A DNA stretch of 61,469 bases, taken from IMG/VR virus record IMGVR_UViG_3300048838_000933, positions 1 through 61,469 of that record; one strand, written 5' to 3'. The notes below the pieces were generated by a model. The model made no database searches and was not told the DNA's origin. It saw only the letters and a program-made list of their open reading frames with translations. Made by a program: the position numbers and the translations under genes. Below are positions 1 through 61,469 of the stretch, piece by piece; position 1 is the stretch's first letter; each line of letters starts with the position of its first letter. This DNA is from a virus. Its lineage: Duplodnaviria > Caudoviricetes.

Positions 1-185
1 GGCGACACTGCAGCGCGGCCCCGCGGTGCCGCGGTCACCTATCGCGACTCGTTCGTGGTCGATCCGTCGGCAGACCTCGCGGAGTCTCTCGCGTCGATCG
101 CTTCAATCGTTCGCGACGACGGACCAGGCAAATACCGTTGGCGCGTCGACGGTACAGACGCCGCGGGCACGATGACAGTTGACAA
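1..185. repeat. Terminal direct overlap, left copy (circular assembly)
   Basis: 1-185 aligns to 61285-61469; 59-185 identical (127 nt); 7 mismatches in 1-58. Confidence 0.95.
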
Positions 186-276
186 GCGCGGCCGCGTCAG
201 CATCATCGGTGCAGGGTATGAAATCCGGCAGGCAACGTCGTTGGACGCGGTGCGCAGGCACCTCGCGAACGTCTGA
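1..276 (+). CDS. 3' part of the junction-spanning 362-aa hypothetical protein
   Basis: Frame continuous with ORF starting at 60472; stop TGA 274-276. Confidence 0.8.
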   Translation, partial: GDTAARPRGAAVTYRDSFVVDPSADLAESLASIASIVRDDGPGKYRWRVDGTDAAGTMTVDKRGRVSIIGAGYEIRQATSLDAVRRHLANV

Positions 277-347
277 CACTCCCAACGGTCGCCGCGTCGA
301 ACATGGCGCGGCGACCGTTGGGCGTCCCGACTCGACTGGCCGGCGAC

Positions 348-361
348 CGAACACGCGTTCG
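348..361. promoter_or_regulatory. LexA/SOS box
   Basis: CGAAC-acgc-GTTCG matches the actinobacterial/Gram-positive SOS box. Confidence 0.8.
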
Positions 362-377
362 AACCCCGACCGGTTCC

Positions 378-391
378 CGAACACACGTTCG
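378..391. promoter_or_regulatory. LexA/SOS box
   Basis: CGAAC-acac-GTTCG, 30 bp from the previous box. Confidence 0.8.
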
Positions 392-433
392 ACCACGGGG
401 CGCATGAAATCCGACCGTCGTCCACCGCCTAAG

Positions 434-446
434 GTCATGTTATGAC
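434..446. promoter_or_regulatory. Putative phage operator GTCAT-N3-ATGAC
   Basis: GTCATGTTATGAC, intergenic, motif recurs genome-wide. Confidence 0.7.
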
Positions 447-479
447 TCGATGACATCAGACCGTCACCTCGAGCCTGGG

Positions 480-492
480 GTCATATTATGAC
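480..492. promoter_or_regulatory. Putative phage operator GTCAT-N3-ATGAC
   Basis: GTCATATTATGAC. Confidence 0.7.
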
Positions 493-511
493 GTTGCCGT
501 GAAACTTGAGA

Positions 512-527
512 TGTTTCACGTGAAACA
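512..527. promoter_or_regulatory. parS: parS centromere (chromosomal type)
   Basis: Perfect 16-bp palindrome TGTTTCACGTGAAACA; extra half-site CGTGAAAC at 498-505. Confidence 0.85.
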
Positions 528-704
528 ATCTGGCATTGCCGATGACGCTTCCCCGTCGTCCGACCCGTTGTATCGCCCCGTTTCTCGTTTCGTCAGGAGA
601 CGCCACACGCCGTTTTCCGCAGTTGAGGGCATGAGGACAGCACACCACCGGGGCTCTCGGTGTATACATGGCGTTTGCACGGTGTGGTGGGAACGTGGTT
701 GGTG

Positions 705-736
705 TTGACGGGGGCTACACCACGTCATATCATGAC
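705..736 (+). promoter_or_regulatory. Housekeeping-sigma promoter, leaderless, overlapped by operator 724-736
   Basis: TTGACG-17bp-TATCAT-6bp-ATG(740); GTCATATCATGAC covers the -10. Confidence 0.8.
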
Positions 737-739
737 TTC

Positions 740-841
740 ATGGCCGATCCCACCGCTCACGAAGCCCTGCGCTATGCGCTCATGGCCGTCGTGTTGACCT
801 GCATCAACTCCATCGCCCTGCTGGTGGTGATCATGTCGTGA
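740..841 (+). CDS. Small single-TM membrane protein (33 aa)
   Basis: MADPTAHEALRYALMAVVLTCINSIALLVVIMS; leaderless start; GTGA overlap with next gene. Confidence 0.6.
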   Translation: MADPTAHEALRYALMAVVLTCINSIALLVVIMS

Positions 842-1353
842 GCGAAGAACTGGAACGCGACATCATCCACGAATGGACCCTCGAGCGCGGCAACCATCAC
901 ACCACCCACCGGTTCCGGCTGCGTTGCACGGTCACCTCGCCGTTCCTGGAGCCGACCCGCCACGAGGTGCGTGACGCCCTCGCCCAAGTCCTCGACGAAG
1001 CCCTCGGGCTGGACCCGGTCGAATCCGACATCGGCGACTGGGTGGCCGAAACCTCCGAACTGCTCTACTCCGAGGAGGTGGAGGTCGACTTCACGTCACT
1101 GGATTGCGACCCTGCCGCCGACATCCTGCTCGTCTCCAACCTCCCCGAGCCCCAGCGCCAATCCTTCACGCAAGCGCTCCTCGAGCACTACGCGCCGTCC
1201 CGGCCGCCCATGGTCATCTTCGATGACGAGATCGAAGACCTCAGCTCCGTCGCTGTCTCCACGGCGATCGACGACATCCTCACCGTCCACCCCGACGTCG
1301 CCGGGCTCGAGGAAGTCATGGCTGCTCACGGGTGGGTGCGAAGGACCGAGTGA
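838..1353 (+). CDS. Hypothetical acidic protein
   Basis: 171-aa ORF, GC3-rich codons, coupled start. Confidence 0.75.
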   Translation: MSEELERDIIHEWTLERGNHHTTHRFRLRCTVTSPFLEPTRHEVRDALAQVLDEALGLDPVESDIGDWVAETSELLYSEEVEVDFTSLDCDPAADILLVSNLPEPQRQSFTQALLEHYAPSRPPMVIFDDEIEDLSSVAVSTAIDDILTVHPDVAGLEEVMAAHGWVRRTE

Positions 1354-1426
1354 CCTGGGAGCGAACCGGGTACACCCGGTCATGCGCTCGCCTCAACCGC
1401 CGCTCACCTGCCAGACTCGGCACTCA

Positions 1427-1855
1427 ATGGACGACGTCATCAATGCCTTCGCGCTGCTGCGCCGACCCCCGATCGTGATCTTCGCCATCTCCGCCTTCGC
1501 CATCCTGGCCGGGTTCACGTTCGCCCTGCGGCCCGATGTCGGAACGTCCGGGGCCTTCCAAGACGCCACCGGCTACATCCTGATCGCCGCTGGCGTCATC
1601 GGGGTGGCCTTGATCGGTATCCCCAACCATCGGCGCAACATCGCCCGGGTGGCACTGTCGATCTCGGGCTCGGTCATCGTCGTCGGGTTCGGGATGCGCG
1701 GCGCTTCGCTGTGGCAAGCCCTCGCCTTCAACGAACTCGGTTCGGCATGGTCGTACTACCTGGTCGGGGGGGCGCAATGGTTGGCGTTGGCGTACATGAC
1801 GATGGTGGCGTGGTTCGACGTCGCCTTGCCGTGGGTGTTGGCCCGCTCCCGGTGA
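1427..1855 (+). CDS. Multi-pass membrane protein (about 4 TM)
   Basis: Hydrophobic segments from MDDVINAF; likely start 1427. Confidence 0.7.
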   Translation: MDDVINAFALLRRPPIVIFAISAFAILAGFTFALRPDVGTSGAFQDATGYILIAAGVIGVALIGIPNHRRNIARVALSISGSVIVVGFGMRGASLWQALAFNELGSAWSYYLVGGAQWLALAYMTMVAWFDVALPWVLARSR

Positions 1856-2208
1856 TCGCCCAAGACGCCGAAGCGCTGATCTCCTCGATCGGGGAATCGG
1901 GTGTGTCGATCGGTCTCGGCGCGGTTGCGCTCGTCATGTTGGGCTACCTGTTCCGCTCCTACTGGAAGCAGGGCGGCTACTGGGAGCAGTTGACGACGTC
2001 GGCTCGCACCGCCGAAACGCTGGCCCGTGCCGATGCTTCTGCTGCCCGTGCCGAAGCTGCCGCCGCTCACGTCGAAGCCGCCGCTGCTCGTCACGCCGCC
2101 GAGAAAGCCCAGGACGCCTTCGAGCATTGCGAATCGGAGCACGCACTCACCAAAGCGCGCCTCCAGCACCTCGAGGAACGCCTCCGGGAACTCGGATTCG
2201 ATGTGTAG
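1852..2208 (+). CDS. Membrane-anchored coiled-coil protein
   Basis: One TM then Ala-rich heptads; GTGA coupling. Confidence 0.7.
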   Translation: MIAQDAEALISSIGESGVSIGLGAVALVMLGYLFRSYWKQGGYWEQLTTSARTAETLARADASAARAEAAAAHVEAAAARHAAEKAQDAFEHCESEHALTKARLQHLEERLRELGFDV

Positions 2209-2246
2209 GGCGCATCACTAATGTGCATGAATCTGCAAGGCACCTA

Positions 2247-2276
2247 TTGACGCACATCTACGGCGCGCTGTATCAT
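2247..2276 (+). promoter_or_regulatory. Housekeeping-sigma promoter, leaderless
   Basis: TTGACG-18bp-TATCAT-7bp-ATG(2284). Confidence 0.75.
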
Positions 2277-2283
2277 CACTGGT

Positions 2284-2655
2284 ATGCAAAATGATGAAGT
2301 GCGCGTATCGTTCGTCTTGGACCAAGCCACCGCAGACGCCCTCGACCGAGCCGCAGCGCTCAACGACCGCTCCCGCTCCGCCCACCTGAGACGCCTCCTC
2401 CGCCAAGGTCTCGGCCTCGAGGCGCCCGAAGGGTGGACTCCGACCGTGACAACCTCCTCGATGAGCGGCGTGGCCGGGAACCTGGATGTCGAAGCCTCTG
2501 TGCTCGTCCCGCCTGCCGACCCGACCATCTGTCCGGTCACGGGAACGGTCCACCGGCGCGGCGGCCCTTCATCAACCGCCAGCGGCCTGTTCCGGTGTAA
2601 GGACTGCGACCGACGACAGATCAATGGCGTCTGGCAGGCCGAGGAGGCATCATGA
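2284..2655 (+). CDS. Ribbon-helix-helix (CopG-like) DNA-binding protein with C-terminal Zn ribbon
   Basis: VRVSFVLDQATADALDRAAALNDRSRSAHLRRLL; CPVTG...CKDC. Confidence 0.75.
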   Translation: MQNDEVRVSFVLDQATADALDRAAALNDRSRSAHLRRLLRQGLGLEAPEGWTPTVTTSSMSGVAGNLDVEASVLVPPADPTICPVTGTVHRRGGPSSTASGLFRCKDCDRRQINGVWQAEEAS

Positions 2656-2828
2656 CCGAACCAATCTCCCTCGACGAGCTGGCCGCCGAAGTTGAGCGCT
2701 GCCGCAACGAACTCCGCCAGCTCCGGTCATCCGAGACCGACATCAAGAACCAGATCATCAAAGCAGACCTGCGGCTCCGGGCCGCCTCCGATGCGTTCGT
2801 GGCTGCCGCAGCCAAGGTGACGAAATGA
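2652..2828 (+). CDS. Small coiled-coil protein
   Basis: GGAGG RBS, ATGA overlaps both sides, 58 aa. Confidence 0.6.
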   Translation: MTEPISLDELAAEVERCRNELRQLRSSETDIKNQIIKADLRLRAASDAFVAAAAKVTK

Positions 2829-3304
2829 TCCCTGCATCCTCCATCCACTTCAACGACGACGACACCGCGTGGTGGGTCGTGAAGCCCGTTCATCGGATGG
2901 GCGTCACGAACACGGCCGGTGACGACAACGACGACCCGTCATGGTTCATGTCGCTGGACCGCCCGTGCGACTGCACTCTTGGGAGGTCGGGAGCGATGAC
3001 CGACTGCGGTGGTACTGGTCGGCACACGTTCGACCTCGAAGTCTCGTTCGGCGCCATGACTCGCGGATTTCGCATCGTCCGCGCCTCAGTCGAGCCTGGC
3101 GTGGTGTTGCCGGTCGCCGACCAATGCCCGGACATGGACCCCCCGGATCACATCTGTCGGCCATATCGGGACGAGCAATGGGTTTGGCACCGGGATCTCG
3201 GCTCCGTTACCGGCTCCCTGGATGACCCCACCGAGATCCTGGTCGATCTCCCACCCGACGCCCGCCCTGGATTGTGGGCTGTGCTGCTGGAGGTCCACCA
3301 GTGA
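2825..3304 (+). CDS. Hypothetical protein
   Basis: Translationally coupled ORF in operon. Confidence 0.65.
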   Translation: MIPASSIHFNDDDTAWWVVKPVHRMGVTNTAGDDNDDPSWFMSLDRPCDCTLGRSGAMTDCGGTGRHTFDLEVSFGAMTRGFRIVRASVEPGVVLPVADQCPDMDPPDHICRPYRDEQWVWHRDLGSVTGSLDDPTEILVDLPPDARPGLWAVLLEVHQ

Positions 3305-3474
3305 GCCGCTACTTGCGAATCTTCGTGCCGTGCATCGAGTGTGGCGGCGAGGGTGGTCAGGTCAGCGAACTGCTGGACGAGCGCCCCACCGACACCCCCG
3401 TCATCCAGCCCGGTGACGAGATGCCTGTGCTCCACTACGACAAGTCCGAGTTCGCCATCGAGGTGCCGTCGTGA
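3301..3474 (+). CDS. Small hypothetical protein (CxxC)
   Basis: GTGA-coupled at both ends. Confidence 0.5.
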   Translation: MSRYLRIFVPCIECGGEGGQVSELLDERPTDTPVIQPGDEMPVLHYDKSEFAIEVPS

Positions 3475-3734
3475 GCGAGTGGGTCGTGATCCGCTACGAC
3501 GAGGACGGCTGGCCGTCGCACCCCGACGAGGACCTGCCGCCCGACGGGGCGCGTGTTGAGATGTGGCGCGGCAACGGGCTGGAGTACCTGCGTAGCCGCG
3601 GGAGGGTTCGTCGCCACGAAGCCCAGGGTCGCCCGACCGCGACGATCGACAACTCCGACACGTTGGTCATGGCGGCACCGAAGGATCTGCCGGAAGCGCA
3701 CGGGCGCGCCGGCGTGGTCTGGAGGCTGGCGTGA
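3471..3734 (+). CDS. Hypothetical protein
   Basis: GAGG RBS, coupled. Confidence 0.6.
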   Translation: MSEWVVIRYDEDGWPSHPDEDLPPDGARVEMWRGNGLEYLRSRGRVRRHEAQGRPTATIDNSDTLVMAAPKDLPEAHGRAGVVWRLA

Positions 3735-4108
3735 AGCTGGTCGCCAAGTTCTCAGTCCGAGGCAACCCGGTGTCGAAGGCTCGGGCCCGTGTCGGCGAGC
3801 GGGGCGCATGGACGCCCGAAGCGGTCACGGCCCACGAAGACAAGACGCGCTGGGCGTTCCTCGAGCAGTGCAAGGGCGTCGAGGTGGATCACCGGGCCCG
3901 CTACCGGGTGATGATCGCCTACGTCGCCACCGACCGCATCCATCGCGACGTCGACAACCTGGCGAAGCTGACGCTGGATGCGCTGAACGGTCACATCTAC
4001 AAGGACGATTCCCAGATCGACGAATTGTCGGTGCGGCGGGTGTTCGTCAACGACAAGACGCTTGGACGCACCGACGTCGAGGTGTACCAACTGGAGGGAA
4101 CCGAATGA
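3731..4108 (+). CDS. rusA: RusA-family Holliday junction resolvase
   Basis: GNPVSKARAR and DVDNLAKLTLDALNGHIYKDDSQI catalytic motif. Confidence 0.92.
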   Translation: MKLVAKFSVRGNPVSKARARVGERGAWTPEAVTAHEDKTRWAFLEQCKGVEVDHRARYRVMIAYVATDRIHRDVDNLAKLTLDALNGHIYKDDSQIDELSVRRVFVNDKTLGRTDVEVYQLEGTE

Positions 4109-4299
4109 CATCCAAGACCGAAACCAACATCGAAGCGTGGCTCGGGCTCCAAGAGCTGCTCGGGCCGATGGTTGACGCCGTCGCCGGCCATCGGGCGAAA
4201 CTGGAGGCCGCCGGGTTCTCGCCGACGGCCGCCGAGATGATGGCGATCGACTTTCATCGCGGCCTCATCAACCAGACGTTCACGGGGCTGAAGAAGTGA
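4105..4299 (+). CDS. Hypothetical protein
   Basis: MTSKTETN start with GGAGG RBS. Confidence 0.6.
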   Translation: MTSKTETNIEAWLGLQELLGPMVDAVAGHRAKLEAAGFSPTAAEMMAIDFHRGLINQTFTGLKK

Positions 4300-4514
4300 T
4301 CCACCGCCTGTGTGCAAGCTGTCGACGCGCCGGCGCCAAAGGTGCGCTGCCGTATGCCGTGGCCGTCATCGGTGAGGACGGCACCCGTCCCCTCGTGCTG
4401 TTGTGCGCGGACTGCGCCGATCCGGCCCGTTACTCCAGCGATGGACTCGCTGATGCGATCATCGCCGAGTTCGCCCGACAACTCCAACCCTCAACCAAAG
4501 GTTCAGACTCATGA
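4296..4514 (+). CDS. Small Zn-finger protein
   Basis: CASC...CADC. Confidence 0.55.
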   Translation: MIHRLCASCRRAGAKGALPYAVAVIGEDGTRPLVLLCADCADPARYSSDGLADAIIAEFARQLQPSTKGSDS

Positions 4515-5044
4515 CTCTCGTCGCCAAACTCGGGTGGGCTGCGCTCGCCGGACTCATCTTCGCCGTACTGGCGGGCGGGACGCTCGTTGACGCGTCCGCC
4601 GAAACCGACATCGGCCCCATCAACGGGCCCGCCACCGTTGAAGAAGACTGCTCGACCGGCGTCACCGACGAACGCGGCATCTGTCAGCCGGTCGGCTGCT
4701 GCGAAGAAGCGCCGACGGGAGAAGACGAATGGGTCGATGTGACCGTGACGACCGCGGTCGAGCCGGTCGACATCCCGGGCGATGTCTGCCTGCAACGCAA
4801 CGGAGTGATACTGCCTGAAGGGGGCTTCGTGACCGAGATGAGCTACGCCCCATTCGAGGGGAGCACTGGGACCATGAGGTACAGCTTCTTCACCTGTGGG
4901 CCGATCCTCGAGGCCACCGTGGCCGTCGCCGACCCGCCAACCGTGACGCTGCCCGCCACCGGCTCCGCCACCGCCATCCAGACGGCTCTGGCCGCCCTGC
5001 TGCTGATCCTCGGGCCCGCTGCACTGTGGGTGGCGCGCCGATGA
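4511..5044 (+). CDS. Secreted, sortase (LPxTG)-anchored cell-wall protein
   Basis: Signal peptide ending ASA; C-terminal LPATG (4949-4963) + hydrophobic helix + RR. Confidence 0.8.
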   Translation: MTLVAKLGWAALAGLIFAVLAGGTLVDASAETDIGPINGPATVEEDCSTGVTDERGICQPVGCCEEAPTGEDEWVDVTVTTAVEPVDIPGDVCLQRNGVILPEGGFVTEMSYAPFEGSTGTMRYSFFTCGPILEATVAVADPPTVTLPATGSATAIQTALAALLLILGPAALWVARR

Positions 5045-5250
5045 GGCCGCTACCCGATCTCCCGCACCGCGACGACGAACCGGATGGGAACGCCGACATG
5101 GTGATCTGGTGCCTCGCGTTCTTGACGCTCGGCTCGCTGATCATCGCCAACCTTCCTGATCGAAGTGTCGGCATCTGGTTGGGGATCGCCGTGCTGTCAT
5201 TCAGTGTCGGCATCTGGTTCTTATTCCGCCTGATCGTCAGGAGAGGCTGA
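5041..5250 (+). CDS. Small 2-TM membrane protein
   Basis: Two hydrophobic helices, basic C-tail. Confidence 0.6.
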   Translation: MRPLPDLPHRDDEPDGNADMVIWCLAFLTLGSLIIANLPDRSVGIWLGIAVLSFSVGIWFLFRLIVRRG

Positions 5251-5456
5251 TGTGCAACCGATACCGAGCAGGAAGGACCGAACTGTGAGAGACACAAGAT
5301 TCGGCCGCATCGGGGACGCATTCAGCGGAACCCTGATCTGCAAGTGGCCTGGATGCGGTGCCGAAATCTACACCGAGGCTGTCCGAGAAGACCAGGTTGC
5401 CGACGACCACTGGAACTGCCACGAGGCCAGCCCTGACCCGAAGGTAAGCGACTGAG

Positions 5457-5870
5457 GTGGCAGGGTCGCGCCACTTCGTTCTGTTCACCGGCGGGCGCGA
5501 GCCGGACCCGTCCGTTCGCGACGACGTCGAAGCCACCTTGCGGCTACTGCGCGGACTCCACGGGGGCACCCTCAGAGTCATGCACGGCGCCGCCCAGGGT
5601 GTCGACACCTGGGTGGGTGAGTTGTGCGACGAGCTGGGGATCATCTCGAAGGGGTATCCCGCCGACTGGGGGCAGGGTCGGCGGGCCGGGTTGGACCGCA
5701 ACGTGAAGATGATCACGCTGCTGGTGTCATGGATGGGCGACGGACACACCGGGCAGGTCATCGCGTTCCCCGGTGGGGCAGGTACCGGCCATTGCGCTAC
5801 GACCGCCGAGAAGTGCGGGCTGGACGTGTCGTGGGTTGTCGCCACCGAACCCGGCCCACTCGCGTCGTAG
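5457..5870 (+). CDS. SLOG-superfamily protein (DUF2493/YspA-like)
   Basis: FTGGRE...HGAAQGVD...YPADW...AGLDRN...IAFPGGAGT. Confidence 0.85.
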   Translation: MAGSRHFVLFTGGREPDPSVRDDVEATLRLLRGLHGGTLRVMHGAAQGVDTWVGELCDELGIISKGYPADWGQGRRAGLDRNVKMITLLVSWMGDGHTGQVIAFPGGAGTGHCATTAEKCGLDVSWVVATEPGPLAS

Positions 5871-5907
5871 CTTGCCGAAAGGGCAGGTCGGGTGCAAGGC
5901 TCATGTC

Positions 5908-6237
5908 ATGACCGACTTTGATGACACCGTCCACTTCGCTGAGCCCACCGACGATCCGCCTGTTGAGGCCGAGGAGGTCGTCTCGGATGAGGTCGAGCTG
6001 ACCGAGCCCGAGCCCGAGGTGGCGCCCGAGCCCGAGGAGAAGCCGAAGCGTCGTCGGGCCTCCAAGCAGGAGAAGTCACCGACCGGCACCTACGTGCTGC
6101 AGAGGGGCGACAACCCGTCCACGGTGGCGCGCCAACTGTTCGGGCGGGCGTCGCGCGGTCGCGAGATCGTCGCAGCGAACCCGGGCGTGAAGTGGCGTGA
6201 AGGCGTCGAGGTCGTGTTGCCGCAGGACGACTCGTGA
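5908..6237 (+). CDS. LysM-domain protein with acidic disordered N-terminus
   Basis: TYVLQRGDNPSTVARQLFG...IVAANP...GVEVVLP. Confidence 0.8.
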   Translation: MTDFDDTVHFAEPTDDPPVEAEEVVSDEVELTEPEPEVAPEPEEKPKRRRASKQEKSPTGTYVLQRGDNPSTVARQLFGRASRGREIVAANPGVKWREGVEVVLPQDDS

Positions 6238-6536
6238 TCGCCGGCTTGAAGGCCTGGTACAACTCGCTGTCGCATCAGTGGAAGGCCACGATCCGCACGG
6301 CGTTGCAGACGATGCTCGGCGCGCTGTCGCTCGTCGTTGTCGCTCTGATCGCGTCGTTGACGAACATCGTGTCCGGCCAGGACGTCGACCTCGTCCAGGA
6401 CTTGTCGAACGCCGGTCGGGCTGCCGCTCTCGTGCTGCTCGGGTTGGCGTCGTCGGTGTGGGCGTTCATCATGAACCGGGCCAAGGGCGACTCAGACGAG
6501 TTGCCGCCGCCCGACCCGCCTGACGACGTGCCCTAG
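6234..6536 (+). CDS. Holin (r1t-like)
   Basis: Two TM helices, ATIRTALQT motif, upstream of endolysin. Confidence 0.75.
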   Translation: MIAGLKAWYNSLSHQWKATIRTALQTMLGALSLVVVALIASLTNIVSGQDVDLVQDLSNAGRAAALVLLGLASSVWAFIMNRAKGDSDELPPPDPPDDVP

Positions 6537-6703
6537 CCTCGGATGAGGGTCCAGGCCGCGTAGCCGAGCGCCGCAGTGAGCACCCATGAGCCGACGAACA
6601 GTGTCGCGACGATGGCTACGTTCGCCCAGTCGATGCCGGGAGGCTGAGGCCGGCGGCGCGCTCTGGCCTCGGCCATTGATGTCACGGTCAATGGGTCGTC
6701 CAT
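6533..6703 (-). CDS. Small single-TM protein antisense within the lysis cassette (56 aa)
   Basis: MDDPLTVTSMAEARARRRPQPPGIDWANVAIVATLFVGSWVLTAALGYAAWTLIRG; TACTAT-6bp-ATG. Confidence 0.65.
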   Translation of the reverse strand: MDDPLTVTSMAEARARRRPQPPGIDWANVAIVATLFVGSWVLTAALGYAAWTLIRG

Positions 6704-6726
6704 GTGCTGATAGTAGTCTCAAGGCC
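6704..6726. promoter_or_regulatory. Bidirectional leaderless promoter
   Basis: Overlapping -10s TACTAT (minus, 6710-6715) and TAGTCT (plus, 6714-6719) between ATGs at 6703 and 6727. Confidence 0.65.
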
Positions 6727-6852
6727 ATGGCTGACGACATCTACGACTTCGACGATTTCGACGACGACCCGGACGACTCCGAAGCGTTAGAGGCGTACGT
6801 CTCGGACGTGGTGGCAGTTGTAGAGGCGTTCGGTGTGGAGATTCCCGAATGA
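6727..6852 (+). CDS. Small highly acidic protein (41 aa)
   Basis: MADDIYDFDDFDDDPDDSE...; coupled to endolysin start. Confidence 0.6.
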   Translation: MADDIYDFDDFDDDPDDSEALEAYVSDVVAVVEAFGVEIPE

Positions 6853-8774
6853 CATACGAATGGGCCTCATGGCAGCTTCCGGCGCTGCTCGCCGACCCGG
6901 TCGTCGCTCCGAAGGTCATCGTCGTTCCCGGGCACGAGACGCGCGGTCGTCCGCCGTCGCAGTTCTCGTTCTTCCCGTCCGGCATCCTCGAGCACCACAC
7001 GGCGTGCATGTGCCGCATCGGCCACGACCCGCAGTCGTGCATCGACGTCATCGTCAGCGGCCACGGAACCACGCCCGGCCCGATCTCACAGCTCCTCGGC
7101 ACGTTCACGCGTCCCGGCACGAAGTGGACGGGCTCGAACGCAGACCCCCACATCGTGGTGATCGCTGATGGTCGCGCGAACCACGCCGGCTCGGGCGAAT
7201 ACTCCTGGGGGGCCCCTTCGGGCAACGGCTCGTCGATCGGCGTCGAATGGTGTATTGAGGCAGGCACTCCAGTCGTCACCCGTCGCGGTCTCGTTCCGAT
7301 CGAAGACGTCAAGATCGGCGATCTGGTATGGACTCACCGAGGCCGATGGCGCCCAGTCTCGGCGGTACATGACCGCGGTGAGCGCGACACTGTCACCATC
7401 AAGGCGGTCGGAGCGCGGCCTGTCTCGACCCCGGAGCACGAGTGGTGGACCGGCAGGGACTTCGTTCGCGCCGACCGCCTTGGTCCCGACGACGCGCTCG
7501 TGTCTCCCGCCGTCACTGATGCGGCCGTCCCTGATCTGGACGGGTTCACCGTCACTCCCGAATTGCTCCGCTTCATCGGCGCCTATGTCGCCGACGGGTG
7601 TACGTCGATCATCGACCGACCCCGCAAACCGGGCCATCTCCGAAAGGACCATCGACTCATCGTTTACCCGCGGGCAGAGAAGGCTGAGGTGGTCGCCGGG
7701 TGGGCGCGAGCCGCCGGACTCAACATCCGCAACGAACATTCTCACGCCGACACAGCACGTCGCCTCACAGTCGAATCAAAGGCCCTCGTTGAGTTCGTCG
7801 ACTACCACTTCGGTAGCCGGGCCCTGAACAAGACTCTCCCCTCCTGGTTGCTCGCGAACGCCGACAAGTACGGAGAAGCGTTCCTCCACGGCTATCTCCA
7901 CGGCGACGGCCACTGGGACGAAGAACGCTCCGCGTGGCAGGTGGCAACATCCTCGCGTTGCCTCCATGTCGGTGTGGCGATGCTGGCTCGCTCTCTCGGC
8001 TGGACGGCCATCACTGCCAGCCGCCACATTGAGGGAGAGAAGATCATTCACGGAAGGATCACGCGCGGTAACGCCGACCGCTGGACGCAACGTCTCTACG
8101 CCCGCCCGGTGCGGCGCTGGTCCAGCAGTCAGCGCCGCGACAGTGACGCCACCCTGGCCCCGTTTCGTACCACCGAAGCGGCCGGTCTACGGCACGTCTA
8201 CGACATCACCGTCGACGACGACCACAGCTTCGTCGCAGACGGGTTCCTGACCCACAACTGCGGGCCTGTGGACGATTGGCCCGATGAGGTCATCGATTTT
8301 CGCGCCCACGTCACCGCAGCACTGCTGCGCAACCGGCGCTGGAACGTCGGCAATGTCGATACCCACTACAGCTATGCCCGCCCGATCGGCCGCAAGATCG
8401 ACCCGTCCGGCGCGTGGGCGGGGGAGCCCACCTTGGGACTCACTCAGCCGTGGGCGCGCAACACCTGGCGCAGTCAGGTTGATCGCGTTCTGAACGCCCC
8501 CGCACCGCCACCCCCATCACCCGACCCCGAACCACCGATCACCCCCAAGGAGATACCCGACATGCTGTTCATCGCCAAGCCAACATTCCCCGGCGCCACC
8601 ACATCCGACCCGTGGATCGTCTACTACGAGAACCCCGGCAACGCACCCAGGGCCGAGCGGGCAACGAACGCCCACGTCAAGGCCGCGGCCGTCCTCGGCG
8701 TGCCGGTCGTAGACCAGGACTCACGGGAGCAGTACCTCAACGCCCTCTCCACTTACGGCATCCCGCTCACCTGA
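6849..8774 (+). CDS. Endolysin, N-acetylmuramoyl-L-alanine amidase (Amidase_2), intein-containing
   Basis: HHTA, ANHAG, GNxxSIGVE, H...RKIDP Zn-amidase motifs; Pro-rich linker; next to holin. Confidence 0.92.
   Translation: MTYEWASWQLPALLADPVVAPKVIVVPGHETRGRPPSQFSFFPSGILEHHTACMCRIGHDPQSCIDVIVSGHGTTPGPISQLLGTFTRPGTKWTGSNADPHIVVIADGRANHAGSGEYSWGAPSGNGSSIGVEWCIEAGTPVVTRRGLVPIEDVKIGDLVWTHRGRWRPVSAVHDRGERDTVTIKAVGARPVSTPEHEWWTGRDFVRADRLGPDDALVSPAVTDAAVPDLDGFTVTPELLRFIGAYVADGCTSIIDRPRKPGHLRKDHRLIVYPRAEKAEVVAGWARAAGLNIRNEHSHADTARRLTVESKALVEFVDYHFGSRALNKTLPSWLLANADKYGEAFLHGYLHGDGHWDEERSAWQVATSSRCLHVGVAMLARSLGWTAITASRHIEGEKIIHGRITRGNADRWTQRLYARPVRRWSSSQRRDSDATLAPFRTTEAAGLRHVYDITVDDDHSFVADGFLTHNCGPVDDWPDEVIDFRAHVTAALLRNRRWNVGNVDTHYSYARPIGRKIDPSGAWAGEPTLGLTQPWARNTWRSQVDRVLNAPAPPPPSPDPEPPITPKEIPDMLFIAKPTFPGATTSDPWIVYYENPGNAPRAERATNAHVKAAAVLGVPVVDQDSREQYLNALSTYGIPLT
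7251..8258 (+). mobile_element. Class-1 intein with LAGLIDADG homing endonuclease (336 aa)
   Basis: CIEAGTPV...TPEHEW...VYDITVDDDHSFVADGFLTHN/C; FIGAYVADG and FLHGYLHGDG. Confidence 0.95.
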
Positions 8775-8799
8775 TTCGTGGACGCAGGGTCGTCGGCGT

Positions 8800-8812
8800 G
8801 TCATGATATGAC
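8800..8812. promoter_or_regulatory. Operator over -10 of leaderless promoter
   Basis: GTCATGATATGAC = reverse complement of 724-736; ATG at 8814. Confidence 0.7.
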
Positions 8813-8813
8813 G

Positions 8814-9674
8814 ATGACCCACATCCTGCACCACGCCCACTGCCCGGACGGGCATGGCTCCGCGTACGTCGCCCAGAAGTTCCTGCCCGGCGCCCGCATC
8901 ATCCCCGTCTCGTACGGCGACCCGATCCCCGACAGCGTCGACGGCGAGGTCGTCTTCGTGCTCGACTTCTGCTTCCCGCCCGACCAGCTCCGCGAACTGG
9001 TCGGCCGCGCCGGCGCGGTCCGCATCCTCGACCACCACCACACCGCCGTCGGCTATCTGTCAGAGGTCGAAGACATCATCGACGTGTACACCGACCTGGA
9101 CGACATGCCCGCCGTGCTGTCGGACGCATGGGCGGTCATCGACCAGACCCACTCCGGGGTCGGGCTCGCCCAGCGATGGTTCGGGTTCGACCGCAAATGG
9201 TTGAACAACATCGAGGACCGCGACCTGTGGCGCTTCCACCTCGAGCACACATCCGACATCTTCGCCGCCGTCACCAGCCGCCCGTACACGATCGAAGCGT
9301 GGGACGAGATCGACGCCACCCCCTACGGCGAACTGGTGGCCGAAGGCCGGGCGATCAACCGCTACCGGGACCAGTTGATCGAATCGGCCGTGAAGGACTC
9401 GTGGGTCGTCGACATTCCCGGCATCGGCCCGACCCCGGTCACCCCGTGCCCGTACTCGGTCGGCTCGGACGTCGCCGGTGAACTCGCCAAGAACCACCCG
9501 GGCGGGATTGGGGCCTACTTCATGGTGAAGCAGGACACGGTGCGTTTCGGGTTGCGGGCCCGCAACGGCGGCCCGAACGTCGCTGATCTCGCCAAGGAGC
9601 TGTTCGGCGGCGGCGGCCATCCTGGCGCTTCCGGGTTTGAGGTCTCACGCGAGGAGTTCAACTCGTGGCACTGA
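8814..9674 (+). CDS. DHH/DHHA1 phosphoesterase
   Basis: HCPDG, LDF, LDHH, EDRDLW, GGGGH motifs. Confidence 0.9.
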   Translation: MTHILHHAHCPDGHGSAYVAQKFLPGARIIPVSYGDPIPDSVDGEVVFVLDFCFPPDQLRELVGRAGAVRILDHHHTAVGYLSEVEDIIDVYTDLDDMPAVLSDAWAVIDQTHSGVGLAQRWFGFDRKWLNNIEDRDLWRFHLEHTSDIFAAVTSRPYTIEAWDEIDATPYGELVAEGRAINRYRDQLIESAVKDSWVVDIPGIGPTPVTPCPYSVGSDVAGELAKNHPGGIGAYFMVKQDTVRFGLRARNGGPNVADLAKELFGGGGHPGASGFEVSREEFNSWH

Positions 9675-9940
9675 TCCCGAAGGACGCTCCTATCATCCAG
9701 CTCGTCACCCCCGGCTGCTGGATGGCTGTGGATCGAGCCATCCACGACGTCGACACCGACCGGTTCCACCAGCGCATCTCTGGCGCCTGCCCGTTGTGCC
9801 TCACCATGGGCGAGAAGCTGGCCCGAGCGTTCCGAGACAACGTGCCGGGCTCGGACATCGCCCGTCAGGCCAAGGAGCGCATCGCGGCCCTCATGGACGC
9901 CCAAGACGACGCAGACCGACAAGGAAGTGAGGGGTCGTGA
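9665..9940 (+). CDS. Hypothetical protein
   Basis: GAGGAG RBS, coupled. Confidence 0.6.
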   Translation: MALIPKDAPIIQLVTPGCWMAVDRAIHDVDTDRFHQRISGACPLCLTMGEKLARAFRDNVPGSDIARQAKERIAALMDAQDDADRQGSEGS

Positions 9941-10353
9941 GCGTCATCCCCAACGTCCACTACGCCGTGCCGGGTGTTGACCAGAACACGTTCGCTGACT
10001 CACTGCACGGAGGCAACTGCCTCCAAGCGGCCGTGGCGACGATCCTTCGGGAGCCACTTGACGGCGTACCCAACTTCTATCTGTTCGGCCCCCTGTGGGT
10101 GGAAGCACTCAACTTGTATCTCGGCATATGGGCATTGTCTATTCAGCGAGATACTGACGAGTCGGGTCTGACGATCGCTGTTGGTCAGTCCGAGCGGGGA
10201 GTCAAACACTGCGTGGTGTGTGTCGATGGCGAAATGGTGCACGATCCGCACCCGAGCCGTGCGGGGCTGACCTCGATCGACTACTACCTCGGTCTGGCGG
10301 GCCACGACCTACCTTACGACGGCCGCGCCAACCCGAAGGTAAACGATGGCTGA
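9937..10353 (+). CDS. Hypothetical protein, possible papain-like fold
   Basis: GNCLQAAVA...HCVV...HDP Cys/His/Asp spacing. Confidence 0.6.
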   Translation: MSVIPNVHYAVPGVDQNTFADSLHGGNCLQAAVATILREPLDGVPNFYLFGPLWVEALNLYLGIWALSIQRDTDESGLTIAVGQSERGVKHCVVCVDGEMVHDPHPSRAGLTSIDYYLGLAGHDLPYDGRANPKVNDG

Positions 10354-11149
10354 ATGGGAGCTGCCGGATTCGATCTCGCCGTCGCGGATGTCGCTGTGGG
10401 CTCAATGCCCGCTCAAGTTTCGCGTGGAGTCGATGCAGAAGCTGCGGGGCGGAACGAACGCCGCGGCCGTCGCTGGCACCACCGCCCACCTCGCGCTGGA
10501 GTGGCTGATGCAGCTCGACGGGCCGGAGCGCACGCCCGAGATTCTGATCGACGAGTTGATCCCGAAGGCACTCGCGGAGATTCGCGAGACCGACGACTAC
10601 CAGTCACTCACCGAGGAGCAGCTCAAGGGCTTCGACGCGAAGGTGAAGCGGGTGACGCCGCGGGCGTTCGACATGCTGGACCTGCCCGGTCTCAAAGTCC
10701 GGTCGCCGGAAATGCGCCTCGAGGTCGACCTGGACGGATGGACGTTGCGGGGCATCATCGACCTGCTCGTCGGGAGCCCGGAGCGCCTCGGGGTGATCGA
10801 CTGGAAGTCCGGGAAGACGCCGTCGAAGCAGTACCAGGGCAAGGCTGCCGAAGGCATCTTCTTCTACGCCCTGATGATCCTGCTGCACCTCGACGTGATC
10901 CCGACCAAGATCGCGCTGGCCTACCTGGACTCGCGGACGACGATTGCGTTCCGACCAACGGCCCGCTCGGTGGACCAAACCAGGACGAAGGTGCTGCGGG
11001 TGCGTGACGAGATCGCCGAGGCGTGCAACACCGGCCACTTCGCCACGAAGACGTCCCGGTTGTGCGATTGGTGCCACCTGAAAGACGCGTGTCCGGCCCA
11101 CGGCGGCTCGGAAGATGACATTGCCGCCCTCGTTGCCGTACGTTCATAG
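10346..11149 (+). CDS. PD-(D/E)XK RecB/Cas4-like exonuclease with Fe-S Cys motif
   Basis: ISPS...CP, GIID, IDWKSG, CDWC...CP. Confidence 0.9.
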   Translation: MAEWELPDSISPSRMSLWAQCPLKFRVESMQKLRGGTNAAAVAGTTAHLALEWLMQLDGPERTPEILIDELIPKALAEIRETDDYQSLTEEQLKGFDAKVKRVTPRAFDMLDLPGLKVRSPEMRLEVDLDGWTLRGIIDLLVGSPERLGVIDWKSGKTPSKQYQGKAAEGIFFYALMILLHLDVIPTKIALAYLDSRTTIAFRPTARSVDQTRTKVLRVRDEIAEACNTGHFATKTSRLCDWCHLKDACPAHGGSEDDIAALVAVRS

Positions 11150-11150
11150 C

Positions 11151-11324
11151 ATGACTTCGCATCCCCGCCACGACCGCGACCGACGCGTCGGCCAGGCCTA
11201 CTCCGTGTACCTGCACTTCGAGGAGAAGGACGCGCTCGACGCCGAAGCCGAACGGCGCGGCGTCACCGTCAACGCCCTTGTCCGTGAAGCGCTCAGGGAG
11301 AAGCTGGGTCTACCGGCGGCGTGA
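11151..11324 (+). CDS. Ribbon-helix-helix protein
   Basis: YSVYLHFEEKDALDAEAERRGVTVNALVREAL; TACGTT-6bp-ATG. Confidence 0.75.
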   Translation: MTSHPRHDRDRRVGQAYSVYLHFEEKDALDAEAERRGVTVNALVREALREKLGLPAA

Positions 11325-11532
11325 TGCCGACGTCCAGCGCGCCTTCGTTGAGCTGAACCCCGTGCGTGCGCCCGCACTCGCACCGCCAGGAGCGGCCCAT
11401 GGTGGACTCGGTGATCTCGGCTTCGGAAGCACACAGGAAGCAGGCCATCGCCAACGCTGGAGCGGGGGTCTTCGGCCGAACTTTCTTCACCACGGGGGGC
11501 TTCAGTGCTGTCGGCTCCCACTCGCCGGTCAT
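11293..11532 (-). CDS. Zn-ribbon hypothetical protein
   Basis: MTGEWEP...CFLC...CECG; coupled to upstream minus gene. Confidence 0.55.
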   Translation of the reverse strand: MTGEWEPTALKPPVVKKVRPKTPAPALAMACFLCASEAEITESTMGRSWRCECGRTHGVQLNEGALDVGITPPVDPASP

Positions 11533-11810
11533 CGGTCGCCCGCCCGCTCGAATAGCAGCGGCCCGACCCTGGAGTAGTCGTGGATCACACTGCGAGTGAT
11601 CTCGAGGCGGGTCGGCATCGGATGGGTGGACTCCAGCGCCGCCCGATACGAGCCGTTCCATCGCCGCTCGACTTCTTCGGCCAGCTCCTCGTAGTCGTCG
11701 CCCCCGACCGCCCGCAGCTCTAGGGCCGCCTGCTCGGTTTCGGCCATCAGGCGCGCCAGCGACGGCGAGACAGCACCCGACGCGATGGCGTAACGCAGGT
11801 TCGCGCTCAT
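11529..11810 (-). CDS. Hypothetical helical protein
   Basis: ATGA-coupled in minus mini-operon. Confidence 0.6.
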   Translation of the reverse strand: MSANLRYAIASGAVSPSLARLMAETEQAALELRAVGGDDYEELAEEVERRWNGSYRAALESTHPMPTRLEITRSVIHDYSRVGPLLFERAGDR

Positions 11811-12046
11811 CGGTCACCCGCTGGCAGCGTGGCTTCGATCCCTGAGGTCCACATCCCGTCCGCTCCGGCCGGTGACGACTCGTTGAGGCGCTGGTCGATG
11901 ACGTCTTGGACTTCGGGCTGATCGAACAGCCACCGAAAGAACTCACCCCACTGCCCGTCGGGGAAGGTGGAGCGCACCCGGTGGAGTTTTCGGTGGCTCG
12001 AAGCGGTGGTTCTGAACGAGATTACATGTGTCAGCTCTCTGGGCAT
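11807..12046 (-). CDS. Hypothetical protein, possibly RHH-like
   Basis: MPRELTHVISFRT...; TTGAAA-18bp-TACCCT-6bp-ATG promoter. Confidence 0.6.
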   Translation of the reverse strand: MPRELTHVISFRTTASSHRKLHRVRSTFPDGQWGEFFRWLFDQPEVQDVIDQRLNESSPAGADGMWTSGIEATLPAGDR

Positions 12047-12139
12047 CAGAACAGGGTATACGCACTGTCTACATGATTTCAAGCCCGGAAAGGGAGAAGC
12101 CCCACCCTATTGACGGGCGGGGCTTCTGCGACCTACTGT
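12047..12139. promoter_or_regulatory. Divergent promoters; rightward -35 in a hairpin loop
   Basis: Plus TTGACG(12110)-18bp-TACTGT; stem AGAAGCCCCACCC/GGGCGGGGCTTCT 12095-12127. Confidence 0.65.
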
Positions 12140-12230
12140 GCTTCTCCGGAGCTGTCACGACCCAAACGAAAGAACCAAGCAGCGAGCCGCATGGTAGCTC
12201 GCTCCAACGCAAGAATCAAGGAGAGCGAGT

Positions 12231-12971
12231 ATGAGCGTCGAGAGAATCTCTCAGGTGCTGAACTGTTCAACGGGACTGACGTCCACGCAGAAGTTGATCC
12301 TCATCGGAATCGCCAACCACGACGGAGACGGCGGCGCCTGGCCTTCGATCGCCACACTGGCGCGCTACGCGGAGGCGTCTGAACGGACCGTCCAGAGGGC
12401 CATTGGCGACATGGTGGACGCTGGGGTTCTGGCTGTTGAAGTGCGGGGCGGGGGGACGCACCGGACTCGAAATGACCGGAGGCCGAACCGCTACGAAATA
12501 CATCTCGACGGGGTGACATCCACGGCAGACGCCCCAGGACGGGGTGACATCCAGGGATCGGACGGGGTGACATCCAGGGCCCCACGGGGTGACATAGCTG
12601 TGTCACCCGAACCATCCTATGAACCGTCCCATGAACCATCCGACGAAACGCTCGCTGGCGCTCGCTTGACGAAAGCCGACGCTTTCGCCGAATTTTGGTC
12701 GGCGTACATCGGCGCATACGGGTCAAAAGCATCCGGCTCAAAGGGGGCAGCCTTCAAGGCGTGGCAGAAGATGGCGAAGCGCGACATGGCGTTGGCGATG
12801 GAGGCGGTGGAGCGCCAATCGCGAGCGAGGACCGAGCAACACGCCGTACCGCACGCCTCGACCTGGCTCAACAACTGCCGCTGGCTCGACGACGAACTCC
12901 AGGTCCGTCCCGGACGAGGCCCCGATCGGACGCAATCCAACCCGTTCACCGAGAGAGGACTGTTCGGATGA
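12231..12971 (+). CDS. Replication initiator (N-terminal HTH_36, lambda O-like organisation)
   Basis: KLILIGIANH...AWPSIATLARY...ERTVQRAI; FAEFW and STWLN C-terminal motifs; internal iterons. Confidence 0.88.
   Translation: MSVERISQVLNCSTGLTSTQKLILIGIANHDGDGGAWPSIATLARYAEASERTVQRAIGDMVDAGVLAVEVRGGGTHRTRNDRRPNRYEIHLDGVTSTADAPGRGDIQGSDGVTSRAPRGDIAVSPEPSYEPSHEPSDETLAGARLTKADAFAEFWSAYIGAYGSKASGSKGAAFKAWQKMAKRDMALAMEAVERQSRARTEQHAVPHASTWLNNCRWLDDELQVRPGRGPDRTQSNPFTERGLFG
12507..12608. repeat. Iterons / replication origin
   Basis: GACGGGGTGACATCCA at 12507, 12538, 12561; ACGGGGTGACAT at 12584; inverted TGTCACCC at 12601. Confidence 0.85.
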
Positions 12972-13495
12972 CCCACCAGCAAGCAATCCAGGCCGTCCTC
13001 GCGTTCCTCTACGACGCCTACCCGAACACCCCGCCACCAGCCAACCCAGAGCAACGCGTGGCCGTCTGGGCCGAGTCGCTGTCCGGCTGTGACCCGGACC
13101 GCATCCTCGCCGCAGCGAAGTCGTGGGTCGCTCGCGGCAACCGCTTCATGCCGAATCTCGGCGAAATGCACGAGACCATGCGCGACATCACATACGGGGC
13201 GCTGCCGTCCGAAGCCGAAGCATGGGCAGCCTGCACGGCTTCATCCGTCCACCCTGAGGTCCACCCGATGCTCCGCAAGGTGCTCCAGCTCACAGGCGGG
13301 CGCAACTCGCTGGCCTGGATGAACGAGACCGACGCCCGGCGCTCGGTGCGCGGCGCGTACTTCCAGGCCCTGCGGCAGTTCCAGATCGACAGCGAGCCCG
13401 ACGAACTCCCGCAGCGCTCGCTCGAGGAACGTCGCGGAGGCCAGCCTCAGCCGATCGGGTTCACTGGCGCCATCACCGACGGGGGACAGCGATGA
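12968..13495 (+). CDS. Helicase loader/inhibitor, SPP1 G39P-like (copy 1)
   Basis: LYDAYP...VWAESL...FMPNLGEM...SEAEAW; follows initiator. Confidence 0.75.
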   Translation: MTHQQAIQAVLAFLYDAYPNTPPPANPEQRVAVWAESLSGCDPDRILAAAKSWVARGNRFMPNLGEMHETMRDITYGALPSEAEAWAACTASSVHPEVHPMLRKVLQLTGGRNSLAWMNETDARRSVRGAYFQALRQFQIDSEPDELPQRSLEERRGGQPQPIGFTGAITDGGQR

Positions 13496-14028
13496 CGCAC
13501 TCCGAAGCAGGGCAACTGATAGCGGTCCTGCACGGCGCGTACCCGGGCACCTACTTCGACGGCGCTGTCGCCGAAGTGTTCACGAACTCTCTGATGACCT
13601 CCGACTACGAACTGGCGAACACGGTCATCACCGAATGGGTGAACACCACCGACCGGTTCCCGACCGTCGCCGAAATCAACGGGGCGATGCGCCGCCATCG
13701 GGAACGCTCCAACGGTCAACGCGAACTGCCCCGCAGCCACTACGAGTCCGCCGACCGGGAACGGGCCGCCGAAGCGTTCTCTCGCGGCTACATCCGGGCC
13801 CGCACCGAAGCCGGTGACGACCTCGACGTCATCCAGCCGAAACTGGATCGCCTCCTGCAGCAGTGGAAGCTGAGCCCAGCCAGCGAAGCAGAGCCTCGCG
13901 AACGTACGGGTTCAGAGTCTCCGGCGGGCAGTCCATCAATGCGCCGGCCCGGGTATCTGCGAGCGAGTAGCGCGCCTCCAGTGGATCAACCGGCCTTTGA
14001 TGACTCGACCATTGACGAGCCTTGGTGA
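13492..14028 (+). CDS. Helicase loader/inhibitor, G39P-like (copy 2)
   Basis: MTHSEAGQLIAVLHGAYP...RFPTVAEI. Confidence 0.75.
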   Translation: MTHSEAGQLIAVLHGAYPGTYFDGAVAEVFTNSLMTSDYELANTVITEWVNTTDRFPTVAEINGAMRRHRERSNGQRELPRSHYESADRERAAEAFSRGYIRARTEAGDDLDVIQPKLDRLLQQWKLSPASEAEPRERTGSESPAGSPSMRRPGYLRASSAPPVDQPAFDDSTIDEPW

Positions 14029-14386
14029 GCGCCTCCGACTGTGTCGTCTCCGGTCCGATCTCGCCCGACTCCAGGGCTTCGACCAGCTTGCCTTGGGCGT
14101 ACGGCGCCAACGCGTAGAGGGCCTGCCACGGCAACGGGAGCTGCTGGACCTTCTCGGGCGGCAGCTCCCGGTAGGCGACGTGGATAGCGATCAACCGGCG
14201 GGCCTTGTCGTAGCCGAACGGCATCCGTTCCTCCACCCAGCGTTTGAACCCGGCCGGGTCCAATGCACGAGCCTCGGACAGCAGTTCACCGACTCGCAGA
14301 CACATCCGATCCAACGTCGAGTACACCTCGTCCTCGATCTCGGTGAGCCGTGACGTACTCTGTCGAAGGTGACTGACACTTCCCAT
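13829..14386 (-). CDS. DUF3102-like protein
   Basis: VGELLSEAR...GFKRWVEE...KARRLI...ALYALA; TAGCTT-7bp-ATG. Confidence 0.7.
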   Translation of the reverse strand: MGSVSHLRQSTSRLTEIEDEVYSTLDRMCLRVGELLSEARALDPAGFKRWVEERMPFGYDKARRLIAIHVAYRELPPEKVQQLPLPWQALYALAPYAQGKLVEALESGEIGPETTQSEALTKARQWSSHQRPVDPLEARYSLADTRAGALMDCPPETLNPYVREALLRWLGSASTAAGGDPVSAG

Positions 14387-14848
14387 CAGCCCGAAGCTAC
14401 ACAGATCGACTTCGCCGGGTATCGGGCCTGCCGCAACGAGCACTGCGACGAACTGGTCGTGCTCGAGGTCACGCAGCGCACCGGCGGACTCTGCACGACC
14501 TGCTTCCGAGGCGAACTGGGCAAGAACCTCGCCGAGATCGAAGTCCGCAACGCCGGACGCTCCCTGCGCATGTCGATGCCCGGCCGGACGCCGTCACGCG
14601 AGAAAGGCAACCGGTGGACACACATGGCCGGAACCAAGGCCCGGGCCCGCGCCGACAAGCGGCTCCGGCAGTTGTTCCGCGACCTCTACGACGTGATGCT
14701 CGCCGAAGAACGAGCCCGCCTCGGCCTGGAGCCATTCCCGTTGGAAACGGTCGTTCACGAACCGCCCGAGGCCGACGCATCCGAGACCATCGCATTCGCT
14801 CGTGTGTACGCTGCCCTCGACCAGCATGGAGTAGGCCTCGATGAGTAG
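14369..14848 (+). CDS. Zn-binding hypothetical protein
   Basis: CRNEHC...CTTC; overlaps portal start. Confidence 0.65.
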   Translation: MTDTSHQPEATQIDFAGYRACRNEHCDELVVLEVTQRTGGLCTTCFRGELGKNLAEIEVRNAGRSLRMSMPGRTPSREKGNRWTHMAGTKARARADKRLRQLFRDLYDVMLAEERARLGLEPFPLETVVHEPPEADASETIAFARVYAALDQHGVGLDE

Positions 14849-16376
14849 CTTGAAGTCCCGCCCGCCACTTGACCTGTCCGCAACAGCGGTCGAGGTCAAC
14901 CTCAACAACAACGACGACGGCGCCTACCTGCAGTCGACGGTCGCGTACGGGCAGCGGGCCGGTCGGGACGCCTGGAAGTGGTACAACGACATCGGCGAAG
15001 TCCACTACTCGATCTCGCGTTCGGCGCGCATCGGCGGCTACACCGAGTTCATCGCCGCCGAGTTCGGCCCAGACGGCAAGGTCGTCGAAACGATCGACAC
15101 TGGCCCGGCCGCCGAGATCGCCCAATCGTTCTACTCGGCCTACGGCGGCGTGCGCGGACTCGTGGAGCGCTACTACACGCTGCTCAAGGTTCCCGGCGAC
15201 ATGTACCTGATCGACATGGGCGACGGCTACCACCTGGCGTCGCCCGACGAACTCGACGTCCAGTCGTTCTCGTGGTGGTCGCGCCAGCGCGGTTCGTTGA
15301 AGGACGTTCGCCTCGTCACCGTGCCCACCGCCTACGGGGTCGGTGCGGCCGGTTCCGGCAAGGACCAGGAGCAGTTCTCGCGCACGATCAAAGCCGACCA
15401 GTTCATCGGGCGCATCTGGTCGCCGTCCAAGCGTTACGTCGACGTCCCCGAATCCGCCCTCCACGCGCTCGACACTGAATGCGAAGCCCTGCGCGACTTG
15501 ACGCTCAGCATCAAAGCGCAGCTCCGCTCCCGCTTCGCTCTCGCCGGACTCCTCGTGCTCCCGCCCGGCATGTCCATGGCGACATCGGCCAAGGGTGCCC
15601 GGGTCGCCGGCCAGATCACGCACTCCACCGTCGACCTGCTCGTCGCCGCGATGACCCGCAACGTGAAGAAGCTGGACGACGCTTCGGCGCTGCTGCCGAT
15701 CGTGATGACCGCCGCTCACCGTGATGACGCCGAGAAGATTCGCCACATCATCATGGACCGGTCCATCTTCGAGACCGACCTCCAGCTTCGCAGCGAACTG
15801 ATCGGGCGCATCCTGCAATCGCTGGACTCCAACCAGGACTCCGTCAAGGGCGGCACTGAGCAGTCTCACTGGGGGGCATGGTCGGCCGGCGACGACGAGC
15901 GGCGCGTCGCCATCGTCCCCGACATCGAATCGCTGTGCTGGTCAGCAACCCGGCTCCTCATGCAGCGCAAGCTGCCGGAGAACTTCCCCCGCAAGGGCAA
16001 CATCGGGTTCTGGTTCGACCTGTCCCGAGCGGCGATGCGTTCCAACATGCAGGAGGACGCCCGCCAGGCATTCGACCGCATCCTGATCGGCGATCCCGGG
16101 GCCCGGCGAATGTCCGGCATCCCCGAATCTGACGCCCCTTCACCCGAGGAGCGGGTGCGCGCCGTTGGCCGCCAGGTGAAGAACCCGCTGCTGATGCTCT
16201 ACGGTACGCCCGAATACAACACCATCGACTGGGACAAGGTCGCCAAGTTCGGGAAGTCAACCGGCCCGGCGCCCGATTCCCCAGCCGACGACCCTGAGTC
16301 CGGCCCCGGACAAGGTGATCCGGGCTCTCCGGACGACCAGGACCGAGACACGCCACGAACGGAGAGACCAGCATGA
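14841..16376 (+). CDS. Portal protein
   Basis: 511 aa before protease/capsid; VPGD, RSRFALAGLLVLP, SHWGAW resemble actinophage cluster-B-type portals. Confidence 0.8.
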   Translation: MSSLKSRPPLDLSATAVEVNLNNNDDGAYLQSTVAYGQRAGRDAWKWYNDIGEVHYSISRSARIGGYTEFIAAEFGPDGKVVETIDTGPAAEIAQSFYSAYGGVRGLVERYYTLLKVPGDMYLIDMGDGYHLASPDELDVQSFSWWSRQRGSLKDVRLVTVPTAYGVGAAGSGKDQEQFSRTIKADQFIGRIWSPSKRYVDVPESALHALDTECEALRDLTLSIKAQLRSRFALAGLLVLPPGMSMATSAKGARVAGQITHSTVDLLVAAMTRNVKKLDDASALLPIVMTAAHRDDAEKIRHIIMDRSIFETDLQLRSELIGRILQSLDSNQDSVKGGTEQSHWGAWSAGDDERRVAIVPDIESLCWSATRLLMQRKLPENFPRKGNIGFWFDLSRAAMRSNMQEDARQAFDRILIGDPGARRMSGIPESDAPSPEERVRAVGRQVKNPLLMLYGTPEYNTIDWDKVAKFGKSTGPAPDSPADDPESGPGQGDPGSPDDQDRDTPRTERPA

Positions 16377-17635
16377 AGAAGCAGTACGGGGCACGCCTCA
16401 TGGACAAGCCTGATGGGATGCTCCGACCCATCTTCTTCCCAGCGCTCACATTCATGGACGTCTTCACCGGCGACCGCCGATACCTCAAGTCCGAGGGCGG
16501 CGGCACGCGTGAACTCCCGCAGACCATCTGGGCCCAGTTCACCCAGGACGGCGGCCACAACGGTGCCGTCATCGTCGGCGCGCTGCACGAGCTGACGTTC
16601 AACGACGACGGCGTCGTGTCCGGCTCGGGCTGGATTCTCGACGACGAGAACGGGCGCAAGCTGGTCATGTACGCCCAGACCCAGGCGCTGCGCGGCAACT
16701 CCGCCGACCTCGCCGACGTCCGCGCCGAGTACCAGTGGGACGACGAAGCCGACGACATCGCCATCGTGTTCTCCGAGTGGAACATCGCGGGCACCACCAT
16801 CGTCGGGCGCCCGGCGTTCAAGGACGCCAAGTATTCGCTCGACGAGGAACTGGTCGCGTCATGGATGGCCGACACCGACCCGCTCGTCATCGACCTGCCC
16901 ACCGTCATCAACGTCCTCTCGGCGCAGCCCGAGTTGACAGCGGACGCAGCGCAGCGCCCGGCATGGGATCTGTTCCACCAGGTCGAGCCCGACGTCCCGC
17001 AGCCGCAACGCATCGCCGAGGAGCCCGACGAGCGCGGCTTTCTTGCCGTCTCCGGCCACCTCGCACTGTGGAACGCGTGCCACGACGGCTACGACCAGTG
17101 CATCATCCCGCCCCGCCCGCTCGACAACTACGCAGGCTTCAACTCGGCGTCGGTGCTCACCGACAAGGGCCTCGTCGCCACCGGTCCGCTGTTCCTCAAG
17201 GGCGGCCACCCGAAGGCCGGTGAACTGGCGAAGAAGTCGGTCGAGGAATGCTACGGCTCGATCGAGAACGCCTGGGCCGACGTGCGCGTCATCCCGGGGC
17301 GCCTCGGCCCGTGGCTGTCCGGCTACGTCCGTCCCGGCACCCCCGAGGAGAACATCATCGCCGCACGCGCCTCCAAGCTGTCGGGCCACTGGCTCGGCGG
17401 TCGCCTGATGGCTGCGTGCTCGGTGAACGTGCCCGGCTACGAAGTCCCCGGCGGCGAATCGTTCTCGTTGGCCGCCGACGGCACCGTCGCCGAACTGGTC
17501 GCCAGCTTCCCGATCTGCGCCACCGAGGAGACCGGCGAAGTCGACGCCGCCGAGACCGACACGTCGACCGACGACAACTTCGACCTCGACGCCATCCGGT
17601 TCGAACTGGAGAAGCAAGACCTGCTCGCCGAGTAG
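16373..17635 (+). CDS. Capsid maturation protease
   Basis: TGDRR...HNGAVIVG...GHLALWNACH...ADVR...SGHW; synteny. Confidence 0.75.
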   Translation: MKKQYGARLMDKPDGMLRPIFFPALTFMDVFTGDRRYLKSEGGGTRELPQTIWAQFTQDGGHNGAVIVGALHELTFNDDGVVSGSGWILDDENGRKLVMYAQTQALRGNSADLADVRAEYQWDDEADDIAIVFSEWNIAGTTIVGRPAFKDAKYSLDEELVASWMADTDPLVIDLPTVINVLSAQPELTADAAQRPAWDLFHQVEPDVPQPQRIAEEPDERGFLAVSGHLALWNACHDGYDQCIIPPRPLDNYAGFNSASVLTDKGLVATGPLFLKGGHPKAGELAKKSVEECYGSIENAWADVRVIPGRLGPWLSGYVRPGTPEENIIAARASKLSGHWLGGRLMAACSVNVPGYEVPGGESFSLAADGTVAELVASFPICATEETGEVDAAETDTSTDDNFDLDAIRFELEKQDLLAE

Positions 17636-17707
17636 GCGACTTGCGAATCACGCCCTTGCACAGCAAGAGTGTCCGACCAGAAGTGCTCAAGCCCTAGGAG
17701 GCCAATC

Positions 17708-19366
17708 GTGTTCCCCGAAATCCCCGAGAACTGGAAGTCGCTGAGCGCTTCCGAACTTCGTGCCCTCGCCGCCGAGATCAAGACCGCGTTCACGGAACTC
17801 GGTGACGACATCGACGCCGACCTGCGCACCAAGGCGCTCGCCGCCGTCGACGGCCGCCCCGCCCTGCTCAGCCTCGCCGCCGAGAAGGAGCGCGAGGCCG
17901 CCGCCAAGGCTGCGCTCGCCGCCGAGGAAGACGAGATCGACGAGTCCGCCGACGACTCGGCCGACGACTCCGACGAGGACGACCTCGGTGACGAGTCCGA
18001 CACCGACGACGACGCCGACGAGACCGACGCCGACGACCTGTCGTCGAAGACCCCGGTCCGCAAGTCCGGCACGTCCACCGACCTCGGCGCCGAGCCCGAA
18101 GCCAAGCCGGCCACCCCGGCGCTGCGCCCCGACGCCATCCTGGCTCGCGGTGGCGTCACCGACCGCAAGGGCGGCGAGCGCTTCGAGAGCTGGGGCGACC
18201 TCGCCCAGACGCTGCTCGAAGTCGCCGAGACCGTCTCGCCTTCCTCGACCGCCAAGCACCAGGTCGCCTACGTGGAAGGCAACTTCTCCGAGGCCCAGCA
18301 GCTCGGCCCGAACATGGTGTCCAACCTCAAGCGGTTCGACACCGAGGAACTGCAGGCAGCGTTCTGCGCACCCGCCACGCCGGTCTACGACATGGCGTGC
18401 TGGAACACCGACCGCCGCCCGGTCCGTGGCAGCCTCCCACAGTTCCGCCCCGACGCCCGCGGCTCGGTCAGCATCTTCCCGTCGCCGTCACTGTCGGACA
18501 TCACCGGCCAGTCGCCGGCCGGTGTCGGCATCTGGGACACCGACGACGACGACACGATCGGCACGACCGACCCGTCGTCGAAGGAGTGCGCGACGATCAC
18601 CTGCGGTTCGCCGACGGTGTACTCGCTGTACGGCGTGTGGCGCTGCCTCACCATCCAGAACTTGCTCGCCATGACCTTCCCTGAGCTGGTCGAGGCGTGG
18701 CTCAACCGCCTGGGCGCCGCCCACTCCCGTCTCGCCGAGACCCAGCTCCTTGAGGCCATGGGTACCGAGGCTGCAGCGGTCACCGGTGAGACCTTGGCCT
18801 ACGGCGCTTCGACGTCGGTCACCACCCAGATCCTCGAAGTGATCGCCCTCCACCAGGAGCAGGAGCGCTGGGACGGCGACCAGATGGAAGGCTGGATGCC
18901 TCGCTGGGTCCGCTCGGCGATGAAGATGGACATCATGCGTCGCCGCAGCGACTCGGGTCGCCCGTCGATGGTGACCGACGCGGAGATCGACACGATGTTC
19001 CGCAACGTCGGTGTCAACCCGCACTTCTTCATCGACACCCCGACCTGGGCCGCAGCCGTTCCGGCCGTCGCCACCGGCGGCAACAAGAACAACCTGCCCG
19101 CCACCATCGACATCCTGCTCGCCCCCCGGGGCAAGTTCGCCGTCATGGACCGCGGCCAGCTCAACATCGGCGTGACCGGCAACAACATCTACCGCGACAA
19201 CGCATCGAACGCCTCCAACCAGTTCACCATGTTCTGGGAGAACTTCGAAGGCATCGTGAACACCGACTCGTGCCCTGCGTACCTGCTCGAGTTCCCGGCG
19301 CTCTGCTACAGCGGCGTCCAGATCGCTGACCTGGCGATCGACTGCGACGGCACCCCGACCGTCTGA
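17708..19366 (+). CDS. Major capsid protein with N-terminal scaffold-like domain
   Basis: AGGAG RBS + GTG, strong codon bias, helical/acidic N-terminus, FCAPATPVYD, followed by terminator. Confidence 0.85.
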   Translation: MFPEIPENWKSLSASELRALAAEIKTAFTELGDDIDADLRTKALAAVDGRPALLSLAAEKEREAAAKAALAAEEDEIDESADDSADDSDEDDLGDESDTDDDADETDADDLSSKTPVRKSGTSTDLGAEPEAKPATPALRPDAILARGGVTDRKGGERFESWGDLAQTLLEVAETVSPSSTAKHQVAYVEGNFSEAQQLGPNMVSNLKRFDTEELQAAFCAPATPVYDMACWNTDRRPVRGSLPQFRPDARGSVSIFPSPSLSDITGQSPAGVGIWDTDDDDTIGTTDPSSKECATITCGSPTVYSLYGVWRCLTIQNLLAMTFPELVEAWLNRLGAAHSRLAETQLLEAMGTEAAAVTGETLAYGASTSVTTQILEVIALHQEQERWDGDQMEGWMPRWVRSAMKMDIMRRRSDSGRPSMVTDAEIDTMFRNVGVNPHFFIDTPTWAAAVPAVATGGNKNNLPATIDILLAPRGKFAVMDRGQLNIGVTGNNIYRDNASNASNQFTMFWENFEGIVNTDSCPAYLLEFPALCYSGVQIADLAIDCDGTPTV

Positions 19367-19386
19367 CCAACCGAACGAACAACTGA

Positions 19387-19423
19387 ACGAGAGGCCGGGT
19401 CGTACGTCGGCCCGGCCTCTCGT
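19387..19423 (+). terminator. Stem-loop terminator
   Basis: ACGAGAGGCCGGG...CCCGGCCTCTCGT. Confidence 0.75.
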
Positions 19424-19442
19424 CGTGTGAGAGGATGAGCCA

Positions 19443-20363
19443 ATGATCAACATGGAAGTCCCCATCCAGCTCCCGGCACCGACGCGGCGCTCGGGCGGCC
19501 TGTTCGTGGATGTCGCCACACCGATCGACACGAACTTCGGTGGGCGCGACCGGCTCGGCTCCGGGGTCGTTCATGTCCCGTGGGGATGCGACCAGGTGTT
19601 CCTCGGCAACGCCGAAATCTGCGTTGTGGACGGCGAGACCGTGATCTCCGGGGTCGACGGCATTGACGTCGGCGCCTCGGACCTGGTGTCGAAGGACAAC
19701 GCGATCCGCCCGATCCCCGACCAGGTGGCCCACCCGCCGTTCAAGGTTGTCGACGGTCTCGAATGCGGCGTGCTTTCGATGCCCCACGACACCACGCCGA
19801 GCGCCTCAATCGGCAACCGGCTCCGCTGGCGGATCACGACGCAACTGTCGAAGATGATGCTCGCCGAACTGGTTTCCGGCTCCGTCTCGGGCGGCCCGTC
19901 ACTCGCCTCGGAAGCCACCCCACTGACGGCGGCCACCGGCGTGTTCGGGGCGGCATTCCATGTTGAGACCTGGCTCGCCAGCGTCCTCCACAACGCTGTC
20001 GGCGCCATCGTGCTCCCGGTCGGCCTGCTGCCGCTCGCAGTTGAGTCCGGCTGGGTGAACGCGGCCACGATGCGGACCCTCACCGGCCACTACGTGATCG
20101 CGGACGCCGGGTTCACTGGCGACATCACCGATCCGACTTCGGCGACGCCGGCCACGTTCTCAGTATTCGGTATGGCGATCCCGGGCCACGCCTACTCCAA
20201 CCCGCGCATCTTGGAGGTCGCCTCCGGCCGCAGCCACGTCGACATCACCGACGACGTCATCCGCGAAATCATGGAGTCCTACGCTCAGCTCGCCTTCGAC
20301 CCGTGCTCGGTCGGCGAAGTCGACACGACGTTGGACTTCGACCAGTTGTTCTTGACGCCGTAA
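19443..20363 (+). CDS. Second capsid protein (candidate pentamer/minor capsid)
   Basis: 306 aa directly after MCP, as in cluster-B-like heads; synteny only. Confidence 0.55.
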   Translation: MINMEVPIQLPAPTRRSGGLFVDVATPIDTNFGGRDRLGSGVVHVPWGCDQVFLGNAEICVVDGETVISGVDGIDVGASDLVSKDNAIRPIPDQVAHPPFKVVDGLECGVLSMPHDTTPSASIGNRLRWRITTQLSKMMLAELVSGSVSGGPSLASEATPLTAATGVFGAAFHVETWLASVLHNAVGAIVLPVGLLPLAVESGWVNAATMRTLTGHYVIADAGFTGDITDPTSATPATFSVFGMAIPGHAYSNPRILEVASGRSHVDITDDVIREIMESYAQLAFDPCSVGEVDTTLDFDQLFLTP

Positions 20364-20372
20364 GGAGACCCC

Positions 20373-20561
20373 GCGGCCCAGAAGGGCAAGCCATTCCCAA
20401 CGTACGTCGGCGAGGCCGCAGCGATCGGTACGCCTGCCGCCGACGACGAAATAGTTTGGCGAGACGCGTCCAGCAACGTCACCGCGCGTGAGACTTCGGC
20501 GGCGCTCGATGCGAGACTTGCTGCCAAGAATGGCCGCCGTACGTCCTGCCTGTTGAGATGA
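20373..20561 (+). pseudogene. Start-less truncated paralog of the 39934 fibre N-terminus
   Basis: KGKPFPTYVGEAAAIGTPAADDEIVWRDAS; AGGAG RBS followed by GCG at start position. Confidence 0.7.
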
Positions 20562-20564
20562 CGT

Positions 20565-20577
20565 GGCATGATATGAC
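20565..20577. promoter_or_regulatory. Operator/-10 of glycosyltransferase cassette
   Basis: GGCATGATATGAC; GTG start at 20579. Confidence 0.65.
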
Positions 20578-20578
20578 G

Positions 20579-21325
20579 GTGCCTTTGGTCCACGTCACCA
20601 TCCCCACGTTCAAGACGCCGCCCGAGATGCTCCGACGGGCAGTCCTGTCAGTTCTCGAGCAGACACACCGAGACCTCCGGCTTATCGTGGTCTGCGACGG
20701 CGAGCCGATTCACCGCGCTCAAGAAGCGTTGGTGGGCCTGTCGGACGCGAGGATGAACTTGCTGAGCCACGAGGTCAACCAGGGTCGGTACGCGTGCGAC
20801 CACAACCTGGTCCGCTCAATCGCTCAACGCGAGCCCGGACAACTGTGGGCTCCACTCGACTCCGACGATTGGGCCGAACTGGACTGGCTGGAGAAGCTGC
20901 TGGCGTGGAAAGACGCGGCAGACGCGGACGTCGCGTTCTGCAACCACCGCATCCATCGCAGCAGCCGGGCCGGGCAACGCATCGAAGTGGCGAAGCCGTG
21001 GGACGGCACCGACCGGCTCGCATGGCACGCCCACCTGTCGGGGCTGTGGTCGGTCGACTTCGTCGTGCGCTGGGGGCTGACGAACCCACGCTGGAGAATC
21101 GGCTGGGACACGATCATGACCAGCGCTCCGTGGGTGCTCGGGCGGGCCACCATCTGCCCGCTGCCGCTCGTCAACCGTACCGTCCGGCCGAACTCACTCA
21201 CTACCGCCCGGGCCACCCGGTTCGGATCACCAGCCCGAGCCGAAGCGCGACGTCGCTGCCAGCAGGTCTGGTCAGAGATCGTCGCCAACCCGAATCTCGC
21301 ATCGGAGATACTCGACAATGCCTGA
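20579..21325 (+). CDS. GT2-family glycosyltransferase
   Basis: VTIPTF...RAVLSVLEQT...IVVCDG...NQG...LDSDD. Confidence 0.9.
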   Translation: MPLVHVTIPTFKTPPEMLRRAVLSVLEQTHRDLRLIVVCDGEPIHRAQEALVGLSDARMNLLSHEVNQGRYACDHNLVRSIAQREPGQLWAPLDSDDWAELDWLEKLLAWKDAADADVAFCNHRIHRSSRAGQRIEVAKPWDGTDRLAWHAHLSGLWSVDFVVRWGLTNPRWRIGWDTIMTSAPWVLGRATICPLPLVNRTVRPNSLTTARATRFGSPARAEARRRCQQVWSEIVANPNLASEILDNA

Positions 21326-22535
21326 ACTTCCCGCACTCAAGATTCGCAACCTCAAGCTCAACGACTGGGCGCTGTCAAAGGCGACGCTCGCCGAGCTGGA
21401 CGCCTACCTGCGACGCCACAACCCGATGAACATCGTCGAGTTCGGCTCCGGCCACTCCACAGTGATCCTGGCCCGCTACGCCTCGGAGACTGGAGCCAAC
21501 GTCACTACCTTTGAGCACGACCCGAAGTTCCTGCGCCAGACCCACCATCTCCTCGGCGGCCTCAGGGGCTACGTCGACCTGGAGTTGGCGCCACTGGCCG
21601 GCTCGCCCCCGATGTACAGCGCGAGGATGCCGGGGCTGTTCGACTTCGCCCTGATCGACGGACCACCGCAAGGCAAGGGCGGGCGGGCCGCGACGTTCCC
21701 GGCGCTGATGGACATCGACCACGGCGAGTACGCCGAAGTGTGGCTCGATGACGGATCGCGGCAGCAGGAATCTCTGGCGGCCGAGGAGTGGATGAAGACC
21801 TTTGCTGGGTGGTCGTTCGACTTCCACGGGTTGCCTCACGGGCTGCTGCGGTTCGGCAAGCACATCCGACCGCCACTGATCGACGGCACCGGGGTAACGA
21901 TCACCATGTTGACCGGTGCCCGCCCGGAGCTGTTCGCCGACACCTGGAACCACCTCCCCAGGTCGCTCGTCCAGTCGGCGGATTGCATCGTCGTGCTCGT
22001 CAACGGAGCCGACGTCGAGACCTTGCAGTTCGTTGAGGATCACATCGTCCCGCTCGGGCTCAACCTCGTGAAACTGACAACGACCGAGATCGAACCGATG
22101 GGCCAAGCCATGGGACGGTTCGTCGACCATGTCGAGTCACCCCTGTGGTTGCACCTCGAGGACGACTGGCGCTACGTCACCACCCACGACGGCTGGCTCA
22201 ACGAAGCACGGACGGTCCTCGCTGACGAGCCCGATGTCGCCCAGGTTCGTCTCCGTCACAGCTCGGAGTCCGTGCTCGACTACCACCAGCAGACCCGCAA
22301 GCCGCTCAACTGGCAGTCCCACCAGTTCGGGATGGTGTCGGAGAGTTCCCACCTGACCGCCAACCCGATGCTGGCGCGCACCGATCAGTGGGCATCGCTG
22401 TGGCCGTGCGTCGGTGAGAAGGCGATGCAGAGAACCGCCGTGTCCAAAGGGATGCACCGGGTGGTACAACTGCATCCTGGTGCGTTCACTCACACGGGAG
22501 ACTCAGATTCGCTCAGAGGGAAGTTGGGGCGTTGA
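21318..22535 (+). CDS. Class I SAM methyltransferase fused to GT-A-like domain
   Basis: IVEFGSGHST, LIDGPP, LDD; C-terminal LHLEDDW. Confidence 0.85.
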   Translation: MPELPALKIRNLKLNDWALSKATLAELDAYLRRHNPMNIVEFGSGHSTVILARYASETGANVTTFEHDPKFLRQTHHLLGGLRGYVDLELAPLAGSPPMYSARMPGLFDFALIDGPPQGKGGRAATFPALMDIDHGEYAEVWLDDGSRQQESLAAEEWMKTFAGWSFDFHGLPHGLLRFGKHIRPPLIDGTGVTITMLTGARPELFADTWNHLPRSLVQSADCIVVLVNGADVETLQFVEDHIVPLGLNLVKLTTTEIEPMGQAMGRFVDHVESPLWLHLEDDWRYVTTHDGWLNEARTVLADEPDVAQVRLRHSSESVLDYHQQTRKPLNWQSHQFGMVSESSHLTANPMLARTDQWASLWPCVGEKAMQRTAVSKGMHRVVQLHPGAFTHTGDSDSLRGKLGR

Positions 22536-23197
22536 GCATCGACGTCGTCATCCCCTGGTCTGGGAACTGTGTCTACAGGGCGTCTGCACGATCCTGGGTG
22601 GAATCGCAGTGGCGTTCGCTCGGCTTCAACGTGATCGTCGGCGAAATCGATGGCCAGTGGTCGAAAGCCCGAGCGGTCGCCGTCGCCCTCAAACAGTCCG
22701 ATGCGGACACCCTCATCGTGACCGACGCCGATCTTTGGAGCGAAGCAGCACCGGCTGCGGCCCTTTCGGTTGACACCACCGGCGGATGGGCAGTCCCGTT
22801 CTCCACGGTGCGCCGACTCGACCTGCCGTCCACCACCGAAGTCCTCAACGGCGGCCCGCTCGGCGGCAAGCTCGCCAGGCCACCGTTCCGGGCGGTCCCC
22901 GGCGGCGGGCTCACCATCCTGCGCCGGGACCTGTACGACCAAGTTCCACTCGACGCCCGCTTCATCGGCTGGAACTACGAAGACGTCGCATGGGGCCAAG
23001 CCCTCACGTTCGTCGCCGGGCGCCCGAAGATGTACAACGTGGCGCTGTGGCACCTCTGGCACCCACCGGCACCGAAAGGCCCGTCACCGGAGAGGACCAT
23101 CGGCACCGAACTGCGCGGCCGGTACTCGAAGGCCCGCCGCAACCCAGAAGCCATGGAAGCTCTGCTGTCCGAAGCCCGTGAAGCGCTCAGGTGCTAA
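22532..23197 (+). CDS. Glycosyltransferase (GT2/GT7C-like)
   Basis: VVIPW, DAD, GGG, DARFIGWNYED, HLWH. Confidence 0.85.
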   Translation: MSIDVVIPWSGNCVYRASARSWVESQWRSLGFNVIVGEIDGQWSKARAVAVALKQSDADTLIVTDADLWSEAAPAAALSVDTTGGWAVPFSTVRRLDLPSTTEVLNGGPLGGKLARPPFRAVPGGGLTILRRDLYDQVPLDARFIGWNYEDVAWGQALTFVAGRPKMYNVALWHLWHPPAPKGPSPERTIGTELRGRYSKARRNPEAMEALLSEAREALRC

Positions 23198-23206
23198 TCT
23201 GCGGCC

Positions 23207-23941
23207 GTGGTGTACCAACTCCGTGAAGCGTGTGAACCGTTTGCCGTCTTCGCGGACGTCACATGCGACTGCGAGGGGGTGGGCGAGGCCGAGGTCGACG
23301 AGATTCTCGCCCAGGCCACCGACGCCCTGGTCGCCATGAGCGGCTTCCAGTATCGGGGCCAATGCCTGGAGACCTTCCGCCCCCGCGGCCCGTCTGGCTG
23401 CTCGTGTCTCTCGACGACGGCATGGAACTGCCGGTGCTCCGACCTCGAAGGCTTCACGCTGCCGAGCCCGATCGCATTGAACTCAGACGGCGACCCCGAC
23501 ATCACCGTCACCATCGATGGCGACGTGTTCGTCGACTGGGTGCTCGTCGACGGCAACTTCCTGATGCGCTCCGATGGCCGGTCATGGCCCTCATGTCAGG
23601 ACGTCACGATCCCGGCCGGTGAAGTCGGGTCGTTTGAGGTCACCGTCAACTACGGCGATCCGCCGTCGCTGATCGCCCGCAACGCCGTCACCGAGATCGC
23701 CTGCCTGTTCCTGCGACGCAACCCGAACTCGCAACGCAACCTGCCGGCCAACACCCGCACCGCCTCGTCGCAGGGTGTCACGATCACGATGGAAACCTTG
23801 GAGAAGGAGATCGCGAACCGGGCCTTCATGCTCCCGTGGACGATCCGCTTCCTGACGATCCACGCGCCCCAGGGTCGCAACACCCCGTACGTCTATTCGC
23901 CCGAGCTGGACTCAGGGTTCGTGCTACATCGCGTCCAATGA
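23207..23941 (+). CDS. Head-to-tail adaptor
   Basis: ATDALVAMSG, WPSCQ, YGDPP, QGVTI motifs; synteny. Confidence 0.7.
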   Translation: MVYQLREACEPFAVFADVTCDCEGVGEAEVDEILAQATDALVAMSGFQYRGQCLETFRPRGPSGCSCLSTTAWNCRCSDLEGFTLPSPIALNSDGDPDITVTIDGDVFVDWVLVDGNFLMRSDGRSWPSCQDVTIPAGEVGSFEVTVNYGDPPSLIARNAVTEIACLFLRRNPNSQRNLPANTRTASSQGVTITMETLEKEIANRAFMLPWTIRFLTIHAPQGRNTPYVYSPELDSGFVLHRVQ

Positions 23942-24306
23942 AGCGCACCGAGCTGATCCGCAAGACACCGCTGCGCCAGAAGAAGCCGATGAACCGCAGC
24001 GGGCGGGTCAAGCCCCGCTCCAAGAAGACGCTCGCCGAGATGCCCGAGCGGGCCCGGGTGCGAGACGCCGTGCTGGCCCGGGACCGCATCTGCCGGGGCC
24101 GAGGTCTGACACCCGTGGATTGCACCACGCACTCGAGCGATGTCCACGAGTTGAAGCGGGGCGCCAACCGGCGTGAGTGCTACCTGGACCCGGCGAAGTG
24201 CATCGGGCTCTGCCGCACCTGCCACACCTTCGTCACCGAGCACCCGGCCGAAGCCCGCCTGCTGGGGTTGGCGCTACGGAGCGGCGACCCGTTCCCGGCG
24301 TCGTAG
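23938..24306 (+). CDS. HNH endonuclease
   Basis: RDRIC...DVHE...LCRTCH; basic N-terminus. Confidence 0.8.
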   Translation: MKRTELIRKTPLRQKKPMNRSGRVKPRSKKTLAEMPERARVRDAVLARDRICRGRGLTPVDCTTHSSDVHELKRGANRRECYLDPAKCIGLCRTCHTFVTEHPAEARLLGLALRSGDPFPAS

Positions 24307-24376
24307 CCATTCGACAATCAGCCATCGCGTCGGTGAAGATGTCGGCCAACAGCGTTTCTCGAAAGGACGACTCAAC

Positions 24377-25099
24377 ATGGCATCCGCACTTCCAGGCGAC
24401 ATCTGCGTTGGCGAACACTCCGTCTGCCTCGTGCGCGCAGCACTTCTCGGCGCAGACTGCACCCCCGTGGGTGGCGCCGACACCGGCATCGTCACCACCG
24501 GCATCATCACCGCGACCGCTTCGCCCGAGTTCATCGACGGCGCCTCGTTCGAGCCCCTGACCGGCTGCGGCCGCATCGCATGGGCCTACGAGACGAAGGC
24601 GCAGATTCGCCGGTGGAACATCTCCGGCGAACTCACCTACTTCGACCACGAGGCCATGTCGATCCTGTTCGGCGGCCAGATCGTCGTCGGCGAGGTGGGC
24701 ACGGCGTTTGCCGGAGACAACATCGGTTGGGCATCGCCGTTCTACACCGACACCGAAGTGTCCGACAACGTGTACCTCGAGTTCATCACCCTCACCGCCG
24801 GTGAAGGCGTCGGCGACTGCGGCAACCCGGGCGACCCGTTCCCCGCAGCCGTCGGCCACATCTTCCCGAAGGCGTCGCTCAACCCGGGCGAGCGCACGAT
24901 GGAGTTCGATGCGGCCACGCTCGCCTTTGAGGGCTTCTCGGTGAACAACCCGAACATCGGCGACGGCCCGTGGAACGACTGGCCCGGCGTCGGCAACATC
25001 CCGAACAGCGGCTACACCCGGGTCAGCTACAGCCAGGACGAGTACGACGCCATCCTGGCGCTCGCCGCCTGCGGCTTCCAGACCACGCTTACCCCGTGA
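24377..25099 (+). CDS. Major tail protein
   Basis: GAAAGGA RBS, high codon bias, 240 aa, followed by terminator. Confidence 0.75.
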   Translation: MASALPGDICVGEHSVCLVRAALLGADCTPVGGADTGIVTTGIITATASPEFIDGASFEPLTGCGRIAWAYETKAQIRRWNISGELTYFDHEAMSILFGGQIVVGEVGTAFAGDNIGWASPFYTDTEVSDNVYLEFITLTAGEGVGDCGNPGDPFPAAVGHIFPKASLNPGERTMEFDAATLAFEGFSVNNPNIGDGPWNDWPGVGNIPNSGYTRVSYSQDEYDAILALAACGFQTTLTP

Positions 25100-25126
25100 C
25101 CACAGCCCGCTGACGAAGCCCCCTCA

Positions 25127-25161
25127 CAGCACCCCCGGCCTACGTGCAGCCGGGGGTGCTG
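25127..25161 (+). terminator. Stem-loop terminator
   Basis: CAGCACCCCCGGC...GCCGGGGGTGCTG. Confidence 0.75.
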
Positions 25162-25184
25162 CGCGTCTGCGGTAATGTCCAGCC

Positions 25185-25772
25185 ATGCTCCCGAACAGCC
25201 AAGACTGCCTGCCCGGCCCGTTCGTCTGCTGCGACGTGCTGTTCACCGCCGGTGAGACCATCCTCAACGTCGCCCTCGACGCCATCAACAACGCCGACTG
25301 CTACCTCGACGAATGCCACGCCCCGAACATGGAAGGCATCGTCACGATCGGGCCCGCCTCCAACTATCCACACGCCGACCTGCTCACCGTGTCGATGGAA
25401 CGAATGAGGGCACGCCAAACCCAGATCGCCCAGGGCCGCACCCCGAACCCGAGCGCGCAGCTTTCGGTGTGGAACGTCGAGTTCATGGAGTCTGGCTGGA
25501 TCACCTTCGGCGAGGAAGGCGAGATTCCTGACCCGCAGTTCTTGCAGATGTTGGCGATGCACTCCTACGGCCACGCCGAGCAGATGTACCGCCGGCTCGT
25601 GAATGCCGTCGCCACCGGCACGATCGCCGAAGGCTGCAAGGGCGGTAACTGCGGAGCCTCCATCGGCGACCTGATCCCGATCGACCCTCGCGGCCACCTC
25701 GTCGGCTGGCGCACAACGGTCACTGTCCCCATCGACTTGAGCAAGGTGTGCGATGGTCCAACTCCGAGCTGA
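25185..25772 (+). CDS. Tail terminator-like structural protein
   Basis: Synteny; C-terminal PRGHLVGW. Confidence 0.55.
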   Translation: MLPNSQDCLPGPFVCCDVLFTAGETILNVALDAINNADCYLDECHAPNMEGIVTIGPASNYPHADLLTVSMERMRARQTQIAQGRTPNPSAQLSVWNVEFMESGWITFGEEGEIPDPQFLQMLAMHSYGHAEQMYRRLVNAVATGTIAEGCKGGNCGASIGDLIPIDPRGHLVGWRTTVTVPIDLSKVCDGPTPS

Positions 25773-26229
25773 CATCGCCAACACGGGCGCCTTCCAGCGC
25801 GTCGTCCGCGAACGTATGGCGCTCGCCACCCGCGCTCGCCTACAGGGAATCGGACGCGACATGGTGAACCGGGCCAACTCGAAGATGGCCGCCAACTTCG
25901 ACCTCAACCGTCCAGCCGACCGCCGCCGCCATCCGGGCTCACGCCGGGCGAAAGGGGCGCTGGACTTCCAGATCGACGGCTCCGACTTCCCGATCACCAT
26001 CCAGTACCGGGTGCTCGGCGGCGACACGGTGCGTGATCGGATCATCTTCATGAACTGGGGCACCAGCCGCCACGACATCACCCCGAGCGGGGCAGCGGGC
26101 GGGAACGGCAACGTGTTGGCATGGCAGGACGGCGACGGCTGGGTGTACGCCGACGCCGTGGACCACCCCGGCCAGCGCGCCGTCAACTTCCTCGAGGAAG
26201 CGATGCAGGAGGCGTTCGACAACCTCTGA
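25753..26229 (+). CDS. HK97 gp10-like neck protein
   Basis: WGTSRHDITP...VDHPG...FLEEAM. Confidence 0.7.
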   Translation: MVQLRADIANTGAFQRVVRERMALATRARLQGIGRDMVNRANSKMAANFDLNRPADRRRHPGSRRAKGALDFQIDGSDFPITIQYRVLGGDTVRDRIIFMNWGTSRHDITPSGAAGGNGNVLAWQDGDGWVYADAVDHPGQRAVNFLEEAMQEAFDNL

Positions 26230-26261
26230 GCACAGAGTGCTTCCCACGCGCCCGAATGCGT

Positions 26262-26274
26262 GGCATGATATGAC
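26262..26274. promoter_or_regulatory. Operator/-10 of tail chaperone gene
   Basis: GGCATGATATGAC; ATG at 26276. Confidence 0.65.
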
Positions 26275-26275
26275 G

Positions 26276-26662
26276 ATGCCAGCAGCACGCAAAGTCATCG
26301 ACATCGACGCACTCCTCTCCGAGCACCGCAGCAAGGTGCTCGCCGAGCGCAAGTACATCCCGGTCAAGCTGTTCGGGAGGGAGTGGCGCATCTCGAACCA
26401 GCTCAACAACTTCCTGGCGCTGCGCGCCGGCGAAGGGGACGTTGAAGCCTTCACCCAGTTCCTGCTGAACTGCACCCACGAAGACGAACGACACGACTTC
26501 CGCACCGCGCTGTACGAGGCCGACGTCATGGACCCCGAGGGGCTGCTGCTGGTCATCAACCACCTGATGGAAGCAGTCGCAGGAAACCCTACGAAGTCGT
26601 CTTCCGGTTCCTCTCCTTCGGGGCGGACCCAGGTCGCCAAGCCGAAGTCCGCGGCCACCTGA
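26276..26662 (+). CDS. Tail assembly chaperone (G)
   Basis: Before tape measure; ends GNPT + Ser-rich tail. Confidence 0.8.
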   Translation: MPAARKVIDIDALLSEHRSKVLAERKYIPVKLFGREWRISNQLNNFLALRAGEGDVEAFTQFLLNCTHEDERHDFRTALYEADVMDPEGLLLVINHLMEAVAGNPTKSSSGSSPSGRTQVAKPKSAAT

Positions 26663-26961
26663 TCCGTGCGGGGCACGACCCCGCAGAGGTCTCCATCTCC
26701 GAATGGATCGACGTCGTCTGGTCGCTGATCCTCGAGGAAGGGCGTGGCGGGTTCATGGACTCGGGCAAGTACCGCAAGATCATGACCGATCTGTTCTTCC
26801 ACGGCGAAGTCCCGCCCGACGAGCCCGAGGAGAAAGGACCCCGTCCCAAGAAGGGGACGAAGACCGTCAAGCGTGCGCCCCGTCCGCCGAAGATGTCGAA
26901 GCTGGATGAGCTACGGGCCTTCAATCAGGCAATCGCGGCACGGAATGCGCCCGCCGAGTAG
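26584..26961 (+). CDS. Tail assembly chaperone -1 frameshift extension (GT)
   Basis: Slippery A AAC CCT at 26584-26590; -1 frame open PYEVVFRF... to 26961. Confidence 0.75.
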   Translation, partial: KPYEVVFRFLSFGADPGRQAEVRGHLIRAGHDPAEVSISEWIDVVWSLILEEGRGGFMDSGKYRKIMTDLFFHGEVPPDEPEEKGPRPKKGTKTVKRAPRPPKMSKLDELRAFNQAIAARNAPAE

Positions 26962-26973
26962 CCTCACCCAACG

Positions 26974-29900
26974 ATGGCCGACTTCGACTTCCAGGCTGGC
27001 GTCAAGTCAGACGGCTCCGAAGATCAGCTCGCCGCGTCCATCGCCAACGCTATCGACGCCGCCTTCAAGAAGCTGGGCCCCCGACTCGCCAAGGAGTTCG
27101 GCAACTCGTTCAAGCAGGCGTTCCGTCAGGCCTCCGGGGCAGACGACATCTTCGACGGGGCACGCCGTGGCGCCGAGGAGTTCTCCGACACCGTCCGCTC
27201 ACTGAGCGACCGCCTCGAATCGCTGGCTCGGGCCGGGGCAGCCCAGCGCAAAGCATTCGGGGAAGGATTCGACCCAAACACGCTCGACTCCTTCGAATCC
27301 TCCCTCAAGGACATCATCGAGCTGCAGGACGAGATTCGCCGGCGCGGCGGCGACCCGGGGTTGGAAGCCGAGTTCCGCAACCGCACCAACCTGATCCGCT
27401 CCGAGCTGACCGCAACCCGCACCGCCGCCCAGCAGGCCACACTCGCCAGCCGGGAGGCTCTGAATGCCCAGGCCCGCGACGCCAACCAGGTGTCCCGTGA
27501 ACGGATCGCCAACAAGCGCGCCGAGACCGCCCGCTTCGTCACCGAGACGCAGACGTCAGCGGCACGCGAACTCGCGATCATCCGCTCCAACGCTCAGGAG
27601 TCCGTCGCTCTCACCCAGGCCGCAGCGAAGCGCCGAGCCGCCACCTTCCAGCTCGTCGCCACCGCCGTCCGCTCCTCCGAGCGCGCCATCCGAGCCACAT
27701 TTGAGAACACGGCCCGAGTTGCTTCGGCCGCCCTGAACGGCATCACCCGCACTGCGTCGGCGGTCGCGTCCGGTCTCGGGAACGCATTCCGCAGCGCCAA
27801 CCGTTCGACGGTCAACAACTTCAACAGCGCCAACAGTCAGATCACCAACTCGTACAACCGGTCCTGGCGCCGCAACACCGACATCGTCAACAACGAACTG
27901 ACCCGACAGGAAGGTCGTGTCCGACAGTTCGCTCGCGAAGCAACCGAGGAAGTCTCGTCGATCGGTGTCGGACGCCTCGCCGGATTCGCAGCTCTCGGCG
28001 CGCTCGCCGGTCGCGCCCTGACCTCCGGCTTCCAGCGGGCCGCCACCCTCGAAGACTCAGAGCGGGCCCTCACCGCGCTGCTCGGCTCGGTGGAGCAAGC
28101 CCAGGAACTCCGCCAGCGTGTCCTCGACGTCGTCACCGGCACCCCGTTCGCCCTCGACCAGTTCGCCAACGCCGCCACCCAGCTCGTCGCATTCAACGTC
28201 GAAGCCGAGAAGGTGCCGCGCATCCTCCAGGCCGTCGGCGACGCCGCAGCCGTACGTGGCGGCGACGCAGCGCAAACCATCGAACGCCTCGTGCGAGTGT
28301 TCGGACAGATTCAGTCGTCGGGCCGCCTCACCGGCGAAGACCTCAACCAGCTCGCCGAAGCCGGAGTCCCGGCGCTGCAGATCCTCGCCAACGGGTTCGG
28401 TGAACTCACCGGCGACATGCGCGACCTCATCTCCGACGGTGCTGTCCCTGCCGAGCGGGCGCTCCAGCTCCTCACCGATGGCATCCTCGAAGGTTCCGAC
28501 GGCGTCAACGGCGCGACGGCAGCGTTCGGAGGGCTTGCCAAGGAACTCGGCACCACACTGCGCGGCTCGATCGGGAACTTCAACGCCGCCTTCGCCCGAC
28601 TCGGCGCCACCGTCATCACCAAGTTCCAACCCCTGCTGGTCAACATCGTCCGCTCCGGTACCGAAGCCGTTGACGTGCTCGCCTCGGCGTTCGCTTCGCT
28701 CGGTGACGCCGTCATCGCATCGCCCGTGTTTCGCATCGTCGGCTCAGCGTTCGAGCGCCTCGGCTCCCAGGTGGAGACAGCCGGGGAGAAACTCAAGCCG
28801 GTCTTCGACTTCCTCGCCGAAGGTCTCGTAGCGTTCGGCACCGCCGCCGGTGCGGTCGCCGGTATCCGCCGCCTGCCGCTGCTCATCAACGCCATCACCT
28901 TCGCGATCAGCCGACTGCTGACGCCGATCAACGTCCTCGTCGGTGCGGGAATCCTCGTCTCGGGCTTCATCTCCCGGCTGGTTCGCGACAACCCGACGCT
29001 CGCCTCATCGCTCAGCGCCCTCGGCGACTCGTTCGGTCGCATCGCCACCATCGTCGGCGACCTCGCATCCGACGTGTTCGGCACCCTCGCCGAAGTGCTC
29101 GACACGGTGGTCACGCCCGCCATCGGGTTCCTCGGCGACAAGATCGTCGAGATCGTGGTCCCCGCGCTCGAGCGGTTCAACGCGTTTCTCGTGGGCAGCG
29201 TCATCCCGGTGGTGCGCAACTTCGCCCGCTTCGTACGGTCTGAAGTCGTCCCGGTCGTCGGTGACGTGCTGTCGCGTGCCGTTGAGATCGGGCGCGACGC
29301 CTTTGAGGACATCTCGGACTTCATCCGCGACGAAGTCGTCCCGGTGGTCGGCCCGATCCTGCGCCGGGCGATCGACCTCGGGCGCGGAGCCTTCGAGCGG
29401 TTCTACGACTTCCTGTCCGGCACGCTGGTGCCATTCATCCGCAACAACCTGACCCCGGTCCTTGCCGGGCTCGGTGCAGCGCTCGGCGTACTCACCCTCA
29501 CCGGTGGCAACATCCCGCTCGCCGGTCTCGTTGGCGCCGGGGCGGGCATCGCCGCCGTCTTGACCAACGACGATCTGCGCACCCGCATCTCGGACTTCTT
29601 CGAGGAGGTCGTCGAGGACATTCGCGAGAAGTTCAGCAACATCTTCAACGCCCGCACACTCACCGATGTCACCGTCGCCGTGGCTCGGGTCGCCCGCACC
29701 ATCGGCCGGGTGCTGGCCGATGCCCTCAGCGATCGTCGCCTCCTCACTGCTGTGGCTGGTGTCGCCGCTGCTGCAGCCGCTGTCGCTGGAGCGTTCGTCG
29801 TCGGCTTCGGTGAAGGCCTCATCAACAATATCCCCGAGCTGGCTGACCTGCTCGGCGACGCCTTCGTGGCAGCCCTCAAGGCCATCGCCTCCGACGCTCG

Positions 29901-32900
29901 GATCGCCACCGCCGTCGCGGCAGCCCTGTTCGGCGCAGCGGTCGTCGCGAAGCTGGCTCTCGCTGCCCGTCAGACCGGGGCCGTGCTAGCCCAGGCGCTG
30001 TCCCAGGGAGCGGTCACTGCTGGCACCCAGGGCACCGGGGGTGGGGCCGGCGGCCTACTCAATGGCCTGCTGGGCGGACCAAGCGCGATTCGCGCCTCCG
30101 CAGCCCAGGCGGGCCAGCAGTACGGAGAGACCCTCACCCGAGCCATCCGCAACGAGGTGCGCGTCATCCAAAGGCTGGGGGGGAACCTCCCGGCCGACGC
30201 CCTCGGTCTGGGTCGGGTGGCCGGCGAGTCATTCGCTGACCAGAACCAACGCCTGTCCCGCACACTTCAAGAAGTCACCAGGGAAACGGGTCGCCTTGGA
30301 TCAGAGCTGGGGACGGCGGCTGTTAGCGGGGTGAGGCTGCGCGAGGGGCTCGGGCAGATCACCTCCGGCAACATCCGCCAGGGGTTCCAGCAACTGGGTA
30401 CGGCCATCCGGGAGTCAGGGCGAGAGATCGCGACCGGGGCGGGCATCGTCGCCGGCGGGGCGTTCGCAGCGTCCTTCATCGCTCAAGCCATCTTCGACGT
30501 CAACGCCTCCGGGTCGGACCGCCTGCAAGCTGGATTCGGACTGCTGGCGACATCCGTTGCCACCGGCGCATCCATCGGCGGCGGGGCTGGAGCTGCCGCT
30601 GGAGCGGCCGTAGGCGCCTTCGGCTTGGTTACCTCCGCGCTGCGATCCAACAGCGAGGCAGCAGAGGAAGCCCGTCAGCGGATCGACGACTACGCGCAGG
30701 CCATTCGTGACGCATCGAAGGAGGAGCTGCCGGACCTGTTCGCCGACACGGCCGAGTCCTCGGCGTTGGAGAACTTCTCCAGCAACGCCAAGCGGGCCCT
30801 CGCCGACATCGGGTTCAGCTTTGAGGAGTTCGGCCAAGCCATCGCCGAGGGGAACCTCGAGGAGCAGTTCGGAACACTCGAAGGCAGCGCTCTCTCCACG
30901 GCCTCCGCCGTCGCATCGTTCAGCCGAGGATTCGACCTCTCCGGCGCCACGTTCGGACTGAGGGAGCTGGCCGCCCTCAACCTGGGCGAACTCAGGACCA
31001 GCCTCATCGCTTCGGGCGCCTCCGCCGTCGTTGTCGACGAAATTCTGGCCGGCCTTCAAGCGACGGCCAGCCAGCTCGGAGCAGCCCAGGCGCGGGCCGC
31101 CGACGACATCAACCTTCTCGGAGCCGCAGGCGACCGCGCCGGTCGGGGGATGCAGTTCCTGCGCGATCAAACAGCGCTCACCGAAGGCGCCACAGGTGTC
31201 GCCGAGTCGGCCACCCAGGCGTACAAGGACAAGCTGGAGGAGCTGAACGACGTCCGCATCCAAGGGCTCGAAGATCAGGTCAACCGCTCCAAGAGCGCGC
31301 TGGACGCCGCCCGTGACGCCGCCGGTGAAGCGCTGTCTGCGTTGGAGAACTTCCTCAGCGGAGGTGACGCCCAGGCGAGCGGCAGCGTTGTCGACCAGGC
31401 CGTCGTGGACGTCGCCGGGCTCGCAAGAGACATCACCGGACTGGGGACGGTCGCAGAAGGTGCTGGCGCCGAAGTCCAGGCAAAGTTCAACCTCGCATTC
31501 GCCGAGGTTCGCACGAACGCCGCCGAAGTCCTCGCCCAAGGCATCTCCGACGGCACGGTCACGGATCAGGCCACCGCCGAAGCTGCGCTCGCACCGTTGA
31601 TCGCCGCCGCCGCCGAGACTGGTACGGCTGGTGGTGAAGCAGCACTTGCAGCGATCAATGAGGTCCTGGCCGGGTTCACCGGGCAGGAAGGCCAAAGCCT
31701 GCTCAGCGACATCTTCGACGCCAACGCGTTCCTGGAAGACGCCCAGACCCAGTTGACCGCAGCCAACGCCCGACTCAAGGTGGGACTCGAAGCCGACCCA
31801 GAGACGTTCGCCGGCTTCGAGGAGCAGGCCCGGGCAGCGTTCGTGACCGCTGGCGAGGAGTCCGCCGCCGGGTACGTGGAGGGCCTCGATTCCGAATCCA
31901 TGAAGACCGCCGCCACAGAGGCGGTCGCCGAAGCGCTCGCTGCGGCCAAGACCGAACTGGGCATCTCGTCGCCGTCCACCGCTTTCGCAGAGATCGGCCG
32001 GTTCTCCGCCCAAGGGTTCATCAACGGTGTCAAGAGCCTGCAACCCCAGGTATTCAACGCGGCACGCGACGTCGGCCGGTTCGCGATGCTCGGCTTCCAG
32101 TCCGGCATCGTCCAAGGAACCTCGGCTGTCCTGGCTGCGGCGCGAGGGGTGGCGGACCGTGCCGCCCAGGTCATGCGTGACGCCCTGGAGGTTGAGTCGC
32201 CGTCGCGGGTTACCCGGGAGATCGGCGAGTTCTTCGGTGAAGGCTTCGCCGACGGTATCGATGCGGGAGCAGCCAGCGCCACCGCCGCTGCGGTGCGTGT
32301 CGCCAACGCGGCGCTCGCCCCCTTGAACGAGGCTGGACGCAACGCGATCCGCGAGATCGGACGCGGGTTCGCCGAGGAGGGCTCGTCGTTCGCTGGTTCG
32401 GTGAGGGGCGTGCTCGATGATGCACTACGCGACGCCGAGTTCAAGCTCGACCAGTTCAAGTCGATCGGCCGCCAGATCGGCTCCGCCCTGTTCAGCCAGC
32501 TTCCCGGCTCCATCGGCGGGGCACCCGGAGCCGTCGATCTTGAGCGCGCATTCCTGGACATCCTCGGCAACACCGGTGGGTTCCAGGAGGCCCTCAAGAA
32601 GCAGACCGACCAGTTCGGCTTCTACGGCCTCACCTTTGATCGTCAGTTCGCCGTCGGGCGCGAGAACCGTACAGCGTTTCTCGAGGCCGGGCAGAACATC
32701 CGCGACTACGCACAGACGCTGATCGACGGCGGCCGTTCAGCGGCGTCCGCCGTGGGTGAGGCGAAGGTGTACCGGGACCAGTTGCTGGCGGTGGCGAAGG
32801 CGACCGGCCAGCCCGTGGCGATCTTCGAGGAGATGATCCGCCAGCTCGGGCTGTCTGATGATCAGCTCAACGCGTTCGTCGCCAATGTGGAGAAGACCAC

Positions 32901-33213
32901 CAAGGCCGCCAGTGCAGCCACCGATGCCGAGAGGGTGCGCATCCAGGCGGAGAATGATCGTCGAGCCGCAGAGGAGCGGGCGGAGGAGGCCGCACGGGCC
33001 GCCGAGGAGCGAGCAGAGAAGGCCGAGCGCGACGCCGAGCAGCGCCGACGCGAAGACGAGGATCGCCGGCGCGAGGCCGATGAGCGCGCCCGTCGCGAGT
33101 TCACGCTGCCGGGCCCGGCGTTCCGTGACCTGATCTTGCAGACCCCGACGTCGGACCCGGAGGCCGTGGCGTTGTACGTTGCTAATCAGGTTGCCATGCA
33201 GGTGAGAAGGTAG
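26974..33213 (+). CDS. Tape measure protein (2079 aa)
   Basis: Ala/Gly-rich helical; TPFALDQ, GEDLNQL tape-measure domain; LGISSPS motifs. Confidence 0.95.
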   Translation: MADFDFQAGVKSDGSEDQLAASIANAIDAAFKKLGPRLAKEFGNSFKQAFRQASGADDIFDGARRGAEEFSDTVRSLSDRLESLARAGAAQRKAFGEGFDPNTLDSFESSLKDIIELQDEIRRRGGDPGLEAEFRNRTNLIRSELTATRTAAQQATLASREALNAQARDANQVSRERIANKRAETARFVTETQTSAARELAIIRSNAQESVALTQAAAKRRAATFQLVATAVRSSERAIRATFENTARVASAALNGITRTASAVASGLGNAFRSANRSTVNNFNSANSQITNSYNRSWRRNTDIVNNELTRQEGRVRQFAREATEEVSSIGVGRLAGFAALGALAGRALTSGFQRAATLEDSERALTALLGSVEQAQELRQRVLDVVTGTPFALDQFANAATQLVAFNVEAEKVPRILQAVGDAAAVRGGDAAQTIERLVRVFGQIQSSGRLTGEDLNQLAEAGVPALQILANGFGELTGDMRDLISDGAVPAERALQLLTDGILEGSDGVNGATAAFGGLAKELGTTLRGSIGNFNAAFARLGATVITKFQPLLVNIVRSGTEAVDVLASAFASLGDAVIASPVFRIVGSAFERLGSQVETAGEKLKPVFDFLAEGLVAFGTAAGAVAGIRRLPLLINAITFAISRLLTPINVLVGAGILVSGFISRLVRDNPTLASSLSALGDSFGRIATIVGDLASDVFGTLAEVLDTVVTPAIGFLGDKIVEIVVPALERFNAFLVGSVIPVVRNFARFVRSEVVPVVGDVLSRAVEIGRDAFEDISDFIRDEVVPVVGPILRRAIDLGRGAFERFYDFLSGTLVPFIRNNLTPVLAGLGAALGVLTLTGGNIPLAGLVGAGAGIAAVLTNDDLRTRISDFFEEVVEDIREKFSNIFNARTLTDVTVAVARVARTIGRVLADALSDRRLLTAVAGVAAAAAAVAGAFVVGFGEGLINNIPELADLLGDAFVAALKAIASDARIATAVAAALFGAAVVAKLALAARQTGAVLAQALSQGAVTAGTQGTGGGAGGLLNGLLGGPSAIRASAAQAGQQYGETLTRAIRNEVRVIQRLGGNLPADALGLGRVAGESFADQNQRLSRTLQEVTRETGRLGSELGTAAVSGVRLREGLGQITSGNIRQGFQQLGTAIRESGREIATGAGIVAGGAFAASFIAQAIFDVNASGSDRLQAGFGLLATSVATGASIGGGAGAAAGAAVGAFGLVTSALRSNSEAAEEARQRIDDYAQAIRDASKEELPDLFADTAESSALENFSSNAKRALADIGFSFEEFGQAIAEGNLEEQFGTLEGSALSTASAVASFSRGFDLSGATFGLRELAALNLGELRTSLIASGASAVVVDEILAGLQATASQLGAAQARAADDINLLGAAGDRAGRGMQFLRDQTALTEGATGVAESATQAYKDKLEELNDVRIQGLEDQVNRSKSALDAARDAAGEALSALENFLSGGDAQASGSVVDQAVVDVAGLARDITGLGTVAEGAGAEVQAKFNLAFAEVRTNAAEVLAQGISDGTVTDQATAEAALAPLIAAAAETGTAGGEAALAAINEVLAGFTGQEGQSLLSDIFDANAFLEDAQTQLTAANARLKVGLEADPETFAGFEEQARAAFVTAGEESAAGYVEGLDSESMKTAATEAVAEALAAAKTELGISSPSTAFAEIGRFSAQGFINGVKSLQPQVFNAARDVGRFAMLGFQSGIVQGTSAVLAAARGVADRAAQVMRDALEVESPSRVTREIGEFFGEGFADGIDAGAASATAAAVRVANAALAPLNEAGRNAIREIGRGFAEEGSSFAGSVRGVLDDALRDAEFKLDQFKSIGRQIGSALFSQLPGSIGGAPGAVDLERAFLDILGNTGGFQEALKKQTDQFGFYGLTFDRQFAVGRENRTAFLEAGQNIRDYAQTLIDGGRSAASAVGEAKVYRDQLLAVAKATGQPVAIFEEMIRQLGLSDDQLNAFVANVEKTTKAASAATDAERVRIQAENDRRAAEERAEEAARAAEERAEKAERDAEQRRREDEDRRREADERARREFTLPGPAFRDLILQTPTSDPEAVALYVANQVAMQVRR

Positions 33214-33237
33214 GGAACATGTATTTCCATAAAGGAC

Positions 33238-33909
33238 TCATCTCGGTTGCTGCCGCGCCTCCCGCCGCTCCTTCGTCGCCCTTTGCGCCGCCGGGGTCTG
33301 CGACGGCCAAATTTTCCGGCAGGCCTTACATGACCTCGTCGTCGTCCCAGGTCTGGTGTAAGTGTTTTGCTCGTCAAAGGGGTGGCCGTTCTTGCAGTGA
33401 GTCTTGCGCAGATTGACCCCGGCTGGAGAGTTGGAATGGGGGGCTCGGCCGTTATCGCCCTGGGTGACGCAACGCAAATGCTCAACGTTGCAGCAAGACG
33501 GGTTGTTGCAGATGTGGTCCACAACGAGTCCATAGGGGATTGGTCCATGGGCCTGCTCCCACACCCAGCGATGAGGTCGGATGTATTGGCCGTTCAGCTT
33601 GAACCAGCCATACCCCTTCACGCGAGTCCCGGTCCACTCGATGCACCCGCCGCCGACCCTTTGCAGACGACCCGCAATCACGTCGGCTACGTTGTCCGCA
33701 TGGTGTCGAGGAGCGATACACAACCGGACCCCGCAAAGGCTCACCAGGTTGCGAATCAATGGCGGCCGTCCGTGGTGCCGCTCAAAGAGCAGCCGAGCCG
33801 GACTCTTGGACTTCCAGCAGGGTTGACCGGAAATCCGCACGGGCCCATCCCAGATGAGGCAGTCGCCTTCCTGGTGCGTAAGTTCGGCCGGGACGTAGGG
33901 TGAAGTCAT
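33238..33909 (-). CDS. Free-standing HNH homing endonuclease
   Basis: CIEWTG...HRWVW...DHICNNPSCCNVEHL...N; THCKNGH...CKAC; degenerate N-terminal repeat; lower GC. Confidence 0.9.
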   Translation of the reverse strand: MTSPYVPAELTHQEGDCLIWDGPVRISGQPCWKSKSPARLLFERHHGRPPLIRNLVSLCGVRLCIAPRHHADNVADVIAGRLQRVGGGCIEWTGTRVKGYGWFKLNGQYIRPHRWVWEQAHGPIPYGLVVDHICNNPSCCNVEHLRCVTQGDNGRAPHSNSPAGVNLRKTHCKNGHPFDEQNTYTRPGTTTRSCKACRKIWPSQTPAAQRATKERREARQQPR

Positions 33910-33910
33910 T

Positions 33911-35251
33911 GTGGTAAGTTACCATCAGGGGTGGTGCTACGTCGAAGACAACGACGGGCCGTGGCGCGAACTGTTCAACCACGCCCGCACCGCCGCCTAC
34001 CTCTCCAACTCCTCAACACTCGGATGCGGCCGCATCTACAACGTGCTCGAGGACGGAGGCTGCGAGGCATACCGATGGGCGCCCATCGCCGACGTGCTCA
34101 TCGACTCCGACGGCCTGCCGCTGTACGACGAGGGGTCCGAGGAATGGCTCATCGAAGGCGACGGCACCTCGCCGGTCGGATGGCTACGTCAGACGTTCGT
34201 CGACCCGATCAACGACCCGGCCCCCTGGTACAACCCGTCCTTCCCTGAATCCGGTCAGGCGCTCGGGTTCTGGATCACCGAATGGACCGGACTCGACTCG
34301 GGTGTCACTCAACGGCAGATGTCGGCTCGCGGCAACTACGGCGGCGGCGGGGTGTTCAGCGCCCTTGGCTCAACCGGACGCGAGATGGGCTTCGAAGTGA
34401 TCCTGCTCGGCGAATCCGAGGCCGCCCTCGACTACCTATACCGCTGGTTGGACTCAACGCTGTCGTCGGTGTGCTCCACCTGCTCGGCCGACACGATCGC
34501 GATCCGGCGCATCTGCCCGGACGTCGACTCCAGCGACCCCGACTCGGTCACCGACGGCGTCGTCGAAATGCGCAAGGTCGGCCTCGTCCAAGGCATGACG
34601 TGGGCGACCCCGCCGATCGAACGCGAGGGCTGCTACATCCGTTCGGTGAACTTCACGCTCGGCGCAATGGACCCGTGCATGTACGGCTTCTGCACCGACG
34701 TCGAGGTGACGCAGCCGATGAACTGGGACTACTGCTTCGCGGCGGCCAACTTGAGCGTCGACCGTGGCGAGTGTCGCCCGTCCTGCTCGGAGATACCCGA
34801 GGATTGCCGTCTCGTGTTCAACTACTCCGTCGATAACCCGTCCGCGGTCGCCCCGATCATCCATGTCGTCGCGCCGACGGACGCCGCCGGCTCTATCCCG
34901 ATGCGCATCCGCACCTACCGCAACCCGCTGGGGTTGCTGCCCGATCAACTGTGCGGCGCCCCGCTCGTCGGCGAGCTGTACCTGACGGACCTGCCGCCGT
35001 ACACCGAGATTCGCTACGACGTCGCCGGTCGCACCGTGCAGTACCGGTCGGCGGGCACCGGCGGGTTCATCGACGGGTTCGGCTTCGTCCAACCCAACGA
35101 GCCCGGCGTGCCGCGCTTCTTCTCGATGGGCTGCGACGACTACACGACGATCGTCGAGCCCGCTGACTTCTGCTACGACACGGCACCCGATTCGCTGCGT
35201 GAATACTCCGATGTCACCCTCCAGACCCAGACTCGGATGAACTGCGTCTGA
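33911..35251 (+). CDS. Minor tail protein (distal tail-like)
   Basis: First tail gene after tape measure. Confidence 0.7.
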   Translation: MVSYHQGWCYVEDNDGPWRELFNHARTAAYLSNSSTLGCGRIYNVLEDGGCEAYRWAPIADVLIDSDGLPLYDEGSEEWLIEGDGTSPVGWLRQTFVDPINDPAPWYNPSFPESGQALGFWITEWTGLDSGVTQRQMSARGNYGGGGVFSALGSTGREMGFEVILLGESEAALDYLYRWLDSTLSSVCSTCSADTIAIRRICPDVDSSDPDSVTDGVVEMRKVGLVQGMTWATPPIEREGCYIRSVNFTLGAMDPCMYGFCTDVEVTQPMNWDYCFAAANLSVDRGECRPSCSEIPEDCRLVFNYSVDNPSAVAPIIHVVAPTDAAGSIPMRIRTYRNPLGLLPDQLCGAPLVGELYLTDLPPYTEIRYDVAGRTVQYRSAGTGGFIDGFGFVQPNEPGVPRFFSMGCDDYTTIVEPADFCYDTAPDSLREYSDVTLQTQTRMNCV

Positions 35252-36441
35252 TGGTCAACCCGAACGATGTCACACTCGGCTGCGCCGACGAGTACGAAGC
35301 GATCATCACCGCACGCGATCTGCAGACCTACGCGGCCCGTCTCGACTGGTCGCAGCTCTCGTGGTCACGCGTCCTCGACGAAGTCTCCACGGCGTCGGTG
35401 ACGGTGCCGGACATCTTCGGCGGGCTGCGCTGCAACATCGAACTGGGCTCGGCCATCGTGCCATGGAGGTTCGGGCTGCGCATCGAACGCAACGGCCAGC
35501 TCGTGTGGGCGGGCCCGATCACCAACGTCACCCGCCCGGTGCGCAACGGGGCGGGCGCCGACTACGTCGAGATTCAGGCATCCGACTCCATGGCCTGGAT
35601 GGGCAAGCGCACCACGACCGCCAGCGCGCTGTACTCGTTCGTCGACGGCGGCGAAGTCTTCAAAGGCGTCCTCGAGGACGGTACTTCCTCAGACAACCTG
35701 TTCGGTCTGGAATGCCCGGAGTTCACAACCGGCTTCACGATGACACGCGAAGTGCTCGCCCTCGACTTCGAGTACACCCTGGACATCCTCACCGAACTGG
35801 CGGGCTCGGCTGTCGACTACTTCATGTACGGCACCGAGCTGGCCGTGTACGACGTCAGCGATGGCGGCTGGTTCGTGGTTCGCGACGGCGCCAAGAAGCG
35901 TCTCGCACCAACGAGCGACCCGTTCGGCCGCTACATCTACGGGCTGTTCACCGACGAGGCGTACACCTCCCGACCTGGCTTCACCATCGACGGCTTCGCC
36001 CAAGGAAACAACGTTATCATCCCCGGCGCGGACTCCGGCGAAGCTGGCTTCCGTCGGCTCTGGACGGCCTCAGACGTCACCCTGCTCGACGGCGTGCTCA
36101 CCTACGTCGACGTCAACCCCCTGTACCGACCGCAGAGCGACGGCCCGATCGTCGCCGACGGCGTGTTCCAGCAGCGCGCCGACACCGTGCTCGCCATGCG
36201 TCGCAACGCCCCCGTCATCTTCTCCGGCGGCATCCTGTCACCGAGCGCCCCCGTGACGGTAGACACCCTGTTCCCCGGGTCGCTGTGGGCGATCGATCTC
36301 GCCGAAGTCGGCGTCTCCCAACTTCTCGATGTCCACCGGTTGAAGCGTGTTGATGTGACCGTCTCAGCCGGGTCCGGCGGCATCGTCGAGCAGGTGTCGC
36401 CCACCCTGATCCCGCTCGGTTCCGACGAATCTGGAGGCTGA
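35251..36441 (+). CDS. Minor tail / baseplate hub protein
   Basis: LSWSRVLDEVSTASV...IERNGQLVWAGPI. Confidence 0.75.
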   Translation: MVNPNDVTLGCADEYEAIITARDLQTYAARLDWSQLSWSRVLDEVSTASVTVPDIFGGLRCNIELGSAIVPWRFGLRIERNGQLVWAGPITNVTRPVRNGAGADYVEIQASDSMAWMGKRTTTASALYSFVDGGEVFKGVLEDGTSSDNLFGLECPEFTTGFTMTREVLALDFEYTLDILTELAGSAVDYFMYGTELAVYDVSDGGWFVVRDGAKKRLAPTSDPFGRYIYGLFTDEAYTSRPGFTIDGFAQGNNVIIPGADSGEAGFRRLWTASDVTLLDGVLTYVDVNPLYRPQSDGPIVADGVFQQRADTVLAMRRNAPVIFSGGILSPSAPVTVDTLFPGSLWAIDLAEVGVSQLLDVHRLKRVDVTVSAGSGGIVEQVSPTLIPLGSDESGG

Positions 36442-36443
36442 CG

Positions 36444-36902
36444 ATGTCGGCACGCGACCTCGTCCTACCAGAGTCGGCGGCCCGACAGACTCTGGCGTTC
36501 ATCAGTGGCGACCTCAACTCGCTGGAACGCCGGCTCCGTTGGCCCGGCTCGGTCCGCTTCGCCCAGGAGGCATCGGTCGCCCTCACCGAGAGCGTGCCGG
36601 AGACGCTCGTCACCCTCACGCTCGATCCCGGCTCGTGGTGGGTGCTCGGCGGGACGCAGGCGTCCCTCGACTCGGCGGGTTCACTCTACTCGGTGACGCT
36701 CGACCTGTTCGGGGTCACCTCTGCGGGCATTGAGGTCGGGGGGGATTCCGAACCGATCGTCGGCGATCTCGACTCGATGACGGTGGTCGGCTATTCGAGG
36801 CTGACGACGACGACCGTGATTGAACTCGAACTGCTGTGGGTGACGGCCACACCGTCGTCGGGCACCGCCAACGACTGCTACCTGATCGCGATTCCTGCCT
36901 GA
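36444..36902 (+). CDS. Minor tail protein, paralog 1
   Basis: Coiled coil LERRLRWP + LDPGSW. Confidence 0.65.
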   Translation: MSARDLVLPESAARQTLAFISGDLNSLERRLRWPGSVRFAQEASVALTESVPETLVTLTLDPGSWWVLGGTQASLDSAGSLYSVTLDLFGVTSAGIEVGGDSEPIVGDLDSMTVVGYSRLTTTTVIELELLWVTATPSSGTANDCYLIAIPA

Positions 36903-37375
36903 TGGCATACCGTGGCTTCAACCCGCCGACGATGGCGTTCCAGGACGGCCTGTCGTCGCTGCGGGCCCGCATCCGCGCGCTGAACAAGCGCATCAAGTGG
37001 CCGGGCGCCGTCCAATCCTCGTTCCCCGATGACGTCAACGTCTCCGAAGACGTGGACACCCTGCTGGCGTCGATCACGTTGGACCCCGGCCGGTGGCTGG
37101 TCGCTGGGGGAACCTCATTCACGAACCCCGACGCCCAAGGCCCCGGCTACCGGGCGTACTGTTCGATCGTCGGCGGCCCGTTCGACGCCACGGTCGGAGG
37201 GATCGGTCCGACCACCCGCTCAGCCAATACGACAGACGGACTCACCGTGTTCTCGACTGGTGTCATCTCCTCGGAGACCGTGGTGGAGCTGCGTGGAACG
37301 TGGGGCGTGTTCGGGGCCTCCATCTATCCGACCTGCGTGGCGACACGCATCTTCCTGATCGCGACGCCCGCCTGA
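36902..37375 (+). CDS. Minor tail protein, paralog 2
   Basis: RIRALNKRIKWP + LDPGRW. Confidence 0.65.
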   Translation: MAYRGFNPPTMAFQDGLSSLRARIRALNKRIKWPGAVQSSFPDDVNVSEDVDTLLASITLDPGRWLVAGGTSFTNPDAQGPGYRAYCSIVGGPFDATVGGIGPTTRSANTTDGLTVFSTGVISSETVVELRGTWGVFGASIYPTCVATRIFLIATPA

Positions 37376-37884
37376 TGTCCGCCCGAGACCTACTCCTGCC
37401 ACGCACCGCCCTGCGCGACTTCCTGGACCGTTCCACCCGTCGCATCGAAGCGATTGAACGGCGCGCTGTGTGGTCCCCTGCCGTTGTCTCCGACGGCGTC
37501 GACTTCACCGGCAGTCCGTTCCTGGTCGTCGGGGGCATCCAGGACTCAACCGATCCGTCCTACCCGCAGCCGGGCACCGCGTTCGCAGGCGTCACCTTGG
37601 ACCCGGGCCGTTGGATCATCATGGCGAGAATCTGGGGCGAGTTGGCGATCACCGGTGGGGCTGGCGGCGAGATGGGGATGCACGTCACCCCGATCGACCT
37701 CTACAAGTCGAAGCGCTGGGGGTTCGCGTCGTTCACCCGCCAGCAGACGTTTGAGCACGCGTTCGAAGTGGTCGCCGAATCCGAGTACGACGCAACGGTC
37801 GGCATCTACGCTGGCGCCGAGCCCGGGTATTCGTCCGGGTTCCTGTACCTGTACTCGGCGTTGATCATCGCGTTCCCCGGGTGA
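37375..37884 (+). CDS. Minor tail protein, paralog 3
   Basis: RIEAIERRAVW + LDPGRW. Confidence 0.65.
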   Translation: MSARDLLLPRTALRDFLDRSTRRIEAIERRAVWSPAVVSDGVDFTGSPFLVVGGIQDSTDPSYPQPGTAFAGVTLDPGRWIIMARIWGELAITGGAGGEMGMHVTPIDLYKSKRWGFASFTRQQTFEHAFEVVAESEYDATVGIYAGAEPGYSSGFLYLYSALIIAFPG

Positions 37885-37916
37885 GAAACCAACCAACAGT
37901 CTGAGAGGATGGCATT

Positions 37917-38480
37917 GTGGGACTTTGCGGAGGATTCAGGTGCGGTTGCGGGTTGACGTCGACCCCGGCAACCGATGGAGCGATCAACGGTGAACTCCCG
38001 TCGATCGTGGTGTCGGGCTCGGGTGAGCCCGGCGACCCATTCGACATCACCCTGAATGACGCGTGGGCAGATGAGGTCGCCAGGAGCCCTAGGGGCGTAA
38101 TGGCTTACGCCGAGGAGACAGGCGATCAAAGCGGTGTGACGACCGTTGTGGACCTGACGGGCCTGTCGGCAACCTGGACTGCTGATCCGACCAGGGTCTA
38201 CCTGACAGTGCTTCACATCCCGCGACTGCTCAAGAACACTGCCGCCGGGACCGTGACCGGCTGGATCACCGACCCATCCAACTCCGCACTTACATCCTCA
38301 CTACTAACGCTTGGCGCCGCTGAGTATGGATTCATGGTGGTGCAAGTTCGCGAGGCCGGACTTTCCGGCGTCACCACGCGCAAGGGCAGAATCGCGACCA
38401 GCGGCGGCGGTGATCTGGATATCGAATCAGCGGTCGGAAGACCGTCGTTCATCATGGTCTCAGACGTCGGTGCCGCCTGA
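37917..38480 (+). CDS. Tail fibre/receptor-binding protein A
   Basis: LCGGFRCGC N-terminus shared with 38843; beta-rich C-terminus. Confidence 0.65.
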   Translation: MGLCGGFRCGCGLTSTPATDGAINGELPSIVVSGSGEPGDPFDITLNDAWADEVARSPRGVMAYAEETGDQSGVTTVVDLTGLSATWTADPTRVYLTVLHIPRLLKNTAAGTVTGWITDPSNSALTSSLLTLGAAEYGFMVVQVREAGLSGVTTRKGRIATSGGGDLDIESAVGRPSFIMVSDVGAA

Positions 38481-38647
38481 CGGGGCGTCCACGCCCGAGT
38501 GTTGCGTGTCGTTGAATGTGACGGCTGGACCCCCTGGCCCAACCAGAGCACCATATTTCGATCTTCCGCCCCCAGTGGCTAGCCGCCCGCCCGTCGCCCC
38601 GCAAACGGGCGTAGACACGGCGTATCCGCTCAACTAGGATGTCGGGC

Positions 38648-38833
38648 GTGAGCGATCGCCTCGTCATCGTCCCGCAAGTGGCACTCGACGACCTGTGCGC
38701 GCTCGCCGAACGGGCCGCCGAACGCATCCAGGTGATGACCCCCGGCCCGACCGACTCGCTCGTGATGGCGCTGCGCGGCTCGGTTCGCGAGGTCCGGGTG
38801 CATAGCCTCCTCGATCCGACCCCTGTCGGCTAA
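38648..38833 (+). CDS. Small hypothetical protein
   Basis: TAGGAT-7bp-GTG. Confidence 0.5.
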   Translation: MSDRLVIVPQVALDDLCALAERAAERIQVMTPGPTDSLVMALRGSVREVRVHSLLDPTPVG

Positions 38834-38842
38834 CCTGCTGGG

Positions 38843-39460
38843 ATGCCTCTTTGCGGGTCGTCATTTTGCGGTTGCGCCCTCAGCTCGGTGCCCGCCGACT
38901 TCGCCGAGATTGACGGGGCATTCCCAACCATCGACGTTGCCGGCAACGGCACCGGGGCGTCGCCCTGGAACCTCACGCTCAACGACGAATGGGCTGGAGC
39001 GGTGGCGGCCAAACCGGGGATTGAGCACGGCACCTACACCCCAACGCTGACCGGGATGGCGATAGGGACGGGCGGTGGAGCCGTGAACTCAGCGTCCTGG
39101 ACGTTCATTGGCGGCCCCAACCTCTCCGACATCGGCACGATGCAATGGGAATGGGAAATGGTGTTCGGCACGGCAGGACAAACCTTCCCAACCCAACCAA
39201 CGATAGCCCTCCCGGCGGGGTTCAATCTGGTGAACACATCCGACACCAGCTTCCCGATCGGGCGGTGTCTGTTCATCGACGTCACAGCATCGACCGCGAG
39301 CCGTTACGGGACTATAGCCGCCCACTCCGCCTCCGCCGTTCGGCCACTCATCAACGGAATCAGTGCTTCGATCTCCGCCATGACCACCACCACCCCGTTC
39401 GCGTGGGCGGCGTCGGACGAGATGCTTGGGTCGTTCACCGCTCGCGTGGTCCGCGTCTAG
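38843..39460 (+). CDS. Tail fibre/receptor-binding protein B
   Basis: LCGSSFCGC N-terminus; YTPTLT fibre-head-like segment. Confidence 0.65.
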   Translation: MPLCGSSFCGCALSSVPADFAEIDGAFPTIDVAGNGTGASPWNLTLNDEWAGAVAAKPGIEHGTYTPTLTGMAIGTGGGAVNSASWTFIGGPNLSDIGTMQWEWEMVFGTAGQTFPTQPTIALPAGFNLVNTSDTSFPIGRCLFIDVTASTASRYGTIAAHSASAVRPLINGISASISAMTTTTPFAWAASDEMLGSFTARVVRV

Positions 39461-39615
39461 GGCGCAGCCCACTGGCGTCGTCGCTGCTGCGGGCCGCGCC
39501 GCACGGAAAGGGGTCGTCGCAGCTCTCGCGAGAAGTATGCTCGGCGCATGAGTCGGACCCTTGACCTGGGAGGGCAGTAGTCATCGGTTGAGGTGGGGCC
39601 AAGAACCGGGCGTCG

Positions 39616-39894
39616 TTGACGCCCAACTCGATGAACCTGAAACGGACCTACGTCCACCCGGACGACTCGGGTGTGATCTCGCTGCAGGCGTACCCGGACG
39701 GCACCGAGCCGTACTCCGGCCCGTTCCGCAAGACGACCATCTTCGTCGTCGGCTACGGCACCGAACACGAGCAACTGTTCCGGCGCGCCGACCGCAACGC
39801 CGCCATCGCCGCCGCCCGAGAAAACCGTCTCACGTTCGATCAGGTGCCCGCAGGACAGATCTGCGCCGAGGCGGCTGAGGCGCTGTTCTCGTAG
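39616..39894 (+). CDS. Hypothetical protein
   Basis: GC3-rich ORF; start 39616 or 39631. Confidence 0.55.
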   Translation: MTPNSMNLKRTYVHPDDSGVISLQAYPDGTEPYSGPFRKTTIFVVGYGTEHEQLFRRADRNAAIAAARENRLTFDQVPAGQICAEAAEALFS

Positions 39895-39933
39895 TCGGGA
39901 AGAACCCAATCTCGCTGGTGTATGTTTAGCGCC

Positions 39934-40518
39934 ATGGTGACACGAGGCAAGTCGTTCCCGACATATGTTGGCGAGCAACCGCCGATCGGTACGCCCGCCG
40001 CTGATGATCAACTGATCTGGCGCGACGCATCCGGCCAGGCTGCGGCCAGCGAGACCAACGCGGCACTGGCAGCGCGTCTTGGTGGTGGCGGGTCAGATGC
40101 TGCTGTGGCCGGCTACGTCGACGACCCGGTCTCGCTCACGACAGTCGCGCTTGCTGCCCAGTATCTGTCGCTTGTCGCTGGCGGTGCGTCGGTGGAGAAC
40201 GTCGGGGCCATCGAATCCAACGTCCAGACTGTAGGTGCGACGGGTGCGACCGAGACGTTGGACACGGCCACGTATGGCGTGTTCGACATGACGATGGATC
40301 AGGCGTGCGAGTTCACGTTCTCCAACCCGGCACCATCGGGCAAGAACACGACATTCGTCCTCGTCCTCCGAGGCGCATTCACGCCGACCCTGCCCGCTTC
40401 GGTGGACTGGTCCGGTGGTGTCGCTCCAACGTACACAACTCCGAGCGTGTACGTGTTCACGACGGTTGATGCCGGGACGACCTGGCTCGGCTCGCAGGTC
40501 GGGGCGGCGTTCGCGTGA
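39934..40518 (+). CDS. Virion fibre protein
   Basis: FTFSNPAPSG...WSGGVAPT...TVDAGTTW beta domain; TATGTT-7bp-ATG. Confidence 0.65.
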   Translation: MVTRGKSFPTYVGEQPPIGTPAADDQLIWRDASGQAAASETNAALAARLGGGGSDAAVAGYVDDPVSLTTVALAAQYLSLVAGGASVENVGAIESNVQTVGATGATETLDTATYGVFDMTMDQACEFTFSNPAPSGKNTTFVLVLRGAFTPTLPASVDWSGGVAPTYTTPSVYVFTTVDAGTTWLGSQVGAAFA

Positions 40519-41237
40519 CCCTGCCGAACTTTGCTCTACTGTCGGCGTCGGCCGGTGTAGTCGGCTTCCAGCCGACTGACATCACGGGGTGTATTGGCTG
40601 GTGGGATGCGGCAGATGCATCTGTGTTCACGTACTCATCGGGGACCCTGGTGAGTGAGTGGGCCGACAAGTCATCTGCTGGCGCTGACGTTTCGCAGGCC
40701 ACCACCACATCGCAGCCGACCCGCAGTGCGACGATCGGCGGCGTTGACGCCGTGCGCTTCTCCGCCGCGCGCCCCGACATTCTCAACACGGCCAACGCCA
40801 CGACCAGGGCGTTGCCGATGACGGTGTTCGCTGCTGCACGTTACCAGTCGGTGTCTGGCGGCGCATCGCAGGTGGTCCTCGGCACGAGGGATACGACAGC
40901 AACGCGATTGGCGTGCTATCACGCGGCCTCACAGATGCGCCTGTATGCGGGCTCGGTGTGGAATCCTGGCACGTCGGTGGCGGTCGACACCGATTACATC
41001 CAGCAGTGGACAGCCAACGGGACCACCGGCAACGCCATTCGCCGTTCCGGTGGAGCGTCGGCGGCCTCAGCGAGTATCGGCACGAACGGTGCCGACGGGT
41101 TCGCCATCGGCCGCGTGGTGACTGGCGACGTGGGGGAAGTCATCGTTTACAACTCGGCGCTGTCGCTGTCGGACATCAACACCGTCGGCGAATACCTCGC
41201 AGCGAAGTGGGGGATCACATGGACGACCGCAACATGA
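40515..41237 (+). CDS. LamG/ConA-like lectin virion protein
   Basis: WWDAAD...WADKS...GDVGEVIVYNSALS...YLAAKWG. Confidence 0.75.
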   Translation: MTLPNFALLSASAGVVGFQPTDITGCIGWWDAADASVFTYSSGTLVSEWADKSSAGADVSQATTTSQPTRSATIGGVDAVRFSAARPDILNTANATTRALPMTVFAAARYQSVSGGASQVVLGTRDTTATRLACYHAASQMRLYAGSVWNPGTSVAVDTDYIQQWTANGTTGNAIRRSGGASAASASIGTNGADGFAIGRVVTGDVGEVIVYNSALSLSDINTVGEYLAAKWGITWTTAT

Positions 41238-41254
41238 GCGACAAGGGGCACTGA

Positions 41255-41899
41255 ATGTACGCACAGATCACCGCCAACACGATCACCGCCGAGTCGGCCC
41301 AGGTGCCACAGTCGGCCCGCCGCCTCGACACCGGCCAATGGGTGCTCGGTCTGCGTGACGCCAGCGTGGCGACGCAGCAGGCGTGCGGATGGTTCGCCGT
41401 CAACGACGTGGCCCGCCCCGCCGATACCGACACGACCACCCACGACCGCAGCGTAGAACTCGTCGCAGGTGCGCCGACCGTCGTATGGACCGAACGGGCC
41501 TTGAGTGACGACGAACTGGCCGCCCGTCGACTGGCCGAAGCGCCCGACCTGACAGCGACCGTCGTGGCCCGCCTCGTGGCCGCCGACAACGAGACCCCGC
41601 AACCCTGGAAGCAGCCGCAAGGGGCACATGACGCCTACCTGCCGGGCGTGATCGTCACCTCGAACGGCGACCGCTACCGCAACACGCTGACCGTGCCGAA
41701 CGTGTGGGGCTTGGACGTGTACGGCTGGGAGAACCTCGACGCCGTCACGCCGACCGACCCGCAGCCGTGGGTGCAGCCGACCGGAGCCCATGACGCCTAC
41801 AACATCGGGGATCGTGTCACTCACAACGGGCAGACCTGGGAGTCGACCGCAGCGAGCAACGTGTGGGCTCCCGGCGTGTTCGGCTGGGTCGTCGTTTAA
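41255..41899 (+). CDS. Carbohydrate-binding protein with tandem CBM5/12-like repeats
   Basis: Two W(K/V)QPxGAHDAY...NG...NVW...GW repeats. Confidence 0.8.
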   Translation: MYAQITANTITAESAQVPQSARRLDTGQWVLGLRDASVATQQACGWFAVNDVARPADTDTTTHDRSVELVAGAPTVVWTERALSDDELAARRLAEAPDLTATVVARLVAADNETPQPWKQPQGAHDAYLPGVIVTSNGDRYRNTLTVPNVWGLDVYGWENLDAVTPTDPQPWVQPTGAHDAYNIGDRVTHNGQTWESTAASNVWAPGVFGWVVV

Positions 41900-41917
41900 T
41901 TCCAATAATGGTCGCCC

Positions 41918-42157
41918 TCAGCGGTCGGTCCAGCCGGGCCGCTGACGGATCAGTTCGCCGACCAGCAGGAACCCTTCGAGCGCGTCCAGTATCCGGCCGA
42001 CCTGGGCGTCGTCGAGCTGGCTCCACGAGGTGATGTCTCGTCGCAGGAAGACCTGGGCGAAGTCGATCCTCTCCTCGTCGGTGAGTCCGATCTGGTCCGA
42101 GTAGACGTGCATCTTGCGTCGCCGGGCAGCGAGGATGTCCCGTTGGTTGACGGCCAC
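41918..42157 (-). CDS. Small helical protein, Mu GemA (DUF1018)-like N-terminus
   Basis: MH...IGLTDEER...TSWSQLDDAQVGRILDAL. Confidence 0.55.
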   Translation of the reverse strand: MAVNQRDILAARRRKMHVYSDQIGLTDEERIDFAQVFLRRDITSWSQLDDAQVGRILDALEGFLLVGELIRQRPGWTDR

Positions 42158-42215
42158 CCGCCTATCCTACGAGATTGTGCCAAGGGCTGCGTCCTACAGC
42201 GGATCGTTTGATGAG

Positions 42216-42590
42216 ATGCCACTGTCGGTTCAGCGCGCCGCCGCCGTACCTCGCGACTACTACGCCCAGGCGTTGTGTCGGCCCGGAGAATCGTCGGTGC
42301 CGTCGATCGCGTGGACCGTCGAGCCCGGCAAGAAGAAGCACTCAGTGGCCGGCCACCTGTACGACGGAGACACACTCGTCGAGCTGGCGTTGACCACCTG
42401 CCGCATCTGCCCGGTGCAATGGGAATGCGCCGCCGCTGCGATCGCTGCCGAAGAAGCCGCTGGCATCTGGTCGGACCACCTCGACAACCTGCGCGTCTTC
42501 CGCCGCACACCGAATGTCCTGCTCGAGTTGAAGGCTCGTGGCGTTCCGGTGCAGGAGGCTGTACGCCGGGTCGCCGCTGGCATAACATGA
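42216..42590 (+). CDS. WhiB-family transcription factor (divergent)
   Basis: ALC...CRICPVQWEC...GIWS. Confidence 0.75.
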   Translation: MPLSVQRAAAVPRDYYAQALCRPGESSVPSIAWTVEPGKKKHSVAGHLYDGDTLVELALTTCRICPVQWECAAAAIAAEEAAGIWSDHLDNLRVFRRTPNVLLELKARGVPVQEAVRRVAAGIT

Positions 42591-42591
42591 C
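42579..42591. promoter_or_regulatory. Operator/-10 upstream of terminase operon
   Basis: GGCATAACATGAC; TAACAT-6bp-ATG(42595). Confidence 0.6.
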
Positions 42592-42594
42592 GGG

Positions 42595-42888
42595 ATGCTC
42601 ACACTCAGCAAGTGCCACATCACCGGCCCAGACATGGACGACATCGAAGACGCCGTAATCGTCGTCTCGGGCGAGTCGCCGAACGCCACGATCCGTATCT
42701 CCGTGCCCGACCACGAGGTCCGCAAGTTCCGAACCGTCGACCGGCTCCTGAACGCCTCCATCAAAGGCAAGGGGAAGAACTGGACGATCGAAGGTGAATC
42801 CGAACAGCTCGCCACCGTCGTGCGCACCACCGACACGCTGGTGAAGATGAACGTGAAGTCCCTCGGTGGATGCCAGGGGTGCCGATGA
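42595..42888 (+). CDS. Hypothetical protein
   Basis: Ends GGCQGCR; leaderless start. Confidence 0.65.
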   Translation: MLTLSKCHITGPDMDDIEDAVIVVSGESPNATIRISVPDHEVRKFRTVDRLLNASIKGKGKNWTIEGESEQLATVVRTTDTLVKMNVKSLGGCQGCR

Positions 42889-43199
42889 TGTTCGATCTCC
42901 TCATCCTCATCGTCGTGTTGTCGCTCGTCACCTATCGGCTGGGCCGCTTCGTGGTCCTCGACAGCATGTTCGAAGGCACTCGCGACAAGACGCTCGGCTG
43001 GATGCACCGGCGCGGCAACTTCTTCTGGGTGAAGACCGCCGAACTCCTCGGCTGCCCGTACTGCATCACGGTCTGGCTCGCCGCCGGCGCGTGCCTCGCG
43101 TGGCGGGTGTTTGTCGAATCGTACCCGGCACCCGTCTTCGTCTGGCTGGCAGTCTCCGCCGGCTCACTGATGGCCTGGCGCGTTGTAGATTCCGAGTAG
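42885..43199 (+). CDS. DUF1360 membrane protein
   Basis: YRLGRFVVLDS...LLGCPYCITVW. Confidence 0.8.
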   Translation: MMFDLLILIVVLSLVTYRLGRFVVLDSMFEGTRDKTLGWMHRRGNFFWVKTAELLGCPYCITVWLAAGACLAWRVFVESYPAPVFVWLAVSAGSLMAWRVVDSE

Positions 43200-43202
43200 C
43201 CC

Positions 43203-43652
43203 ATGACCACAACCATGACGCGAGCCGAGGAGAAGCAGGCGGCACAACACACTCGCTTCTTCGAACGCGTCTTGGAAGGCTGCGGCCCGCTCAACGCCGC
43301 CATCGAGGTCGGCTGGTCGCCGGCCGAACTGGACCGCAAGATGAAGGACGCCGAGTTCGCCGAGACGGTCGGCATCGTGCTCGAACGCCGACTCGAAGGT
43401 GTTGAGGAAACCATCTGGGTGAAGGCACGCGAAGGCGTCCGGTGGGCAGCGCAGATGGTGGTCTACAACCAGCGCTCCGACCGATGGAAGGACGTGCGCC
43501 ACATCCGCACCGAAGTCTCCAACCAGCTCGACCCGGCCACCGTCACCTCGGTGAAGCAGGCCATGCTGGAAGTGTTGCGCGGCGACGTCGAATCCATCAC
43601 CGCCATGCAGCCCAAGTACATCGAGGCAACGGCAGTCGATGTCGACGACTGA
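43203..43652 (+). CDS. Terminase small subunit (putative)
   Basis: HTH-like N-terminus (AAIEVGWS...DAEFAE); overlaps terL start. Confidence 0.7.
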   Translation: MTTTMTRAEEKQAAQHTRFFERVLEGCGPLNAAIEVGWSPAELDRKMKDAEFAETVGIVLERRLEGVEETIWVKAREGVRWAAQMVVYNQRSDRWKDVRHIRTEVSNQLDPATVTSVKQAMLEVLRGDVESITAMQPKYIEATAVDVDD

Positions 43653-46293
43653 GCAGGAGCTACTCGAGCAGGCCCGACGTGTCGCCCTGCCGTCACTGAT
43701 CGGCATGGAGATCGGCCACACGATCTGGGAAGGCGGCTGGCAGCCGTACCCGTTCATCCTCGACGCCGAACGCGAACTGGTGTCTGCTGCGGTCAGCCCC
43801 GAGCAGGAGTGGTACATCCTCAACGCCCCGAACCAGATCGGCAAGCTCCTGACGCTCGAAACGCCAATTCCGACTCCCAGTGGTTGGACCACGATGGGCG
43901 AGGTTCAGGTCGGCGATCGGGTACTTGGGGCGGACGGGAAGCCCTGCAACGTCACCAACGTGTCCCACATTCAGCGCGAGCGGATCCATCGCCTCGTCTT
44001 CGACGACGGCTCGACCGTGGAGGCTGGCCCGGAACATCTCTGGCAGACGTTCGATTTCGACAGCTTTCGCTCCTACTCCGGCAGCAAGCGGGGGGGCGAC
44101 CTGCGGATTGAGCACGACCCGGAATGGTGGGACTGGCGCAGTGCGGGCGGCAAAGGCTCCGAGGTTCTCCGCACCGACGAGATTCTCGCGACGCTGACCA
44201 ACAAGCGCGGCCAATCCAATCACTCAATCCCCAACACCTTCCCGCTGGAGCTACCGCGCGCTGACCTTCCGATAGAGCCGTGGGTGCTCGGCTACTGGCT
44301 TGGCAACGGTGGTCGGGGAAGCGGGTCAGTCACCACGGGCTCGCTGGCAGGGGACTTCGACGAGAAGCACGTTTGCGGAAAGCTGGATGATGCTGGATTC
44401 GGCTACTCGGTGAGGTCCGACGACGCCCGAGGGCAGTCCAGGATCCATGTTCGCGGGCTGATCTCCCAGTTGAAATCGCTCGGCATTGAACATAACAAGG
44501 CGGTGCCACCCGAGTATCTGCGAGCATCGAAGGATCAGCGCCTGGCGTTGCTGGCGGGCCTCATGGACTCGGACGGCGGGCCGGAGAACGCCAAGAAACT
44601 GAGCGGGTCAGTGTCGTTCTCCTCCAAGGATGAGCACCTCGTTGAAGCCGTCCAGGAACTCGCCCACTCGCTGGGGTGCAAGACGCGCCGGCTGGACCGC
44701 CAAGCGAAGCTGAACGGCAAGGACTGCGGGCCGTCGCATCGAGTGTTCTTCACGCCACCGTTCAACCCGTTCACCCTTCCCCGCAAGGCCGCTCTCTGGC
44801 AACCCAGCGAAGAGACCGGTCGGGCCATGCAGCGTCGAACCCGCCAGATCGTCGACATTGAGGTGCTTGAGGAGGTGGTGGAAATGCGATGCATCTCAGT
44901 CGACTCGCCCGGCAATCTCTATCTGGCTGGCGAACAGATGGTCCCCACTCACAACACCAGCTACGCGACGCTGTTCATCTTCTGGTTCATCGGCATGTTC
45001 CCGGACCGTCAAGTCATCTTCATCTCCTACTCGGAGGGCTACTCGTCGGAGATCGGCCGCAAGGTGCGCGACCTGTTCAAGATGCACGGCGAGCGACTGT
45101 TCGGGCTCGAGGTCGACCCTGACAACGACTCGCAGGGCGACTGGTCACTCAAGGGCCACCCGTCGGGCGGGATGCTGTCGGTGGGTTGGACCGGCCAGAT
45201 TCAGGGACGTCAAGGTCACCTGGTCTGGATCGACGACCTCCTCCGCACCATCATCGAAGCAGCGTCCGCCACCACGAAGGACGCTCAGTGGGCAGAATGG
45301 CAGGGCACCATCTGGGGCCGTCGTCAGCCGGGCTCGCTGTACGTCGTGTCGCAGACCCGTCTCGCCGAAGACGACCTGTCGGGGAGGCTGATCAAGCAGA
45401 TGGAGACCTCGGAGGCCGGCATCGGTTGGAAAGTGCTGTCCTACCCGGGCCTGTGTTGGGTGCCGGAGAGCTGGGAGGGCCCACCCGAGGAGTACCGGGA
45501 CCGCCTTGGTCGGGCCGCCGGGGAGCCGCTGATCACCCGCTTCTCCCGCCCCGACGACACCCCCGACAAGAACTGGTGGCTGCTCGCCAAACGCCAACTC
45601 GACAACCCGCAGGTGTTCGACTGCATGGTGCAGCAGAACCCCACCAACTCCGAAGCTGGCATGTTTCCCGAGGATCGCTGGGTGAAGCTACCGCGAGCCG
45701 AATGGCCGGAGCGCTTCGTCGCGACCCGCGTGTGGGACATCGCCGGCACCGAAGGGTCCGGCGACTTCACGGTCGGCGCGTACCTGTCCAAGGACTTCGG
45801 TGGTCGCTACTACATTGAGGGCCGCTATCGAGAACAGGTGGGCCCTGAGGAGGGGATTTCCCAGGTGAAGAAGCACGCAGAGGTCGACGGGCACGGCGTC
45901 ACCATCCTCATCGAGCAGGGCAAGTCCGGCTCAGAGAAGCAGCTCATCGAGTTCTACCAGCAGCACCTTCCCGGCTACACCGTCGAGCCAGCCAAGACCG
46001 ACGGGACCAAGGAGCAGCGCGCCCTGACCTACTCGGTGCTTCAACGGCAAGGCAACGTGGTGCTACCCGCCGACGAGGAGGACGCCGAGTGGGTGGAGAA
46101 GTGGATCAAGGAGCACAAGGGGATGATGGGCGACGGCAGACGCCCGCGCCACGATGACCAGATCGACGTGGGCGCCTACGCGGTCAGGTGGCTGGCCCAA
46201 CACGAATCATCGCAGTGGCGCGACCCGAACGACGACCTCGACCCCGAACGTCAGATGCAGTTGGAAGCCATGCTGGAGGCGATGGGCATCTAG
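43639..46293 (+). CDS. terL: Terminase large subunit, intein-containing
   Basis: Walker A GK/TS, Walker B WIDD, QTR, WDIA, HDDQID nuclease motifs. Confidence 0.95.
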   Translation: MSTTEQELLEQARRVALPSLIGMEIGHTIWEGGWQPYPFILDAERELVSAAVSPEQEWYILNAPNQIGKLLTLETPIPTPSGWTTMGEVQVGDRVLGADGKPCNVTNVSHIQRERIHRLVFDDGSTVEAGPEHLWQTFDFDSFRSYSGSKRGGDLRIEHDPEWWDWRSAGGKGSEVLRTDEILATLTNKRGQSNHSIPNTFPLELPRADLPIEPWVLGYWLGNGGRGSGSVTTGSLAGDFDEKHVCGKLDDAGFGYSVRSDDARGQSRIHVRGLISQLKSLGIEHNKAVPPEYLRASKDQRLALLAGLMDSDGGPENAKKLSGSVSFSSKDEHLVEAVQELAHSLGCKTRRLDRQAKLNGKDCGPSHRVFFTPPFNPFTLPRKAALWQPSEETGRAMQRRTRQIVDIEVLEEVVEMRCISVDSPGNLYLAGEQMVPTHNTSYATLFIFWFIGMFPDRQVIFISYSEGYSSEIGRKVRDLFKMHGERLFGLEVDPDNDSQGDWSLKGHPSGGMLSVGWTGQIQGRQGHLVWIDDLLRTIIEAASATTKDAQWAEWQGTIWGRRQPGSLYVVSQTRLAEDDLSGRLIKQMETSEAGIGWKVLSYPGLCWVPESWEGPPEEYRDRLGRAAGEPLITRFSRPDDTPDKNWWLLAKRQLDNPQVFDCMVQQNPTNSEAGMFPEDRWVKLPRAEWPERFVATRVWDIAGTEGSGDFTVGAYLSKDFGGRYYIEGRYREQVGPEEGISQVKKHAEVDGHGVTILIEQGKSGSEKQLIEFYQQHLPGYTVEPAKTDGTKEQRALTYSVLQRQGNVVLPADEEDAEWVEKWIKEHKGMMGDGRRPRHDDQIDVGAYAVRWLAQHESSQWRDPNDDLDPERQMQLEAMLEAMGI
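43846..44955 (+). mobile_element. Class-3 intein with LAGLIDADG endonuclease (370 aa) in Walker A
   Basis: LLTLETPIPTPSGW...EHLW...MRCISVD...PTHN/T; LGYWLGNG, LAGLMDSDG. Confidence 0.92.
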
Positions 46294-46820
46294 GCGAACG
46301 GCCAGTGCGACGCCTCGCTCAACAGCGGACGTTCCGGCGCCCGGGGCGCCTCGACCCACAGGGTGACTTTCTGGTTGCGGACCTGGCGCGATTCGGGTGC
46401 CAAGATCACGAACGGCAGCCCGAGACGCGGGTACGGCGCGTAGAACGTCGACGCCTCCGGAACCTCCAGCCGCCACGCTGGCACCAGCTCGCCGATCATC
46501 CCGATCGCACCGGTCCGGCTGAGGGCCGGGTGGCATTCCCGGACGTTGAGGGCGCGCCGGATCGACTTGGTGGCGTTCAAGTCCGTCGATCGAACACCTT
46601 TGGTGCGCATCCCCCGGTTGTCGAAGCAGTGATCGAACATGGTTTCGAACGTTCGCTTCCAAGCGATCGCCGGCATGGCGACGTCGACGCGATGCTTCGC
46701 TGCGTCGGTGACGTCGCGGTCCATCCATCCGAGCACGCCCTCGCGCCACCGCTCACCCATCTGGTCGGCCACGATCTCCATGACCCTCCCATGCTGGCGG
46801 CGCGTCAGGCGGACGATCAC
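46290..46820 (-). CDS. Hypothetical protein
   Basis: Last gene of minus operon, converges on terL. Confidence 0.6.
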   Translation of the reverse strand: MIVRLTRRQHGRVMEIVADQMGERWREGVLGWMDRDVTDAAKHRVDVAMPAIAWKRTFETMFDHCFDNRGMRTKGVRSTDLNATKSIRRALNVRECHPALSRTGAIGMIGELVPAWRLEVPEASTFYAPYPRLGLPFVILAPESRQVRNQKVTLWVEAPRAPERPLLSEASHWPFA

Positions 46821-47008
46821 CCGTCGCTTACCTTCGGGTATGGGTTCTCCATCGCGTCCAGCAACGAGTCGATGGCACTCCACAGCGTCGGCCATTCCGA
46901 ACGGTGACGCCGAAGCGTCTGCTGGTGAAACTCTGGCTGTGGGCCAGCGTTCGTGATCGCTTGGCGGATTGCGTGTGCGGCAACTTCCAGCGCCATGTTC
47001 TCGCCCAT
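46817..47008 (-). CDS. Hypothetical protein
   Basis: Coupled ORF. Confidence 0.55.
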   Translation of the reverse strand: MGENMALEVAAHAIRQAITNAGPQPEFHQQTLRRHRSEWPTLWSAIDSLLDAMENPYPKVSDG

Positions 47009-47153
47009 CAGACGGCCCTTCCTGCTCGGTTTGCGTCGTCCTTGCTGGGTGCTCCGAAGCTCGCAAACCACTCGAGCACCGGGACCAAGGCATCGGTGAT
47101 TTCCCAGATCAGCACCTGGACGGCGGCGGGGAAGTAGTCGCGAAGGTCCGGCC

Positions 47154-47378
47154 TCACGACAGGTCTCCGTTGCTGAGGAGGTAGGCCATGTTGCTGATCT
47201 GCCCGTCGATGTCGACGAGCGTCTCCGCGAGAGACACAGCCTCCTTCGGGTTGGCTTCGCACCAGTCGTACGGCGAGTCGAACCCGGCCCGCGACGACAA
47301 CGCCATCACTGCTCGGCGTAGATCTGGGTCGGTCTTCATGGATTCACGGATGATCGCTGCAGCTTCAACCGGAGACAT
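47154..47378 (-). CDS. Hypothetical protein
   Basis: GGGAG RBS. Confidence 0.6.
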   Translation of the reverse strand: MSPVEAAAIIRESMKTDPDLRRAVMALSSRAGFDSPYDWCEANPKEAVSLAETLVDIDGQISNMAYLLSNGDLS

Positions 47379-47748
47379 TCTTCGCTCCCTTCATGTCGAT
47401 CTTCGATCCGACGACCCGGATCGTTCGGGCGCCGTCGCCCATCTCGATCACACCGTAGGCGACGAGCCGGTGTAGCGAGTTGTGTGCCGCCGAACCCGAG
47501 CACCCAACCCCATTGGACACTTCGGTCACCGATGGCGGCCAGCCGTTGTCGACGATGAAGTCGCGCACGAAGTCGTACACGTCGACGTCACGTTCGGTCA
47601 GAGTGAGCTTCCGGCTGATCCCGGCCCGGGCCAGTCGAGTCGACACAGTCCCGACCGACACGTCGAAGTGGGCGGCGGCGGCAGCATGGGTGGCTCCCGG
47701 GTTCTGGTCGAAGAACTCGGCCAGCTCGTCGAGCGTCAGATGTTGCAT
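47365..47748 (-). CDS. HTH + LexA DNA-binding domain protein lacking the S24 peptidase
   Basis: LTERDVDVYDFVRDFIVDNGWPPSVTEVSNGVG...LHRLVAYGVI...ARTIRV; 127 aa. Confidence 0.85.
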   Translation of the reverse strand: MQHLTLDELAEFFDQNPGATHAAAAAHFDVSVGTVSTRLARAGISRKLTLTERDVDVYDFVRDFIVDNGWPPSVTEVSNGVGCSGSAAHNSLHRLVAYGVIEMGDGARTIRVVGSKIDMKGAKNVSG

Positions 47749-47758
47749 GTGGTCTCCT

Positions 47759-48409
47759 TCACTGGTGCCTCTTGGATCGCCGGCCCGGTTTGCGCAGGAC
47801 CAGCAATCTCGAGGAGTTGGAACGTAGGTGCTTCTGCGTTGCGTGCTTCGGCTGCGGGCCGGGTTCGCCGAGGTGGACGGCGATGTCGTCAACCTTGAGC
47901 CCGAGGGACAGGGCGTGGTTGATGGTGTGGTACTCGCCCGGCCAGACCGAGCCCGACGAGATGTAGTTCGACACCTTGGCAAGAATCAGGCCCTGCGGGC
48001 GGAGCACTCGGGCGCATTCGGTGAGCCCGTCGTTGATGTACTGCTGGAGGGAAGCTGGCGACCGGTAGGCGAGATCGATCCCATATCGAGCGTTGAACTC
48101 AGGGATGGTCGAAGTTGCCTTGCCCCCGGTGGACACGTAGGGAGGGTCATAGGCCACAACATCGACGGACTCATCCGGCTCGGGCAGGGCTCGAAAGTCG
48201 ACGCCGTCGATCTTGAGGTCATGGGCGGTGAATCGCACCACGTACTCCTCGCGCCGCCAATGCCACCATGTGCCCCGCCCGAACGTCACGTCCATGACGA
48301 CTGGCCCGCCCGGCACCATCGCCCACGGCTTCGAGTTGACGTGAATCTCGAAGATCGCCTGGATCAACTCCGAGTTGGTGCGCCACTTCTGCACCTCGAG
48401 CCAGGTCAT
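47759..48409 (-). CDS. Amino (N6A/N4C) DNA methyltransferase
   Basis: MDVTFGRG SAM motif; DPPY. Confidence 0.85.
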   Translation of the reverse strand: MTWLEVQKWRTNSELIQAIFEIHVNSKPWAMVPGGPVVMDVTFGRGTWWHWRREEYVVRFTAHDLKIDGVDFRALPEPDESVDVVAYDPPYVSTGGKATSTIPEFNARYGIDLAYRSPASLQQYINDGLTECARVLRPQGLILAKVSNYISSGSVWPGEYHTINHALSLGLKVDDIAVHLGEPGPQPKHATQKHLRSNSSRLLVLRKPGRRSKRHQ

Positions 48410-48943
48410 TCGTTCTCCCATCTTCCTTCGAGTTCGGGGACCACCAGGTCGGCGGTCGGCAGGTCTTTGGTGCGGCGACGCATCGGGCCGTCGATGTCGA
48501 TGTGGACCTGGGTGCGCCCGCCGGCCACGCCCGTCATGCTCCAACGGGCGCGAGCAGGCTCCACATCCCATCCATGCACCAGCCCGGCCCGGTCGACGAC
48601 CAGCACCATGACGCGCCGAGCGTCGAACGACTGACCCGGCCCGCTCACAGGAACGACCTTCCTTGATAGCGGGGAGACGTGTCGCGGATCATTGGCACGA
48701 CGCCCACGCCGCCGCATTCCCAGCACGGCGCACCGCCAGGGCTCGGACCCCATCCGTCCGGCTGGATGCCGGGGCAGTCGGTCATGCACGACGGTTCTTC
48801 CCAACACCCGTAAGAGCATGTGGTGGTGCCGTTGTTGGCATTGAATCCGGCGAGAAAGTACGGGCAGTCACCGCGCCATCCGTCGTCGGTGCAGTGCTCG
48901 GGGTCCATCCCGAGGCACGATGCGCAGATCACCGAACGCTCAC

Positions 48944-49291
48944 TCACGCCGGCTCCAAGGCCATCTCGATCGAGGCCATCAGGGCGGGCTCGACGAGCGC
49001 ATGATCGCGCAGCGCCCGCACCGCCCAGAACGTCCCGAACCATCGCAGCGAATCCTCGGCGAACGGGTTGTAGTCGTAGCCGATAGCCACGACACCGTCG
49101 GCGTCGGTGATGCAGGCGGTGCGCCCGGCGAGCGGCGCCAGGCAGTAGCGGACAAACTCGTCGACCGCATCGACGAGCGCTTCGATGTTCGGCAGGTGTA
49201 GCCCGTCAGGCATCATCGACACACAGAACGACGGTCTCAGCTCCTGGGTGTAGGCCATGGGCAGCTTCACTCGTGGCGGGACGTGCGTCAC
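48944..49291 (-). CDS. Hypothetical protein
   Basis: GAGGTG RBS, coupled. Confidence 0.55.
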   Translation of the reverse strand: MTHVPPRVKLPMAYTQELRPSFCVSMMPDGLHLPNIEALVDAVDEFVRYCLAPLAGRTACITDADGVVAIGYDYNPFAEDSLRWFGTFWAVRALRDHALVEPALMASIEMALEPA

Positions 49292-49782
49292 GACTTCACC
49301 TCGGGCTTGACGGGCTCGACAGCGATCTTCTTGCCCTTGCCGTCGAAGCGTCCGACGTCCGACTTGTCGATCCCCATCCGATCCAGCGCACCGGTCTTCG
49401 GCATGGCTGACGGCGACACGTAGCAGTCGGCCATCAGCTTGATCGCCTCCTCGGCAGCCTCGCCCGGCGAACGGACCTCGCCCGTCTCCAGGTCGACGAC
49501 CGCCCGCTTCTTCACTTCGGCCACCACCTTGTCGTGGTACGGCAGCCACCTGCCTTCGTTCGCGACCCGATACCGCTGGCCTCCGAACTCACGGGGGCTT
49601 TCCAGGATCGAGATGAGCTGGGTGTCGATCAGCCCGAGCAGCACGTTCGCCTTGCGGCGCAACTCGACGATCGACTCTCGCAGCACGATGGCGGATTCGA
49701 CGTCGAGCGAGTCGGTGTCCTCGACCATGTCCTCGAGCACGTCGGTCATCGCTGCGATGTCTGGATGTAGTTGTTCGATCAT
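49288..49782 (-). CDS. Hypothetical coiled-coil protein
   Basis: GGAGG RBS. Confidence 0.65.
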   Translation of the reverse strand: MIEQLHPDIAAMTDVLEDMVEDTDSLDVESAIVLRESIVELRRKANVLLGLIDTQLISILESPREFGGQRYRVANEGRWLPYHDKVVAEVKKRAVVDLETGEVRSPGEAAEEAIKLMADCYVSPSAMPKTGALDRMGIDKSDVGRFDGKGKKIAVEPVKPEVKS

Positions 49783-49979
49783 GACCCTCCTTGAGAGGTG
49801 AGATGCCAACCTCCGCACGCCGCGCATTCGTACACGCGAGCGGGCAGGGTTGGTCTGGTTGGATGGTTCTCCCGAATCGACTGGGCGACGAACGCCGCCG
49901 ATCCGTGGTCCTTGTAGCGGACCTTGTCCGGGTGGGCGTCGCAGGTGCGCTTGCCCGTCTTGCCGACGCGCCGCTTCAC
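49779..49979 (-). CDS. Small Zn-finger protein
   Basis: KVRY...RVYECAACGGWHLTS. Confidence 0.65.
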   Translation of the reverse strand: MKRRVGKTGKRTCDAHPDKVRYKDHGSAAFVAQSIRENHPTRPTLPARVYECAACGGWHLTSQGGS

Positions 49980-50422
49980 AGGTCCGTCATGTTGGCGTCA
50001 CGGAGGAACGGCTCCTCCTCCTCGCTGTAGGCCGGCGCCCGCCCGCCCGTAGTCCCGCCGGTTGAGCCGTCGCGCTGGATGCGTTCCACCGAACACTCGG
50101 CCCACTTGAGCGACGGGCCAGCATCGTCGAGAATCACCTCGGTGACCGAACGCTTGTTACCCTCTCGGTCCTCGTAGCTGCGCTGCGAGATGCGGCCCGT
50201 CACGATCACCCGGTCACCCTTGTGGAGTGAGGCGGCCAGATGTTCTCCCAGCTCGGCCCACGCGACCAGATTGATGAAGCTGGTCTCTTCCTGCCACTCG
50301 CCGTTCACCTGGTATCGACGGTTGACGGCCAGCCCAGCCGAAGCCACACCCCGCCCACTCGTCGTGTAGCGAAGATCCCAATCTTTTGTCAGGTTGCCTG
50401 ACAGCGTCACCGTGTTGTCCAT
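49976..50422 (-). CDS. ssb: Single-stranded DNA-binding protein
   Basis: VTLSGNLTKD...LHKGDRVIVTGRISQRSYED...EEPF. Confidence 0.95.
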   Translation of the reverse strand: MDNTVTLSGNLTKDWDLRYTTSGRGVASAGLAVNRRYQVNGEWQEETSFINLVAWAELGEHLAASLHKGDRVIVTGRISQRSYEDREGNKRSVTEVILDDAGPSLKWAECSVERIQRDGSTGGTTGGRAPAYSEEEEPFLRDANMTDL

Positions 50423-50423
50423 G

Positions 50424-50816
50424 TCACTCTCCTCGCTTGAGTCGGATGGTGCATCCGACGATGTCGTCGTCTCCGACGATGTCTTCGACCCGACACAGCC
50501 ACTCGACACCAGCGTCGAGTTCGGGAGCCAGTCGGGCCGCAACCACCTTGTTGATGTGGCCGATCATGTGTCCGTCCCAGTGGACTTCGATGGCGTTCGA
50601 GTCGTACTGGTTCTTCGGGTTGCGCCGCAGCTTCAACCACATCGTGCTCGGCTCGGCCATCCGAAGTTCCTGCATGTCGAGCAACGTCTTGGGGTACTGC
50701 TCAACGAAGCTGACGCCCGCGATCTGGGTCGAGAAGGGCGACGTCAGCGGCTGCGGTTTGCGGCCCGCCTGTCGGGCGAGTTCGCGCTCTCGTTGTTCGG
50801 CTTGCTTGGACTGCAT
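50424..50816 (-). CDS. HIRAN-domain protein
   Basis: IAGVSF...LRRNPKNQYDSNAIEV...IGHI. Confidence 0.85.
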   Translation of the reverse strand: MQSKQAEQRERELARQAGRKPQPLTSPFSTQIAGVSFVEQYPKTLLDMQELRMAEPSTMWLKLRRNPKNQYDSNAIEVHWDGHMIGHINKVVAARLAPELDAGVEWLCRVEDIVGDDDIVGCTIRLKRGE

Positions 50817-50818
50817 GT

Positions 50819-51577
50819 TCACTCTCCTTGTTGGTTGGTTCGCTCTGAAACGATCGCTCGCAAGATCGGGCGGCACTCGTAATCCCATTCGACTTCTGAG
50901 CAGCCCGCCGGGTCGATGCCCTTGGAGGCCAACACCTTGAGGAACCGGCCGTACTCCTCATCGGTGAGCGCCGACTTCGCTCCGGCCCGCCAAGTGTTCA
51001 AGCGTTCGGAGTCGATGGCGTCGGTCAGCCCGTCGGAAGTGGGAGCAGCGGCGGGAGGCGGACCCGCCTGCTGCTCCCGGACCGGCGAGGCGGGCGGGCC
51101 CGCCGGTCGATCTGTGCGCTTCGGACGCGTCGTGAAGTGGACGAGCACCCGATACTTCTCGGTGCCGTCGTCATTCGCCTCCAAGGCTTTCCACACGACG
51201 ATCTCGTCGCCGGCTTCGAGTTGGTCGAGACGCTCCTTCATGTGTCGACCTTGGGCGCCGTCGGTGCGATGGGTGCGGATCGGCTCGACGCCGTCCGGGT
51301 AGTTCTTGGTTGGCTTGCCTATGTCGATGTGGACCAGGCAGCGGGTGCTGGACTGCTCGACTTCGTGGCTGACGTACGTGGCGACGAACACCGCTGCCTC
51401 CAAGACTTCGGTGGCGATCGCCCACTGGCGCGAACGGTCATTCATCATCGCCGCGATGCCCGGGATGGCCTGGTTGACCTTGCCCATCCACTGCCCTTCG
51501 TTCGAGCCCTTCGGCCCAGCCGACGCGATGGCCGCGCTCAGGATCAGCGGCACGAGTTCGTTGTTCGGTTCGGTCAT
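50819..51577 (-). CDS. Hypothetical protein (position suggests recombination/annealing)
   Basis: 252 aa upstream of HIRAN-ssb; Pro-rich linker. Confidence 0.65.
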   Translation of the reverse strand: MTEPNNELVPLILSAAIASAGPKGSNEGQWMGKVNQAIPGIAAMMNDRSRQWAIATEVLEAAVFVATYVSHEVEQSSTRCLVHIDIGKPTKNYPDGVEPIRTHRTDGAQGRHMKERLDQLEAGDEIVVWKALEANDDGTEKYRVLVHFTTRPKRTDRPAGPPASPVREQQAGPPPAAAPTSDGLTDAIDSERLNTWRAGAKSALTDEEYGRFLKVLASKGIDPAGCSEVEWDYECRPILRAIVSERTNQQGE

Positions 51578-51780
51578 GAGTCCTCCTCGGTGGTCGTTAC
51601 CTTCGGGTCAGCACCATCACGCAAGCCGTTGGCATACCCTCGGTCGTAGCCGTCGTGTGCTGCCTTGAGCGCCGACGCTCGGGTGTCGTCTGACCTGACG
51701 AAGCGGTGCTCGACTCCGTCATCGGTTGTCACGAGAACGACCCACGGCCGCCCCTCAGTGCTCTCGATTCGGACGATCAC
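51574..51780 (-). CDS. Hypothetical protein
   Basis: Coupled ORF. Confidence 0.55.
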   Translation of the reverse strand: MIVRIESTEGRPWVVLVTTDDGVEHRFVRSDDTRASALKAAHDGYDRGYANGLRDGADPKVTTTEEDS

Positions 51781-51808
51781 GGCGCGGCCCTTCCTGTTCG
51801 GTATCGGT

Positions 51809-52075
51809 TCATGCTGGGTTCCTGATCTCTATGACGAAGCGGATGGAGATGTAGTCGAACGACCAGCGCCGCTTGTCGCCCTTTGAGATCGGGCTCGTCT
51901 GGAGCATCTGCTCCCGGGTGGAGCGGATGTGCTCGAGCGCCGCCCGGTCGTACTTGTCGGCCTGCTTCTCCATCCCCTGGAGGTAGTCGCGCGCCCATTT
52001 CACTGCTGCTGACTGCGTGTCTTTGCGCGCCCCGAGCCCTAGTTCGTTCGGCGTGCCGTAGTGGACCTCGATCAC
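51809..52075 (-). CDS. Hypothetical protein
   Basis: GTGA-coupled to HTH gene. Confidence 0.55.
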   Translation of the reverse strand: MIEVHYGTPNELGLGARKDTQSAAVKWARDYLQGMEKQADKYDRAALEHIRSTREQMLQTSPISKGDKRRWSFDYISIRFVIEIRNPA

Positions 52076-52515
52076 GGGAGGATCTCCGCAGCCAGAGCAC
52101 TCGGCTTCCACACGACCGCCGCCCGCCCCGACCCGGTCGGCCGGCGCAGGCCGGAGTCGGTGATCCAATTCTTGCGCATCAAGTCGTTGACCCGGGCCGA
52201 CACGGTCTGGTGTGGACGCCCGAGGATCTGTGTGAGCTGGTAGACGGTGAGCCCGCCAGCCAGGGCGATCTCGTCGAAGCAGATGCGGGCGAGCCCGGAG
52301 ATGTCGCCGAGGCTGGCGCCGGCTGCGGCCGAGGTCTCAGTCGAGTTGTTGCTTCGGGCGGCCCGTCGGCTGAGTTGTTCGAGCCCGAGGGTGCGGTGGT
52401 TGAGGACGGCCAGGTTCAGGTCGCGTGCTTGCTGCGGGCCCGGGTAGTCGTTCCAGCGGTAGGCGGCGTCGATGATTGCGTTCTCGGCGCGTCGCCTGGT
52501 CGATCGTTCAGTCAT
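52072..52515 (-). CDS. Winged-HTH DNA-binding protein
   Basis: GLTVYQLTQILGRPHQTVSARVNDL...DSGLRR..SGR.AVVW. Confidence 0.85.
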   Translation of the reverse strand: MTERSTRRRAENAIIDAAYRWNDYPGPQQARDLNLAVLNHRTLGLEQLSRRAARSNNSTETSAAAGASLGDISGLARICFDEIALAGGLTVYQLTQILGRPHQTVSARVNDLMRKNWITDSGLRRPTGSGRAAVVWKPSALAAEILP

Positions 52516-52576
52516 GGCGTGACAGCTCTCCTTCGGTGATGATATGACTCTAGCGGATGTGCGTTTGCGAATCAAT
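52511..52576 (-). promoter_or_regulatory. Promoter with two operator-like boxes
   Basis: Minus TTGATT-17bp-TAGAGT; boxes 52536-52548 and 52511-52523. Confidence 0.6.
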
Positions 52577-52859
52577 CATTCTTGATGGTGATGACCAGCT
52601 CGTCGCCGATCGTCATGACGTCCGGCTCGACGCGCGCGCCGTCCACGAACGCGTGAATCGAGATCGCCACATGTCCGAGGTCCGTGCCCGCCGATGCGAC
52701 AGCGAACAGGGTCAGCCCCGAATGCTCGAAGTCTTCGTCGGTGGCGACGAACTGGACGTGCTGCGCGTGCGCCGGATTCTCGACGTGGTGACGGATCAGA
52801 CCCGTCCACTTCGCGGTGTGGACGTCGGCAGCTTCGGTGAAGTCGGATGCTTCGCTCAT
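52572..52859 (-). CDS. Hypothetical protein
   Basis: GAAGGA RBS. Confidence 0.6.
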   Translation of the reverse strand: MSEASDFTEAADVHTAKWTGLIRHHVENPAHAQHVQFVATDEDFEHSGLTLFAVASAGTDLGHVAISIHAFVDGARVEPDVMTIGDELVITIKND

Positions 52860-53548
52860 TCAGTTCCTTCCGTGACTGGAGTCACAGGGTGGGATTTGGA
52901 TCGGATGCGCTCGGCGAGCTGGCGGCCGATGAACTCGGTGTAGGCCGGCGGGATCGACTGCGCCAGTTCAGCAACCGTCATCCAGTCGATCTGCATGGCC
53001 CTTTCGCGAATGGCCTGCTCGCCGGGATAGTTGAGGTGACCGTGGACTCCGACGACCGTCGCCAGCTTGCCCTTTCGGAAGTTCTTAATCGACAGGGAGC
53101 GGAAGCGCGGCGTCTGCCACGAGTGGTCGCAGGGGGGTGCGACCAGATTCCAGTTGGTCTCGAACAGGCGGTGTCGCCGGACATCCAGCCCGAACGACGA
53201 GCCGCACAGGCGAGCCGGATCGCGCATCTCTTTTCCAGCCCCCTCCACGTTCTCAATCACGTACGGCAGACCCGAAGCAACCAGTGCTTCACGCGTCTGC
53301 GGGATGAGGTTGACGTGCTTGCTCTTGTCGGCGGTCTGCGTTGAGAGCGCCTGGCATGGCGGCGAGGCGTGGATGGCGTCGAACTCGTTGAGATCAGCGC
53401 ACGCGAGATAGTCGAACACGTCCATCTGCACGAACGCGAACGGGTAGTTCTTCTGCGGGTGCAGGTCCACCCCGATCACGCTGAACCCGGCGCGGTGGTA
53501 GCCCATGGCGGCCCCACCGGCCCCACAGAACAGGTCGAGGATCATCAT
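52856..53548 (-). CDS. C5-cytosine DNA methyltransferase
   Basis: LDLFCGAGG, HASPPCQ, ENV, RxR motifs. Confidence 0.9.
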   Translation of the reverse strand: MMILDLFCGAGGAAMGYHRAGFSVIGVDLHPQKNYPFAFVQMDVFDYLACADLNEFDAIHASPPCQALSTQTADKSKHVNLIPQTREALVASGLPYVIENVEGAGKEMRDPARLCGSSFGLDVRRHRLFETNWNLVAPPCDHSWQTPRFRSLSIKNFRKGKLATVVGVHGHLNYPGEQAIRERAMQIDWMTVAELAQSIPPAYTEFIGRQLAERIRSKSHPVTPVTEGTE

Positions 53549-56500
53549 TCGCGCAGCTCCTTCCACAGCGGTGCGATCTGCTCGGGCCGCCCCGAGATCG
53601 TGCAGGCGATCGAGTTGAGCCCGCCCACGTTCACAGTGTGGCGTCGGGCCCGCTTCCACAGCGTGCATCGGGCACCCTTCGGGACGCGGATCACGTTCTC
53701 GTGGTCGCCGTGGTCAACCCACAGTGTTCGGCCGCGCAGCTCGTAGCGGGCGACGTCGGTCAAGTCGACTTGGTAGCTCACCAGGCCGGATGCTCCTCAA
53801 CATCGTCGCCGGGCTCGACCTCGAGCACGTCGTAGATCGACCGGGCCAGCAGCAACGCCTGGTCCTCGTACATCTGGAACGAGATGTTCTCCCACTCGAA
53901 GTGGACGACGACCGAGTTGGTGCCGTCGGTGTCCGGGACGATGTAGGTCGCCGGGACGGGCAGTTTCTTCATGATGGTTCCTCCTTGGTTCTTGGGATAC
54001 TGCGGGCCGGGCACGAGACGCGATGGTTCTCGGCGATCTGTTCCAGCGTGAACGTCCGGCTGTGGGCCGGCAGCTTGATGCGACCGTGGCAGCTCGGACA
54101 GATGATGTCGCGCTCAGCCATGGAGCCTGCGGTTCGCTACCTGGATGGCTTCGGTCAGCAGGTTGAAGTTGGCTGACTCGATCGGGTCGTCGGAATCCAT
54201 GCTGGCTCGCTGCCAGCCCGGGTTCCAGACGTCGCCTGCGTCCTCGTGGTACACCTCACCCCACTCCATCTCGGAGAACGGTGAGTCGTCACCGTTGATG
54301 TAGGTGGCCTCGAACTTCCAGGTGGACGACTCCTCGTCGAAATGGGCCACGACACCGAAGTGATACTCCTTGCCCTTCGCTCGGATGATGCCATCGCACG
54401 GCTCCTGGCATGGGCCGCCTTCTTCGATGCCGTCGTCGCGGTTGCCGGAACGTCCGCACGTCTTGCAGTACAGAGTCATCCGCAATCTCCTCTCCCGGGT
54501 CGGTAGTTGGTCGGCATTGGCGCCGGGCACCATTCGGCGACGCGTCCGCGTGCTGCGGCGAAGTCGTCGCGGATCAGCTCGACCATGCGGGCAGAGATCG
54601 CCCACAGCTCACCGAGTTGACGGTCGACGTTCGGGTCGGCGGTCATCAGTTGTCCAGACCCATTGCTATCTCGTACGCGGTGGCGTTGCCCCACTCGGAT
54701 TCGTAGACCGGCCCCTCGGTTCGGTTGTCGACGAGCGTCGGCCCGTTGATCGTGTCGACGACGGTGATGTCGCCGCGCTCGACCTCGCCGTCCTCGATCT
54801 CGGCTTCGATCCACGCCTCCATGAGACCAGTGGCGTCGCCCGGCTCGCCGCAAACGATGAACAGGTCGGCCAGCGACTCCATCTCGGTCTGCGTCATGTG
54901 GCACGCGTTGTCGGATGCGGCGTAGCCGGCCCACGCGTTCACGAACTGCTGGGCGGCGTTGACGATCTTGTCGGTGTTCACAGCTCCTCCGCTTCTAGGG
55001 CGGCGTTGATCAACTGTTGCGGCGTGACACCGAACAGGGTGAACTCGACCTGGTTGTCGAGGTTGCGGTCGTGGGCGATGATCGACGTCCAGCCATCGGA
55101 CGTCTGGACCGTGACGGTCTCGGTACCGAACACGGTGGTCTCGGTGTTCATGGCTCCTCCTTCAGTTGTCGAGACCCATGACGATCTCGTAGTTGGTCCA
55201 TTGCTCTCGTTGGGCGAGCACCCATTCCGTGTAGCCGAGTCGGGTGTCGTCGTTGGCGACCTCTTCGCGCCAGTCCGATGACGGGAACTCCTCGTCGTCG
55301 ATCCAGTGGTTGACCCACTCAGCCATCGAAAGACTCCTCCCAGATGCGAGGCACACCGTTGGTGCCGAGAGCGTCGGCGACGTGTTCGATCGTCTCGGAC
55401 GTCCACTGCTCGCCGTCGTTGATGAGGATGTCGATGATCTCGGCGACAATCGTGTCGCAGTTGATGTCGTCCAGGTCGACGTCGTCGGATGATGGTGTGT
55501 CGGCGACAAGGAAGAACTCCCCGTCGAGCCAGGTCCAGTAGCCGCCCTCGGTGTGCTCGTTGAGTAGGTCCTCGAGCCGCTCGCCGGCCCAGACGTGGCG
55601 ATCCCATGCGTTCTCCGGCGAGACGTCGGATGCCTGCTCCCCGTCAGCGACGCGCCGCCAGTAGCGGGGGTCGTCGTTGTAGTCGAACGGGATGTCGAAC
55701 TCTTCGCAGATCTCGGCGAGCCGGTCGATGCCGTACTGGCCGCGATGGCCCTCGGCGTAGCAGCCCGGGTTCGCGTCTTGTCCGTTGACCTTCACTGGTT
55801 CCTCCTTGCGTTGACGACAGCCTGTTCGGCGTCGAGCTTGAGTTCGGTGAGCAGGAATCGCGCGTCGGCGATCGCTTGCTCCTCGTCGCGCAGCGCGTTG
55901 AGCGTGGCGACGGTCCGGTCCATCTCGGCGGAGACCGAGATGAGCGCCGCTTCGGTGTGTTCGATGTCTTTGGCGACCTCGGCCGCCCGGGTGTCGAGGA
56001 TGTAGCGGACTGAGTGGTGCAGCGTCATGGTTCCTCCTGGAACATCTCGAAGTGGACGATGGCGTTCTCCAGCGCGGGCTCGTCGGCGTCGACGTACAAG
56101 AACACCGTGGGCACGCCGTCGTCGGAGCCGCCCGAGGGGTTGAGCATGATGTACTCGACCCGCCCGTCCGGGTGCGTCGCCCGGAGTCCGACCGCACCGC
56201 CGTCGTGCAGGCACGCGTCGTAGACCACGCCCGAGTCCTCGTCGACGGTCTCGTGTGGGGTGACGGTGAAGTAGGTCATAGCACTCCTTCGAGATTGTGG
56301 ATGTGGTCGTGGACGTTGACGATCAGGTGCCAGCCGACCGTGTAGGCGAAGCCGTCCTTCTCCCACTCGACCTGCTGGCGGAACTCGGCCCACGCCCGGA
56401 CGCGGTCGATGTCGGGGATGTCGTAGCCGTCGCAGTCCCAGTCGGTGCAGATGCCGTGTGCCTCGACGTGCTCGCAGGTGACGTCGGTCCACTCGTCAGG

Positions 56501-56863
56501 CGTCCCGATCCCATGGACGACCAGGTGCCCGCCCGAGCGGCCTTCGCCGTACACCTGGACGTAGTCGCCGAAGTGCTCGCGAGCGAACGCAATGACGTCA
56601 TCCCACCAGGTCTCGCGAGCGATCTCCTCGGCGGCGTTGAGCTGGTCGTACTCCTGGTCGTCGTCGAGGGCTTCGATCCACGCCTTGACGGTGTCGACGT
56701 TGTCGAACTCGTGGCGCAGCTCGTCCCAGGGGATGTCACGCGGGAACCACTTGCGGTTCTTCACGTCGATCGACGGGTAGCGCCGGCCACGGTTGTAGTA
56801 GGTCTCGTCGTCGAACTCCTGGCGGAGTGCCTCGGCGGCGATGAGTGCGAGTGGATGGGTCAT
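53545..56863 (-). other. Run of small coupled early hypothetical genes (e.g. 53545-53781, 53778-53972, 54114-54479, 54646-54981, 55162-55326, 55319-55795, 55792-56028, 56025-56279, 56276-56863)
   Basis: GGAG-type RBSs, ATGA/GTGA overlaps, acidic products. Confidence 0.65.
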
Positions 56864-57066
56864 GATGTGAAGTCCTGGAATCCTTCCTGCTCGAGCCAGG
56901 CTCGGGCCTCGTTGTAGGTGGTGAACTCGACGGACTTGACCAGCCCGACAGCGGTGAGGTACCACTCGACGCGGTAGCGATCGCCGTCGCGGAAGGTGTT
57001 TGCTTCGGCTTCGGATTCCTCCTCGCCGTCGGGGATGCGCAGCCACACGTCGAGCGGTTCGGTCAT
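56860..57066 (-). CDS. Small acidic protein, paralog A
   Basis: DVWLR...EAEANTFRDGD...VEWYL...EGFQDFT. Confidence 0.7.
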   Translation of the reverse strand: MTEPLDVWLRIPDGEEESEAEANTFRDGDRYRVEWYLTAVGLVKSVEFTTYNEARAWLEQEGFQDFTS

Positions 57067-57935
57067 GCGTAGACCTCCATGTTGCAGAAGTGGATGGGGC
57101 ACACCGGCCCCACCTGCTCGAAGTCGTCGTCGAAGACGTGGTCGGTGTCGTAGCGAATGTCGATGATCGGCGCCTGCTTGTCGGTGACGAACGAGCCGTC
57201 CGGGTCGCACCACTCGCCCTGGTGGTACCAGGTGCCGGAGCATTCACGGACGTAGGGCTTCTCGTCGAACAGCGTCGAGTTCGGATCGGCGGCCCACGTC
57301 TCGCATTGCGGGCAGTGGGCGGAGAACGAGTCGTAGTCGAACATCTCCCACGCGTCGCAGCGGTAGATCTTGAAGTCGGAGTACCCGCCTCGGGCGTCAG
57401 CGCCGTTGTGGGTCGACATGGCGACGTAGGAATCTTCGCCGAGAGGATGCTCGTCGGTGGTGGCGAACAGCCTGAACTGCAGGTCCTGGCTCAGCAGGTT
57501 CTCGCAGTTGTAGGTGTTGGTCCACCCACCGAACTCCGGGTGCTCCTCGGCCCACTCGCGGGCCACCATGCGATCGACCCAGTCGTCGATGGTGTCGGGT
57601 CCGTTGGTGAACGGCCCGTCGGCGTATGGCGAGCCACGCTCGGGATGGCGGGCTTCGATCCAGCCGAGATTGATCCACCGGTCGAGCCGGCTCTGCATCT
57701 CGGGCACGAAGTCGAGGCGTTCGGTCATCCAGTGGAACGTGGAGATCGTGACGCCGTAGCCGTCCCACCATGCGGCGGGTTGGGCCTTGAACATCTCGAG
57801 CACGGTCATCCCGTGTGCGGCGGCGCGGTCCTGGTTGCGTTGCCAGGCCCGTCCCCGAGCGCCACCGGAGTCACACATGTGCGTGCCAGTGTTCTCGGCG
57901 AGCTGGTTGGCGATCATCGTGTCGGTGTCGGTCAT
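57063..57935 (-). CDS. Hypothetical phage early protein (290 aa)
   Basis: GAAAGGAG RBS; ENTGTHMCDSGG...WQRNQ, HNGADARGGY. Confidence 0.75.
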   Translation of the reverse strand: MTDTDTMIANQLAENTGTHMCDSGGARGRAWQRNQDRAAAHGMTVLEMFKAQPAAWWDGYGVTISTFHWMTERLDFVPEMQSRLDRWINLGWIEARHPERGSPYADGPFTNGPDTIDDWVDRMVAREWAEEHPEFGGWTNTYNCENLLSQDLQFRLFATTDEHPLGEDSYVAMSTHNGADARGGYSDFKIYRCDAWEMFDYDSFSAHCPQCETWAADPNSTLFDEKPYVRECSGTWYHQGEWCDPDGSFVTDKQAPIIDIRYDTDHVFDDDFEQVGPVCPIHFCNMEVYA

Positions 57936-57945
57936 GGCGCTCCTT

Positions 57946-58161
57946 TCAGCAGGTGAAGTCTTGGAACCCTTCGGCGGTCAGCCAGTCGCGGGCCGCTTCG
58001 TAGGTGGCGAACTGGACTTCGGTGACGAGCCCGACCGAGTTCAGGTACCACTCGACGCGGAATCCGTCGCCGTCGCGGTAGGTGTTGGCCTCGGCCTCGG
58101 CTTCTTCTTCGTCGCCGATGTGGCGGAGCCAGACGTCGATTGCGAGTTGTTCGCCGGTCAT
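57946..58161 (-). CDS. Small acidic protein, paralog B
   Basis: DVWLR...EAEANTYRDGD...VEWYL...EGFQDFT. Confidence 0.7.
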   Translation of the reverse strand: MTGEQLAIDVWLRHIGDEEEAEAEANTYRDGDGFRVEWYLNSVGLVTEVQFATYEAARDWLTAEGFQDFTC

Positions 58162-59659
58162 CGGAGCCTCCAGTCCGCGCGCCGGGCTTCGGCGCGAGAG
58201 TTGACGAACGTGATGGGAACGCTGTTGAGGTCGTTGGTTCCGCCGTAGTCGTCGACCAGGCGGTAGAACGTCCCGTCGTTCATCGCGATGTAGTAGTTCG
58301 GATTGCCGTAGACGTTGAGCCACTTGTAGATGTCGCGGATGTCCGCAATGACGATCTCGTGCTTCTCGGGCCGCCCGGCGGTCGAGTGAGTGTTCTTGTA
58401 CGCGTAGCGTTCGACGGTGGTTGGTGTCATGATCTCCCCCTTTCAGTAGGGCGACAGCGGCCCGTGGGGCGTGTCGTCGATGAAGAATTCCTCGGGGCGC
58501 CCGTTGACGGTCACGCCGTCCATCCAGGTGAGCCCGATGGCGTTGTCGTTGGAGACGCAGACGATGACGTACTCGTCGTTGATCGGCCAGTGGCGCACTT
58601 CGTAGCCGCGGTTCGACCAGCAGACGCGCTTGCCTGCTCGGACGGCATCCTTGATCTCGTCGAGGGTCATCGTTCGCTCCCGTCGGCGTTGAGGTTCCAG
58701 CGTTCCTGCAGCTCGGGGCTGTAGGCGCCGGCGATCGAAGCACATCCCCAGCATTCGTTGCGGTTGGGGTCGGAGGCGAGCCCGTCCCACATGGCCTGCC
58801 CGCACAGCGGGATCGCGCCATGGACGGTGTCGATGGTCATGAGGTGGATCACGAGTGGATGTCTCCTTCGGGCGAGCACCCGACGTAGATGGTTCCGACC
58901 CAGCCGGCGACCCACCCGTCGGGGAGGTCGAATTGGGGCGAGAAGTTGCGGACGTCGAAGTCGACGCCGTAGCGCTCGCACAGGTTGGAGAGCCGGGCCC
59001 GTTGGGCGTCGGTGAGCGTGGTGGTGGTCATGCGAACTCCTGGAGCTGGGACACGTAGTCGGTCCACATGTCGGGGATCGAGTGCAGGGAGCGGCGTTGT
59101 TCGTTCTCGTATTCGTCGGCCAGGCGGGCGCAGAAGTACGAGAAGTCGGTGGAGAAGTCGGGCGCCCAGTCGGAGCGATTGTTCGCCCACCAGATGCCCG
59201 TGGCGAACCAGTAGGCGGATGCGCGGTAGCGCTCGCCCCGGCCCGTGAGAGGCGTATACATCGGGTCTCCGTTCGTGTGTCAGGGGATCAGGCGGACGGT
59301 TTCGGCGATGCCGATTCGGCACCATTGGAGGTTGTCGCGCCCGGCCCGCTCGAGGTTCCAGGTGATGTCGGCGAGCACCCAGACGAATCCGGGTTCGTTG
59401 TCCGGGTCGACCTGGCAGACGACCCCGGTGAGGCCGGTCCAGGTGAATCGGTCGCCGGCGGACAGTTCGCCGGGGTGGAGGCGTTCGAGGGTCGCTGTGG
59501 TCATCGGTGCGCCTTTCGGTGGTGTCGGACGGGGGCGGGTCGACGGTTCATGAGCCACAGGCCCAAGAGCACGGCGGCGACGCCGACGAGCCCGAAGAAC
59601 AACCAGACGAGCCCGAAGGCGAGAACCCATCGGAAAGCGGTCACGGCATCTCCTTCCAT
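58158..59659 (-). other. Run of small early hypothetical genes (58158-58430, 58443-58670, 58849-59031, 59028-59261, 59280-59504, 59501-59659)
   Basis: RBSs and coupled starts/stops. Confidence 0.6.
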
Positions 59660-60152
59660 GGGGCATTGACGGATCGCCAGTGCCGGTAGGTGCGGATGGG
59701 ATGGAGGACCGGGAAGGCCCACCAGAGGAGCCGGCGGATCACCGGGTCTCCTGGGGGCGGGGGCGGAACGTTTCGCACCAGACGCCGTCGTGGTGTTCGG
59801 TGCGTTGGATCACCCCGGTCGGGGTGGGGATGCAGCATTGCTGGCGATCCCGGGTGATGGCGGCGGGGGCCCCGCAGTCGGGGCAGTCCCAGAGGGTCAC
59901 CGTATACACGGGGCCTCCTTTCGGTCGATGGTCGCCCCCGGGGGCCCTGGTTCATTTCTGGCACCAGGCGGGGGCCGTGTCGCAAGGCTCGACACGCAGC
60001 GTCCAAGGACGGCGGGCTACCGCCGGCCCCGGGAGGGAACTTCTCCCAAGGAGAGGAGAGGGACCCTGTAGGGGGGGGTGAGGGTTTTCCCTGAGAATGA
60101 CCCTGGGGGGGTGGGGTGGGGGTCAGACTGTTTCTGAGGCCATTTTTGGGCC

Positions 60153-60166
60153 CGAACAGGTGTTCG
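60153..60166. promoter_or_regulatory. LexA/SOS box
   Basis: CGAAC-aggt-GTTCG. Confidence 0.8.
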
Positions 60167-60200
60167 AGAGGTCGGCCGGCGATCGAACACACGCACGGAC

Positions 60201-60214
60201 CGAACAGGTGTTCG
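60201..60214. promoter_or_regulatory. LexA/SOS box
   Basis: CGAAC-aggt-GTTCG. Confidence 0.8.
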
Positions 60215-60228
60215 ACCGGCACCTAGGT

Positions 60229-60340
60229 GAACGAACGATCACCGAACGAACGAACGTACGACGCCATGCATCGCATCGCATCGCCATGCACATTGTCGTG
60301 CACGATGCATCGCATCGCACTGCACTGCGCACTGCATCGC
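60229..60340. repeat. Short tandem repeats (GAAC)n, (GCATC)n, (GCACT)n
   Basis: Directly visible low-complexity intergenic tract. Confidence 0.7.
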
Positions 60341-60399
60341 TTCATACTCACTAGTTGCCAGGGACAGCAGATTAGGCGTCGTTCCGGTAGCGGTATCGC

Positions 60400-60428
60400 G
60401 TGACTCACGAATGTTCGTTTGCTAGCAT
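60400..60428 (+). promoter_or_regulatory. Putative promoter of the junction gene
   Basis: GTGACT-17bp-TAGCAT with TG extension; half SOS box GTTCG in spacer. Confidence 0.5.
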
Positions 60429-60471
60429 GACGTTCGGCGCACTCCGCGCCCACTCACAGAATGGAGATGTC

Positions 60472-61469
60472 ATGACACTCACCTATGAACTACCGGAACC
60501 GCGAGGCGCTGAACGCGAGCGCGAGATCGCTCAAGCGCTGGCCGATGGAACGGACCCGCGACATCATGCCGATGTCGTTCGCGATGCGAACGTGCACGCG
60601 CTGCTCGATCCGACTCGGCGCGGCGACGCTGACACCTACACAACGGCCGCGCCGAGTCCGTTCGTTGCCACGACATCGGCGCGCAAGGTCAAGCGCGGCA
60701 AGAAAGGAACGTCCACAACGATCACGACCCGCGGGCAAGTGTGGACGGTAGGCGACTCTCAAGCGCTTGACGATCAGCTCACGCGCAACGGACGCGTGCC
60801 ACGCGTCGTGATCTCTCACGCCATCGATGAATTGCGCAACGGCTCACGTTTCGGTCACGTCGATGGCGACAAGCTGGCCGCGCTCACGACGCGGCTCTAC
60901 GACATCCCCGAGCTGATCGGCACCGATCATTGGTCGTGGTCGCAGTCGACGCCGGAGATCCCCTCAAGCGGTGCTGCGGTGTTGGCCGCGCAGACTTGCG
61001 GTCTGTCCGGTGGAGCGGTCCCCATGCTCGATCTTGCGCTCGCACCGGAGTACAAGTGCGCTGACGACGACCCGCGATGGTTCCCGACGTCGTGGCCGCG
61101 CAAGCCTCACATGAGGCGACAGACCACGCGGTTGCGTCTACCGGCCATTAGGGCCCGCAAGGCTGATCCGGCGCCATATGAGCACGTTCTGCGCGGTGTG
61201 TGGACATGGGAACACGTACGCGAATGCGTCGCACCGTCGGCCGATCCGTCGCACATGTTCCTAGGTCATCGACTAGTCAAGCGCGGCGACACTGCAGCGC
61301 GGCCACGCGGTGCGACAGTCACCTATCGCGACTCATTCGTTATCGATCCGTCGGCAGACCTCGCGGAGTCTCTCGCGTCGATCGCTTCAATCGTTCGCGA
61401 CGACGGACCAGGCAAATACCGTTGGCGCGTCGACGGTACAGACGCCGCGGGCACGATGACAGTTGACAA
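60472..61469 (+). CDS. Junction-spanning hypothetical protein (362 aa, continues at 186-276)
   Basis: GGAG RBS + ATG 60472; no stop to window end; in frame through the overlap. Confidence 0.8.
   Translation, partial: MTLTYELPEPRGAEREREIAQALADGTDPRHHADVVRDANVHALLDPTRRGDADTYTTAAPSPFVATTSARKVKRGKKGTSTTITTRGQVWTVGDSQALDDQLTRNGRVPRVVISHAIDELRNGSRFGHVDGDKLAALTTRLYDIPELIGTDHWSWSQSTPEIPSSGAAVLAAQTCGLSGGAVPMLDLALAPEYKCADDDPRWFPTSWPRKPHMRRQTTRLRLPAIRARKADPAPYEHVLRGVWTWEHVRECVAPSADPSHMFLGHRLVKRGDTAARPRGATVTYRDSFVIDPSADLAESLASIASIVRDDGPGKYRWRVDGTDAAGTMTVD
61285..61469. repeat. Terminal direct overlap, right copy
   Basis: Matches 1-185. Confidence 0.95.

Follow-up and report, generated by a model that had tools for sequence, protein, structure and literature searches.

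A predicted class 1 intein with a homing endonuclease in the active site of an actinobacterial phage amidase endolysin

Does the lysin gene of this phage carry an intein within its enzymatic active site, and if so, what would that mean for lysis? To our knowledge, intein hosts have been described almost only among proteins of DNA and nucleotide metabolism. As Kelley et al. 2016 describe their set, all phage intein-containing proteins in it bind nucleic acid (PMC5050341), and the survey of Payne and Hatfull 2012 gives an intein in 0 of 224 mycobacteriophage Lysin A genes (PMC3314691). The gene considered here lies in a window of 61,469 nucleotides (the whole stretch of DNA analyzed), a complete 61.5-kb high-GC actinobacterial phage. 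An initial annotation, made from the sequence alone, had called an amidase host for an intein unusual. The two surveys agree with this, but the case is not unique, since related inteins were found in other uncultured lysins (see below).

Intein boundaries and the amidase around them

Precursor residue 135 (nt 7251) is a cysteine, residue 470 (ending at nt 8258) an asparagine, and residue 471 again a cysteine, and the junctions read NGSSIGVEW/CIEAGT on the N side and GFLTHN/CGPVDDWPDE on the C side (slashes between residues mark junctions here and below). The intein is therefore 336 amino acids (aa) long, and the exteins of 134 and 171 aa add up to a spliced product of 305 aa, the length first proposed. 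The precursor N terminus lines up with the N termini of intein-free homologues. A search for intein-free alleles, which the initial annotation had suggested, yielded five proteins (P0002 to P0006), in which the motif IEWCGP is unbroken across the junction, and three IMG/VR loci (L082, L086, and L090), which are also gap-free at the intein site; in tblastn alignments to these loci, the N-extein stops at nt 1512 and the C-extein begins at nt 1513. Boundaries, splicing residues, LAGLIDADG motifs, and intein-free alleles agree with one another and bear out the original reading of a complete class 1 intein (Table 1). Because the reading frame is continuous, the insert is neither a group I intron nor a free-standing nuclease gene that separates two halves of a gene. 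The HN/C end, the nuclease, and the gap-free alleles likewise exclude a bacterial intein-like or Hint-only domain.

The codon usage of the intein is foreign-looking. Its GC3 is 0.750, compared to 0.866 and 0.819 for the exteins, which are genome-typical, and all 64 control windows of the same length (336 codons, from 11 other genes) have higher values (mean 0.836, standard deviation 0.042, minimum 0.759), in line with the weaker GC3 bias noted initially.

Table 1. Features of the lysin locus, with positions in the window (evidence in the last column)
Feature	Position (nt)	Strand	Details and evidence
Holin-like protein (predicted), 100 aa, two hydrophobic segments, upstream of the lysin	6234..6536	+	GC3 0.92; Kyte-Doolittle peaks; PHROG 4316
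Endolysin precursor gene (N-extein, intein, C-extein)	6849..8774	+	641 codons plus stop; ORF list, PHROG 880
N-extein (aa 1-134), first half of Amidase_2 with HHT Zn-ligand, NHAG, and GIE motifs	6849..7250	+	PHROG 880 positions 164-268
HHTAC...GHDPQSC: first Zn-ligand His, then subfamily-specific Cys/His-rich insert	6990..7040	+	
Predicted class 1 intein with homing endonuclease	7251..8258	+	336 aa, precursor residues 135-470; Pfam, PDB sequence matches, Foldseek, seamless intein-free junction
Block A with Cys1 (C135, nt 7251-7253)	7251..7280	+	Cys in 18/18 aligned lysin inteins
Block B TxxH (T194-P-E-H197)	7425..7448	+	[T/S]xxH in 17/18 aligned lysin inteins; GxxH in P0059
First LAGLIDADG motif (IGAYVADG, acidic D249)	7563..7601	+	Asp in 18/18 aligned inteins
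Second LAGLIDADG motif (LHGYLHGDG, acidic D353)	7878..7913	+	Asp in 18/18 aligned inteins
Blocks F and G, end His469-Asn470	8196..8258	+	VYDITV..DHSFVADG..THN aligns with Spl DnaX mini-intein 7cfv and 18/18 lysin inteins
C-extein (aa 471-641): Cys+1, amidase remainder (H506, K516, D518), Pro-rich linker, C-terminal domain	8259..8771	+	PHROG 880 positions 277-386
C-terminal domain, ~75 aa, probably wall-binding	8547..8771	+	81% identity to L001 lysin C terminus

Judged by their sequence, the exteins are an Amidase_2 (N-acetylmuramoyl-L-alanine amidase) endolysin. PHROG 880 (annotated as endolysin, category lysis) matches the precursor gene at 5.5e-15 and both exteins on adjoining profile ranges. 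With Pfam Amidase_2 (PF01510; cut-off 26), the precursor scores 15.8 and the separate exteins give no match, while two intein-free relatives score 29.4 (P0005) and 26.8 (L086). A profile built from seven intein-free homologues matches PDB entry 9hna (1.2e-24) and AmpD (7e-7), and in these alignments the HHT, GIE, H, and KxD motifs coincide. Entry 9hna is the Ami2B domain of LysA from mycobacteriophage DS6A, for which the preprint describes the catalytic Glu, Zn-ligand, and Lys roles of H251, E317, H364, K374, and D376 (10.1101/2025.01.22.634383). The corresponding features of a Zn-amidase are found in the exteins: His/His/Asp ligands, a Glu that ends beta-5 (E133), and a Lys two residues before the Asp (K516). 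In the profile alignment to 9hna, H50 and E133 are the counterparts of H251 and E317. H49, H50, and E133 on one side of the intein and H506, K516, and D518 on the other are invariant in alignment A4. The catalytic Glu is E133 of the GIE motif (nt 7245-7247), which is followed by one Trp and then by C135, the first residue of the intein; by alignment, Zn ligand H50 lies before the intein and ligands H506 and D518 lie after it. Both the position directly behind the catalytic motif and the separation of the Zn ligands had been noted initially, and both are confirmed. The C-terminal domain shares its 81% identity with the end of a VanY/M15-like lysin that has another catalytic domain (IMG/VR locus L001, 5398..6219).

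Splicing and nuclease motifs of the intein

We infer from these motifs a self-splicing class 1 intein that carries an apparently intact double-LAGLIDADG homing nuclease. It has Cys1, a Block B TxxH motif, and a C terminus of H469-N470 with C471 at the +1 position, and its host is seamless on removal; every class 1 splicing residue is canonical, the penultimate His included. Two LAGLIDADG motifs with acidic D249 and D353, together with the profile and fold matches, have the makeup of a two-motif, single-chain nuclease, and the splicing and nuclease residues are kept in 17 or 18 of 18 aligned lysin inteins. Pfam matches to the 336-aa intein are Hint_2 with 29.4 bits (cut-off 28.4), LAGLIDADG_3 with 24.1 (22.5), and Hom_end with 21.8 (21.1), all with margins of 1 to 2 bits at most, the last two spanning intein aa 197-267; Intein_splicing scores 25.2, which is under its cut-off of 35.8. 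Sequence matches in the PDB are 7cfv, 7qsu, and 7qss, the latter two in the nuclease region.

An AlphaFold2 model of the whole precursor, made from an 11-row alignment, has a mean pLDDT of 56, with values mostly of 60 to 84 in the nuclease region and below 50 at both junctions, so that it is uninformative on extein packing. The best Foldseek matches of this low-confidence model are the TliVMA intein, PI-SceI, PI-PfuI, and I-DmoI (E values of 1e-10 to 1e-4; TM ∼0.6 on the target length for I-DmoI chains), and the matches listed include intein and nuclease folds only and no amidase.

Related inteins and mobility

The intein is not a one-off. Related inteins occur in at least 13 other cluster representatives at five or more Amidase_2 sites, and by sequence its kin lie in many uncultured lysins, in this loop and at no fewer than four further sites. 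When the hosts of related inteins were classified from the best 150 of 25,155 HMMER matches, a clade of 14 inteins emerged whose hosts, among the matches listed, are all Amidase_2 or VanY/M15-type lysins; its support is 100 in FastTree (171 rows) and 100/99 in IQ-TREE (28 rows). Sequence comparison thus places the intein in a clade confined to phage-type peptidoglycan hydrolases. Of the 168 intein copies taken from the representatives, at least 48 are inserted at the P/C motif of methylases. The NHAG site of the amidases and the SNHG site of M15 have similar flanks.

Three relatives (P0008, P0010, and P0030) lie in the same post-Glu loop. The comparison does not support the window intein as a same-site allele of these: they are inserted two residues further (after EN) and use Ser+1, and the window intein groups with them in 0% of 200 bootstrap trees. 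Another clade member has Thr+1; the intein family has no conserved Cys pair. Within the family, two presence/absence allele pairs argue for mobility on sequence grounds: P0008 with the intein and P0045 without it share 98% N-extein and 80% C-extein identity, and P0010 and P0068 share 85% and 60%, respectively. No close relative of the phage itself, with or without an intein, was found in the GenBank phages or the IMG/VR data searched: a megablast search of GenBank phages with the gene had no matches, and a synteny search of IMG/VR via the downstream DHH phosphoesterase gene found no relative. Mobility is therefore argued from the family pairs and not from recent homing in this lineage. The 30 nt to the left of the site have 28, 23, and 26 positions identical to L082, L086, and L090, respectively, and the 30 nt to the right have 14, 14, and 16; the candidate nuclease target is thus conserved in DNA sequence on its left side.

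Has this copy lost its mobility? It might be stranded, with a dead nuclease and vertical inheritance only, while selection for a working lysin would preserve splicing. In the 28-row tree the intein has a long branch to itself (0.89 changes per column), and its closest relative there and among the matches listed is 43% identical. In the 18-intein alignment it lacks ∼23 residues after block B that most clade members have, a gap that might impair the nuclease or the part of it that recognizes DNA. The acidic residues kept in both LAGLIDADG motifs and the open frame of all 336 aa speak against this reading, as do the close allele pairs within the same clade, and a GC3 that has not been ameliorated to the genome level argues against a very long residence. 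On balance, we regard a stranded element as unlikely.

A literature search for an intein in an endolysin found none; papers that mention inteins together with amidases or endolysins (on Staphylococcus jumbo, Lactobacillus, and Pseudomonas phages) place the inteins or introns in other genes. Likewise, tblastn with three queries against 50,697 GenBank phage records found no such case: records covering at least 80% of the query numbered 0 of 51 for the precursor and 0 of 325 and 0 of 177 for two other intein-bearing lysins, and the partial matches were to the intein alone (in methylases) or to the amidase alone.

Splicing, lysis, and comparison with known systems

We consider it very probable, from the sequence comparisons above, that the gene encodes an Amidase_2 endolysin interrupted by a canonical class 1 double-LAGLIDADG intein, a selfish and mobile element that must splice before the lysin works. 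With 336 residues between His50 and Glu133 on one side and His506, Lys516, and Asp518 on the other, the 641-aa precursor would have no activity. Cys135 would form a thioester that is attacked by Cys471, Asn470 would cyclize, and an S-to-N shift would then give the 305-aa amidase. The intein nuclease would cut intein-free lysin alleles in co-infecting relatives, with the conserved GNGSSIG(V/I)EW/CGP as a candidate target, and repair would copy the intein in. Splicing would be autocatalytic and constitutive in the cytoplasm, leaving control of lysis timing with the holin. A holin-like gene lies ∼300 nt upstream of the lysin; its Kyte-Doolittle peaks are at about aa 20-50 and 60-83, and its PHROG 4316 is of unknown function. 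The initial annotation had stated that lysis requires splicing. This is a reasonable expectation. A screen of 28 ORFs, tape measure included, plus 5 window ORFs detected no further Pfam domain of a peptidoglycan hydrolase.

One proposal of the initial annotation is not supported, namely that redox- or metal-sensitive splicing gates lysis. In this reading, Cys1 and Cys+1, or zinc nearby, would hold the precursor until a redox or metal change, and burst timing would follow host physiology. Both cysteines are present, and Cys+1 belongs to a subfamily signature with the HHTAC...HDPxxC insert (among 81 family members, 8 have both the insert and a Cys after GIEW, 72 have neither, and 1 has the Cys alone); in the mature enzyme it might accordingly bind a second metal or take part in a disulfide. 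Cys+1 would then form, with C53, H59, and C64, a Cys/His metal site or a disulfide to whose assembly splicing is coupled in a zinc- or redox-responsive manner, a version that we also hold to be improbable. Because the 8 sequences belong to a single subfamily of relatives, their shared signature counts as one evolutionary event. Cys+1 is moreover native to the lysin and not borne by the intein (C136 is invariant in the 5-row intein-free alignment A5), and the Ser+1 of the same-loop relatives and the Thr+1 of one clade member argue against gating as well. In the canonical scheme, it is the holin that sets lysis time. A redox-sensitive intein is described in Mycobacterium smegmatis DnaB (PMC6195587), but the precursor accumulation described by Kelley et al. 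2016 is tied to loss of the penultimate His (PMC5050341), which is kept here along with the other canonical splicing residues. Taken together, these points make gating of lysis by redox or metals quite improbable. A dead lysin gene, with an intein that has lost splicing and lysis left to a different enzyme, is hardly credible: the tape measure protein does match PHROG 971 (annotated as endolysin) at aa 265-699, but its only Pfam domain is TMP_3 and the ORF screen gave no other hydrolase, while the 641-codon frame is uninterrupted, the amidase and splicing residues are all intact, and the extein GC3 is genome-typical.

An intact-looking, probably mobile intein in the lysis enzyme of a complete phage genome widens the range of intein targets. 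One intein clade appears to move between the active-site motifs of Amidase_2 and VanY/M15, wall hydrolases that are unrelated to each other, and the NHAG and SNHG sites with their similar flanks may be a natural example of ectopic site switching. For lysin mining, intein-bearing genes are twice the expected length, fall below Pfam thresholds, and, when expressed, would probably be active only after splicing. Metal or redox coupling, if true, would add a protein-splicing checkpoint on phage lysis to that of the holin.

Among solved structures, the closest relative of the exteins in the sources consulted is the DS6A LysA Ami2B domain (PDB 9HNA and 9HTY; bioRxiv 10.1101/2025.01.22.634383). As the preprint describes it, Ami2B shares the Zn ligands H, H, and D, the Glu ending beta-5, and the Lys two residues before the Asp, with the same spacing of 12 residues from H to D (H364, K374, and D376). 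It differs in that it has no intein, no Cys/His insert behind the HHT motif, and a longer beta5-alpha4 loop; this is the loop that the window intein interrupts. The layout of the intein, a Hint domain split by a two-motif LAGLIDADG nuclease, is that of TliVMA (7QSU and 7QSS), PI-SceI (1VDE and 1EF0), and PI-PfuI (1DQ3), and its nuclease fold resembles I-DmoI (in a low-confidence model, pLDDT 56); these structure-solved inteins differ in that they are 12 to 18% identical and their hosts are archaeal or yeast V-ATPases and polymerases. M. smegmatis DnaB intein 1 (PMC6195587) and the Pyrococcus horikoshii RadA intein (PMC5790916), as far as these accounts describe them, likewise lie in active centers, make host activity dependent on splicing, and have catalytic cysteines as a possible redox handle; they differ in their conditional splicing, of which the window intein gives no sign. 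Its nearest kin in GenBank phages are the C5 DNA methylase inteins of actinophages and other phages (PMC5050341, under DNMT; PMC9957025), with whole-intein identities of 31.6% (Propionibacterium phage B22) and 27 to 28% (mycobacteriophages such as Doug and Pacc40). These are alike in size, in their Cys1...HN ends, and in the double LAGLIDADG motif, but their host binds DNA, whereas the window intein lies in a cell-wall amidase and belongs to a separate, strongly supported clade of lysin inteins only.

Identity of the intein and of the interrupted enzyme

The strongest evidence that the element is an intein is comparative: in five intein-free homologues (352 to 368 residues, with 63 to 73% identity to the window in the best extein segment) and in three IMG/VR loci, the junction runs continuously as IEWCGP, with no gap. 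The limits set by the initial annotation proved exact, and its spliced length was borne out (exteins of 134 and 171 residues, 305 in all). In Pfam, the 336-residue piece slightly exceeded the curated cut-offs of Hint_2, LAGLIDADG_3, and Hom_end and fell short of that of Intein_splicing. Sequence searches of the PDB matched the intein to the Spl DnaX mini-intein in the C-terminal splicing block and to VMA inteins in the nuclease region, and an AlphaFold2 model of the precursor, although of low quality (pLDDT 56), matched the TliVMA intein, PI-SceI, and I-DmoI. In an alignment of 18 inteins from lysins, every sequence keeps Cys1, the terminal Asn, and the acidic residue in each LAGLIDADG motif; block B [T/S]xxH is kept in 17, as is the penultimate His. 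Judged from its sequence, the element is a genuine and canonical intein with exact boundaries, and its host protein is an unusual one.

Features of the window and of the lysins compared with it
Feature	Position	Strand	Remarks
Endolysin precursor ORF	6849..8774	+	641 residues
Intein	7251..8258	+	residues 135-470; Cys first, His-Asn last, Cys next
Cys/His-rich insert after HHT zinc motif	6990..7040		HHTAC...GHDPQxC; window lysin subfamily
Cys after GIEW	8259..8261		intein's +1 residue
Large terminase	43639..46293	+	884 aa
Terminase intein	about 43846..44955		~370 aa
C5 DNA methylase-like gene	52856..53668	-	Pfam DNA_methylase 1.7e-7; without intein
VanY-like lysin	L001 5398..6219		273 aa; catalytic domain unlike window lysin's; SNH motif uninterrupted
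Insertion site before HHT			P0051, P0057, P0083
Insertion site after PGPL			P0011, P0053
Insertion site before NHAG			P0033, P0037, P0041
Insertion site after GIExEN			P0008, P0010, P0030; window intein two residues earlier, same loop
Insertion site before second Zn His			P0038, P0048

Both exteins match PHROG 880 ("endolysin"), with adjacent profile ranges. A profile of seven intein-free relatives matched PDB 9hna (1.2e-24) and AmpD (7e-7), and the HHT, GIE, H, and KxD motifs lined up. A preprint (10.1101/2025.01.22.634383) links 9HNA to Ami2B, a domain of the LysA protein from mycobacteriophage DS6A; in the description given there, the Zn ligands are H251, H364, and D376, the catalytic E317 closes strand beta-5, K374 lies two residues ahead of the Asp, and the beta5-alpha4 loop lines the substrate channel. 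The equivalents of H251, H364, D376, E317, and K374 in the window lysin are H50, H506, D518, E133, and K516, which are invariant across an 11-row alignment. This equivalence places the intein one residue past the catalytic Glu, where the beta5-alpha4 loop begins, so that one Zn ligand precedes it and two follow. The initial annotation, which put it one residue after the Glu motif and between the Zn ligands, was right. The last ~75 residues of the window lysin share 81% identity with the C terminus of a VanY/M15-like lysin (IMG/VR contig L001), and this common domain reflects the module shuffling typical of endolysins.

Phage context and the proposed gating of lysis

The 61,469-bp window is an entire genome (G+C 65%) encoding a portal, major head protein, tape measure, and large terminase (PHROGs) and a WhiB-like gene (Pfam screen), indicating a tailed phage of an actinobacterium. 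Its portal shares no more than 28% identity with that of any GenBank phage in the collection compared. Among cellular genomes, the intein-free lysin has its closest relative (47% over the full length) on an uncultured Acidimicrobiaceae MAG contig, L002. This relative has the same Cys/His insert and a Cys after the catalytic GIE motif, which reads GIEG there, and gives a weak hint of the host group.

Besides the lysin, no peptidoglycan hydrolase domain was found among 40 ORFs compared with PHROGs and 28 + 5 window ORFs compared with Pfam, the single exception being a PHROG "endolysin" label over part of the tape measure. Dependence of the phage on splicing of the lysin precursor is a fair inference. 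A gene about 300 nt upstream of the lysin ORF encodes a 100-residue protein that has two hydrophobic segments. The gene order is unusual: the lysis genes precede the portal, amid DNA-metabolism genes (RusA, DHH phosphoesterase, exonuclease), and the large terminase lies past the tail genes, ~27 kb downstream of the portal (compare 14841..37375).

The terminase contains a second intein, which starts directly past the Walker A GK and ends THN/T, with a LAGLIDADG domain (Pfam LAGLIDADG_3, 2.1e-7; Hom_end, 4.5e-6). It lacks Cys1; the block B His is followed by Trp, block F contains a Cys, and Thr precedes HN, which is the pattern of the class 3 inteins of mycobacteriophage terminases. Most relatives of the lysin's intein family reside in C5 DNA methylases, yet the phage's own C5 DNA methylase-like gene is intein-free.

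The proposal that splicing is redox or metal sensitive and thereby gates lysis is unsupported, since Cys+1 is native to the lysin (invariant in a five-row alignment of intein-free relatives), same-loop relatives have Ser+1, and the alignment of 18 lysin inteins revealed no noncanonical residue in the splicing motifs of the window intein. The Cys after GIEW and the Cys/His insert occur together in 8 of 81 family members, neither occurs in 72, and the Cys alone occurs in 1; the 8 sequences form one related subfamily and were therefore counted as one event. This co-occurrence leaves gating a small chance, as Cys+1 might help to bind a second metal or to form a disulfide. A regulatory role of the intein is possible but unsupported.

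Related inteins in other lysins

A HMMER profile of the window protein, P0008, and P0010 was searched against 1.84 billion cluster representatives, giving 25,155 matches at E ≤ 0.001, the best 150 of which were examined. A local HMM of intein-free amidases matched 21 proteins in a set of 172: the 7 seeds, the window's own fragment (P0001), and 13 intein-bearing amidases, whose flanks define at least five insertion sites, every one in a conserved motif. Four further representatives carry an intein before SNHG; P0052 and P0059 match Pfam VanY, and P0055 and P0058 were assigned to this group by motif and tree position only. P0060 has two PG_binding_1 domains, and P0056 has a weak Amidase_2 match. 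Related inteins occur two or three at a time in several long metagenomic proteins of 1200 to 1900 aa (P0031, P0032, P0035, P0036, P0039, and others), at sites such as those after KDGKGVKG and before HPxWLE; no host domain in these proteins was recognized by Pfam.

In a FastTree phylogeny of 171 intein copies excised with an intein HMM, the window intein falls into a 14-row clade (support of 100), all lysin hosted. IQ-TREE recovered the same clade (100/99) from 28 rows, comprising all 18 lysin inteins and 10 chosen outgroups, with the other 143 left out. Besides P0083 and the four SNHG inteins, the clade holds the amidase inteins at the PGPL, NHAG, and GIExEN-loop sites. Outside it, the inteins of P0051/P0057 and P0038/P0048 make up a lineage of their own, closer to other hosts. 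The SNHG inteins nest adjacent to that of P0041, and their flanks (PGT/.../SNHGLG) resemble those of P0041 (AGT/.../SNHGG), which suggests a jump between two unrelated wall hydrolases, an amidase and VanY/M15-type peptidases, via similar target sequences. The window intein is a long solitary branch; it grouped with the three remaining inteins of its loop in 0% of 200 bootstrap trees and may thus be an independent arrival.

Mobility and comparison with described inteins

In GC3, the intein (0.750) lies below every one of the 64 comparison windows drawn from other genes. Of the 30 nt on the left side of the insertion site, 23 to 28 are identical to the intein-free loci L082, L086, and L090; on the right side, 14 to 16 of 30 are identical, mainly within the first 8 to 9 nt. 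This pattern fits a conserved nuclease target. Two bearers have intein-free partners: P0045 is 98% identical to P0008 in the N-extein and 80% in the C-extein, and P0068 shares 85% and 60%, respectively, with P0010. At the position of the bearers' Ser+1, both partners have Asn. Searches of GenBank phages and IMG/VR yielded no close relative of the phage, the nearest intein is just 43% identical, and the window intein lacks ~23 residues after block B that most relatives have, all of which speaks against recent homing.

Full-text searches of CC-licensed PMC papers and bioRxiv did not reveal any description of an endolysin intein. In the survey results given by Payne and Hatfull (2012, PMC3314691), 0 of 224 Lysin A genes are interrupted. 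The main text of Kelley et al. (2016, PMC5050341) contains none of the terms lysin, endolysin, amidase, peptidoglycan, cell wall, or lysis, two of its supplementary files contain none of the first three, and Gosselin et al. (2023, PMC9957025) treat a methylase intein only. The window intein belongs to a sizeable and seemingly undescribed clade of lysin inteins, and its predicted mechanism is ordinary protein splicing and homing.
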